Positions 1 to 64,000 of a stretch of DNA of 64,000 nucleotides are shown piece after piece. The notes under the pieces are model-generated. The model had not been told where the DNA came from, ran no database searches, and saw nothing but the letters and a program-made list of their open reading frames with translations. The translations under genes were made by a program, and so were the position numbers. This DNA is from Macrostomum lignano (lineage: Eukaryota): assembly GCA_002269645.1 (NCBI GenBank), contig NIVC01002230.1, forward strand, positions 1 through 64,000, read 5' to 3'. Positions within the stretch are counted from its first letter, which is position 1; each line of letters opens with the position of its first letter.

Positions 1-1
1 G

Positions 2-3000
2 GCACTTCAATCCTGTGCGACAAGCTGCCAGTCATTGTCTGCCTGTCAGTGTTTCCGCAGCCTGGCCAGCCTGAATCTGGCCAACACGGAGCTCGACTGC
101 AAATGCCTCGAAGTGATCTGTAACGATCTGCGCCACCTGGTTCACCTGGACATCTCCAAGACTGACGTTGTAGATATATGGCCACTGAGGCGAATGCGGC
201 ACAGGCTGAAGTATTTGCACCTGTACGGCGTCAAGCCCAAGCAGGCTAGCCGGTTTCTTACTGTGCTGTCCGAGCTGGAGAATCTGGTGCTGCTCGACAT
301 CAGTGACGACACCAGTTTGGCCAGGTGTGTCCTTGTGACCTTCTTTGTCATCTTTGTGTCTTGATTGCTTTAGCTAGGTCAGCGGAGCAGCTCAGCGGTG
401 GGCCACGATTTTTGGTTCGATTCAATCTCTGCCAATGAGGGCCAACGCCAACCCCCAAGGCACAGAGAATGTACATGCCTGAGGATTAGAAAGTCATGGG
501 CTCTGTACACCCTGTGTGAGCGTGTGTACGAGTGCGTGCCTGCGAACAGCATTGGCCCTTGCTCTTGCATGTGCTCAGGAGCCAGCGGAATGGAGCCAGC
601 CAATGTGCCCGCCGCGGTGAATCTAGAGCAGAGGTGGGCAAAGGAGAGGAGAGGGAATAAAGGGAAAGAGAGGAGTAGATAAGGGAGAAAATAGGAGAGA
701 GAGGTGAGGAAAGAGAAGAAAGAAGAGATTAGAAAGAAGAGAGCTAAGAAGAGACGCCAATCTTGAGCGGGCGGGATTGCTTGAGGAAGTTTCAAAGCAC
801 CGAGGGCCGGATAGAGAGGCTTTGCGTGTGGCCCACGGGCAAAAGTTTGCCTGAACCAGGCGGTTGATGTACTTTAGCTGGGCTCCATGTACTGCATGCA
901 TCCGAGATCTGGAATACTAAAAAGTGCACGCGCTCCCGCCGCAGATTCGGTAAGCCGCAGGGCAACAGCAGGTTCGGGAACTGTTCAGCTCGCCGAACTT
1001 CCTGCCCCGCCTGGAGCACCTGGACGTGTCGGCAACAAGCTCAAGCTGGACGTCGGCCTCCTACGCCAGTTCGTGCTGGCCCGGCCGAGCCTGAAGTTCC
1101 TGGGCTTCGCCATGGTGGACGAACAGCTGAGCGGCGAGCCGGAGCTGCCAGTTGAAATCGCCGGCTTCGACACCGAGGATCAGCTGATCAGGTGCCTGCA
1201 CAGGTACAGGGACAGGGAGAACTACATGCAGCAGACCCTGTGCGCGGTGTTCCTGCACACCAATCACATGTTCAATCTGCGCGAGCGGCTGCTCAGAGCA
1301 ACGTTTCCGGTGCTTCGGAATACTCTCACAGGATGCAGCTGCAGCTTGCTGGCACCGCCGTGCTGTACAATCTGACCCGCTACCAGCTCAGCTTCAAGCT
1401 CTGCCCTGCAGTGCGCAACACAGTGGTTGATCTTGTGCTCAACGCTATGGGCAATTTTCCCAAGCAGCAACAGTTGCAGAAGAATGCCTTGCTCACCCTG
1501 TGCAACGATTGCTTCTTGCATCAGGCCGAGTTCGATCGGCTGTGGTGCCTGTCGCTCGTGTGCGACGGTCTTGTGCAGTTCAGCGACCAGCACATGGTGC
1601 GCATGCTGGTGGCCATCGTGAGCATCGTGTCAGCCAAGGTCAGCAGTCGCGACCTGGCCCTGCTCGGCTCTCAGGAGCGCCTGTTCGCCCGCCTGGTCGC
1701 GCGCTGGTCCAGGACCGGCGCCGGCTGCTGCGGTCGCAGCTGGCCGACCTGCCCAAGCCGCCGGGCCGTCCGATTTGGATCCCACGCTGAAGTTTGCGCT
1801 CAGCGCCCTGTGGAACCTCACAGACGAGTGCGAGCCCAGCTGTCGGCTGTTTGTGGAGGCCGGCGGCCTGGAGGCCTATCTCAAGCTGTTCCAACTGCTA
1901 GACTGCTCAGCCGGCGCCGAGGCCAGGCAGTGCATTCTGCCTAAGTGCCTGGGCCTGCTCAACAATATTGCCGAGATGCCAGCCACTAGGAAGTCGCTGC
2001 TAGTTGCGGATATCATCTCGGTAAGGAGGCTTTAAACTATTAATCTCACATCTTATCTCACGTTTGCCGTCTGTTAATCATTTTTTCCATCTCCTAATTC
2101 TCATAGGGATAATTCCATGTCCCTAATCCATATCACTAATCCCATGTCCATCCCAGATCCCTAATCTCATGTCCTTCATCCCAGATCCCCAATCTCATGT
2201 CCTTCATCCCAGATCCCTAATCTCATGTCCTTCATCCCAGATCACTAATCTCATGTCCTTCATCCCAGATCCCTAATCTCATGTCCTTCATCACAGATCC
2301 CTAATCTCATGTCCTTCATCCCAGATCCCCAATCTCATGTCCTTCATCCCAGATCCCTAATCCCATCTTCTAATTCTTATCTCCTCACCGCTTACTCTTC
2401 ATAATCTATGCTGTCAGTGTAAAGCTGTACTAACTCATCCCGCCACCGCACCCCCCAACTCGCAGATGCTGAGCCAGCTGCTCACGATTCCAGTCTGAGC
2501 GTCGCCTACTTCGCCGCTGGCGTCCTCGCCAACCTGAGCCTCCTGCCAGATCGGGTCTGGCTCGAGCGGCTCAGCGAACGGCCGCGCCGCCGCCTGCTGC
2601 CAGCCGTTGGCGACGCCGTGCTGTCCTGGTCGGCGCCCGACGCCGAGATGGTGGCATACAGGTCGTTCCGGCCGTTCGTTCGCCTGCTGGAGCCGCGCCG
2701 GCACCCCAGCGCCCAGCTGTGGTCGCTGTGGGCCATCAGGCAGGTGTGCTGCAGGAACCGGCAAACTTACCTGCCGCTCCTTTCGCCCAAACTGTTGCGC
2801 AACATCCGCGCGCTGCTGCCGCCCGACGCCGTGCTGCCGCCGGCTGCTCCGCATTCGACGATCCGCTCGAGCAGCAGCCGGCCGACGCCGACGAAGCAGC
2901 TGCACCGCTGACGCGCCGACGCCGACGACGTCGACGAAGTCGACGAAGAGCCGTCGGCTGTGCCGAGTCGCAGCAAAATAAACTCGGCGACGCGATCGGC

Positions 3001-3579
3001 GCCCTCGCCGCCGAGATTCTCGCCCTGCTGGCTGCTGCGGGGGCGGGCACGGCGAGGCCGTTGCTGCCGCCAATGCGTCGGCGCCCAGCGGCGAGTCGCG
3101 CGGCGGCAGCAGCGACGACGAGGAGGACGAAAGTGAAGCTGAAGGGGATGCCGATGAAGATAGCGACGGAGTCGGCGGCGAAGGCGAATCGGCAAATGGT
3201 GGCGACGGCGCCTGCGGCGGCGGCGGTGGTAGCGGCAGCGGCAGCAACGGTGGCGGCGAAGCGTCAAACGGAGACGCCGCCAGGGATGACGAGCAGCTTC
3301 TCGGTGCGTGGCGGTGGCGGCGGCGGTGGCAGCGGAGGCGTCAACCGCTCTGAAGGCGGCAGCGGCGAATCCTCTGTGCTGCAGTCGTCGAGGACTTCCT
3401 GCAGGACCGCTGGCGGCCCGGTCGGCCACTCCCTGCACAGGTCGTCCAGCGGCGGCGGAGTCGGCGAGCGCCAGGGTCACCCGACTGGCGGCCTGCCGGC
3501 AACTAGCGGCCGGCCCGCCCCGCTCCCTCACCCCACACCGGCAGACTGGCGTCTTCACTTGTCCGCTTCGCCTCGCTAA
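2..3579 (+). CDS. ZYG11: ZYG11-family CRL2 substrate receptor (LRR + ARM-like), 5'-partial, with several apparent -1 frameshifts; exons ~<2-324, 945-2020, 2466-~3579
   Basis: LRR motifs (LASLNLANT, LVHLDISKT, LEHLDVSGNKL). ZYG11-type motifs: QLAGTAVLYNLT, LQKNALLTLC, TLKFALSALWNLTDE, LGLLNNIAE, VAYFAAGVLANL, EMVAYRSFRPF, QLWSLWAIRQVC. GT donors at 325 and 2021, AG acceptors at 943-944 and 2464-2465. The homology runs through successive frames (breaks near 962, 1030, 1320, 1700, 1766, 2484). The C-terminal end is low-complexity and uncertain. Confidence 0.85.
2136..2362. repeat. 28-nt minisatellite in ZYG11 intron
   Basis: Tandem CTAATCTCATGTCCTTCATCCCAGATCC units. Confidence 0.9.
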
Positions 3580-3867
3580 TGAATTTTCATCAGAGCAGCG
3601 GTTTCGGGTCCCCTCGACTGCGCACTTCCTTCAGCTGGACGGGTGCGGTGCGAATTTTTATATTGCTTTGACAGTTTCATTTTCATGTCATATTTATCCC
3701 CAGCCGCTTTTGTGAGGTCGAGCTCTGTCTGTTTTGTTGGCCAATTCGCTTCAAATTGATCTTTTCGGCTTGCCGACTGACAGATTTTATGACCGATTTG
3801 TTCCTTTTCTAAGCAGTAAACGGCTTGGCTGGACTGATTCGCAATCCCAAAGTCTCCTAATCCCCTA

Positions 3868-4758
3868 ACTGGAAATCCCATTAGCCTGAACTGGAAATCC
3901 CCTCAGCTCAAACTGGAAATCCCCTTAGCTCAAACTGGTAATCCCTTTAGCCCAAACTGGAAATCCCCTTAGCTCAAACTGGTAATCCCCTTAGCCCAAA
4001 CTGGAAATCCCCTTGGCCCAAACTGGAAATCCCTTGGCCCAAACTGGAAATCCCTTGCCCAAACTGGAAATCCCCTTGGCCCAAACTGGAAATCCCCTTG
4101 GCCCAAACTGGAAATCCCCTTGGCCCAAACTGGAAATCCCCTTGGCCCAAACTGGAAATCCCCTTGGCCCAAACTGGAAATCCCTTGCCCAAACAGGAAA
4201 TCCCCTTGGCCCAAACAGGAAATCCCTTTAGCTCAAACTTGAAATCCCTTTAGCCCAAAACTGGAAATCCCCTTAGCCCAAACTGGAAATTCTCTTAAGC
4301 TCAAACTGGAAATCCCCTTAGCTCAAACTGGTAATCCCCTTAGCCCAAACTGGAAATCCCCTTGGCCCAAACTTGGGAAATCCCCTTTGCCCAAACTGGA
4401 AATCCCCTTAGCCCAAACTGGAAATCCCCTTAGCCCAAACTGGAAATTACCTTAGCCCAAACAGGAAATCCCCTTCGCCCAAACTGGAAATCCCCTTAGC
4501 CCAAACTGGAAATTACCTTAGCCCAAACTGGAAATTCTCTTAAGCTCAAACTGGAAATCCCCTTAGCCCAAACTGGAAATCCCCTTAGCCCAAACTGGAA
4601 ATCCCCTTAGCCCAAACTGGAAATCCCCTTCGCCCAAACTGGAAATCCCCTTAGCCCAAACTGGAAATTACCTTAGCCCAAACTGGAAATCCCCTTAGCC
4701 CAAAACTGGAAATCCCCTTAGCCCAAACTGGAAATCCCCTTAGCCCAAACCGGAAATC
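3868..4758. repeat. ~22-nt minisatellite
   Basis: Tandem CTTAGCCCAAACTGGAAATCCC units with 21-23 nt variants. Confidence 0.95.
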
Positions 4759-5597
4759 CATTTAAGCATCAAACTTACAATCTGAATATGAAACGCCGTG
4801 CACTGCTTGGTAGCAAGAATTTTCCTCTCTTCCTCTCTCTGCGTGTTCGTGACTGCAAATTGTCTACTTTGAAAAACATTTTTATCAAAGAATGCATGGA
4901 TCTTTTAATACACAACTTACTCGTGCTCTGTTTGCTACTCGTTGCTTTTTTTCAATTTCAGTTCGAATCTTAAACTCCGAACTTCATTGACTTCTCATAT
5001 ACAATATCTTTGCTTGCTGCGCCCGCGCTACGCCGTTTCTTTTGCGTCTATAGACTACTTGCAGTAGCTGAGTAGTCTAGTGAGAGTAACGGGCTGTGCG
5101 CTTATTTATATTTTTTTGCGTTTTAAAATTTCTGTCGGGATGTGGGATGTGGGATCTCATGTCCGGCTTCTCCTGCCTGCTCTGATTGCACTAACTGTGC
5201 AACACTAGAATTTCTATTCGTGCATGCATATATCTCTAATAACAGAAGTTTATTTTTGAAATGCCTTTTTTCTGTTTTTCGTGTCCCAAATTTGCCGTTT
5301 ACTTGTATATTTTTATTGCCAGTGCTGCTACTACTCGCGGTACTACGAGTAGTCTGTGCGGCAGCGAGTTTTTTATTGATAATAATTCTACTGATAATAA
5401 ATTTGTTCCCGCCGCGTGCTGTCCGCTTCTGCGATAATTCGCCTAGCAAATATAATTAATAATAATTACTTGATTATAAATGAACGACTTTATCTATACG
5501 AAAAAACGGCTTCAAATGAGTGTCGCTTGGTTGAGTTTTATGTGATTTATTTCGTTTCCTTTATTATTTAGATGATCATCTCACGTTAATAAGAAAT

Positions 5598-6222
5598 TGT
5601 ACCTGCTGAGCTGTGATTGGCCAGCTGCCTGCTTATCTTTGGCTAAGGGTAGGGCGGGGCTGGCTGTACTCTGCTGAGCTGTGATTGGCCATCTGCCTGC
5701 TTATCTCTGGCTAAGGGTAGGGCGGGGCTGGCTGTACTCTGCTGGGTTGTGATTGGCCAGCTGCCTGCTTATCTTTGGCTAAGGGTAGGACGGGGCTAGC
5801 TGTACTCTGCTGGGCTGTGATTGGCCAGCTGCCTGCTTATCTTTGGGGTAGGGCGGGGCTGGCTGTACTCTGCTGGGTTGTGATTGGCCAGCTGCCTGCT
5901 TATCTTTGGCTAAGGGTAAGGGCGGGGCTGGCTGTACCCTGCTGAGCTGTGATTGGCCAGCTGCCTGCTTATCTCTGGCTAAGGGTAGGGTGGGGCTAGC
6001 TGTACTCTGCTGAGCTGTGATTGGCCATCTGCCTGCTTATCTCTGGCTAAGGGTAGGGCGGGGCTGGCTGTACTCTGCTGGGTTGTGATTGGCCAGCTGC
6101 CTGCTTATCTCTGGCTAAGGGTAGGGCGGGGCTGACTGTACCCTGCTGAGCTGTGATTGGCCAGCTGTCTGCTTATCTCTGGTTAAGGGTAGGGCGGAGC
6201 TGCTTGTACTCCGCTGGGTTGT
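5598..6222. repeat. 68-nt tandem repeat (~9 copies)
   Basis: Unit CTGCTGAGCTGTGATTGGCCAGCTGCCTGCTTATCTTTGGCTAAGGGTAGGGCGGGGCTGGCTGTACT; consecutive copies start at 5603 and 5671. Confidence 0.95.
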
Positions 6223-6871
6223 GCAAGGACCCAGTCGTGTCCACTCTGCTGATCACTGAGCACGCACACGCTCCGACAGGGTGTACACCAGCCTGGACTT
6301 TCTAATCGTCAGGCATACACATCGGGGCTGTGAATCGCTGGACAACCCCCCCCCCCCCTCGGCCAAATAAAGGTGGCCGGCAACAGACCAAGGAGGTCGT
6401 GGCGCTTACTACTAAGCCTTTCTGAAAAAGATATATGATAAATATGGCCGTCAAGTTCACGTCTCAGCCGAAGTCAAATTCTTGGACTCATTGAAATTCT
6501 GGAGCGATCGGGTTTCTTTAGAATTTATTCAATTTCAATTTACAGACAAAATAATTTGGAAGCAGCGACTCCCAGAAGACTTGGGGAGGGGGGTTGTTGC
6601 TTTTTAAAGAAATTCTAGCCTTGCAGTGAGACTGAGAAACCTGTTGGTTGCTGCAACACTTGGTCGTTCAAAAAGGTGGCCCACTTCTCTTTTAATTAAA
6701 AAAGTTCTAAATTTTAAGCTCGATTTTAGCCAGCCTCTTGGGGGATATCATTTTAGTTAACCTGAGAATTTTTTATACGGATTAGGCGCACTTTTAGATG
6801 GATATTGGACTGTATATTAAACTGGAATATATCTAATATTTGATCCGCTAGGCCACATCTAGAAAATCCGC

Positions 6872-8345
6872 TAGATCAGGACTAGATGATCTGGTAGATC
6901 AAGACTAGATGATCTGGTAGATCAAGACTAGATGATCTGATAGATCAGGACTAGATCATCAGATAGATCAGGACTAGATGATCGGGTAGATCAGGACTAG
7001 ATGATCTGATAGATCAGGACTAGATCATCAGATAGATCAGGACTAGATGATCGGGTAGATCAGGACTAGATGATCTGATAGATCAGGACTAGATCAATCT
7101 GATAGATCAGGAATAGATCATCTGGTAGATCAGGACTAGATGATCTGGTAGATCAAGACTAGATGATCTGATAGATCAGGACTAGATCATCAGATAGATC
7201 AGGACTAGATGATCGGGTAGATCAGGACTAGATGATCTGATAGATCAGGACTAGATCATCAGATAGATCAGGACTAGATGATCGGGTAGATCAGGACTAG
7301 ATGATCTGATGGATCAGGACTAGATGATCAGATAGATCAGGACTAGATGATATGATGGATCAGGACTAGATGATCAGATAGATCAGGACTAGATGATATG
7401 ATGGATCAGGACTAGATATTCTGATAGATCAGGACTAGATGATCTGATAGATCAGGACTAGATGATCTGGTAGATCAGGACTAGATCAATCTGATAGATC
7501 AGGACTAGATATTCTGATAGATAGGACTAGATCATCAGATAGATCAGGACTAGATGATCGGGTAGATCAGGACTAGATGATCTGATAGATCAGGACTAGA
7601 TCATCAGATAGATCAGGACTAGATGATCGGGTAGATCAGGACTAGATGATCTGATAGATCAGGACTAGATCAATCTGATAGATCAGGAATAGATCATCTG
7701 GTAAATCAGGACTAGATGATCTGATGGATCAGGACTAGATGATCTGATGGATCAGGACTAGATATTCTGATAGATCAGGACTAGATCAATCTGATAGATC
7801 AGGAATAGATCATCTGGTAAATCAGGACTAGATGATCTGATGGATCAGGACTAGATGATCTGATGGATCAGGACTAGATGATATGATGGATCAGGACTAG
7901 ATATTCTGATAGATCAGGACTAGATGATCTGATAGATCAGGACTAGATATTCTGATAGATCAGGACTAGATGATCTGATAGATCAGGACTAGATATTCTG
8001 ATAGATCAGGACTAGATGATCAGATAGATCAGGACTAGATGATCTGATGGATCAGGACTAGATGATCTGGTAGATCAGGACTAGATCAATCTGATAGATC
8101 AGGACTAGATATTCTGATAGATAGGACTAGATGATCAGATAGATCAGGACTAGATGATCTGATGGATCAGGACTAGATGATCTGGTAGATCAGGACTAGA
8201 TCAATCTGATAGATCAGGACTAGATCATCTGGTAAGTTCAGGACCAGATCAATCTAATAGATCAGGAATAGATCATCCGATGGAAAGGACAAGATCAATC
8301 TGATAGATCAGGACTAGATGATCGGATAGATGATCTGGTGGATCA
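6872..8345. repeat. 23-nt GATC-rich quasi-palindromic minisatellite
   Basis: Tandem TAGATCAGGACTAGATGATCTGA and variants. Confidence 0.95.
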
Positions 8346-8789
8346 GGAGATTTAAAATATACCGCCAAGTGCGCTGTGCCCACCCTGACCTGTCTTTATT
8401 CATTACTTTATAACAAAATGCTTGCACTTTTTGCTTCGCCAAGTTTTTAAGGCTCGGCAAGCTGAGACAATTTCTGATTCGCGTTGAAGCAGAGGCTCAG
8501 TCAGTAAAAACATTGGCTAACACTGTTACCATGCGGAACCTCGGGACGATTCCCAACTACATGCATGCACGGGGGAGAATGTTTCAGCTGGTAGAGACTG
8601 GGGCGCCTTCATCAGCGCGTTCAGCATGGCAGCCCCCAGCACTCAAACTGATTTGCGCCTCGGGCTGTTGACAATCAGAGAATCAGGCGGCGAAAGCGTG
8701 GATGGGGGAGCTGCCTGTGCCTTTCTCTTTGCTGTTGAAGGCTTGTCAGCTTATGACTTGTAAGGATCTGTTTACGTAGCTGAGATATC

Positions 8790-9960
8790 CTCCATCCTTC
8801 GGTGGGTCACCGCTTCTCCTCTCTATCCTTCGGTGGGTCAACGCTTACCTCTCTATACTTCGTCTATCCTTCGGTGGGTCACCGTTGCCCTCTCAATCCT
8901 TCGGTGGGTCACCGCTTCCCCTCTCTATCCTTCGGTGGGTCACCGCTTCTACTCTCAATCCTTCGGTGGGTCACCGCTTCCCCTCTCTATCCTTCGGTGG
9001 GTCACCGCTTCTACTCTCTATCCTTCGGTGGGTCACCGCTTCTGCTCTCTATCCTTCGTTGGGTCACTGTTGCCCTCTCTGTCCTTCGTTGGGTCACTGT
9101 TGCCCTCTCTGTCCTTCGGTGGGTCACCGCTGCCCTCTCTGTCCTTCGGTGGGTCACCGTTGCCCTCTCTATCCTTCGGTGGGTCACCGCTTCCCCTCTC
9201 TATCCTTCGGTGGGTCACCGCTTCCCCTCTTTATCCTTCGGTGGGTCACCGTTGCCCTCTCTATCCTTCGGTGGGTCACCGCTTCCCCTCTCTATCCTTC
9301 GGTGGGTCACCGCTTCCCCTCTCTATCCTTCGGTGGGTCACCGCTTCCCCTCTCTATCCTTCGGTGGGTCACCGCTTCCCCTCTCTATCCTTCGGTGGGT
9401 CACCGCTTCTACTCTCTATCCTTCGGTGGGTCACCGCTTCCCCTCTCTATCCTTCGGTGGGTCACCGCTTCCCCTCTCTATCCTTCGGTGGGTCACCGCT
9501 TCCCCTCTTTATCCTTCGGTGGGTCACCGTTGCCCTCTCTATCCTTCGGTGGGTCACCGCTTCCCCTCTCTATCCTTCGGTGGGTCACCGCTTCCCCTTT
9601 CTATCCTTCGGTGGGTCACCGTTGCCCTCTCTATCCTTCGGTGGGTCACCGCTTCCCCTCTCTATCCTTCGGTGGGTCACCGCTTCCCCTCTCTATCCTT
9701 CGGTGGGTCACCGCTTCCCCTCTCTATCCTTCGGTGGGTCACCGCTTCCCCTCTCTATCCTTCGGTGGGTCACCGCTTCCCCTCTCTATCCTTCGGTGGG
9801 TCACCGCTTCCCCTCTCTATCCTTCGGTGGGTCACCGCTTCCCCTCTCTATCCTTCAGTGGGTCACCGTTGCCCTCTCTATCCTTCAGTGGGTCACCGCT
9901 TCCCCTCTCTATCCTTCAGTGGGTCACCGTTGCCCTCTCTGTCCTTCACTTCAGTGGGTC
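8790..9960. repeat. 31-nt minisatellite
   Basis: Tandem TATCCTTCGGTGGGTCACCGCTTCCCCTCTC; explains the three long plus-strand pseudo-ORFs at 8802-10032. Confidence 0.95.
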
Positions 9961-10294
9961 ACTAAAAGATTTTGCAAACTAACTCTCTGTGAGACTAGCG
10001 ATGAAGTAGAAATAAACAAAACAATTTCATAACAGCGTTCAACACAGTTGACTGCCTGCCAATTCGACTTGAATAAAAATAATGACTGCTATGCGAGCAT
10101 TTGGCATATAACTCCGATGAACCGCATGCATAAGAAAGGAAGAAAACTTAATTATTTATCAGGCAATTTGATAACGAGTAAAAGCCAGAGCTCTGAGCAT
10201 TTACTAAATCCTTTTTCCATACGGCCTCCTGGCTAAATGTACTTTACCACAAAGCAGTTGAAAACTTCTCCTCGGGTGCTTGGAAGCCAGCTCA

Positions 10295-14287
<3,993 letters not shown>

Positions 14288-16803
14288 TTCGACCCTCTGT
14301 CTGTGAACTGCTGTAGGAACTCTGCTGCTATCGGAACTGAGAGTTTCAATTTTTGTCTAGGCTTTGGTGACTGTTTAAATCCGGTTGAACCCCCCCCCCC
14401 CCCCCCCCAGCTCTGATTGGCCACTGCGGAGCAATGGATCCATGGATAGAGATCTACTATTGGCATTCTAATCGTTGGCTGACAACCAATCTATAACTAG
14501 GAAGAGCTGTCAATCACTAGTCGGATGGTTATCGATGCCAGCAAATGTTTAATGAAACATTTTGCCCTCTGATGCGTTATGACAGCCAAGTGCATCAGTT
14601 TATGCCTCTCGCGTTTTCTGTAATTTGCTCAACTCAGTCGTCATACAAAACTGCCGGAAACAATACCCCGTGTTTATGAGTTTGAGTAGGTACATGTACG
14701 ATGTCACAGCCATTAGTGTTTTCTTCTACAGTGTTTGGTGTCTCACAGCCAGAGAGTAGTTATCATACCTTGAGTACATGTAAATGTACTTGTGTGACAA
14801 CCTGAGCATGTAATGTATGGTAGATGCGGCGCAAATCATTGCAACTGGATGCATTTATTTGAAATAATTCTATAATCTGTGTTGGTTTTGGTAATCCAAC
14901 CCTTTACTGCACTAAAATGGCATCATAAATTCAGATACATGTACAATCAGTACGGAGATCAATACGGACAACTTTTTCTCTACATGTAGATTAGCGCGCC
15001 CATAGTCGATCGGCTTCATCTTTTGCCACTGGCAGACTTTTATGACATGTAATAGCGATCACTCTGTATACTTTCCCGGGAAACATGGGTGGCACGCTAT
15101 GTCTACCGTCAGGCTTCTCAAGGGCCGCTATTTAAGAAGCCCTTGCTAATGGGTATCAGCAACAACGGAAAAGCAGCGTCGTCGTACATGTACAAGTACG
15201 TGGAATAGATAATTGGCTTCATGCTGTATATTACCAGTTCCAGAACCAGAACCGGTTTGGAGCTGCTTTTCATATTGCCTCTTGCCTGTTCCCTTTTCAG
15301 AATCGGTTCCAGAAACGTGTTGTAGTTCTAGAATTTGAATCGAAATATTTTGGCAGCTGCTTTTCCGTTGAAACAGTATATAAAAATATAATAATTTGAA
15401 ATCGTCTATTTTTATTATGAATATTATATCAGAGTTTTTGTCATATCCAGGAGGAAATAGAAAGTCAAAGAAAGACAAAATTACACTTGTAGACTGAAAA
15501 TATTTAAAGTAGGTTCGATGCTTTTCCTACCGATCCTGGTTCTGGAATCGCAATTATTCAGGTTATGGAATCAATCTTCGTGAAAAGACTAGAAGTAAAG
15601 TAAGTATAAGTATGAGAATGCAAATCAAGTCTTACACTTTTGAATGCAAGAATGTATTGTGCTACTCGTTCGAACCTGTAATTAAAGACAAATATTGGTA
15701 TTTGGATGGTTTTAAATCTAAATTTTGTTATTTTCGTAAAACCTGCGCTGAATTTCGAAACGAACAAGGTTGTCTGATTAATTTTTTTTGACTGACTGCG
15801 ACGATCCAACTGCGTCTGTGTCTGTATCTTTTATTTGATCCCATCATTCCACTAATTCCACATCGTTATTATTTAATTATTTAAAATTAAAAAACAATTT
15901 TAAAAGAGAGAAATAATTACCCTACCAAGTATATACTGAATTACTACTAATTTTTCCACTTTGATCTGTATTTTGTTTATGCTAGGGCAGCAAGGCCTAT
16001 GCCTATACCTTTTGCGTTCCACGACTACAGTTTTAGGAATGCTAGGCTAGCCGCTAGCTAGTTTGCATTAAAATGCAAAAAACAAAAAAAAATTCCAAAG
16101 GCTTGCATTAGTGAATATATATAATATTGAAGAAGTTAGGCTAGGAGTAGGTGGCTATTATCCTACAGAATAGTTTGTTAAAATCACTATCAATGCACAT
16201 TTTTAGCTGTTGTTTTTTTACTTTCCAAAAATGAATATTTTCATAATGCCAAAATTTTAGAAGCGTTTTGGTGACATTCATATTTGTTAGTTCAAGGGCT
16301 GGGCTGGGTTTTTTTGTGTGCAGTATGCGTATGTACCCTTATTTTTAAAATTGCACCCTGAAATTAAATAATTAGGTGCAGTCTTATAACCATTTTTCTT
16401 TACAGGCTTAACCATGCTTAAGACAATTTTCATGCACTGCCTTAAAATGTGAAACAAAATAAGTTAATAAATTCTTAACTCCTATTAATCATATAGCCTA
16501 TGGCTATCTATAGCCTTATGTAAGATATTAAAATATATGAAAAATCATGTAAAAATCATATGATGAAATTAAATTTGGCCTTTTTAATCAATGATGATAA
16601 TTTATCTAGTATGAACTTCAACTTTTTTATTTTGACATCCTTATTCTTGACTCTTCACTCTTGAAATAGTCATTTGCTTATTTTGTCAAACATGTAAATG
16701 TCCATAGGATTTAAAATTAAAATTTAAATAATTATTCTAGGTTAGGAATTTGATTCCTTATTGAAAGAAGTCCAAATGAATTAGAAAAGAACTTAATTTG
16801 TTA

Positions 16804-17189
16804 TAGAGGTCGGACGGGATTGAAATCTTCGGGCGGGATCGGGATCGGGAATAATTTTTTTCTCGGGATCGGGATCGGGAATTGGGATCAGGTCTTTTAG
16901 TGTATTGTCCATGTAAAGTTAAACAAAATTGAGAAAAGATTGTCAAGATCAAGAAGTAAAACACAACGAAATTGATATGAAGTTTTGTAACCAACAAAGT
17001 AAATAATATAACGAGTACAAGTTGAAGCAAAATACCTTTAAGTAATCACTAATTCTATAAATTATTAATCGAAAGACCTGTTCCCGAATCTCGACTTTTT
17101 TAGGGTCGGGATTCTGGTCCTGCGGGAATTCAATTTTCCTCGGGATCCCGAGATTTCGGGATCGGGATCGGGATCCCGTCCGACCTCTA
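16804..17189. mobile_element. hAT-type MITE (386 bp)
   Basis: Perfect 17-bp TIR TAGAGGTCGGACGGGAT (16804-16820 / 17173-17189); perfect 8-bp TSD ATTTGTTA (16796-16803 / 17190-17197); subterminal CGGGAT repeats. Confidence 0.92.
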
Positions 17190-18467
17190 ATTTGTTATAT
17201 ATATAGTGTTTCTACAAAAAATATTAAAAAAAAGTTATTTTTGACTACTTAACTACTCAACAAAAATTCTTGATTTTGAGTCTCTAAAATAAACTTTAAA
17301 TACAATGGTTTTTTAAAATTAAGTGAGGTATCTATATTTGATAGGCCTAGTATTTAATAGAGACAACTTGATTTTGTCAGCCAGAATGTTTTTTATTTTT
17401 TGTTATGATCTTCAATGTTTAAGATAACAAATCCATTGCCCTTATCATGTTATAACACTAATAGATAAGTCTTTTTCAGCAAAATGCTTTTTGGAAAAAC
17501 AGTTGCTTACTATTTATTCCATTTTAGTTTAGATTCTATTGGTTTTGATTTTCAAAGCAAGTGCCTAATTCCTTATATGAAAATTAATAATTCTACATCA
17601 AGTTCTAATATAAGTAAAAATTCAAATTAAAGAATTAATAATTTTGTTCTATTAGGACTTTATATTTTTATGTTCATTAAATCAAGAGTAAATGTCAAAA
17701 TGCAATATAACTTTCTTATGGCAATGGCTAGTCATAATATCTACAAAACTACCAAAGTATATGCATTAATTTTATGCATGTCAGAATATTCAAGCATGTA
17801 GTTAGTTTTTAAGAGCTTTATTATGAGCTAGCTTCTATATACTAATTTTGCACTATTTGTCTATCTGTTGTCTGTCTATCTGTCTGTCATTGATCTTTTT
17901 GAAAACCATCTAGCCAATTTTTTCAAATATGCTTTAAAAAATTCTACTTTTTTTGGGATCATGCATAACTTTTTTTATGAAAAATTCAAATGGGAAGTGG
18001 GTCTAGTATTCAAAAAATGATTTTTTAATGCTTTCAATAGGCATTCTGTTTTTAACTTTATTTGCTCAGTTCAACCATTTAGGCTTCTCCTTGGCCAATA
18101 TACAGTCTAAGATGTACATTCACCACAAATGAGCTAAAGGAGTTTTATGACTGACCCTTTGCACAGTGGGCTCGCAATTTATAGGGTTGGTTAAAGTTTA
18201 TTATTGTTGATGATAGAGTGGGTGCATGGGGGTTAAACAGCTGGCCTAAAATTTATCAACTCCCTAGACTGCTCTGATCTTGTTTGTCTTATTTTATGAA
18301 TACAACACTAGGTGGCGCAGTTGCAGAGGGGGGGTCAATAGCTAATGAGCCCAATTGATGCAAATTCATTTGGCAAATTGGTATAAAATGTCTATTAATT
18401 ATTAGTAGGTCAAATATTCAAAAAGCAAGTTGTTAATGCTTTTGATATTTGCATTTTTTTTAATGCC

Positions 18468-18672
18468 CAGGCGCCGCAGAACAAGTTTTTGCCAGGGGGG
18501 GGGGCAGGACCAAGTTTCCAAAACTCAAGCCCAGACCCTGTCTTGGACAATGACCAAAAATTTAAGCAAAATTATGCTGTTGAACGGTATTTGAGGGGGA
18601 GGCAATGCCCCCCCCCCAACTCAATGTCAGGGGGGCAGCTGCCCCCCTGCCCCCCCTGTTCTGCGGCGCCTG
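18468..18672. mobile_element. hAT-type MITE (205 bp)
   Basis: 16-bp TIR CAGGCGCCGCAGAACA (18468-18483 / 18657-18672); 8-bp TSD TTAATGCC / TGAATGCC (7/8 match). Confidence 0.85.
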
Positions 18673-19317
18673 TGAATGCCTACCATTGGGCTTTTAGTGC
18701 TCGTAGTGTGCTTTTACTCAGCAACATCAAAAAGTCTGTGGTCGCCACTTTTTAGAGTGCAGGTAAAGCTTTTCCATCTTTGCAAGTGAAGCAACTTGCT
18801 ATTCTTTGGCAGGCTTGAGTTGAGGAATGAAGTGAGGGGGGGTGCGGTGTGCGAGGGTTTTGTTGGATGGATTAAAGCTACCCAATCAGTTTTCTTGTAT
18901 ATTTTATTTCAGAATAGTCCATGAGAAATTGCTCACTGGGGCATAGAGTGGCAGCTTTTCAATGTTGCTGGAGTATATATAAAACTTCAAACAATGAAAA
19001 ATAGATTTAGAAGAGGGTCAAATGTTCAAAAAACAATTTTTCATGCTTTCCAAGTTTGGATTTTGAATTCGAATGCCCCTATGGGGGCTTAATGCGCTAG
19101 TATGTACTTTTTTTGTTTATGTTTTTTTACTTTTAATTATAGCTAGGACACTTGACTTCAATATAATATAATTAAATATGCATCAATATATACAATTTTA
19201 ATCAGAAGCATATAGATAAAAAATTATTCTATTCGAATTTTCCTGCTGTTAGTAGTGTCATTCAGTTCATTTGTTAATTTTCTTCAGATATTTATTAAAA
19301 TCTAAATACAAAGTCAG

Positions 19318-20660
19318 ATGGAGCGCCGGTTCATATCGGAGAAGCAATTGGCTGACATTGCCCAGCAGCGGAAACTGGAACGAGGCGGCCAGGGCGATGA
19401 AGAGCAGGAGCCATACGACCCGCGCTCCCTCTATGAGCGTCTGCAGGAGCAGAAAGACAAAAAGCAAGCAGAATATGAGGAGCAGCACGCGTTACGAAAT
19501 CAGGTTTCTGAGATAATAAAAGCCGCTTTATACTACTTACTAAACTGGCTACTAGTATCAAAAAGCTAACTTAACAATTCCCTATTGAAATTCCATTTCG
19601 TATGGAGGGCGTCCTTTGTCTTGGCACCCTTTACTCGGCAGCCTTGGATCGCCTCCTCAGAACAGCCCAGTCCCAGGACACTCTGGACAGCCTTTCCCAG
19701 GACACTCTGGACAGCCTTTCCCAGGACACTCTGGACAGCCTTTCCCAGGACACTCTGGACAGCCTTTCCTAAGACACTCTGGACAGCCTTTCCTAAAACA
19801 CTCTGGACAGCCTTTCCTAAGACACCCTGGACACCATTTTCCAGGACACCATGTACCCTTTCCATCCAAGGACACCCAGGACACCCTGGACAGCCTTTCC
19901 CAGGACCAGGACACTCTGGACAGCCTTTCCCAGGACACTCTGGACAGCCTTTCCTAAGACACTCTGGACAGCCTTTCCTAAGACACCCTGGACACCATTT
20001 TCCAGGACACCATGGACCCTTCCCAGGACACTTTGGACAGCTTTACAGGATATCCTTTGCAAGAAATCTTCTCTGGACACGCCTTTCCTTGGACGCGCTC
20101 CTCTCTCAGGACACCTCCAAACACTACTTGAGTAGTCAGTACTGTAGATTAATGTAATTATTCAAGTTCCCAAAGTGGACCAATCACCCCGCCGCCGGCA
20201 GGTGTCCCGCATCACGGAGGACGAGGCTCAGTTTCTGTCCGACCTGGCCAAGCGCCAAGCCGAAGAGGAGCGCCAACGCCGCGCCGAGGACCGCGCCCTC
20301 ATCGAGGCCTACAACCGTGCGGTGCAGGGCCGCAAGCCCGCGGCAGATCCGAGCGCTGGAGACGTCACCGCCGCGCCTGTGACTGTGTCGATCAGCGTCT
20401 CCAACTCGTCTGGCGCCGGTCCCAAAAAGACCAGCGCCCAGCGCAGTCTGCTGGGCCGGGCTGTTGCCGTGAAACGGAAATTGCCCACTGACTCAGCTGG
20501 CAGCAATGATGAGGCATCGTCTCAGTCTCAGCCTCCGGTAAAGTCGGTCGCCGATTCAAAGACAGAAGCGAAACCTGAGGCAAAGGATGCCGCGGTGTCG
20601 CTTTTAGCCGCCTACGCGACTGACTCAGACTCAGAGGCTGATGAGGCATCAGCGTCTTGA
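19318..20660 (+). CDS. PSME3IP1: PSME3-interacting protein (FAM192A/NIP30), 214 aa; exons 19318-19503, 20202-20660
   Basis: RRFISE...YDPRSLYERLQEQKDKKQAEYEEQ...NQ|VSRITEDEAQFL matches the FAM192A N-terminal domain; C-terminal AYATDSDSE acidic/Ser motif; phase-0 GT-AG intron. Confidence 0.92.
19670..20045. repeat. 24-nt minisatellite in PSME3IP1 intron
   Basis: CAGGACACTCTGGACAGCCTTTCC units. Confidence 0.9.
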
Positions 20661-20806
20661 GTTTGGCCTGCCTTTTTCGTGTTTTTAACAATTATGCATT
20701 TTTCAGATTTAAGTAACTGACATTCTTGGTTGGCCTTTGAATTTGTTAATGCAACATGTTGTTTACGGGTCAAAATCTCTTGTAAAGTAGTGATCCCGAA
20801 CTAAAA

Positions 20807-20812
20807 AATAAA
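20807..20812 (+). promoter_or_regulatory. candidate polyadenylation signal of PSME3IP1
   Basis: AATAAA ~150 nt after the stop codon. Confidence 0.45.
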
Positions 20813-20844
20813 TTTGGGAATTTGATTAGTTCTATAAATGAGAT

Positions 20845-21485
20845 TTTGCGATTTGGGGAATTCTAGGTGTCAGGTTTTGCGATTTGGGGAATTCTAGGTG
20901 TCAGGTTTTGCGATTTGGGGAATTCTAGGTGTCAGGTTTTGCGATTTGGGAATTCTAGTTTGTCAGGTTTTGCGATTTGGGAATTCTAGTTTGTCAGGTT
21001 TTGCGATTTGGGGAATTCTAGGTGTCAGGTTTTGCGATTTGGGGAATTCTAGATGTCAGGTTTAGCGATTTGGGGAATTCTAGGTGTCAGGTTTTGCGAT
21101 TTGGGGAATTCTAGGTGTCAGGTTTTGCGATTTGGGGAATTCTAGGTGTCAGGTTTTGCGATTTGGGGAATTCTAGGTGTCAGGTTTTGCGATTTGGGGA
21201 ATTCTAGGTGTCAGGTTTTGCGATTTGGGGAATTCTAGGTGTCAGGTTTTGCGATTTGGGGAATTCTAGGTGTCAGGTTTTGCGATTTGGGGAATTCTAG
21301 GTGTCAGGTTTTGCGATTTGGGGAATTCTAGGTGTCAGGTTTTGCGATTTGGGGAATTCTAGGTGTCAGGTTTTGCGATTTGGGGAATTCTAGGTGTCAG
21401 GTTTTGCGATTTGGGGAATTCTAGGTGTCAGGTTTTGCGATTTGGGGAATTCTAGGTGTCAGGTTTTGCGATTTGGGGAATTCCA
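20845..21485. repeat. 31-nt minisatellite
   Basis: TTTTGCGATTTGGGGAATTCTAGGTGTCAGG units. Confidence 0.95.
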
Positions 21486-22092
21486 GGGGTGAGATGAAAA
21501 TTCAGGGGTTAGATTTTAGAGTTGGAACAATTTAGAGTTGGGTTTGAAATGACCAGCTTTGGCTTCAATATTCTCACATAGTAACTTTTATTTGTCATAT
21601 TAAGTCGATATTTGTATTTAAAGCGAAACAATCTTTTGCTAATAAAAAGCCGTAGTAATCTATTAAAAACCACTTCAAAGCTGCGCACTTGTTTTCCTAT
21701 AATTATTTCTTGTTTCTCACAGAGCGCCCCTGTGCAGAGTTTGTTCCTAGCAACTCAAAACAATTTAGGGGGAATTATTATTTATAGATGTGAACATTAT
21801 CCCAAATCCGCTTGTCGATATTTTAGAATTGTAGTTTTTGTTCCTAGCTCCAATAAGCGATCGATCTGGCTGGCCCCGTTCTCAATAGGAAATGACTCAA
21901 AATTGGGGCACTTCAATACTCACTCCCAGAATGCACTTTGGCTGGTGGAGGGGGCTGAGCGGAAAAATGAAGCAAAGTACGCGTATAGCAGTATGAGGAA
22001 TAGATCCCCGCCTCCCCAAATCGGATAAGAAATTACAAATTATGACGCGCTTGATTAGCTCTGGAGCCCTAGTCTGACTCCCTCCCGTTGCT

Positions 22093-25000
22093 ATGCCAAC
22101 CAGGACAGTTGGCTTAAAGAAGCTACTCATTCGCAATTTCCAGTTGCGCAATCAGTCTCAAGCTTCGGCTTCGGCCGCTGCTGCCGCCGCCGCGGCTCCG
22201 CACGCCAGCCGCTACGTGGCCGACCCGACCGGGGCAGCGGCCGCGGCCGCCTCCGTCCTGTCGCTGTCCTCGGCCGGCGGCTCCGCTGCTCATCGATTCG
22301 AAGGCGACCCGGCCGACACCGTTCACTACTGGAGCCTGGTGGGCAGCTGGGAGGACTTCAAGCGAAGCAAGCACACCATGGTGGCGCATATCGAGGCTGG
22401 CAGATACTTCCTGTACGCTTTCGGTGGCGACAATGGCCGCGCTACGTTGAATGACGTGCTCAGGTGAAGTGTCCATCACTAACCCTGAGTCTCTAGACTG
22501 GTGTCTAACCCTGAGTCTCTAGACTAGTGTCTAACCCTGAGTCTCTAGACTGGTGTCTAACCCTGAGTCTCTAGACTAGTGTCTAACCCTGAGTCTCTAG
22601 ACTGGTGTCTAACCCTGAGTCTCTAGACTAGTGTCTAACCCTGAGTCTCTAGACTGGTGTCTAACCCTGAGTCTCTAGACTGGTGTCTCACCCTGAGTCT
22701 CTAGACAGACTGGTGTCTAACCAGTCTAAAATTTAGGATCTCAGCCCTGAATCTCTGACGATCTCACCATTGAATCTCCAGAAATGTCATCCGTAAATCT
22801 CCATAAATACGAGTATCATCCCTAAATCTGCAGAAGTCTCATCCCTGAATCTCCAGAAATCTCATCCCTGAATCTCCAGAAATCTCATCCCTGAATCTCC
22901 AGAAATCTCATCCCTGAATCTCCAGAAATCTCATCCCTGAATCTCCAGAAATCTCATCCCTGAATCTCCAGAAATCTCATCCCTGAATCTCCAGAAATCT
23001 CATCCCTGAATCTCCAGAAATCTCATCCCTGAATCTCCAGAAATCTCATCCCTGAATCTCCAGAAATCTCATCCCTGAATCTCCAGAAATCTCATCCCTG
23101 AATCTCCAGAAATCTCATCCCTGAATCTCTCACTAAATCCATTTCTCGCTAACCGCGTCTCCACCACGTCAGATACGACATCGAAGCCCGCACGTGGACG
23201 CAGGTGCTGCCAGTGAACGGCACCCCGCCGGCGCCCCGCTACACTCACTCAGCGGTGGTCGCCGACGACTCCATGCTGATATTCGGTGGCTACACAGGCG
23301 AAGAGAACAAAAACGACCTGTTCGAGTACCGGTTCGGCTCGCGCTACTGGGCCGAGTGGAAATTCGACGCCAAATCGGCAAAGCCTGTGCCACGCACCGC
23401 CCATTGCGCTTTTGTCTACGACGGCAGGATGTGGATCTACGCCGGATACGACGGCAACAGGCGGCTCAACGACCTGTGGAACACGCCCGTGCCGTCCAGC
23501 TACGGAGCCTCCCCCATGGCCGTTCACTTCTGGGAGGAGGCCCAGCAGATGGGCGCCCAGCCGCCGCCTCTGTGCAACTTCTCGCTGACGGTGGGTTTGA
23601 GAGAAGCATTTTGTGTCATAGCCAGTGCCTCATTGTAGTCACAGCCAGTGCCGCATATTGCAGTCACAGCCAGTGCCTCATTGTAGTCACAGCCAGTGCC
23701 TCATTGTAGTCACAGCCAGTGCCTCATTGTAGTCACAGCCAGTGCCGCATATTGCAGTCACAGCCAGTGCCTGATTGTAGTCACAGCCAGTGCCGCATAT
23801 TGCAGTCACAGCCAGTGCCTCATTATAGTCACAGCCAGTGCCGCATATTGTTGTCACAGCCAGTGCCGTATATTGCAGTCACAGCCAAGTGCCTCATTAT
23901 AGTCACAGCAAGTGCCTCATTATAGTCACAGCCAGTGCCTCATTATAGTCACAGCCAATGCCTCATTATAGTCACAGCCAGTGCCTCATTATAGTCACAG
24001 CCAATGCCTCATTATAGTCACAGCCAGTGCCTCATTATAGTCACAGCCAGTGCCTCATTATAGTCACAGCCAGTGCCTCATTATAGTCACAGCCAGTGCC
24101 TCATATTGTTGTCACAGCCAGTGCCTCATATTGTTGTCACAGCCAGTGCCTCATATTGTTGTCACAGCCAGTGCCTCATATTGTAGTCACAGCCAGTGCC
24201 GCATATTGTAGTCACAGCCAGTGCCGCATATTGTAGTCACAGCCAGTGCCGCATATTGTAGTCACAGTCAGTGCCGCATATTGTAGTCACAGTCAGTGCC
24301 GCATATTGTAGTCACAGTCAGTACCGCATATTGTAGTCACAGCCAGTGCCGCATATTGTAGTCACAGTCAGTACCGCATATTGTAGTCACAGCCAGTGCC
24401 GCATATTGTAGTCACAGTCAGTACCGCATATTGTAGTCACAGTCAGTGCCGCATATTGTAGTCACAGCCAGTGCCGTATATTGTAGTCACAGCCAGTGCC
24501 GTATATTGTAGTCACAGTCAGTACCGCATATTGTAGTCACAGTCAGTGCCGCATATTGTAGTCACAGCCAGTGCCGTATATTGTAGTCACAGTCAGTACC
24601 GCATATTGTTAATCACAGTCAATGCCGCATATTGTAGTCACAGTCAGTGCCGCATATTGTAGTCACAGCCAGTGCCGTATATTGTAGTCACAGTCAGTAC
24701 CGCATATTGTAGTCACAGTCAGTGCCGCATATTGTAGTCACAGCCAGTGCCGTATATTGTAGTCACAGTCAGTACCGCATATTGTAGTCACAGTCAGTGC
24801 CGCATATTGTAGTCACAGCCAGTGCCGTATATTGTAGTCACAGTCAATGCCGCATATTGTAGTCACAGTCAGTGCCTCATATTGTCACATGTCACAGCGA
24901 CAGTCGCAGTGTCTCATCCAGTGCCTGAATATATGTCCGAATCTTTGTTGTGAAATATTTCATAACTGACAGGCTCACATTTATTATCTCTTGTACTATA

Positions 25001-28000
25001 TAAAGTTTATTTAATCTGCACATCCGTTCTCCAGCTTACTATAAATAGTCTCGTATTAAACGCCCTAAAAAACCCGCAGGTCTGCAGGGACACTCTGTTC
25101 GTATTTAGCGGCGAGAGCGGCAGCAAGTCCTCTAACAAGCTTTACCAATACGACTTCTCCAGCAGCCACTGGTCGGTTATCAATCGCGACAACGTGCTGG
25201 GCTGCGTAGCCCCCGCGCCGGAGAAAGTGTTCGGCCACTCTATGCTGAGCTACGGCCGGCACCTGTTTGTGTTCGGCGGCGTGACCGGCTCGTCCGTTAT
25301 GAACCAGCTGTTTAGCTACGATCTGGACGATAAAACCTGGTCCACTGTGGAGCCCGCCGCTGGTTCGTTGCTTTTTGGGATTGGCCCATTTTGGCCCATT
25401 GCGGGGTTAAACTGGAGGGTGAAGAAGAGAACTGAAGGATGAAAAAGAGAACTGGAGGGTGAAGAAGAGAACTGGAGGGTGAAGAAGAGAGCTGGAGGGT
25501 AAAGAAGAGAACTGGAGGGTGAAGAAGAGAACTGGAGGGTGAAGAAGAGAACTGGAGGGTGAAGAAGAGAACTGGAGGGTAAAGAAAAAGAACTGGAGGG
25601 TGAAGAAGAGAGCTGGAGGGTAAAGAAGAGAACTGGAGGGTAAAGAAGAGAACTCGAGGGTAAAGAAGAGAACTCGAGGGTAAAGAAGAGAACTCGAGAG
25701 TGAAGAAAGAGAACTGGAGGATGAAAAGGGAACTGGAGGGTGAAGAAGAGAACTGGATGGTAAAGAAGAGAGCTGGAGGGTGAAGAAAAAGAACTAGAGG
25801 GTGAAGAAGAGAACTGGAGGGTGAAGAAAAAGAACTAGAGGGTGAAGAAGAGAACTGGATGGTGAAGAAGACAGGCTATAAGACCTATCAGAGTGATATG
25901 AAAGCTGTTAAATCCATCCACTGCAACTGCAGGCAGTCGCGTACCAGACGGCCGGCTGTACCACAGCGCAGTGCTGGTGGACTCCAGCATGTACATATTC
26001 GGCGGCAATGTTGAAAAGAACCTATTCAGCGGCGACATGTACAGAATCCAGCTGTCCAGCTATCCCCGCTGCACGCTGCAGGACGATTTCGGCAGACTGT
26101 TGCAGAGTAACATGCTGTGCGATGTTGAGTTCCTTGTTGGCCCTGATAAGCAGTCGATCATGGCGCACCAGTGCTTCCTGGCTGCCAGGTGCGGCTTGAG
26201 TTTTATTGTGTCCTATTGGTCTGGGGAATGCTTATGTTGTTTTAGATTTTGAGCTGGTAGGGAAGAGGGTTTCTAATGGAATGTGGCCGAAATATTTAGA
26301 TTGTGTAATAAAATTCTTGGATATATGCAGGGTGACCGCGGTCAGGGAAAGTCAGGGAAAGTCAGGGAAAAAAATGTGGTCTGGAAAGTCAGGGAAAGTC
26401 AGGGAAATTCTTAGGAAGTCAGGGAAAATTTGAAAGTAAATTAGAAAATTGAAGAAAAAAATTGTGAGACAAGAAAGCGGCTAATCGATAGCACTAAGTA
26501 GCTCGAATAGTAAATCTGTTTTGTTTGTTCCATGTATTTTTGTTTTTAAAAGCTGGTATTTATTTGAAATTGGCAGATACTTGTTCTTAAATGAATAATT
26601 TATGGGCTTGTAGGCCTACATATTGCTAATCTATAATTGCTGTGCTAATCACACTGACAGTAAAATATATAGTCCATACTATGATAATATATTAACCAGG
26701 CCATTAATAGAAAGGTGTATATTTTGTTTTTCTGTGCTGGTGGCAGAATTGGATAGTGACCCACCATCCTCATCACCGGCTCAAGCGGATTTTGATGCGC
26801 TTGTCCTGGAAGCCTACACTAAGGGACGCATCACTGCGGAAGCTGACGCTGCAAAGTCCGAGTTCACCCAGTTTCGAACTGTTACAGTTCGTGAGCATCG
26901 ATTTCAGCTGTCTCAATTCGACTATAAGTCAGACCGACTTGATGTCCTCTTTGCTTCCCTCTTCACTGATTCAACGAGTACCAATAATTTGCAGATCATT
27001 GTGAAGATGGTTCTGACAACCTTCCATGGGAATGCTGCTGTTGAGCGCGGCTTCAGTGTCAACAAAGAGTGCCTAGAACCAAATCTTCAGGGATTAAGCA
27101 TTCGTTCTCTCCGACTTGTGTACGAGTGGCAAAAGGGAAAGACTGCCGCTGAAATCATCGCGAAAGTTACCGAGGAGATGTTGAAGAGTGTGAGAAGTGC
27201 CAGGAGTAGGTACAGGGCCATGTTGGAGCAGCAGCGAGCAGAAGCATCTCATCGGAAATACGAGGAATCAAGGAAAAGGAAGGATGCAACGGTGCTGGAG
27301 CTCCAGTCGAAGCAAAAGAAGCTCCTGCTTGATGTTGCAGTTCTCACCAAAGATGCGGATAGCCTCGTGTACCAATGTGAGACGGATTCAAACATGAGCC
27401 TACTCGTGAAGTCAAATGCACTGCGTCGTGCTGCACAACAGAAAAAGGAAGAAGTGGAGAAGGTAGAGAAAGAGATTGTAGCACTTGAAGGTACGATTCC
27501 TCATTGAACTCAATTTTAACTACAGTGCTACATCTCTTAACTTTGTTTTACTGTGCGCCACATACAATAAAAGTTAGTACTTGATATTTTTCATGCAATT
27601 TTTTATCAAACACTACGTTTTTTGTGGTCAGTTTCCGGTGCATTAATTTTTCATTATTAATTCAAACAAATTATTGCCAATACATGCGCTGTTTCAACTT
27701 CAATTCAAATTAAATTAATCTCAACATTGCTGACTTTTTAATGCGCAACAGTTTGTTGCAATAAAATTATTGTGCACAACTATCACTGAGCTTCTTCTAT
27801 TACTTTTAGTGTGTCAGGGAAAATTTAGTTTAGTCAGGGAAGAAAAAAGTTACTGGAGCGCGGTCACCCTGATATGGGACTTGTCAATAGGGTTCTATAG
27901 GGCATATTTATGAAATTTTGAAAGTCAAAATTGTATTGCTAAAAGATTCTTAGAAATATGGGATTAGGCAATAAGATTCTTAGAAATTTGGAAATTAGAC

Positions 28001-28777
28001 AATAAGATTCTTAGAAATATGATGAGATTAGGCAATAAGATTCTTAGAAATTTGGAAATTAGACAATAAGATTCTTAGAAAAATGATGAGATTAGGCAAT
28101 AAGATTCTTAGAAACATGGGACTTAACAATATGCCAATGAGATTCTAAGAAACTGACCCTCCCACCCCTGCCCGCAGGTCCTGCTTTCTCATCAATCGAA
28201 TTCGCGAGGCCCGTCAGGCGGCGGCTCAGCAGGCGGCCGGCCAGCAGCCGCAGTCCGGTCCCCTGCGTGTCCGTCTGCCCGAGACCGATCCCACCGCCTT
28301 CCGCCTGATTCTGTCCTTTGTGTACACCGACCAGCTGCAGCCGGTCGAGAATGCGAGGACATGCAGAACACGGCCACTATCCTGCTGATGATGCAGGTCT
28401 ACCAGCTGGCCCTGCAGTTCCAGATGTCCAGGCTGCAGCACGTTGTCACGCAGTATCTGGAGTCCTGCATCAACGATCGCAATGTTGTTGTGACCTACGA
28501 GCGGGCTAGCGAATTGGGCCAAGTGCCCGTTAAAGAGTACTGCTTGAACTTTATGACCAAGGATTCCGTCTATAAATCCGTTATACACAGGTTAGTTGCT
28601 CGGGGTGCAGTGGCTTGCTTTTTTAAATTAATGGATATACAGACGAACGGGCAGATAGACAGACAGACAGGAAGACATTGCCTGTTGTCTACAATATTGT
28701 GTCACGGTTCACTTCATGATTATGTCAGACAGGCAGGCAGGCAGGCAGACAGACAGACAGACAGATAGACAGACATG

Positions 28778-28815
<38 letters not shown>

Positions 28816-28869
28816 CACAGACATACATACAGACACTAAGACAGACAGACAGACAGATAGACAGACATG

Positions 28870-28925
<56 letters not shown>

Positions 28926-28962
28926 TAGATAGATAGATAGACAGACATACATACAGACACTA

Positions 28963-28993
<31 letters not shown>

Positions 28994-29022
28994 TAGATAG
29001 ACAGACATACATACAGACACTA

Positions 29023-29117
<95 letters not shown>

Positions 29118-29946
29118 TAGATATACAGACATGCATACAGACACTAAGACAGACAGACAGACAGACAGACAGACTACGCTCGTAGACAGTAGATGCGGAC
29201 AGGCACCAACCCTGGCATAAACATACCCCAAAACTCCTTACAGCCGCGAGTTCGAAGAGCTGGACAAGCCGCTAATCCTGGAAGTTGTCCGGCGTCGCGA
29301 ACGTTTTGCCGCCTCGCCGAGTGGCGCTGTGTCGGCGGCCAACTCTGCTAATCGGATTATCGACGCGCACAAGCGCGACATTCTCGAGCACACAAACAGC
29401 TTAAAGAAAGATATGGCCATCTTTCTGAGCACGGTGGGGCCGGACTATTCGGACGTGACTCTGTTGCTAGGCGAACATCGAATACCCGCCCATCGGGCCG
29501 TTCTGGCCGCCCGCTGTGGCTACTTTGAAGCCCTGTTCCGCTCCTTCCCACCTAAGGACGATGTGGTTGAGGTGAGCTTCGGCAAATTCGTGCCAACCAA
29601 GCAGGCCTTCAGCAATCTGCTGCGCTACATCTACTGCGGCGATATGAGCATGCCGCCGGCCGACCTCATGTACATTGCCAACGCCTGCGACTATTACAAC
29701 TTCGCTAATGACAGGCTGCAGGCCTACTGCAAGCAGAATATCGAGGTCAATATTTCGCCCGATAATGTGCTCACTATTCTCGAAGCCGCCGATGTTATCA
29801 AATCTCAAGGCGTTAAATCGCACGCGCTAAGAATTGTGGCTAAGAATGCTAGGCGCATTGTGGACGGTGAGCAGTCGGCTACGCTGCTGCGCCTGCCGCC
29901 TCAGCTGCTTGTTGAAATTCTGCGCGCTGTTGTGCTGGAGAAGTGA
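22093..29946 (+). CDS. LZTR1: LZTR1 (Kelch-BTB-BACK-BTB-BACK CUL3 adaptor); exons 22093-22463, 23173-23590, 25080-25362, 25933-26188, 28178-28590, 29244-29946; one apparent -1 frameshift at ~28354
   Basis: TVHYWSLV...KRSKHTMVA...[22 protein letters not shown]...[50 protein letters not shown], second BTB ([20 protein letters not shown]). All five introns are GT-AG with compatible phases (2,0,1,2,2). Confidence 0.95.
22480..22725. repeat. 26-nt minisatellite, LZTR1 intron 1
   Basis: AACCCTGAGTCTCTAGACTGGTGTCT units. Confidence 0.9.
22835..23128. repeat. 23-nt minisatellite, LZTR1 intron 1
   Basis: ATCTCATCCCTGAATCTCCAGAA units. Confidence 0.92.
23615..24885. repeat. 23-25-nt minisatellite, LZTR1 intron 2
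   Basis: GTCACAGCCAGTGCCGCATATTGTA / ...GCCTCATTATA units. Confidence 0.95.
25408..25870. repeat. 20-nt purine-rich minisatellite, LZTR1 intron 3
   Basis: AGAGAACTGGAGGGTGAAGA units. Confidence 0.92.
26328..27871 (+). mobile_element. internally deleted hAT-like DNA transposon (1544 bp) with 5-bp TSD, in LZTR1 intron 4
   Basis: 13-bp perfect TIR CAGGGTGACCGCG (26328-26340 / 27859-27871); flanking ATATG duplicated (26323-26327 / 27872-27876); subterminal TCAGGGAAA repeats; internal transposase-like ORF. Confidence 0.88.
26747..27507 (+). pseudogene. C-terminal transposase fragment (hAT dimerization-like region plus coiled coil)
   Basis: ORF 26623-27507 contains [18 protein letters not shown] (hAT-type ERxFS motif). 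No ATG start; likely acceptor at 26745-26746; AATAAA at 27566-27571; lies between the TIRs. Confidence 0.75.
27945..28150. repeat. ~31-nt degenerate repeat, LZTR1 intron 4
   Basis: GATTCTTAGAAAT...ATTAG(G/A)CAATAA units. Confidence 0.8.
28725..29175. repeat. (GACA)n microsatellite with GATA/CATA/CACTAA variants, LZTR1 intron 5
   Basis: Read directly. Confidence 0.97.
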
Positions 29947-29959
29947 TCCACAATTGGCA

Positions 29960-30330
29960 GGTAGCCAATCAGAGACCGCGGAATTAGATGGTGAGGAGAG
30001 AGGTGGCTCAAGTGGGCCTGGCCAGCCAATCAGAAGAGATGGGAATGAGGTGGCTGTAAAAGTGTGTCTGGCCAACCAATCAGAAGAGATGAGGCCGGTG
30101 AGGTGGCTAACAGTGGACCTGACCAGCCAATCAGAAGAGATGGGAGTGAGGTGGCTGTAACAGTGGGCCTGCCAGCCAATCAGAAGAGATAGGGGTGAGG
30201 TGGCTGTAACAGTGGACCTGGCCAGCCAATCAGAAGAGATAGAAATGAGGTGGCTGTAACAATGAACCTGACCAGCCAATCAGAAGAGATAAGGGTGAGG
30301 TTGCTGTAACAGTGGGCCTGGCCAGCCAAT
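29960..30330. repeat. ~50-nt CCAAT-containing tandem repeat
   Basis: CCAATCAGAAGAGATGGGAGTGAGGTGGCTGTAACAGTGGGCCTGGCCAG-like units. Confidence 0.88.
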
Positions 30331-30944
30331 GATATCAACGAAAAATTCCTAAAATTAGCAATGAACTTTTATTGCAGTAAAAAAGCAATATGATACTTCA
30401 TCCCATCAGCTGATGTTGAATAAATGGGTTTTTCTGTTTGTGCAATGCTTTTTTCGCCCCGTAGTTTTTACCCAGCTTTCTAGCCACAGTGTTGGCTATT
30501 GCCAGTTCAGTATGCTTAATAATACCCCAGTGCTGTGTTTTTCGTATTTTCATAATCTCATTCGTCATGCTTGATTTGATGTACAATATTAATAGAGCTG
30601 TTTTAATCCTGTTTTGTAATTGAGTTTAAATTTTGCGCCTAATTTATGGCTGTATGTAAGATTTTAACTGAAAAAACTGATGCTTAAATTTTTCCAAGAG
30701 TTTCGATCAAATGCAGTGTTGTTTAAAACAAAATATATATCATACAGATGCAAAGATTTGTATCTGTGGGCTTTATTTTTGTGTGCTGGCTTCCTGTGAT
30801 TTATTCGTATTGCCTCGAATAATGTGGCACTTCTCTGAGTACTTTTAGTAGGCATAATAATTATCTAGATTAGAAGTCTGGCTGTAGATTTTTTAGTATG
30901 ACCTAGTCAACTCTTATTGTCTCTTATAGACTTTATTACACCCG

Positions 30945-31812
30945 TGTCTGTCCTCTGATTGGGCCACCCACCACCTCACTCCATATTCCTGTGTCCTGAT
31001 TGGACCGCTACCACCTCACTCCATATTCCTGTGTCCTGATTGGACCGCTACCACCTCACCCCTAATTTCTGTGTCTGATTGGACCGCTACCACCTCACTC
31101 CATATTCCTGTGTCCTGATTGGACCGCTACCACCTCACTCCATATTCCTGTGCCCTGATTGGACCGCTACCACCTCACTACATATTCCTGTGTCTTGATT
31201 GGACCGCTACCATCTCACTCCATATTCCTGTGTCCTGATTGGACCGCTACCATCTCACCCCATATTTCTGTGTCTGATTGGACCGCTACCACCTCACTCC
31301 ATATTCCTGTGTCTTGATTGGACCGCTACCATCTCACTCCATATTCCTGTGTCTTGATTGGACCGCTACCATCTCACTCCATATTCCTGTGTCCTGATTG
31401 GACCGCTACCACCTCACTCCATATTCCTGTGTCTTGATTGGACCGCTACCGCCTCACTCCATATTCCTGTGTCCTGATTGGACCGCTACCACCTCACTCC
31501 ATATTCCTGTGCCCTGATTGGACCGCTACCACCTCACTACATATTCATGTGTCTTGATTGGACCGCTACCATCTCACCCCATATTTCTGTGTCCTGATTG
31601 GACCGCTACCACCTCACTCCATATTCCTGTGTCCTGATTGGACCGCTACCATCTCACCCCATATTTCTGTGTCTGATTGGACCGCTACCACCTCACTCCA
31701 TATTCCTGTGTCCTGATTGGACCGCTACCACCTCACTCCATATTCCTGTGTCCTGATTGGACCGCTACCACCTCACTCCATATTCCTGTGTCCTGATTGG
31801 ACCGCTACCTTA
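30945..31812. repeat. 40-nt tandem repeat
   Basis: CTGATTGGACCGCTACCACCTCACTCCATATTCCTGTGTC units. Confidence 0.95.
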
Positions 31813-32021
31813 CTCCATTGTCCTAGAATGGGATCATGAAACTATGTTCCATGTTCAATAAATAGTTCAGTGTAACTGAACAATCCAAGCCTTATAACTG
31901 AGCCCAATCAATCGCATTGCAGCCGCATGGTTAGCAATAATTAACTGGCATATTGCTAACAGCCGCAGTCAGGCATATTATGCATCTATACCGGGCCAAG
32001 CACAAGAAGAAGTATAATCCC

Positions 32022-35000
32022 ATGGCCTTTCTAGACTGGACTAAGCGCTCAGATGTAAGTACTCGCTGATGTCCCGTGTGTGCGTATTCCTGCCGCAGCG
32101 TCCAGCTTTTCGCGTATTTATGCTAATAATTTCCCTTCTCTATATTTATGATATTAACCTACAGTGCTCATCGGTAAGCTGATATTTAAGTGCCTTAAAA
32201 TTGTTATATTCCAGTCATACTACTAATAGTGCTAATACAGCTAGTCAGCAGTGTAATAATTAATTGCTGATTTCAATATGCGCTTTTACTTGCACTTTAT
32301 GTTTTAAATGTAATAAATGTAATTTGAGGTCATAGTGAGTGGAGTAGCATGGGATCCGACTGGGGTGTATTTTGGGATCATAGTGAGTGGAGTATCATGA
32401 CTGGATCAGACTGGGGTGGGGAGTAGCATGGGATCAGACTGGGGGAGTAGCATGGGATCAGACTGGGGGAGTAGCATGGGATCAGACTGTGGGGGGAGTA
32501 GCATGGGATCAGACTGTGGGGGGAGTAGCATGGGATCAGACTGGGGGAGTAGCATGGGATCAGACTGGGGGAGTAGCATGGGATCAGACTGTGGGGGAGT
32601 AGCATGGGATCAGACTGGGGGAGTAGCATGGGATCAGACTGGGGGAGTAGCATGGGATCAGACTGTGGGGGAGTAGCATGGGATCAGACTGTGGGGGAGT
32701 AGCATGGGATCAGACTGGGGGAGTAGCATGGGATCAGACTGGGGGAGTAGCATGGGATCAGACTGTGGGGGGAGTAGCATGGGATCAGACTGGGGGAGTA
32801 GCATGGGATCAGACTGGGGGAGTAGCATGGGATCAGACTGTGGGGGGAGTAGCATGGGATCAGACTGGGTGGGGAGTAGCATGGGATCAGACTGGGTGGG
32901 GAGTAGCATGGGATCAGACTGTGGGGGGAGTAGCATGGGATCAGACTGGGTGGGGAGTAGCATGGGATCAGACTGTGGGGGGGAGTAGCATGGGATCAGA
33001 CTGGGTGGGGAGTAGCATGGGATCAGACTGGGGGAGTAGCATGGGATCAGACTGGGGGAGTAGCATGGGATCAGACTGTGGGGGGAGTAGCATGGGATCA
33101 GACTGTGGGGGGGAGTAGCATGGGATCAGACTGGGTGGGGAGTAGCATGGGATCAGACTGGGTGGGGAGTAGCATGGGATCAGACTGTGGGGGGGAGTAG
33201 CATGGGATCAGACTGGGTGGGGAGTAGCATGGGATCAGACTGTGGGGGGGAGTAGCATGGGATCAGACTGGGTGGGGAGTAGCATGGGATCAGACTGTGG
33301 GGGGAGTAGCATGGGATCAGACTGGGTGGGGAGTAGCATGGGATCAGACTGTGGGGGGGAGGTAGCATGCGATCAGACTGGGGGGTAGGTGGCATGGGAT
33401 TAGACTGGGGTGGGGAGTAGCATGGGATCGGACTGGGGGGAGTAGCATGGGATCGGACTGGGGGGAGTAGCATGGGATCAGACTGGGGGGAGTAGCATGG
33501 GATCAGACTGGGGGGAGTAGCATGGGATCGGACTGGGGAGAGTAGCATGGGATCAGAATGGGGGGGAGTAGCATGGGATCAGACTGGGGTGGGGAGTAGC
33601 ATGGGATCAATATTTTATTAGTAGTTTGAATATTTATTAATAACGGTCGTATTTATCCGGTTGGCCTAAATTGAGCATGAACCTAGTGTTGGAAATCATT
33701 GCCTCAATCAGCAAACTGGCTCATATGCTATCTGTTTTTCTTTATAATCTGTAAAATTATGGATTGTTCAGCTTATAGACGGCAAAAATCTGCGTTGATT
33801 TTTTTGCATAATTTACTTGTTTAAACGAGCGCGCGGCCAATTCACTATCAATACGGCCACTTTCTCCAATCCGCAGGCGTCATTCTTTCAGAAGCCGTCA
33901 GTTTATCACGCTCTAATCGTGATATTCCTAGAATTCTTCGCCTGGGGCCTGCTCACTAATCCCATGATCAACGTGCTCGAGGAGACGTTTCCGGCGCATA
34001 AATTCCTTATGAACGGCCTTATTCAAGGCGTGAAGGTGAGTAGCTTTTGAAGTTTGGGGCTTTTGAAGTTTAGATTCGAGCTTGTGAAGCTTCGAGCTTG
34101 TGAAGCTTCGAGCTTGTGAAGCTTCGAGCTTGTGAAGCTTCGAGCTTGTGAAGCTTCGAGCTTGTGAAGCTTCGAGCTTGTGAAGCTTCGAGCTTGTGAA
34201 GCTTCGAGCTTGTGAAGCTTCGAGCTTGTGAAGCTTCGAGCTTGTGAAGCTTCGAGCTTGTGAAGCTTCGAGCTTGTGAAGCTTCGAGCTTGTGAAGCTT
34301 CGAGCTTGTGAAGCTTCGAGCTTGTGAAGCTTCGAGCTTGTGAAGCTTCGAGCTTGTGAAGCTTCGAGCTTGTGAAGCTTCGAGCTTGTGAAGCTTCGAG
34401 CTTGTGAAGCTTCGAGCTTGTGAAGCTTCGAGCTTGTGAAGCTTCGAGCTTGTGAAGCTTCGAGCTTGTGAAGCTTCGAGCTTGTGAAGCTTCGAGCTTG
34501 TGAAGCTTCGAGCTTGTGAAGCTTCGAGCTTGTGAAGCTTCGAGCTTGTGAAGCTTCGAGCTTGTGAAGCTTCGAGCTTGTGAAGCTTCGAGCTTGTGAA
34601 GCTTCGAGCTTGTGAAGCTTCGAGCTTGTGAAGCTTCGAGCTTGTGAAGCTTCGAGCTTGTGAAGCTTCGAGCTTGTGAAGCTTCGAGCTTGTGAAGCTT
34701 CGAGCTTGTGAAGCTTCGAGCTTGTGAAGCTTCGAGCTTGTGAAGCTTCGAGCTTGTGAAGCTTCGAGCTTGTGAAGCTTCGAGCTTGTGAAGCTTCGAG
34801 CTTGTGAAGCTTCAGCTTGTGAAGCTTCGAGCTTGTGAAGCTTCGAGCTTGTGAAGCTTCGAGCTTGTGAAGCTTCGAGCTTGTGAAGCTTCGAGCTTGT
34901 GAAGCTTCGAGCTTGTGAAGCTTCGAGCTTGTAAAGCTTCGAGCTTGTGAAGCTTCGAGCTTGTGAAGCTTCGAGCTTGTAAAGTCTCAGCAAAATTGAT

Positions 35001-38000
35001 ACTCCAACTGATTGCTTCACAATTGATTGCTACTGAATAACAAGTAGTAGTTCAATAGCGTATGTACTGCGAAACTTAAAATCATTGCAGGGCTTCCTCT
35101 CCTTCCTGGCCGCTCCCCTGGTCGGCGCTCTGTCGGACGTGTTCGGCCGCAAAACTTTTCTATTGGTGACGGTGTTTTTCACCTGTTCCCCAATCCCCTT
35201 TATGCACGTGTCACACTGGTGGTACTTCACTTTGATCACCGTGTCCGGCATCTTCTCCGTCACCTTCTCCGTTGTGTTCGCCTACGTGTCGGACGTGACC
35301 ACCGAGGAGGACCGCAGCTGGGCCTACGGCCTCGTCTCGGCCAGCTTCGCTGCCAGCCTCATCACTTCTCCGGCAATTGGCGCCCACCTGGGCAAATTGT
35401 ATAGCGACAACTTTGTAGTGGCTCTGGCCACGTTTGTGGCTCTGCTGGACATCTTCTTTATACTGACAGTGAGACTGCGGGCTGCAATTCTTGAGCTTTG
35501 GGATTTTTACTCAGCTTTGAAACAGGCTGGAATCTCATAGTAAACATGCTTAAACAGGCTGGAATCTCATAGTAAACAGATGCATAAACAAGCTGGAATC
35601 TCATAGTAAACAGATGCATAAACAAGCTGGAATCTCATAGTAAACAGATGCATAAACAAGCTGCAACCTCATAGTAAACAGCTGCATAAACAAGCTGGAA
35701 TCTCATAGTAAACAGATGCATAAACAAGCTGGAATCTCATAGTAAACAGATGCATAAACAAGCTGGAATCTCATAGTAAACAGATGCATAAACAAGCTGG
35801 AATCTCATAGTAAACAGATGCATAAACAAGCTGGAATCTCATAGTAAACAGATGCATAAACAAGCTGCAACCTCATAGTAAACAGATGCATAAACAGGCT
35901 GCAATCCCACTGTAAACAGATGCATAAACAGGCTGCAATCCCACTGTAAACAGATGCATAAACAGGCTGCAATCCCATAGTAAACAGATGCTTAAACAGG
36001 CTGCAATCCCATAGTAAACAGATGCATAAACAGGCTGCAATCCCACTGTAAACAGATGCATAAACAGGCTGCAATCCCACTGTAAACAAATGCATAAACA
36101 GGCTGGAATCTCATAGTAAACAGATGCTTAAACAGGCTATAAAGTCGGACAATAAAAGCCGGAATCGAACCCCCGCCCGCAGGTGGTGCCGGAGTCCCTA
36201 TCAGAGAAGAACCGCTGCGTTGCCTGGGGCTCGCAGATCAGCTGGGCCAAGGCCGATCCGTTCTCCTCGCTGCGCAAGATGGGCGCCGACCAGCTCATTC
36301 TGATGCTGTGCATCACCACCTTTCTGAGCTACCTGCCCGAGGCTGGCGAGTACACCTGCTTCTTTGTCTACCTTCGCCTCATCATGGGCTTCTCAGAGGA
36401 GGGCGTGGCGTATTTCATCTGCGTTGTGGGCATTCTGTCCTGCATTGCCCAGACAGCCGGCCTGAGCTTTTTAATCAAGCACTGCGGCCCGAAGCGGACA
36501 ATCATGATTGGCCTGGTGTTCCACATGCTGCAGATGGGCATCTACGGATTCTCCTCCCAGACTTTCCTGCTCTGGCTGGCCGGCTGCCTGGCCGCTCTGG
36601 GCAGCATCACCTACCCGGCCATCTCCGCCTTCGTGTCCAACCACGCCGAGCAGGACCAGCAGGGCGTCGCCCAGGGCATCCTGACCGGCATCCGCGGCCT
36701 GTGCAACGGCCTCGGCCCGGCCCTGTTCGGCTTCATCTTCTACGTGTTCGAGGTGGACTTAAACGACGCGCCTAAAATGGCCTCCTCGCCGCTCATTCCC
36801 GGCCTGGCTGGCGCCGCCAATCGGACTGCAGCTGCTACGGTTGGTCTGCTTCTTTTAGGGGTGTCTGACTTGCGTCTGCCTTGTGTCTGCTTGTGTCCTT
36901 CTAGACTTCTAGTGTCCTTCTCTGCTGTCTTTTTCTCTGTCTGCCTGCCTGTCTATCTGTCTGTCTGTTTCTGTTTGTCTGTCTGTTTGTCTGTATGTCT
37001 GTCTGTCCATCTGTTACTTAATCCATGCCTCCCAGGCTATCTAGCATCCAATTCTACAGAGGTTTAAATATCCATTAATTTTCCAAATCCCAATAGGTTA
37101 AATCAGTAGAGACTGTTTTGATTTGCTGTTGGGCAGCCCATATTATACGACAAGGATTTTATCTGCCATAAATTTCCAGGTCGCATCGGCAGGCGTCACC
37201 GCCCTGAGCTGGCAGCAGCGAATGCACAACTTCAACAAGGCCATCATGCCAGGCCCGCCGTTCGCTTTCGGAGCCGTGCTGGTGCTGCTGGCCATCCTTG
37301 TGTCCGTGCTGATCCCCGACAACCCGCACTCCAGCATCAACATCAGCGTTAAGCCGGGCGACGGGCACAGGCGGACGCCCAGCTTAGTTATTAATTATCA
37401 CAGATTGGGTGAGTGCCTGACCCCCGATTCTCTGTATCTGACATCCTATTCACAGCATCTGACACCCTATTCACAGTATCTGACACCCTATTCACAGCAT
37501 CTGACACCCTATTCACAGTATCTGACACCATATTCACAGTATCTGACACCCTATTCACAGTATCTGACATCCTATTCACAGCATCTGACACCCTATTCAC
37601 AGTATCTGACACCATATTCACAGTATCTGACACCCTATTCGTAGTATCTGACACCCTATTCACAGTATCTGACACCATATTCACAGTATCTGACACACTA
37701 TTCACAGTATCTGACACACTATTCACAGTATCTGACACCCTATTCACAGTATCTGACATCCTATTCACAATATCTGACATCCTATTCATAGTATCTGACA
37801 CCCTATTCATAGTATCTGACATCGTATTCACAGTATCTGACACTATTCACAGTATCTGACACACTATTCACAGTATCTGACATCCTATTCACAGTATCTG
37901 ACACCCTATTCACAGTATCTGACACCCTATTCACAGTCTCTGACACCCTATTCACAGTATCTGACACCCTATTCACAGTATCTGACACCCTATTCACAGT

Positions 38001-38241
38001 ATCTGACACCCTATTCACAGCATCTGACACCCTATTCATAGTATCTGACACCCTATTCACAGTCTCTGACACCCTATTCACAGTATCTGACACCCTCTCT
38101 TCAGTGCCCTGAAAATCCAATATTAAAAAATTTTCAGCCACTGACGATGACGATCCCGAGCAGCAGGCGGCGACCTCGGCGACTTCGGCAGCCACCGCAG
38201 GCTCGTCATCCGCTGGCGCCGGGGCCTCTTCGAGCAGTTGA
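32022..38241 (+). CDS. MFSD14: MFSD14/HIAT1 major facilitator superfamily transporter, 519 aa; exons 32022-32054, 33877-34035, 35091-35468, 36183-36839, 37180-37408, 38138-38241
   Basis: PSVYHALIVIFLEFFAWGLLT, LMNGLIQGVKGFLSFLAAPLVGALSDVFGRK, VPESL, SYLPEAG, QQGVAQGILTGIRGLCNGLGPAL, MPGPPFAFGA. All junctions GT-AG and in phase. Exon 1 (MAFLDWTKRSD, GTAAGT donor) is inferred and less certain. Confidence 0.93.
32335..33610. repeat. 24-27-nt G-rich minisatellite, MFSD14 intron 1
   Basis: GAGTAGCATGGGATCAGACT(GT)GGGG units with variable G-run. Confidence 0.95.
34075..34982. repeat. 16-nt quasi-palindromic minisatellite, MFSD14 intron 2
   Basis: (AAGCTTCGAGCTTGTG)n, roughly 55 nearly identical copies. 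Confidence 0.97.
35500..36138. repeat. 34-nt minisatellite, MFSD14 intron 3
   Basis: GCTGGAATCTCATAGTAAACAGATGCATAAACAA units. Confidence 0.93.
37430..38095. repeat. 21-nt minisatellite, MFSD14 intron 5
   Basis: ATTCACAGTATCTGACACCCT units. Confidence 0.95.
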
Positions 38242-38984
38242 ACAGGATTCAGTTTGATTTGAAGTTTTTTATGTCAAACCGGCTATTTCTCTTTGCTTAA
38301 CCGTTGCTTTGATTCAATTTTGTAAGCCAGGTTCGACCTCAGTTCGAAAGGATTTGAATTTTAAACAGAGCTCTTTCCGCTTATTTGAAAGAATTATCAA
38401 TTGCGCTTGTAAGTTCAGAACAGATGTTATTTTCCGCTCACTACGAAGATGCTTCAAAACAGTGCATAAAAAATTAACCGCTGCGTGCTTCTCCGCCCCA
38501 GCATTCCAGCCTCATCATCATCATTCTGCATACGTGTATAATTTTATATCATTCACGTTTTGGTCCGCGGTATTTTGGTTTCCGGGTTAATTAATTCATT
38601 TGTTTGTACATTTTATCTGTGTAGGTAGGACTGTCTTCATTCATTTTGGCTTATATTTGCTTTGCAATTGAGGATTTATTAAATATTGAAATTATTCTCG
38701 TTGATTTTCATGTTCTTTTTGGCACAGGCATTCTTTACTGCGTTTGATTTGTTTGAGTTTCTTGTGAAAGCCCGTCTACTGCAAAACTGCCAGCTTGCTG
38801 CCGTTTCCGAACTCTAATTGCTTCCTCTCTGGCTGCCTTGCACGGGCACCCGATTGAAACAAAAAATCGACTGCGCAACTTAATTATCATTACACCTGTC
38901 TGTATTGATAGTCTGTTATTTATCCGCGAACGAAGCCGCCGCCGTGCAAATTGGGACTTTGTGACAATTCCTACTTAAAGCATT

Positions 38985-39860
38985 TCGGATTCCCATCGAC
39001 ACTGAGGATGCCCTTGAACTCGGAATTCCCATCGACACTAGGGATTTCCCTTTAACTCGGAATTCCCATCGACACTAGGGATTCCCTTAACTCGGAATTC
39101 TATCGACACTAGGGATTCCCCTTAACTCGGAATTCCCATTGACACTAGGGATTTCCCTTTAACTCGGAATTCCCATCGACACTAGGGATTTCCCTTTAAC
39201 TCGGAATTCCCATCGACACTAGGGATTCCCTTAACTCGGAATTCTATCGACACTAGGGATTCCCCTTAACTCGGAATTCCCATCGACACTAGGGATTCCC
39301 TTAACTCGGAATTCTATTGACACTAGGGATTCCCCTTAACTCGGAATTCCCATTGACACTAGGGATTTCCCTTAACTCGGAATTCCCATCGACACTAGGG
39401 GTTCCCCTTAACTCGGAATTCCCATTGACACTAGAGATTTCCCTTAACTCGGAATTCCCATTGACACTAGGGATTTCCCTTAACTCGGAATTCCCATTGA
39501 CACTAGGGAATTTCCCTTAACTCGGAATTCCCATCGACACTAGGGATTCCCCTTAACTCGGAATTCCCATCGACACTAGGGATTTCCCTTAACTCGGAAT
39601 TCCCATCGACACTAGGGGTTCCCCTTAACTCGGAATTCCCATTGACACTAGAGATTTCCCTTAACTCGGAATTCTATCGACACTAAGGATTCCGCTTAAA
39701 ATCGGAATTCCTATCCACACTGGGGGTTCCCCTTAACTCGGAATTCCCATCGACACTAGGGATTCCCCTTAAACTCGTAATTCCCATCGACACTGGGGGT
39801 TCCCCTAACTCGGAATTATCATTGACAGTAGGGATTCCCCTTTAACTCGGAATTCCGATC
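38985..39860. repeat. ~36-nt minisatellite
   Basis: AACTCGGAATTCCCATCGACACTAGGGATTCCCCTT units. Confidence 0.94.
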
Positions 39861-40838
39861 AAAATTTAGGTTTCCCTAGAAATCAGGGATTCCCCTAAAC
39901 CCCGCTGGAATTCCGAGTCTACGATATGCACTGTGCCTTCATTCATTTACAAGTAACTTTAAACCTTTGTAATGCATATCTTTATTGCTTGACTTTAAGT
40001 TAGTTGGCAGTAAAACAGTTGGTAGGATTAAGGAACATTTCTTGGAATATTCTCGAGCCTTTTAATTCTTCCCAATTTTTTTCTTCGCTTGGTTTTTCGC
40101 ATCCCTCTAGGCGTTTCCTAAAGCTACGCAGATCTTACGTTGGTTAATTTTTTATGCTTCTCCCGCCCTCTTTCTGTTCAATATTTTTGTATAAAGTTGC
40201 TGATTGTAAGTTCCCGCTGGTGTCTGGTACATATTGATGTTGACAGCCAAAAAAGCGTTGAAAGTACAAGCTGAACTCTCGCTAACTTAACACTTGTGTT
40301 GTTTGATTTTTCATCATTTTTAATTTCAATTCAGTTTTCCAGTTACGAGTAACTCTATGGATTTCTTTAGTGCAGCTTAAAATATATACTCGTAGTGCTA
40401 CGTATGTTAGGATGGCGTTTCTTGAGTTTAGATTTTTAGCTCACAAATTCATAAATAATAAGGCTTGTACTACTACTATTACTTATACTACTACTACTAC
40501 TGCTAATATTACTACTACTAGTACTACTACTACCAAAGAGACTCAAATAATAAAATATTTTTTGAAAATCCCATGTTACGAACTACTGCCACTTCTAAAG
40601 TTGTATGTAAACCTATATAATTAGCAACTATCTAATTTTTGGTGAAAAATGCGTTCCCTTATAGAACGATTTTTAACAAAATTAGCCAATTAGGCCGATG
40701 CCCGTTCACTCTGTTCTTCTCTCCTTTTAAAATAAGTTTGATATAGTGCGACACAGTAAGATAAAATATAGGTGCAAAAAAAATTAGTTGCTGCCGCCAC
40801 AATGAGCTCCTGAGCCTTTCACTGCCCAATCCAATCTT

Positions 40839-41666
40839 ATGGCACCCCTGCGCCTCTGCACCCTCCCGGTTGGCTGCAGCCGCCTCGCCGCTCCCTTGGC
40901 CGGCCTGCTCAGGCGAGCTGCCTTCTCCAGCTCCTCTGCGCGGTTCCACGTCGCCGCGTCTGACGCAGCAGAGAGCTCCTCGCCGCCCCAGCAGCCTCAG
41001 CAGAATATCCGTCGAGTAGCCTTGGACTTCAACGAAGTTCGTCTAGTCGGTCGAGTCTCCAAGGTGCTGAATTTGAGCGCCCAGTGGGCCTCGTTCCTGC
41101 TGTCAACTCAGAACCAGCGCCTGGTCCGGCCGGCGGAGCCCGGCAACGACCAGCAGCCGCAGGTCCGGCAGGAGCGAATCTCCCACCTGGTGATCGCGCG
41201 GACCGCCGGCCCCGGCAGAGCGGCCGGCCTGGCCGATGGCGAGTTCGAAGGCGGCGGCTCCGCTCAGGCTGGCGAGCCGGACTGGCAGCAGCACCTGTAC
41301 CCGGGCAGCCGGGTCGAGGTGGTCGGCCACCTGGCTAATCGGTTTGTTCGTCGGCCGGCTGGCGACGAAGCCACCAACGCCGTCGATGGCCAGCAGCAGC
41401 AGCAGCAGCAGCCTGACCGGCCGCAGTTCGAGCCGGTGATTCGAATGACCCGACTCGCCCCCATAGCCAATTCGGGTGTTGGCGGCTCCTTTGCTGACCA
41501 GCGCCAGCCGCAGCGGCAGTGGAGGCAGCGCCGCGATCGCGACAGCTGGGACGATGGCGACGACTCTGGCGAAGGCAGGCGCGGCGGCTCTGACCGCTCC
41601 AGTCGATCGGGCGGTCGGGCCGCGGATGATCGGGACCCCTGGTCGAAGCCGGCCGAGGGCAACTGA
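40839..41666 (+). CDS. divergent SSB-family OB-fold protein A (mtSSB-like), single exon, 275 aa, with presequence-like N-terminus and R/G/D-rich tail
   Basis: Arg/Leu/Ala/Ser-rich leader with no acidic residue in the first ~40 aa. DFNEVRLVGRV resembles SSBP1 LNRVHLLGRV; FLLST resembles FSLAT; SHLVIA resembles WHRISV; GSRVEVVGHL resembles GSRIYLEGKI. GC-rich codon usage like the neighbouring genes. Confidence 0.75.
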   Translation: MAPLRLCTLPVGCSRLAAPLAGLLRRAAFSSSSARFHVAASDAAESSSPPQQPQQNIRRVALDFNEVRLVGRVSKVLNLSAQWASFLLSTQNQRLVRPAEPGNDQQPQVRQERISHLVIARTAGPGRAAGLADGEFEGGGSAQAGEPDWQQHLYPGSRVEVVGHLANRFVRRPAGDEATNAVDGQQQQQQQPDRPQFEPVIRMTRLAPIANSGVGGSFADQRQPQRQWRQRRDRDSWDDGDDSGEGRRGGSDRSSRSGGRAADDRDPWSKPAEGN

Positions 41667-41984
41667 TGCGGTCGCATTTCGATGATTTTTTTTGTTTTAC
41701 TAGGGAGGGGAGTGTTTAATCTAAGCCTGATGATTACGTAGGTTTCAAATTTCGACGCGTATAAAAATAAGAACAACAAGATGCTTCAATACTACTCATA
41801 AGCAAAACAATATTGGCGAGCATTTCTTCAAACTTTACCCGCCTGGAGTCATGCAAAAATATTGTTATATTGGCCTCGTATATATTGATCTATTAATATA
41901 TAACTGTTGCATTGCACAGGCTTTTTAGTTAGAATAACTGCGTTAGTTTTATAATTGCTTTATAATCTATTTCTTTTCTGAGGA

Positions 41985-42790
41985 CCACTGGAGGATCAGC
42001 AGCGGGGGGAGCGGGCAGCTCACTGGAGGATATCAGCAGCAGGGGGTAGCGGACAGCTCACTGGAGGATATCAGCAGCAGGGGGTAGCGGGCAGCTCACT
42101 GGAGGATATCAGCAGCAGGGGGTAGCGGACAGCTCACTGGAGGATATCAGCAGCAGGGGTAGCGGACAGCTCACTGGAGGATATCAGCAGCAGGGGTAGC
42201 GGGCAGCTCACTGGAGGGTCAGCAGCAGGGGGTAGCGGACAGCTCACTGGAGGATCAGCAGCAGGGGGTAGCGGGCAGCTCACTGGAGGATATCAGCAGC
42301 AGGGGGTAGCGGGCAGCTCACTGGAGGATCAGCAGCAGGGGGTAGCGGGCAGCTCACTGGAGGATCAGCAGCAGGGGGTAGCGGGCAGCTCACTGGGGAT
42401 CAGCAGCGGGGGGGGGGGTAGCGGGCAGCTCACTGGAGGATCAGCAGCGGGGGGGGGTAGCGGGCAGCTCACTGGAGGATCAGCAGCAGGGGGTAGCGGG
42501 CAGCTCACTGGAGGATCAGCAGCAGGGGGTAGCGGGCAGCTCACTGGAGGATCAGCAGCAGGGGGTAGCGGGCAGCTCACTGGAGGATCAGCAGCAGGGG
42601 GTAGCGGGCAGCTCACTGGAGGATCAGCAGCAGGGGGTAGCGGGCAGCTCACTGGAGGATCAGCAGCAGGGGGTAGCGGGCAGCTCACTGGAGGATCAGC
42701 AGCAGGGGGTAGCGGGCAGCTCACTGGAGGATCAGCAGCAGGGGGTAGCGGGCAGCTCACTGGAGGATCAGCAGCAGGGGGTACAGGGTA
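41985..42790. repeat. 36-nt minisatellite between the two SSB-like genes
   Basis: CAGCTCACTGGAGGATCAGCAGCAGGGGGTAGCGGG units. Confidence 0.95.
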
Positions 42791-42908
42791 GCTCACCGAG
42801 GGGCCAACAAGTGAGGTATAGACAATAATTGATTGATCCCTATCCTTAAAAAATCGCTTTGTCTGCACAACTCTCTACTGCATGTAGACGCGCTCGCACG
42901 CAAGCGCC

Positions 42909-43956
42909 ATGCTCTCAGCGGCTTACAAGTCAATCGCCCGTCAGCTACTTCAGCAGCAGCAGCCGCAGCGGCTTCAGCTACTCACAGCCGGCTTGTACAC
43001 TTGGGATGGCAAGAACTACAGCGATAATCGCAGTAGACGACAGCCTGGAAGCGAAGGCGGCGAGCTTCGGGCCGCCGCTCCGCGCGACTATAACGAAATT
43101 AGGCTGCGGGGTACCGTTACCAAGGTAACGCATTCGGTTTTCTTGGATAGAATTATTATCTCAGTTGTTTGAATTCCTTGAATCCGTGATTCCTTGAATT
43201 CAAGTTTCCAGTCCATCATACTCGCAGTGGTCCTTGCATATAAGTGTCCAGTCCATACTCGCAGTGGTCCTTGCATTTGTGTCTAGTCCATCATACTCGC
43301 AGTGGTCCTTGCATTTGTGTCTAGTCCATCATACTCGCAGTGGTCCTTGTATTTGTGTCTAGTCCATCATACTCGCAGTGGTCCTTGCAATCAAGTGTCC
43401 AGTCCATTCTACTCGCAGTGGTCCTTGCATATAAGTGTCCAGTCCATACTCGCAGTGGTCCTTGCATTTGTGTCTAGTCCATCATACTCGCAGTGGTCCT
43501 TGCAATCAAGTGTCTAGTCCATCATACTCGCAGTGGTCCTTGCATTCAAGCGTCCAATCCCCCTCCCCATCCAATTGGCAGATATTCCAAGCCAACAACC
43601 GGGGCTGCCGGTTCATTCTGTGCACAAAGAAGCTCTACAGAAAGGTGAACCCGGGCGGCAGCTGGCGCTGGGCCGAGTCAACTGTCAATCACTATGTATT
43701 TGGCGGCGGGGTCAACCTGCCCAGCTACCTGCCCTACGTGTCCGTCGGCTCTCGGATCGACATGTCGGCTATAATATTTTATCAGGAGCGGCGCGGCCCG
43801 GCGGACAGCCAGGCGGAGGGCGCCAACGCCGCAGCCGACGCTGAGGCGCGCACCAACAGGCAGGCCAACCTGCGGCTGAACTGGTTGAAACCGGTTGAAG
43901 AAGAGGAAATGGTCGACATCAGCTTCGACGTGCAGTTGGACGAGTCAACTTATTAA
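42909..43956 (+). CDS. divergent SSB-family OB-fold protein B (mtSSB-like), 196 aa; exons 42909-43124, 43582-43956
   Basis: Phase-0 GTAACG donor and GGCAG acceptor join DYNEIRLRGTVTK|IFQANNRGCRFILCT. Later NHYVFG, YVSVGSRIDMSAII and RQANLRL align with the SSB beta-strands and with protein A. Acidic C-terminus. Confidence 0.7.
43205..43545. repeat. ~38-nt minisatellite in SSB-like B intron
   Basis: GTCTAGTCCATCATACTCGCAGTGGTCCTTGCATTTGT units. Confidence 0.9.
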
Positions 43957-44299
43957 TCAAATGAAGGACTCTAATGCTGGTTCTTATTACAATCAGTAGT
44001 ATATGTTGCAAAAAATTTGAAATCTGTTTAGTTTTAGTCGCGATTCTAGAATTAACTCTGCATACGCTACAATATTTAAACATCTCAAGTGGCATTTAAT
44101 TGTCTCGTGTAACACGCTATATATCTGTATTCAGATAATAAATCAATTGATTGATTTATGGCGTCCGAGCAAAGCAGATTTGCGTGTCTTTTCTTATTGG
44201 TTCTGCCACAGCCTTTGGCTTTGAGTTTTTAGAATTTCTACAGGTATATAACTAAACCTTAATCTAAATATCGCACAGGGTCAGTTTCAATAGCTAGAC

Positions 44300-44860
44300 T
44301 CCTAGATCAACTGGGGAAATTCCCCTCGGGAGCCCTGAATCAACTGGGGAAATTCCCCCCATGAGCCCTGAATCAACTAAGGGAAATCCCCCCTTTAAGC
44401 CCTGGATCATCCAAGCGAAATTCCCCCCATAAGCCCTGGATCAACTAAGGGAAATTCCCCCCATGAGCCCTGGATCATCCAAGCATAATTCCCCCTATGA
44501 GCCCTGGATCAACTGAGGTAAATCCCCCCTATCAGCCCTGGATCAACCAAGCGAAATTCCCCCCATAAGCCCTGGATCAACTAAGCATAATTCCCCCTAT
44601 GAGCCCTGGATCAACTGAGGTAAATCCCCCCTATCAGCCCTGGATCAACCAAATTCTCCTCATGAGCTTCGGATCGGAACAACTGAGGGAAGTTCCTCTC
44701 TGGAGCCCTGAATCACCTGAGGGTAATTCCCCATGAGCCCTGGATCAACAGAGGGAAAATCTCCCATGAGCCCTGGATCAACAGAGGGAAAATCTCCCAT
44801 GAGCCCTGGATCAACAGAGGGAAAATCTCCGATGAGCACTGGATTAACTGAAGAGAATTT
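44300..44860. repeat. ~35-nt degenerate minisatellite upstream of SLC25A32
   Basis: CCCTGGATCAACTAAGGGAAATTCCCCCCATGAG-like units. Confidence 0.88.
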
Positions 44861-44897
44861 CCTCATGAGCGTCTGGCCAATATGACTCTTACTTTTC

Positions 44898-46655
44898 ATG
44901 CTCACAATGCAGTCGGGCAGCAGTAGCAACGGCTCCGGCAGCTGGCAGCGTCAGTTGCTAAGCAACGTGCACTGGGAGAACATGGCGGCCGGCGTGGCTG
45001 GCGGCCTGCTGTCCACACTGGCCTTGCACCCGCTTGACCTGGTCAAGATTCGCTTCCAGGTGAGAGTTCTCAAGCTTTCAAGAGTTCTCAAGTATCAGGT
45101 AGCGAAGGTGTCCCAATGAATTACTACATAGAGATACAACCAGTAGTGCTCAATAGAATTAGTCGATGCGGAAGTCTCTGATCCCCAATGACTCACCACC
45201 CGCACCCCAACCAGGTGGACGAAGGAGTCGGCGCCAGCGGCCGTCCCAGCTCCCGGCCGGTGTACCGCGGCCTGATGCACGCGCTGTCCAGCATCTACCG
45301 GACGCAGGGCCTGACAGGCCTGTACGCCGGGGTGGTGCCGAACCTGTGGGGCGCGGGCGCCAGCTGGGGTCTGTACTTCCTGTTCTACGAGGCCGCCAAG
45401 GTGCAGCTGCAGGGCGGCGACCGGACAGCCCGTCTGCCAGCCGGACACCTGATGGGAGCGGCAGCGGCGTCCGGCGCGGTCACGCTGATGTTCACCAACC
45501 CCATCTGGGTGTGCAAGACCCGGCTGTGCCTGCAGTACGGCCTGGGATCTGGCACCTCGGTAGCGGCGCATCGCTACAGGGGCATGCTGCACGCTCTGTA
45601 CAGCATCGCCCGGTTGGAGGGTCTGCCCGGGCTGTACAAGGTAGGAGGGAGTCTTGGGAGACTGCGGCATTATTGGCTGACTCTTTATTTAGCTTTGATT
45701 ATTGACTTCATTGTTGATATATTGATTGGTTGTTAGGTTAGTTGGTAGACAGATTAGTAGGTTTATTAGTAGATCGATATGTAGGTTAATTAGTAGATCA
45801 GATCGATTAGTAGGTTGAATGGTAGATAGATTAGTAGGTTAATTGGTAGATTGATTAGTAGGTTCACTGGTAGATCGATTAGTAGGTAAATAAAGTAGAT
45901 CGATTAGTAGGTTATTTGGTAGATAGATGATTAGGTTAATTGTTAGATAAATTAGTAGGTTAATTGGTAGATAGATTAATAGGTTAATTGGTACAATAGA
46001 TAGATTAGTGGGTTAAATGGTACAATAGATAGATTAGTAGGTTGATTGGTAGATAGATTAGTAGGTTAATTGGTAGATTAGTGGGTTTATTGGTAAATAG
46101 ATTAGTGGGTTAGTTGGTAGATAGATTAATAGGGTAGCTCTAAACTATAAATTTATCTATTGGAGTATGTTAGTAGATATCAATCAATAATCCCGGGTTG
46201 TCGAATATCCTAGACTTTGAATCCTGACGTACGCAAACTTCTGCGTTGCCTCACTCAACCAGGGCTACTTGCCCGGCCTGTTCGGCGTCTCCCACGGCGC
46301 CATCCAGTTTCTGGTGTACGAGAAGATGAAGAACCAGTACACATCCGCCTATCAGCTGGCCGCGAACGCCAAACTGCCCACCCTGGTGTACCTGGGCTGC
46401 GCCGCCCTCTCCAAGATTGTGGCCGCGGCCACCACTTATCCCTACCAGGTGATCAGGTCCCGCCTGCAGGAGCAGCACAGGGAGTCGCGCGGCGCCCTCC
46501 GCGTCTGCCGCGACCTTCTAGCCGTTGAAGGCTGGCGCGGCTTCTACAAAGGCTTGCTGCCAACCCTGCTGAGAGTGACTCCGGCCTGCTGCATCACCTT
46601 CGTGGTGTACGAGCACTTTGCCACCTTCCTGATGCCGTTAAGGCACGCCACGTGA
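44898..46655 (+). CDS. SLC25A32: mitochondrial folate/FAD carrier SLC25A32, ~326 aa; exons 44898-45059, 45215-45640, 46263-46655
   Basis: Three carrier signatures: HPLDLVKIRFQ, NPIWVCKTRLCLQY, YPYQVIRSRLQ. Also GASWGLYFLFY, PGLFGVSHGAIQF, RVTPACCITFVVYE. GT-AG phase-0 introns. The exact start is uncertain (ATG 44898 or 44907, or an upstream exon). Confidence 0.93.
45745..46135. repeat. degenerate GATTAGTAGGTTAATTGGTAGATA-type repeat, SLC25A32 intron 2
   Basis: Read directly. Confidence 0.8.
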
Positions 46656-47519
46656 CATGACACCGGTAGCACACCTACCTTTCATTATGCTTAGCTGTAT
46701 TTTTACTAGAGGCAGGGGAGTGTACGCTCATCCTTAGGCATGTACACCTCACTGTGTCTGGGGGGGGGGGGGGGGGGGTTGGCCCTCAAGGGTGTTAATT
46801 GCACGAGCAGAGCCAAGTCGGGACAATTCATTTTAGTCCCAAATTAATGCGACTGCACTTGAAATCGAGCCTCGGATTCTGGCACATCAGAGAGTCTGGC
46901 TACGCCCCCCATGCTTAGCTGTAGCTTTCATGCCAATCTGTTAGTACTGTTGCTTCTCACATTATTTTTGCAAACTGTCTAATTTCTCTATTTTGTCAGA
47001 GGGGCACCGCTGCCCGCCCTATTGTTAGTGAAAATTAGATTGTTTTATTAAACAATATAGTTCTTGCGGACCGATATTTTAGCCTGTTTAGCGTATTTTA
47101 TCGTTGATTATTTAACTGCATTATTTGACAGATTTCATAGCAGCGCATTTCGATAGCATATTATATTACGAGTACAATTATGATGCAATTACGATGTTAT
47201 TTGCCTTGTTTTTTGAGTCCGATTAACTAGTTTTAAAGATGTTTGATACAGTGCACCGCTGTGTTCAATGCAGTTCATAACAGTAGACACTTAACCAAGC
47301 CATTTTTGCGCTTTCTACCGGTAATAACTCGGTGGTTACCAGTAATTAAAGGTTGCCGAACAATTTTGCCACCTAATTGCATTAAGTTATTCAGCTAATT
47401 GAATGCCTCCAGCGCATCTGTTAATTTTAGTGCTTGATTTTTATTGATGAATTAAAACGCTTAAATCTGCTGACGTGCTGCTCTTTGTTGCTTTATTTAA
47501 CTGCTAACTGTAGGTTATT

Positions 47520-48063
<544 letters not shown>

Positions 48064-48507
48064 GGAGTGCAGGGTGCACGACAGAGGAATAGGAGCCTGG
48101 GGCAGAATTATTCTGCAGTTTTACATTTCAAGCCGTTTTACGAGGTACAAGCGGCTTTCGTAGTTCTTCTTATTCTTTCAACTCGCAAAGAGCTCTGCAA
48201 TTTCATACACAGTGCGACATGCAGCTCTGCAAAATGGCAGCGCTGCAAATGGTATTGTCTCTCCTCCTAGGCTAGGCTGTAGCACCTGCTCCGCTAAGGC
48301 ATTGCTAGTTTGCAGAACCAGATCGAAGAGCCCCAAGTTGCGAACTTCTTGAGCGCCCTCTGGCCGTGCACCGTCGTTGCTTTTCAATTGTGCCTGTAAT
48401 AACATGCAGCGCCGGCCTCCTCCCCATTTCCTAGCTGAGTTGAGTGAGTAGGAGTGCCGCACACTGGCTCTCTCGCACGCTGGCTTGAACTTTGAAACTC
48501 GAATAGC

Positions 48508-48516
48508 TATATATAG
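48508..48516 (+). promoter_or_regulatory. TATA-like box upstream of the gelsolin-like gene
   Basis: TATATATAG ~90 nt upstream of the ATG at 48597. Confidence 0.3.
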
Positions 48517-48596
48517 TGCAGTGTTGGAATTCTAATTCTCTTCAATCTAGCCTGCTAGCTAAAGCTGTTGCATAAGTTGAGTCTGGATTATTAATC

Positions 48597-51408
48597 ATGC
48601 AGAAAGCTAAGCAGTACGATTGGAAGGACAGCAATTTGGCCCTGTTCGGTTCAGATTTGGATAGACAAGTGAAAAGTGAGACATATTTGGCACAGTGACA
48701 AAACCTTTGTGATCTGTGATATAATCTACAGGCTTCAATGACTTGAAATTTGCACTTTTCAGAGGAGTCCGCCGAGAAGGAGCGGGCCTGGGCGCCAGTA
48801 CTTGAGAACAGGCGGCCTCAACTGTACGTCTGGCGAATTGAGGCAAGTATTTAATAAAGCAACCATTTCTGTTTTTCCCCGTTGAAGACATTACCCTGAC
48901 AAGAGATCGCTAAATAGCCATCGCAAACAACTCACTAGTGAATCTGGGGCGATTCTTGTGACTTTTAAACGACTGAAATGTGAAAAAGAGGGACTGTTGA
49001 GTCACGAGTGCATTAAGCGAATTTCAGAATCGTAAAAGAGCCGCCAGTTTTAGCGCTTAACTGTCTACTAACTGAAGTAGACTAAATAGAGTTGTCATAT
49101 CATGAATTCTAAATGCGATTCTGATGCATAAAATGACGCATATGCGCTTTAGATGCTACTTAGTGATTCTACAGCGACTCCAACACGTTTTAATGTCGTC
49201 TCTAGAGTCAATTCTTTTCTATTTTACCTGTGTGACCTGCAACGACTCTGAGGCGACGGAACTGACTCTTGGGATGCTTCTTAGCCTAAGTGTCATTTTT
49301 ATCGGGTTTTAACACGGGCATTTGAGCTTAGAGCGACCCGATTAAGCTTTAGACACCTATAATTAGGGCCTTTCTACCAACCCCAGACTTTGCGTTGTCT
49401 ATGGAGGAACGGCCTGTAGCAGCAGGATTTCTAAACCTGGAGATGTACTGCAGTCATGCTCCTCAGTGGGGTGTTCCGTTCGGTTTCAACTAAAATATAT
49501 AATCGTTGCTTTGCCTTTCCCAAATTGTTACTTTCAGTAGTGAGTTGGATAGTGATTTCATATTTACTTTATTACTTTTTCCTTTTCTAGAACTTCAAAG
49601 TTGTCGAATGGCCCAAAGAATTGTACGGCAAATTCTATAGCGGCGACTCCTACATTATTCTGAACGCCTATATGGAGCAGGACAAGCTCTGCTACGATGT
49701 GCACTTCTGGATTGGCAAGGAGAGCACGGCTGATGAGTACGGCACCGCCGCCTACAAGACTGTGGAGCTGGACACTCTGCTAGACGACCTGCCTGTGCAG
49801 CACCGCGAGGTTCAAGGCCACGAGAGTCGCCTGATGCGCAGCTACTTTCCTGAGATCACCTACCTGGCCGGCGGCTGTCCGAGCGGATTTCGTAGCGTTA
49901 AAACTCGCGAGTACAAGCCTAGGCTGCTGCACTTTAAGGTGGGATATAGTTACATCAAGTGTATTTTCAGTCGGATGTAGTTTCAGTATTGTGTACTTTT
50001 AGTCTGGTGTACTTTTAGTCTGATGTACTTACAGTCTGATGTACTTTTAGTCTGATGTACTTTCCGTCTGATGTACTTTCAGTCTATTGTACTTTTGGTC
50101 TGATGTACTTTCAGTCTGGTGTACTTTTATTCTGGTATACTTTCAGTCTGGTGTAATTTTAGTCAAAAGTACTTAAAGTTTGTGGTACTTTCGATCCTTA
50201 CTGGTATCGTTATTGTATTTAAAAATGCAAACCCCATACCCCTACATCAGGGCGAACGCCAAAACATCGTAGTTTGGGAGGTGTCAAAGTCGCGCAAATC
50301 GCTTGACAACACCGACGTGTACATTCTCGACCTTGGCGACCGGGCCATCCAGTGGAACAGCAGCGGGGCCAATAAGAACGAGCGGTTCAAAGCTGCCCAG
50401 TACCTGCAGGGACTCAAGAGCGAGCGGAACGGACGCCTGTCCTGCGAGGTCATTGAAGAGGACAGCGCCGATCCCAATGTGAGTGAATTTGAGCCTTAAA
50501 AAGCCATGATTGCTGCTAATAATCAAATTTACTATCATTAGTAAATCAATACTCGCTCAATTCAGCACGAATTCTACTCGTCGCTTACCGAAGAGGAGGC
50601 GGATCCGGCCGACTCAAACCCGTTTGGATCGCAGCAGAGCCGCTCTGGACAGAAGCGGATGCTCAGGCGAGTGCTTTTTCGATTGTCACTCTGCAATTTT
50701 CACTCCAGGATTGTCAATTTGCAGTTGTCACTCCCGACTTTTCACTCTAGGATTGTCACTCTGCAATTGTCACTCTGCAATTGTCACTCCTGACTTTTCA
50801 CTCCAGGATTGTCACTCCCGACTTTTCACTCCAGGATTGTGACTGCAATTGTCACTCCCGATTTTTCACTCCAGGATTGTCACTCTGTAATTGTCACTCC
50901 CGAATTTTCACCCTTGTCTTACAGACTGTCCGACGAGTCGGGCAATCTGCAGTTCGACCAGATTCAGTCAGAGTCACTCGATCGCGGCGGCATCACTGAA
51001 GAGGTGAGTTTTTTATTTGGGTTATTGGTTTTACACACTACTTACTCAACAGGGTTGTAAGTAGTATCGTGCGCAGTTGATTTTTCAAATCTGCATGACA
51101 CAATCTTCTATATATTTAAGGACGTATTCATCATTGACAATGGATTCGAAGTCTACGTTTACGTTGGCAAGGAGGCCTCCGTGGCTGAGCGTCGCAACGC
51201 CCTGAGCTATGCTCACGTGAGATCGCTTAGCTGACTGCTCTATCCTGACGTATTTGATAGCATTAAAGCCTTATATAGTCCAATATATCTAATCTGTTAA
51301 AAAATTCAGAATTACCTACAATCCAGCGAGAATCCGTTCGCCCCGGTGACTGTGGTCACTCCCGAGGCTCCCAGCAAGACTAAAGCCGCTTTCGAGGCCA
51401 GCTTCTAA
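48597..51408 (+). CDS. three-domain gelsolin/severin-like actin-severing protein, 369 aa; exons 48597-48675, 48763-48842, 49591-49938, 50251-50478, 50566-50666, 50925-51003, 51121-51216, 51310-51408
   Basis: MQKAKQYDWKDSNLALFGSDLDRQVKKESA (invertebrate gelsolin-like N-terminus), VWRIE|NFKVVEWPKELYGKFYSGDSY, DEYGTAAYKTVELD, QHREVQGHES, DVYILDLG, MLR|LSDESG, DVFIIDNG. Introns 2 and 5 need GC donors. Confidence 0.93.
49980..50175. repeat. 16-nt degenerate repeat, gelsolin-like intron 3
   Basis: GTACTTTTAGTCTGAT-like units. Confidence 0.8.
50680..50910. repeat. degenerate TCACTCC...GATTG repeat, gelsolin-like intron 5
   Basis: TTTTCACTCCAGGATTGTCACTC units. Confidence 0.8.
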
Positions 51409-51689
51409 GCTTTGGCAGCTAAACATTTGCCTGGACATTCTATGGATTGTTTCTCCTGTTTTAATTCAAGTTCATTATATTGGTTTCAGAGTGATCTGTT
51501 TATCGAATTATAAACCGTTTATTCTTGTTTCTAGGATTGACTTTAAAATTTGTTTATTCCATAAATAGATTGTTTAAAACGAAAGCTTATATACGAGTAT
51601 TTTGGTAGTTGCGGTTTTATTAATATGCTATTCGCAATCGTGTTCTGCTTTTTTCGATTCTAGTTTATACGAAAATCCATCCTAGGTAT

Positions 51690-52620
51690 ATAGCAGTCCT
51701 TGGCTGCCAGTTATCCAGTCCAAGTAGAACTATAGCAGTCCTTGGCTGCCAGTTATCCAGTCCAAGTAGAACTAAAGCAGTCCTTGGCTGCCAGTTATCC
51801 AGTCCAAGTAGAACTATAGCAGTCCTTGGCTGCCAGTTATCCAGTCCAAGTAGAACTAAAGCAGTCCTTGGCTGCCAGTTATCCAGTCCAAGTAGAACTA
51901 AAGCAGTCCTTGGCTGCCAGTTATCCAGTCCAAGTAGAACTAAAGCAGTCCTTGGCTGCCAGTTATCCAGTCCAAGTAGAACTATAGCAGTCCTTGGCTG
52001 CCAGTTATCCAGTCCAAGTAGAACTATAGCAGTCCTTGGCTGCCAGTTATCCAGTCCAAGTAGAACTATAGCAGTCCTTGGCTGCCAGTTATCCAGTCTA
52101 AGTAGAACTAAAGCAGTCCTTGGCTGCCAGTTATCCAGTCCAAGTAGAACTATAGCAGTCCTTGGCTGCCAGTTATCCAGTCCAAGTAGAACTATAGCAG
52201 TCCTTGGCTGCCAGTTATCCAGTCCAAGTAGAACTAAAGCAGTCCTTGGCTGCCAGTTATCCAGTCCAAGTAGAACTATAGCAGTCCTTGGCTGCCAGTT
52301 ATCCAGTCCAAGTAGAACTATAGCAGTCCTTGGCTGCCAGTTATCCAGTCCAAGTAGAACTATAGCAGTCCTTGGCTGCCAGTTATCCAGTCCAAGTAGA
52401 ACTATAGCAGTCCTTAGCTTCCAGTTTTCCAGTCCAAGTAGAACTATAGCAGTCCTTGGCTGCCAGTTATCCAGTCCAAGTAGAACTATAGCAGTCCTTG
52501 GCTGCCAGTTATCCAGTCCAAGTAGAACTATAGCAGTCCTTATCTGCCAGTTATCTAGTCCAAGTAGAACTATAGCAGTCCTTAGCTTCCAGTTTTCCAG
52601 TCCAAGTTGAACTATATGTC
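51690..52620. repeat. 42-nt minisatellite upstream of VPS51
   Basis: TATAGCAGTCCTTGGCTGCCAGTTATCCAGTCCAAGTAGAAC units; source of the 330-aa minus-strand pseudo-ORF. Confidence 0.96.
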
Positions 52621-52843
52621 CTTGACTACCGCCTACCATTTCAGTTAGAATTTTCAAATCAGTCCTTGGATTTCAGTTTGCCAATCCAATGGAACCTTGG
52701 CAGTCCTTGCCCCATACAATAGAGCCAACAGTCCATTGACTCTAGCAGTCCTTGCCCCATACAACAGAGTCATCAGTCCATGGACTCTAGCAGTCCTTGC
52801 CACATCCAACAGACCCAGCAGTCCATGGACCCCCCTGCTGTTT

Positions 52844-55800
52844 ATGGCCGAACCCGACCGGTCCAGCCGCAACAGCCGGCTGCGCAGTTTCTACCAGCAG
52901 GGCCAGGTCGAGTCCGACGCCGCCTCAGTCGGCCTGAATGTCGATCCGTGCGACATTGACGGCGCCGGCTTCGACCCGGAGGTGTACCTAAGCAAGCTGC
53001 TGCAGGAGCAGCCGCTGACCAGCCTCATGGCAAAGGAGCAGCAGATGGTTGACCAGATCCGCCAGCTGGACTCCGACATGCAGACTCTGGTCTACGATAA
53101 TTATTCCAAATTCATATCGGCCACCGATACTATTAGAAAGATGAAGAGCGACTTCCACCGGATGGAGCAGGAGATGAACAACCTGGCTGAGAGCGTGTCC
53201 GCAATGAGCCAGCAGGCTGCTGACGTCCGCCAGCACGTGGGCGGCAAGCGGGCCGAGTTGAAGCGGCTGGCCGGGGTGTCCGCCCTGCTGCACAAGCTGC
53301 AGTACCTGCTGGACCTGCCGGCTCGGCTCACCGAGCTGCGACGTGAGGGAGCTCACCAGCAGGCCATTCGAGCTTGGCAACAGGCCGACCGGGTGCTCAG
53401 TCGGTACGCCGATCTGCCGAGCTTCCGGCCTATCAGGTGAGTGCATCTGGCGATCGGCTGGCGGGCTCTCCACAGATCTAGCGGGCTGGTTCTCCACAGA
53501 TCTAGCGGGCTGGTTCTCCACAGATCTAGCGGGCTGGCGGACTCTCCACAGATCTAGCGGGCTGGTTCTCTACAGATCTAGCGGCCTGGTTCTCCACAGA
53601 TCTAGCGGGCTGGCGGGTTCTCCACAGATCTAGCGGGCTGGCGGGTTCTTCATCGCCGTCTTTTACCAAATTCGCAGAGCGGACTGCCTGGCCATCATGG
53701 CCGAGCTGCGCGCCCAGCTGTGGAAGCGGTTTAACGAAGGCGGCAGCGGCACCGAGAGCGGCGGCGAAGGCGGCAGTGGTGGCGGCGCCCCAGACGCCAG
53801 GCAGCTGGCGGAACTGGTGGACCTGCTCGGCCAGCTGGGCGAGTCCGAGGCCGACCTGTCGGCGGCTTTCCTGCGTCAGGCCGACCCGCGGATGCAGCGC
53901 CTGCTGGGCGACCTCGAAGCTCAGGCTGGCAGCCTGCAGGACGACGTGCTGCAGTTTGTTGACCAGGGCTGCAACCACCTGGTGTCCGAGCTCTGCATTC
54001 TCATCGCTGTGTTTGGCGACATCTTTCCCAGGTGAGGATTTTTGTATTCATTATACAGGGATACTTATTTCATGGGATTTTATCCCATCGCACATGGGTC
54101 GAGCAAGCTCCGGTACCCGTGCCACATGCGCCTCTGCAAAGCCTCTGTCCGGCCCTCGGGTCCTTTGAAACTTCTCTCCTATCCCCTCTTCTCTCCCCTC
54201 TCTACTCTTCCCTCTTATCTTCTCTATCCTCTTCTTTCCTCTCTTCTCTCTTCTTTTCTCTCTCCTCTTTCTCTTCTATTCTCTCTTCTCTCTCCTATCT
54301 CCTCTTCTCTTCTCTCTTCTTGCTTCTGTCCTCTCTTCTCTCTTCTCTCTTCTTTCTCCTTTCCCCTCTCTCCTCTATTCTCTCTTCTCTTATCTCCTTT
54401 CCACTCTCGTCTGGCTCGTAGTCAAAAGCTAGATTCTTTATCTGGCCCTTGGGATCAAAAAGTTTTTCTACCCCAGGGTTTTATCAAGAGGATTCCAATA
54501 TCTGTTTTGTTTCATTTGTTTGAGTTAGTCATTAGGTTTTGTTGAAACTAATATATTTTCAAATCCCATTCCTTGCTCAATATCCCAAACCAGTCCCGAG
54601 TCCCGCGCCAAGCTCGAGGCCTACCACGAGTCAGTCATGCGCTCCTACCTGGCCATCGTGTCCAAGCGGTTCTGCCTTGAAGCCCGGGAGTCCGGCGGCA
54701 CCGGCGACTCCCTGCTGGTGCGCGCCTGCGACAGATTCCACCGCAAGCTGCAGGCCATGCACCGGCTGGTCACCGAGGGCGAGCTGTCAGTCAGAGCCTT
54801 GGCCGTGGTGTGCGACGCTGCTGCCGAGCGGGCGGGTGCGGTGCGGGCGCAGCTGGACCTCCGCCTGACCGCCGCGCTGTCCGGCCTCCGCTCCCAGCTG
54901 GCCACCGCCGGGGCCCGCAGTGTCAGCCTGCCTCAGCTGATGGCCGGCCTGCTCACGGAGCTGGTGGACGCTGTGAAGGCCGCCCTTGCTGGGCTGCAGG
55001 TGAGGGGGACCTCTTGTTTTATTGTTTTATTGCTTTGTCCTGTGTGCAGTTCCTCAGTTGCTGTGGCCAGCCTCCCAGATCCTCAGTTGCTAGGCCAGCC
55101 TCCCAGATCCTCAGTTGCTGGGCCACAGCCTCCCAGATCCTCAGTTGCTGAGCCAGCGCCGACCTCCCAGATCTTCCATTTAAGAATCCATAATCATCCC
55201 AGTGTCGTCCCGAACCACTCGCAGGCCTTCCTAGCAACGGACGTGAGCTTCTCGCTGAAGCCGGCATTCCGCGAACGGTTCTGTGTGCGCGCCGTCCGCC
55301 AGGAGCTCCTGGCCGGCTTCCTGAACCACCAGGCCACCCAATGCGCCCGCCTCGCCCAGCTGTCGCCAACGCCACCGCCTCTCCTGCTGCTGCTTCTGTC
55401 CCGCTACTGTTTGGACTTTCGCAACTCCTCTCTGCACTACCTGTGCACCCTGGCAGACGAGCAATTCCTGGTGCCGGAGTCTCCCCAGGCGGAGGCTTTG
55501 GTGACGCCCGTCAGCGAGTTGTCGGCGGTGTACAGCGACTCGGCTGCGGAGCTGCTGCAGGCCTACGTCTGCGCTAGCGGCGGCACCCTGGCCGGCATGC
55601 TGCGCAAGTCGGTGGATGCCAGGGACTGGCTGCAGGTACGGTGGGGCCTGCCGTCGAGTGCTGATTATCTACTCATAGTAGTTAATGATTCATAAATGTT
55701 TGCATACTGTATCTAGAATATTTAAATTCATTATAAAAGCTACCATATCTCATGCCGTACTCTATACTGTCATTTACTGTACTCTATACTGTCATTTACT

Positions 55801-56583
55801 GTACTCTATACTGTCATTTACTGTACTCCATACTGTCATTTACTGTACTCTATACTGTCATTTACTGTACTCTATACTGTCATTTACTGTACTCTATACT
55901 GTCATTTACTGTACTCTATACTGTCATTTACTGTACTCTATACTGTCATTTACTGTACTCTATACTGTAATTTACTGTACTCTATACTGTCATTTACTGT
56001 CCTCTATACTGTCATTCACTGTCGAATTCCGCAGGGCATCGAGCCCCGTTCAGTTCGCGCCGTTGTCAAACGTGTCGTTGAAGATCTCGCCGGCATCGAC
56101 GCTTCGGTGTCCAGCCTATACGATGAAGCGCCTAGCGGTGGCGGCGGTCGCGGCGGCGGCGACCGGTCCTCGGACAGCAGCGCCAGCCGGCTCGCCCGCC
56201 GGCCGCTGACTGCCGCCAGCCGCAGCCAATGGTCGGCAACGCCGTCCACCCTCGGCAACAGCCTGCTGCACCGCCTGTTCAGCGACAAAGTCGACCTTCT
56301 CGGTCCGGCCGAATTCGGACGCGCCTCCGTTGTGTCCGGAGTTGTCCGGTTAGCTTTGAAAACCCTGCTAGAATGCGTCCGGTTGAAGACCTTCGGCCGC
56401 TACGGCCTGCAGCAGGTGCAGGTGGACTGCCACTATCTGCACGCGTTTCTCTGGCGCTACGTGTCCGACGACAGTGTTGTGCACTTTCTGCTCGAGGAGA
56501 TTCTGGCCAGCGCCGCGCACCGCTGCATCGATCCCGTCTCTATGGAGCAGTCTGTTGTTGAGCTCATCGTTGAGCGGGACTGA
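52844..56583 (+). CDS. VPS51: VPS51 (GARP/EARP complex subunit), ~770 aa; exons 52844-53436, 53678-54031, 54594-54999, 55225-55635, 56035-56583
   Basis: FDPEVYLSKL...QIRQLDSDMQTLVYDNYSKFISATDTIRKMKSDF, DVSFSLKPAFRERFC, RKSVDARDWLQ|GIEPRSVRAVVKRVVED, ECVRLKTFGRYGLQQVQVDCHYL. All junctions GT-AG and in phase. The start Met is inferred. Confidence 0.95.
53455..53648. repeat. 24-nt minisatellite, VPS51 intron 1
   Basis: CTCCACAGATCTAGCGGGCTGGTT units. Confidence 0.88.
55045..55170. repeat. 28-nt GCCAGCCTCCCAGATCCTCAGTTGCTGG family, VPS51 intron 3
   Basis: Same unit as the arrays at 59925-61070 and 61805-63602. Confidence 0.85.
55755..56022. repeat. 22-nt minisatellite, VPS51 intron 4
   Basis: TACTCTATACTGTCATTTACTG units. 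Confidence 0.93.
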
Positions 56584-56630
56584 GTCTTTTTGTTTGTGGA
56601 TGTACTTTTATTATGGTTCTTGTACTTTTA

Positions 56631-56636
56631 AATAAA
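56631..56636 (+). promoter_or_regulatory. candidate polyadenylation signal of VPS51
   Basis: AATAAA ~50 nt after the stop codon. Confidence 0.45.
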
Positions 56637-57304
56637 AAGCCAGTATACTTTAATGGGGTTGTGTACTTTAATAAGAGTTTATGTACTCTTAATTTGATAT
56701 GATGTACTATTATTTGATTTCGTGTACTTTCGAGTAAACTTCAGTCAAAATAAACTCTGTAAACCTTATAAGCCGATGCAATACAGTTTCAGTCTTAGCT
56801 TGCGGACCCTAATTAGTATATCAATGTACTTTTCTCATAGGATATTGCTTAGTCTTAGAGTTGTTATAAAAGTGTAAAAAAATTTTCATGGCGCTTTTTC
56901 AGCTTTGTATGCCATTGTTATTTATTGGTAAGCATTGTTACAGATAGAGCCAGTTAATTGTCTTCCAGTTTTCAATTTGTTGCGTGTAATTGTCTAATTC
57001 GTTATAATTCTCTCTGACTTTATTGACACTTCAAATTCTGGTGATTTGAATAGATTTTCTGACAATATGCTATGCATACTACTGTTCAAATTTGCTTTTC
57101 CGTTTTTCGTGCACATCACATTGTCCACCTAGCTCTTTGTAGTTAAATGAACAATTAATATTAGTATAATAATAAAATTGTTACTAGAAACCAAACAGAA
57201 ATACAATCGTTTCTGATATCCAGGTTTGTTTGACAATAGCTTTCTTAGAATATATAGAGAATGCATTATCTTTAAAAAACCTTAAATAAGTCACTGATTG
57301 AGGT

Positions 57305-57435
57305 TGCTACCCCCTTGGCCTTGTAGTTGGGGGCGCCACCACCCCCTCTGCCTTGTAGATGGGGGCGCCCTCACCCCCTCGGCCTTGTAGATGGGGGCGC
57401 CACCACCCCTTTGGCCTTGTAGATGGGGGCGCTAC
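57305..57435. repeat. ~32-nt repeat (about 4 copies) upstream of ORC3
   Basis: CCCC(T/C)(T/C)GGCCTTGTAGATGGGGGCGCC units. Confidence 0.8.
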
Positions 57436-57581
57436 AACTCTACTAGGCGATTTAAAAAGGCCGAACTTGAATTTATTCATAGATTATCGTTCACCCGATT
57501 CCTACCGTGGTTTCCAGAAAAGCTCCTGATTAAAACTCCCCCACTATAGTCGCGTGAACATAAACTACTTCAAGTAGCACA

Positions 57582-60500
57582 ATGAAGCCAGCCCCTCGCC
57601 GACTGCTCATTCTGGACGGCCCGCCCGCCCTGCTGGCTCGGCTGCCGAAGTTCGCCAGGGCTTCGGGCGCCGCAGCGGGGACGCCAGCCAAGCAGCCGCC
57701 GCCTCCGCAGTCGGCCGGCAAAAGCCGCCGTCGCGCCCTGTCGCCTCAGCCGCTGGCCATGAAGATTGACAGCGGCGTCGCCGGCGGTGGTGACGCAGCC
57801 GCTGAGCAGGCGGCGGCCGACGCTCGATTCGCCGCCGTCTGGCCCTGGTACGAACAGCAGGCGGCCAGCGTCCTCGCCGAGTCCAACGTCGGCGTTTGCA
57901 GCAGTTTGGCCGACTTTCTGGCCGGACAGCACGCCGAATGGCTGCTCCGGTGGCGTCGACGGTCGGACTCGCCAACCGCCGATGACGACGGCTTCTTCGA
58001 CTGCCTGGCTGGCCGGCTGCCGTTCGCCGCGCTGCACTCCGGGGTCAACACGCCCGACAGGGACGCCATGCTGTCCGGCCTGACCGCCAGCCTTGAGGCG
58101 AGTGGGAATTTCCGACTGGCTCAGGTAGGTCACAGGGATTCTTCGGTTACCTTGACAAACTTTGGTAAGGCCTAGGGACTCATCAGTGACCTTGAAAAGA
58201 CACTGAGATTTTCCGGACACTTCAGAAACCTTGGAATTTCCCGGACAGTCTTGACTATGCCTGGGGATTTCCCGGACAGTCTTGACTATGCCTGGGGATT
58301 TCCCGGACAGCCTTGACTATGCCTGGGGCTTTCCGGACAGACTTGACTGTGCCTGGAGATTTCCCGGACAGTCTTGACTATGCCTGGGGCTTTCCGGACA
58401 GACTTGGCTGTGCCTGGGGATTTCCCGGACAGTCTTGACTATACCTGGGGCTTTCCGGACAGACTTGGCTGTGCCTGGGGATTTCCCGGACAGTCTTGAC
58501 TATGCCTGGGGCTTTCCGGACAGACTTGGCTGTGCCTGGGGATTTCCCGGACAGTCTTGACTATGCCTGGGGCTTTCCGGACAGACTTGGCTGTGCCTAG
58601 AGATTACTCTAAGATCTTTAAAAAATATCCCATTGAGACCTAACCCTGACGAGAGACCCGAAGATCCAACCAACACCCTTACGCTCTGCAACTGTCTCCC
58701 TCAGGTTGACTCCAGCGACCTGGTATCGTCTACTCAGCTGTTCTCCAAAGCGCTGGCCCAGTGGCTGCCGGAGATCGGGTCCACCCCGGTACAGGCTGGC
58801 AAAGTATCTGTCAATATAAAGCACACGTTTCTGCTGGCTGCTGAAGTCTATCAGAGCGTCTTCGGGGCTGCCGCGGACAAAAGGCAGAAGCAGCAAAAGC
58901 AACAGCCGCCGCAGCTCGTTCTGCTGATTCGCGACTTTGACGAGACCACCAGCGGCAAGGCGCTAAACAAATTTATTCTTGTGAGTGACATGTTTTCGTC
59001 TACTTAGTAAGTAGTACTTTATGCTGGTAAAGTGTCGGATGGCAGTGTCGGATCTGATGGCAGTGTCCGATCCTCAGCCGCCCTCCCCGTGTTTGTCGGA
59101 GGGGGGGGGGTTACTGCATGCTGCTAATTTTGCAACGTCACCCGATCGATCTCCTCCAGGTGAGCAGCCACTACGCGGCCCAGCTGCCCGTGGCCTGTGT
59201 GTGCAGCCTGTCCAAGACTCTGGCCAGCCTGCAGTCTCTGCTGTCCAGCCGCGCCTTGGCCCGCCTGTCCGTCCGCTGCTTCCGGTCCGCCCCGGCCGGC
59301 ATCCTGTTCGACCGGGTGCTGGACCGCGTCCTCATCAACTGCCGGCAGTGGCATTTCCGCCTCAGCCGGCCGACTTTTGACTGTCTAGTTGAAGCCTTCG
59401 ACGAGAGAGAGTTCTCCATAGCGGCCTTCATGCTGCGGCTGAGGCTCGCGCTGCTCGGCCATATCGGCGCCGAGGACCCGGCCGGCACGGCGCACCTTCG
59501 CCAGCTGCGCGCGGTGCCGCTGGTCATGCAGCTCATTGGCAAACTGCTCAACTGGGACTCGCGTCGGGACATCTATTCTCTGTTGCTTAGCAACCGGCAG
59601 CACCTGTGCGACAGCGAGGAATACCTGAGCCGCCTGGCCGCCCTGCTGGCTGAGAGCACCGAGACTGTGCTGGCCAGGGTGGATTCCGCCAGGCAGCTGC
59701 TCAACCTGCTCAATGAGGACTGCGACTCGCTCACCCAGTCGCTGCTTGCCGGCTGGTCCGCCTATCTTGACGAACTAGCCGATGAACTAACCAGACGGCG
59801 GGACGAGACCGCAGCTTTGACCGACCCTGCAGTTGCCAGCCCCGGACAGGGCGACCCCGGCTCCGAGCATAAGGTGTGCGGCTGGGGTACTCTGTGTTGT
59901 CCGGGCCTCCCATTCTCAAGCTTGGCCGCTACCCTCCCAGATTCTCAGTTGCTGGGCCAGCCTCCCAGATGCTCAGCTGCTGGGCCAGTCTCCCAGATCC
60001 CCACCAGTTGCTAGGCCAGCCTCTCAGATCCTCAGTTGCTGTTTGCCAGCCTCCCAGATCCTCAGTTGCTGTTTGCCAGCCTCCCAGATCCTTAGTTGCT
60101 GTTTGCCAGCCTCCCAGATCCTCAGTTGCTGGGCCAGCCTCCCAGATCCTCAGTTGCTGGGCCAGCCTCCCAGATCCTCAGTTGCTGGGCCAGCCTCCCA
60201 GATCCTCAGTTGCTGAGCCAGCCTCCCAGATCCTCAGTTGCTGAGCCAGCCTCCCAGATCCTCAGTTGCTGAGCCAGCCTCCCAGATCCTCAGTTGCTGA
60301 GCCAGCCTCCCAGATCCTCAGTTGCTGAGCCAGACTCGCAGATCCTCAGTTTCTGGGCCAGCCTCCCAGATCCCCACCAGTTGCTAGGCCAGCCTCTCAG
60401 ATCCTCAGTTGCTGGGCCAGCCTCCCAGATCCCCACCAGTTGCTAGGCCAGCCTCTCAGATCCTCAGTTGCTGGGCCAGCCTCCCAGATCCTCAGTTGCT

Positions 60501-61705
60501 GAGCCAGCCTCCCAGATCCTCAGTTGCTGAGCCAGCCTCCCAGATCCTCAGTTGCTGAGCCAGCCTCCCAGATCCTCAGTTGCTGAGCCAGCCTCCCAGA
60601 TCCTCAGTTGCTGAGCCAGACTCGCAGATCCTCAGTTTCTGGGCCAGCCTCCCAGATCCCCACCAGTTGCTAGGCCAGCCTCTCAGATCCTCAGTTGCTG
60701 GGCCAGCCTCCCAGATCCCCACCAGTTGCTAGGCCAGCCTCTCAGATCCTGAGTTGCTGGGCCAGCCTCCCAGATCCCCACCAGTTGCTAGGCCAGCCTC
60801 TCAGATCCTCAGTTGCTGGGCCGCCTCCCAGATCCTGAGTTGCTGGGCCAGCCTCCCAGATCCCCACCAGTTGCTAGGCCAGCCTCTCAGATCCTCAGTT
60901 GCTGGGCCGCCTCCCAGATCCTGAGTTGCTGGGCCAGCCTCCCAGATCCTCAGTTGCTGGGCCGCCTCCCAGATCCTGAGTTGCTGGGCCAGCCTCCCAG
61001 ATCCCCACCAGTTGCTAGGCCAGCCTCTCAGATCCTCAGTTGCTGGGCCGCCTCCCAGATCCTGAGTTGCTATGTCTTTCTAGTTTGCAGCAACTCACTG
61101 TGCCTATTTTTTGCCATGGAAACGTACCTACTTATTGCCATGGAAACGTACCTACTTATTGCCATGGAAACGCACCTATTTGCCCGCATCAGCTGACCCG
61201 GCAGGCGCAGCGCCAGCAGCTGGAGGCTGAGATCAGCCGTCGCGCTGAGCAGACCAAAATCGGCGCCAATCTGCGCACCCGCCTGGTCGATTGTCTCAAT
61301 AGGCGCCTACGCGCCGACCTGCAAGCGCCGCTGCCCGGCCTCCACGCCAACTGCCGGCCTGCGCTGACGGCCGCCTTCGCCGCCGATCCGGCCGGCTGGC
61401 TTGAGAAGCAGCTGCTGGGCGGCGATGAGGCGGAGGTCAGCGAGTCAAACGGCATGGCGGACGTGCGCGTGGCCTTCCGCCTGGTGAAGGAGTGCCGCAG
61501 GCTGGTCCGCACCGTGGAGCTCATGCAGTCGTTTGCCGCCTGCCGCGCCGCCGATGGTGACGCTGGCAATGCCGAGAATTCGCCGTCGCCGTCGCAGATG
61601 CTGCAAGTTCGATTCATGCGGGCCTGCGCTCAGCTGCAGCTCATGGGCTTCGTGAAGATCTCCGCCCAGCGGCCCGACCGCATCGTTAGGCTCACCGCCG
61701 TCTGA
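57582..61705 (+). CDS. ORC3: origin recognition complex subunit 3, ~681 aa; exons 57582-58124, 58705-58980, 59160-59873, 61193-61705
   Basis: LPFAALHSGVNTPD, LVLLIRDFDE...LNKFIL|VSSH, EREFSIAAFMLRLRLALLGH. Winged-helix end VAFRLVKECRRLV...QVRFMRACAQLQLMGFVKISAQRPDRIVRLT resembles ORC3 [31 protein letters not shown]. Three phase-0 GT-AG introns. Confidence 0.88.
58225..58598. repeat. 30/31-nt alternating minisatellite, ORC3 intron 1
   Basis: ATTTCCCGGACAGTCTTGACTATGCCTGGGG alternating with CTTTCCGGACAGACTTGGCTGTGCCTGGGG. Confidence 0.9.
59925..61070. repeat. 28-nt minisatellite, ORC3 intron 3
   Basis: GCCAGCCTCCCAGATCCTCAGTTGCTGG and variants. Confidence 0.95.
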
Positions 61706-61804
61706 GCTGGCCCGGCGCGTCTGCGCTCTGGGTTGCTAAGAGCTAAATTAACTACCCATTTCCGGGTTCGAGTTCGAGTCATAGTCGGGATGCCACTTAA
61801 ATCG

Positions 61805-63602
61805 CTGATCCTCAGTTACTGGGCCGCCGCCAGCCTCCCAGATCCTCAGTTGCTGTGGCCAGCCTCCCAGATCCTGAGTTGCTGGGCCAGTCTCCCAGAT
61901 CCTGAGTTGCTGGGCCAGCCTCCCAGATCCTCAGTTGCTGGGCCAGCCTCCCAGATCCTCAGTTGCTGGGCCAGCCTCCCAGATCCTGAGTTGCTGGGCC
62001 AGTCTCCCAGATCCTGAGTTGCTGGGCCAGCCTCCCAGATGCTCAGTTGCTGGGCCAGCCTCCCAGATCCTCAGTTGCTGAGCCAGCCTCCCAGATCCTC
62101 AGTTGCTGAGCCAGCCTCCCAGATCCTCAGTTACTGGGCCGCCGCCAGCCTCCCAGATCCTCAGTTGCTGTGGCCAGCCTCCCAGATCCTGAGTTGCTGG
62201 GCCAGTCTCCCAGATCCTGAGTTGCTGGGCCAGCCTCCCAGATCCTCAGTTGCTGGGCCAGCCTCCCAGATCCTGAGTTGCTGGGCCAGTCTCCCAGATC
62301 CTGAGTTGCTGGGCCAGCCTCCCAGATCCTCAGTTGCTGGGCCAGCCTCCCAGATCCTCAGTTGCTGAGCCAGCCTCCCAGATCCTCAGTTGCTGAGCCA
62401 GCCTCCCAGATCCTCAGTTACTGGGCCGCCGCCAGCCTCATAGATCCTCAGTTGCTGTGGCCAGCCTCCCAGATCCTGAGTTGCTGGGCCAGCCTCCCAG
62501 ATCCTCAGTTGCTGTGGCCAGCCTCCCAGATCCTGAGTTGCTGGGCCAGCCTCCCAGATCCTCAGTTTCTGGGCCAGTCTCCCAGATCCTGAGTTGCTGG
62601 GCCAGCCTCCCAGATCCTCAGTTGCTGGGCCAGCCTCCCAGATCCTGAGTTGCTGGGCCAGTCTCCCAGATCCTGAGTTGCTGGGCCAGCCTCCCAGATC
62701 CTCAGTTACTGGGCCGCCGCCAGCCTCATAGATCCTCAGTTGCTGTGGCCAGCCTCCCAGATCCTGAGTTGCTGGGCCAGCCTCCCAGATCCTCAGTTGC
62801 TGTGGCCAGCCTCCCAGATCCTGAGTTGCTGGGCCAGCCTCCCAGATCCTCAGTTTCTGGGCCAGTCTCCCAGATCCTGAGTTGCTGGGCCAGCCTCCCA
62901 GATCCTCAGTTGCTGGGCCAGCCTCCCAGATCCTGAGTTGCTGGGCCAGTCTCCCAGATCCTGAGTTGCTGGGCCAGCCTCCCAGATCCTCAGTTGCTGG
63001 GCCAGCCTCCCAGATCCTCAGTTGCTGAGCCAGCCTCCCAGATCCTCAGTTGCTGAGCCAGCCTCCCAGATCCTCAGTTACTGGGCCGCCGCCAGCCTCC
63101 CAGATCCTCAGTTGCTGTGGCCAGCCTCCCAGATCCTGAGTTGCTGGGCCAGCCTCCCAGATCCTCAGTTGCTGTGGCCAGCCTCCCAGATCCTGAGTTG
63201 CTGGGCCAGCCTCCCAGATCCTGAGTTGCTGGGCCAGTCTCCCAGATCCTCAGTTGCTGAGCCAGCCTCCCAGATCCTCAGTTGCTGGGTCAGCAGCCTC
63301 TCAGATCCTCAGTTGCTGAGCCAGCCTCCCAGATCCTCAGTTGCTGGGCCAGCCTCCCAGATCCTCAGTTGCTGGGCCAGCCTCCCAGATTCTCAGTTGC
63401 TGAGCCAGCCTCCCAGATCCTCAGTTGCTGGGCCAGCCTCCCAGATTCTCAGTTGCTGAGCCAGCCTCCCAGATGCTCAGTTGCTGGGCCAGCCTCCCAG
63501 ATCCTCAGTTGCTGGGCCAGCCTCCCAGATGCTCAGTTGCTGGGCCAGCCTCCCAGATCCTCAGTTGCTGGGCCAGCCTCCCAGATCCTCAGTTGCTGGG
63601 CC
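61805..63602. repeat. 28-nt minisatellite downstream of ORC3 with higher-order structure
   Basis: Same unit; near-identical blocks 288 nt apart (track ORFs 62457-62648 and 62745-62936 translate identically). Confidence 0.95.
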
Positions 63603-64000
63603 ACCGCCCATAGCCCGATCCCCTTAGCTCAGCCCATAATCCCTGTATTCCGTGTGGCTACTGTATCGTATTCATAAGCTTGTTTACCATCTGTTTTTTA
63701 TTACTGTATAAAGCAATGACGCTCTGGTTACCACAATAAGCTGTTCAATTAATAATTAGCCGGTAATTCGCGCTCTGCTCTGCGTTATTTATTGGCTTGA
63801 TTGCCGTTTGCCCCCAGCTCAAATGCACGGCGTGCTAAAAGTTTTTTTTCTTAATGCATTTCAAAATTTTTCTGTGCTTCAATTTTTTGCTTTTTGTCTG
63901 CGTTTAAATTTACTACTTATACTACTCACTATTCTCGTATAGTAGGCTATAAAGTGCATTTTGGGTTATTATGCTTTATTTAGTTGTATTATTCTTTCAG

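What the first reader, a model, noticed from the sequence alone, without database searches (positions are those of the whole stretch)
40839..43956. Tandem pair of highly divergent SSB-type OB-fold genes with mitochondrial-like leaders
Seen: two adjacent co-oriented genes whose cores align strand by strand. A has DFNEVRLVGRVSKV...FLLST...ISHLVIA...HLYPGSRVEVVGHL...FEPVIRM. B has DYNEIRLRGTVTKI...FILCT...VNHYVFG...YVSVGSRIDMSAII...RQANLRL. Both start with 30-40 aa basic, acid-free leaders. Known: this strand pattern is the SSB/SSBP1 OB fold, animals normally have one well-conserved SSBP1, and SSB-derived OB folds have been repurposed for organellar nucleic-acid work elsewhere (trypanosome KREPA editosome subunits, plant OSB proteins). 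Inference: these are too divergent to be ordinary SSBP1 and may be a lineage-specific pair forming a hetero-oligomer in mitochondrial DNA or RNA metabolism. Gene B is visible only after splicing, so automated annotation could miss the pair.
Basis: partly seen in the sequence, partly recalled or inferred. Interest (0 to 1): 0.8.

Follow-up and report, generated by a model that had tools for sequence, protein, structure and literature searches.

The report
Divergent tandem SSB-fold genes in a flatworm
Two neighbouring Macrostomum lignano genes encode very divergent proteins predicted to have the fold of the single-stranded-DNA-binding protein SSB; both are already annotated, and one is already named SSB in UniProt, so this is a modest lineage-specific duplication, not a new kind of system.

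Summary
Gene A (40839-41666, one exon, 275 aa) and gene B (42909-43124 + 43582-43956, GT-AG intron, 196 aa) are co-oriented paralogues: BLASTP E=1e-6, and 0 of 2000 shuffles reach their alignment score.

No sequence-only method recognises them. Pfam, NCBIfam, PDB sequences, an SSBP1 HMM and an exhaustive HMMER scan of 1.84 billion proteins were all negative.

AlphaFold2 models built only from the A/B copies give a five-stranded OB barrel. Foldseek then returns almost only SSB-family structures. For A, 183 hits have E<=1e-3 (best 4.7e-7), including human mtSSB and trypanosome editosome OB folds. B is weaker (best 4e-4).

A profile-profile comparison with vertebrate SSBP1 is weak but collinear over strands 1-4, and 0 of 300 shuffled controls reach its score.

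The window is Macrostomum lignano. Both genes are already in the RNA-seq-derived GenBank annotation (PAA59621.1, PAA59622.1), and B is named "Single-stranded DNA-binding protein" in UniRef. The pair occurs on three contigs.

Most likely B is the fast-evolving mitochondrial SSB equivalent. A is a tandem paralogue with two loop insertions and a disordered Arg/Gly/Asp-rich tail.

Mitochondrial targeting, hetero-oligomer formation, an RNA role and the absence of a canonical SSBP1 remain untested.

The parts
40839..41666 (+). Gene A, single-exon CDS of 275 aa plus stop. It matches GenBank PAA59621.1 (BOX15_Mlig034073g3, 'hypothetical protein') at 99% identity.
40839..40961 (+). Leader of A, residues 1-41. 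It has 5 Arg, no Asp or Glu, and is rich in Ala, Leu and Ser. A helix is predicted at residues 17-29, but in a segment with pLDDT below 50.
   Evidence: Presequence function is inferred from composition only.
41025..41468 (+). OB-fold core of A, residues 63-210. Strands at 66-79, 83-96, 108-121, 158-170 and 196-208, with a short helix at 149-152. Two low-confidence insertions at 123-147 and 171-195; the second contains a poly-Gln run.
   Evidence: AF2; Foldseek; hhalign
41469..41663 (+). C-terminal tail of A, residues 211-275. Rich in Arg, Gly, Asp, Ser and Gln, with predicted pLDDT below 50 throughout.
41986..42796 (.). 36-bp minisatellite (22 copies) that fills most of the A-B spacer. The copy number differs from the allelic or homeologous contig.
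42909..43124 (+). Gene B exon 1, residues 1-72. It holds the leader and the start of strand beta1 (DYNEIRLRGTVTK). An in-frame TAG lies 8 codons upstream of the ATG.
43125..43581 (+). Gene B intron with GT...AG ends. It interrupts beta1 and is made up mostly of a 38-bp tandem repeat (43191-43560). Gene A has no intron at the homologous position.
   Evidence: the spliced product equals PAA59622.1
43582..43956 (+). Gene B exon 2, residues 73-196 plus stop. It holds the rest of the OB core (strands 80-94, 101-116, 130-142, 164-176).
   Evidence: AF2; Foldseek
43894..43953 (+). Acidic C-terminal tail of B, residues 177-196 (VEEEEMVDISFDVQLDESTY), calculated pI about 4.
   Evidence: AF2 pLDDT below 50

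Best explanation
A and B are a tandem pair of paralogous nuclear genes of Macrostomum lignano. Each encodes one SSB-family OB-fold domain behind a basic, acid-free N-terminal leader.

My best reading is that both proteins are imported into mitochondria.

B is the shorter protein (196 aa precursor), it is the one with a trace of direct similarity to human SSBP1, and UniRef already names it SSB. I take it to be the fast-evolving functional equivalent of mtSSB: an oligomer that coats the single-stranded mtDNA exposed during replication.

A arose from the same ancestor by local duplication. It then lost or never gained the intron, acquired two loop insertions and gained a 65-residue disordered Arg/Gly/Asp-rich tail. 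It is therefore probably sub- or neo-functionalised, either as a second homo-oligomer or as a partner of B.

Shown here: paralogy, the gene structures, the presence of both genes in a transcript-derived annotation, and the predicted SSB-type fold.

Inferred only: mitochondrial location, nucleic-acid binding, oligomeric state, and which of the two is the true mtSSB equivalent.
For: Paralogy: BLASTP E=1e-6; 0 of 2000 shuffles reach the alignment score.

Fold: AF2 models were built from an alignment of only the A/B copies, so no SSB sequences were supplied. They give the topology beta1-beta2-beta3-(helix)-beta4-beta5.

Foldseek against the PDB, model A: 183 hits at E<=1e-3, and the 50 hits listed are all SSB-family chains. 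Examples are Coxiella SSB (4.7e-7), human mtSSB 1s3o (1.6e-6, target-normalised TM-score (TMt) 0.63), human mtSSB 6rup (TMt 0.66), Plasmodium SSB, and T. brucei RECC1 chain 9dei_H (TMt 0.70).

Foldseek against the PDB, model B: PriB, bacterial SSB, human mtSSB and editosome OB folds at E from 4e-4 to 1e-2, with a few MCM chains of replisome entries among them.

Profile-profile: hhalign of the A+B profile against vertebrate SSBP1 scores 24.2 (P=0.003) over 86 collinear columns spanning beta1 to beta4. None of 300 column-shuffled templates reaches this score (maximum 22.6).

Direct similarity: B against human SSBP1 gives BLASTP E=0.018 in the correct beta3-beta4 register.

Conserved His: the His of the SSB 'WH' motif (E. 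coli H55, human H85) aligns with a His shared by A (H116) and B (H109).

Leaders: acid-free and basic.

Annotation: the GenBank gene models are RNA-seq derived. They contain both genes, including B's splice. The pair lies on three contigs. UniRef names B 'Single-stranded DNA-binding protein'.
Against: No sequence-only method finds SSB. PF00436 is absent even at E<=10, as are NCBIfam matches. PDB sequence searches with A, with B and with the A+B profile found no SSB chain. An SSBP1 HMM gives negative bit scores.

The models have low overall confidence: mean pLDDT 44 for A and 50 for B, with strand blocks at about 74-80 in A and 54-71 in B.

In the weak alignment, the aromatic residues that stack on ssDNA in E. 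coli SSB are not kept. W40 becomes V in A and Y in B, W54 becomes S and N, and F60 becomes R in A and falls in a gap in B. Canonical ssDNA binding is therefore not assured, least of all for A.

The amphipathic moment of the leaders is no higher than in shuffled leaders, and no dedicated targeting predictor was available.

Whether M. lignano also has a canonical SSBP1 could not be checked.
Confidence: 0.6

Rival explanations
1. A and B form an obligate hetero-oligomer, for example an A2B2 tetramer, that has replaced the canonical homotetrameric mtSSB in this lineage.
For: The genes are adjacent and co-oriented, and they are kept together on three contigs. Both keep the His that lies at the tetramer interface in E. 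coli SSB, according to the alignment. Their tails are complementary: A's is basic with Arg/Gly, B's is acidic.
Against: No multimer prediction or interaction data exist. Tandem position is the default result of duplication and says nothing about assembly. The three contigs are near-identical recent copies, differing by at most 0.5% in the coding sequence, so their shared arrangement is not independent conservation.
Confidence: 0.2
2. One or both proteins have been repurposed for mitochondrial RNA metabolism, in the way the trypanosome KREPA OB-fold proteins have. The SSB-derived OB fold would act as an RNA-binding or scaffolding module.
For: The highest TM-score for A is to a RECC1 editosome chain (9dei_H, TMt 0.70, rmsd 3.5), and editosome entry 4dni is also hit. 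A's Arg/Gly-rich tail resembles the low-complexity tails of RNA-binding proteins (the resemblance rests on general knowledge). The canonical ssDNA-stacking aromatic residues are lost in the alignment.
Against: TM-scores to true SSBs are almost as high (0.58-0.67), so the structure comparison does not discriminate. There is no sequence similarity to any KREPA protein. To my knowledge, no unusual mitochondrial RNA processing is known in flatworms.
Confidence: 0.1
3. The OB fold is a modelling artefact, and A and B are lineage-specific proteins of some other fold and function.
For: The alignment is very shallow (6 sequences, in effect 2), mean pLDDT is 44-50, and all sequence-only searches are negative.
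Against: Two separate models give the same topology. Their strands coincide with the segments conserved between A and B, and with the strand register that hhalign finds independently against SSBP1, which 0 of 300 shuffled controls match. Foldseek returns the SSB family specifically rather than a mixture of folds. An outside source names B as SSB.
Confidence: 0.08
4. One of the two genes is an unexpressed or decaying duplicate, so only a single functional SSB-like gene exists.
For: A is more derived (insertions, a poly-Gln run, a low-complexity tail) and is annotated only as a 'hypothetical protein, partial'.
Against: Both reading frames are intact in all three genomic copies. Both gene models come from an annotation built from RNA-seq and transcript assemblies. 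The A-B divergence (about 25% identity) is old, yet both frames remain open.
Confidence: 0.07

Closest known systems
Animal mitochondrial SSB (SSBP1/mtSSB; PDB 1s3o, 3ull, 6rup, 8uzt)
   Same: Both have a single SSB-type OB domain behind an N-terminal leader. The fold matches by Foldseek (A to 1s3o E=1.6e-6, A to 6rup TMt 0.66; B to 1s3o E=2.5e-3). The profile-profile alignment is collinear over beta1 to beta4. The His of the WH motif is kept. B's size is close to that of an mtSSB precursor.
   Different: There is no PF00436 match and no significant sequence match. The aromatic ssDNA-contact positions are mostly replaced. A carries two loop insertions and a 65-aa Arg/Gly/Asp-rich tail. B carries a 20-aa acidic tail that animal mtSSBs lack (that they lack it is my own knowledge). 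There are two paralogues where animals usually have one gene.
Bacterial SSB and PriB (for example E. coli 1eyg and 1qvc, Coxiella 3tqy, PriB 1woc and 2ccz)
   Same: Same OB topology. These are the top Foldseek hits for both models. B's acidic and hydrophobic C-terminal tip is loosely reminiscent of the bacterial SSB C-terminal tip DFDDDIPF; this is an analogy only.
   Different: A and B are eukaryotic nuclear genes, and B has a spliceosomal intron. There is no detectable sequence similarity. No Gly/Pro-rich linker of the bacterial type is present.
Kinetoplastid editosome OB-fold proteins (KREPA family; PDB 9dei chains H, M, E, P and J; 4dni)
   Same: Both are highly diverged SSB-like OB folds in several paralogues working in mitochondria. 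The highest TM-score for A is to 9dei_H (0.70).
   Different: There is no sequence similarity. U-insertion/deletion editing is confined to kinetoplastids (own knowledge). Hetero-oligomerisation of A and B is untested.
Plant organellar SSB paralogues (SSB1/SSB2, OSB1-4)
   Same: They set a precedent for lineage-specific multiplication and divergence of organellar SSB-fold proteins with added C-terminal regions (own knowledge; see also review PMC6963530, listed).
   Different: OSB proteins are defined by a C-terminal PDF motif, which I did not test for. No sequence relationship was found in the exhaustive search.

Membership tests
SSB family (Pfam PF00436; bacterial SSB, PriB, mtSSB) | Significant match to the family's sequence profile | tested here: not met
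   Pfam hmmscan at E<=10 finds no PF00436 for A or B. NCBIfam finds none. PDB phmmer and hmmsearch find no SSB chain. A vertebrate SSBP1 HMM gives -0.4 bits for both.
SSB family (Pfam PF00436; bacterial SSB, PriB, mtSSB) | OB barrel with SSB topology (beta1-beta2-beta3-helix-beta4-beta5, long hairpins) that retrieves SSB structures | tested here: met
   AF2 models from the A/B-only alignment. Foldseek for A: 183 hits at E<=1e-3, and the 50 listed are all SSB-family chains, TMt 0.58-0.70. For B the best hit is 4e-4, in the same family. Caveat: mean pLDDT is only 44-50, and 54-80 in the strands.
SSB family (Pfam PF00436; bacterial SSB, PriB, mtSSB) | Profile-profile homology signal to bona fide members | tested here: inconclusive
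   hhalign probability is only 9-10%. However, P=0.003 over 86 collinear columns, and the score of 24.2 exceeds all 300 column-shuffled controls (maximum 22.6) and the reversed control (9.7).
SSB family (Pfam PF00436; bacterial SSB, PriB, mtSSB) | Conserved Trp/Phe ssDNA-stacking residues and the interface His (E. coli W40, W54, H55, F60, W88) | tested here: inconclusive
   The His is retained (A H116, B H109). W40 becomes V in A and Y in B, W54 becomes S and N, F60 becomes R in A and a gap in B, and W88 is not aligned. The mapping rests on a weak alignment.
SSB family (Pfam PF00436; bacterial SSB, PriB, mtSSB) | Binds ssDNA as a homotetramer or dimer | not testable with these tools
   Needs EMSA and size-exclusion or multimer modelling.
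Animal mtSSB orthologue (SSBP1) | Cleavable mitochondrial presequence | tested here: inconclusive
   The composition fits: no acidic residue before position 42 (A) or 33 (B), with net charge +5 and +3. The hydrophobic moment is no better than in shuffled leaders. TargetP and MitoFates were not available.
Animal mtSSB orthologue (SSBP1) | Orthology: it is the SSB-family gene of the genome, with no other canonical SSBP1 present | not tested
The human SSBP1 search listed only vertebrate proteins.
Kinetoplastid KREPA editosome OB-fold proteins | Sequence or profile relationship to KREPA proteins and membership of an RNA-editing complex | tested here: not met
   There is structural similarity only (9dei and 4dni). 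No sequence hit to those chains was found in PDB searches. Complex membership cannot be tested here.

The most novel reading that the evidence does not exclude
Macrostomum (or Macrostomorpha) has replaced the conserved homotetrameric mtSSB with a fast-evolving two-subunit SSB-fold system. A, with a basic Arg/Gly-rich tail, and B, with an acidic tail, would co-assemble. At least A would have lost the canonical aromatic ssDNA contacts and taken on a different ligand or role, such as RNA binding or nucleoid scaffolding.
Probability: 0.15. Interest if true: 0.55.

Novelty: new member of a known kind. Interest (0 to 1): 0.3.

Why it matters
mtSSB is usually a single, well-conserved gene in animals. 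A tandem pair that no sequence profile recognises shows how far the mitochondrial replication machinery can drift in a flatworm. It also gives the 'hypothetical protein' PAA59621.1 (gene A) a fold assignment.

If the two proteins co-assemble, or if A has changed ligand, this would be a small natural experiment in SSB subfunctionalisation, in a model organism that can be made transgenic.

If a canonical SSBP1 also exists, or if B is simply the orthologue, this is an ordinary lineage-specific duplication.

Tried and rejected
Searches and tests that led nowhere:
- Pfam and NCBIfam scans of A and B gave nothing relevant. The only Pfam line was T3SS_SCTL at E=0.036 on B's tail, below the family cut-off, and I dismissed it.
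- PDB sequence searches with A, with B and with the A+B profile found no SSB chain.
- The word-indexed homologue searches returned only the M. lignano proteins themselves.
- The exhaustive HMMER search with the A+B core profile against 1.84 billion representatives returned only A, B and four long proteins matched in short, multiple stretches. I treat those four as low-complexity noise.
- The human SSBP1 search was meant to reveal a canonical M. lignano SSBP1 and to supply a family profile. It listed only vertebrate proteins.
- Comparing the window with the allelic or homeologous contig to measure selection had no power. A's coding sequence differs at 4 sites (2 synonymous, 2 non-synonymous) and B's at 1, while the flanks differ by 0.3-2.7%.
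- A hydrophobic-moment test of the leaders could not be told apart from shuffled leaders.
- Literature and supplement searches for the gene identifiers, SSBP1 or mtSSB in Macrostomum or flatworms found nothing.
- An Rfam scan of the window found no RNA family.

Rejected idea: that B would be missed by annotation. It is annotated with exactly this splice.
Full report
**Observation.** The region holds two co-oriented genes on the + strand.
- Gene A is an uninterrupted ORF, 40839..41666, of 275 aa.
- Gene B is read by joining 42909..43124 to 43582..43956. The removed 43125..43581 starts with GT and ends with AG, the frame is preserved, and the product is 196 aa.
- An in-frame TAG lies 8 codons upstream of B's ATG, so the start is well defined.
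- The first acidic residue is at position 42 in A and 33 in B, after 5 and 3 basic residues respectively.

**Source and annotation.** The window is Macrostomum lignano.
- A is 99% identical to PAA59621.1 (BOX15_Mlig034073g3, 'hypothetical protein, partial').
- Spliced B is 100% identical over its full length to PAA59622.1 (BOX15_Mlig002114g4).
- UniRef100_A0A1I8FYV6 names B 'Single-stranded DNA-binding protein'.
- On contig NIVC01002245.1 the two genes are adjacent. They are followed by a mitochondrial-carrier gene, a gelsolin gene and a gene with Dor1, Sec5 and Vps51-type domains. The window is 91-98% identical to that contig.
- Further copies of both genes (PAA55361.1 with PAA55360.1, and PAA59788.1 with an unnamed A copy) lie on two more contigs.
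- The GenBank annotation of this assembly was built from RNA-seq, StringTie/TACO transcripts and a de novo transcriptome, with ORFs called by TransDecoder (PMC5730564). Both gene models, including B's intron, therefore rest on transcripts.

**Are A and B related?** Yes.
- BLASTP gives E=1e-6 over the first 40 core residues.
- A local alignment of the cores scores 81, against 27.8 +/- 4.9 for shuffled B, with 0 of 2000 shuffles reaching it.
- The C-terminal halves alone align collinearly with p of about 0.01.
- Identity is about 25-27%.
- B's intron splits strand beta1, and A has no intron there.

**Are they SSB-type OB folds?** Sequence-only methods say nothing.
- Pfam shows no PF00436 even at E<=10.
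- NCBIfam has no match.
- PDB phmmer with A or B, and hmmsearch with the A+B profile, find no SSB chain.
- A vertebrate SSBP1 HMM gives negative bit scores.
- An exhaustive hmmsearch of the A+B core profile against 1.84 billion cluster representatives finds only A, B and four noise hits.
- B against human SSBP1 gives a marginal BLASTP hit (E=0.018), but in the right place: VFGGGVNLPSYLPYVSVGSRIDM aligned with [22 protein letters not shown]. A gives nothing.

Two more sensitive tests agree with each other.

*Test 1, profile-profile comparison.* hhalign of the A+B profile against 16 vertebrate SSBP1 sequences aligns 86 columns collinearly through beta1 (NEVRLVGRV with NRVQLLGRV), beta2, beta3 and beta4 (PGSRVEVVG with KGARIYVEG). 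P=0.003, although hhalign's own probability is only 9-10%. In my control, none of 300 column-shuffled templates reached the score (24.2 against a mean of 12.3, sd 2.4, maximum 22.6). The reversed template scored 9.7.

*Test 2, structure prediction.* AlphaFold2 was run on alignments holding only the six A/B copies, so no SSB information was supplied.
- For A it predicts strands at 66-79, 83-96, 108-121, 158-170 and 196-208, with a short helix at 149-152. pLDDT is 74-80 in the strand blocks.
- For B it predicts strands at 63-77, 80-94, 101-116, 130-142 and 164-176, with pLDDT 54-71.
- Overall confidence is low (mean pLDDT 44 and 50) because the leaders, loops and tails are disordered.
- Foldseek against the PDB returns 183 hits at E<=1e-3 for A. 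The 50 listed are all SSB-family chains: bacterial SSBs, human mtSSB (1s3o at 1.6e-6; 6rup with TMt 0.66), Plasmodium SSB, and the SSB-like OB folds of the T. brucei editosome (9dei_H with TMt 0.70; 4dni).
- For B the same family tops the list (PriB, SSB, human mtSSB, 9dei), with a few MCM chains among the hits, at E from 4e-4 to 1e-2 and TMt around 0.5.
- The predicted strands coincide with the blocks conserved between A and B and with the hhalign register.

I conclude that the SSB-type fold is well supported (about 0.85), while sequence-level family membership is not demonstrable.

**Residue-level look.** I mapped E. coli SSB onto human SSBP1, then onto A through hhalign, then onto B through the A-B alignment. 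Both reference sequences were verified against the PDB.
- The interface His (E. coli H55, human H85) is kept as A H116 and B H109.
- The stacking aromatic residues are not kept. W40 becomes V (A) and Y (B), W54 becomes S and N, and F60 becomes R in A and a gap in B.
- The alignment is weak, so this is only a hint that ligand contacts have changed, more so in A.

**Anatomy beyond the core.**
- A has two low-confidence insertions, at 123-147 and at 171-195 (the latter with a poly-Gln run). It also has a 65-residue tail rich in Arg, Gly, Asp and Ser.
- B ends in a 20-residue acidic tail, VEEEEMVDISFDVQLDESTY.
- Both leaders are basic and acid-free. Helices are predicted in them only at pLDDT below 50.
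- A crude hydrophobic-moment test did not separate the leaders from shuffled versions.
- Mitochondrial import is therefore an inference from composition and from the family, not a tested result.

**Mechanism (best reading, confidence about 0.6).**
- Both are nuclear-encoded mitochondrial SSB-fold proteins.
- B is the fast-evolving mtSSB equivalent, coating single-stranded mtDNA during replication.
- A is a tandem paralogue that has diverged further and may act as a second oligomer or as a partner of B.
- The rivals are an obligate heterotetramer, an RNA-directed role like that of KREPA proteins, a modelling artefact, and one dead copy. Each is listed in its own section with its evidence.

**What could not be settled.**
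- Whether M. lignano also has a canonical SSBP1. The human SSBP1 search listed only vertebrates, and no flatworm genome can be searched with the remaining tools.
- Whether orthologues exist in other flatworms. None appeared at E<=1e-3 in the exhaustive search, but that threshold requires about 40 bits or more.
- Selection on the copies. They are too similar to give any power.
- Oligomeric state.

**Verdict.** The 'hidden from annotation' point is wrong, and the functional speculation is untested. This is a new, very divergent member pair of a known family, and one member is already labelled SSB in a public database. Interest is modest.

Noticed in passing
window 1-64000 (for example 3863-4759, 6872-8331, 8790-9947, 23606-24885, 32341-33609, 34075-34984, 51689-52616, 59933-63610): The window holds about 30 minisatellite arrays with units of 16-68 bp and up to about 130 copies. 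They occupy a large share of the non-coding DNA. Many of the long mechanical ORFs lie inside these arrays, and their Pfam matches (Enas, PhyR_sigma-like, DACNV, and DUF5575_N below its cut-off) are repeat artefacts.
   Followed up: partly
window 41986-42796, 43191-43560, 44301-44851: Three unrelated minisatellites sit in or just beyond the pair. A 36-bp array fills the A-B spacer, a 38-bp array fills B's intron, and a 34-bp array lies between B and the next gene. The spacer array differs in copy number between the window and contig NIVC01002245.1.
   Followed up: partly
window about 44898-46900 (+); L001 11992-13953: The next gene downstream of B, on the same strand, encodes a mitochondrial carrier (PF00153, 325 aa). 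It is therefore a third likely mitochondrial protein gene in a row. Nothing suggests that this is more than coincidence.
   Followed up: no
window 12950-14287 (-), 36183-37067 (+), 59118-60014 (+): Other recognisable gene fragments in the window are an amiloride-sensitive sodium channel (ASC, E=9e-24), an MFS transporter segment (E=5e-10) and an ORC3 N-terminal segment (E=3e-10).
   Followed up: no
window 16001-18000: A strongly AT-rich stretch (GC 0.295) in a window that otherwise has GC 0.41-0.62. I did not examine it.
   Followed up: no
window 33009-53644 compared with L001: The window is a second copy (allelic or homeologous) of NIVC01002245.1. Aligned blocks are 91-98% identical, but within the A-B genes identity is at least 99.5%. 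This fits the recent genome duplication reported for M. lignano.
   Followed up: partly
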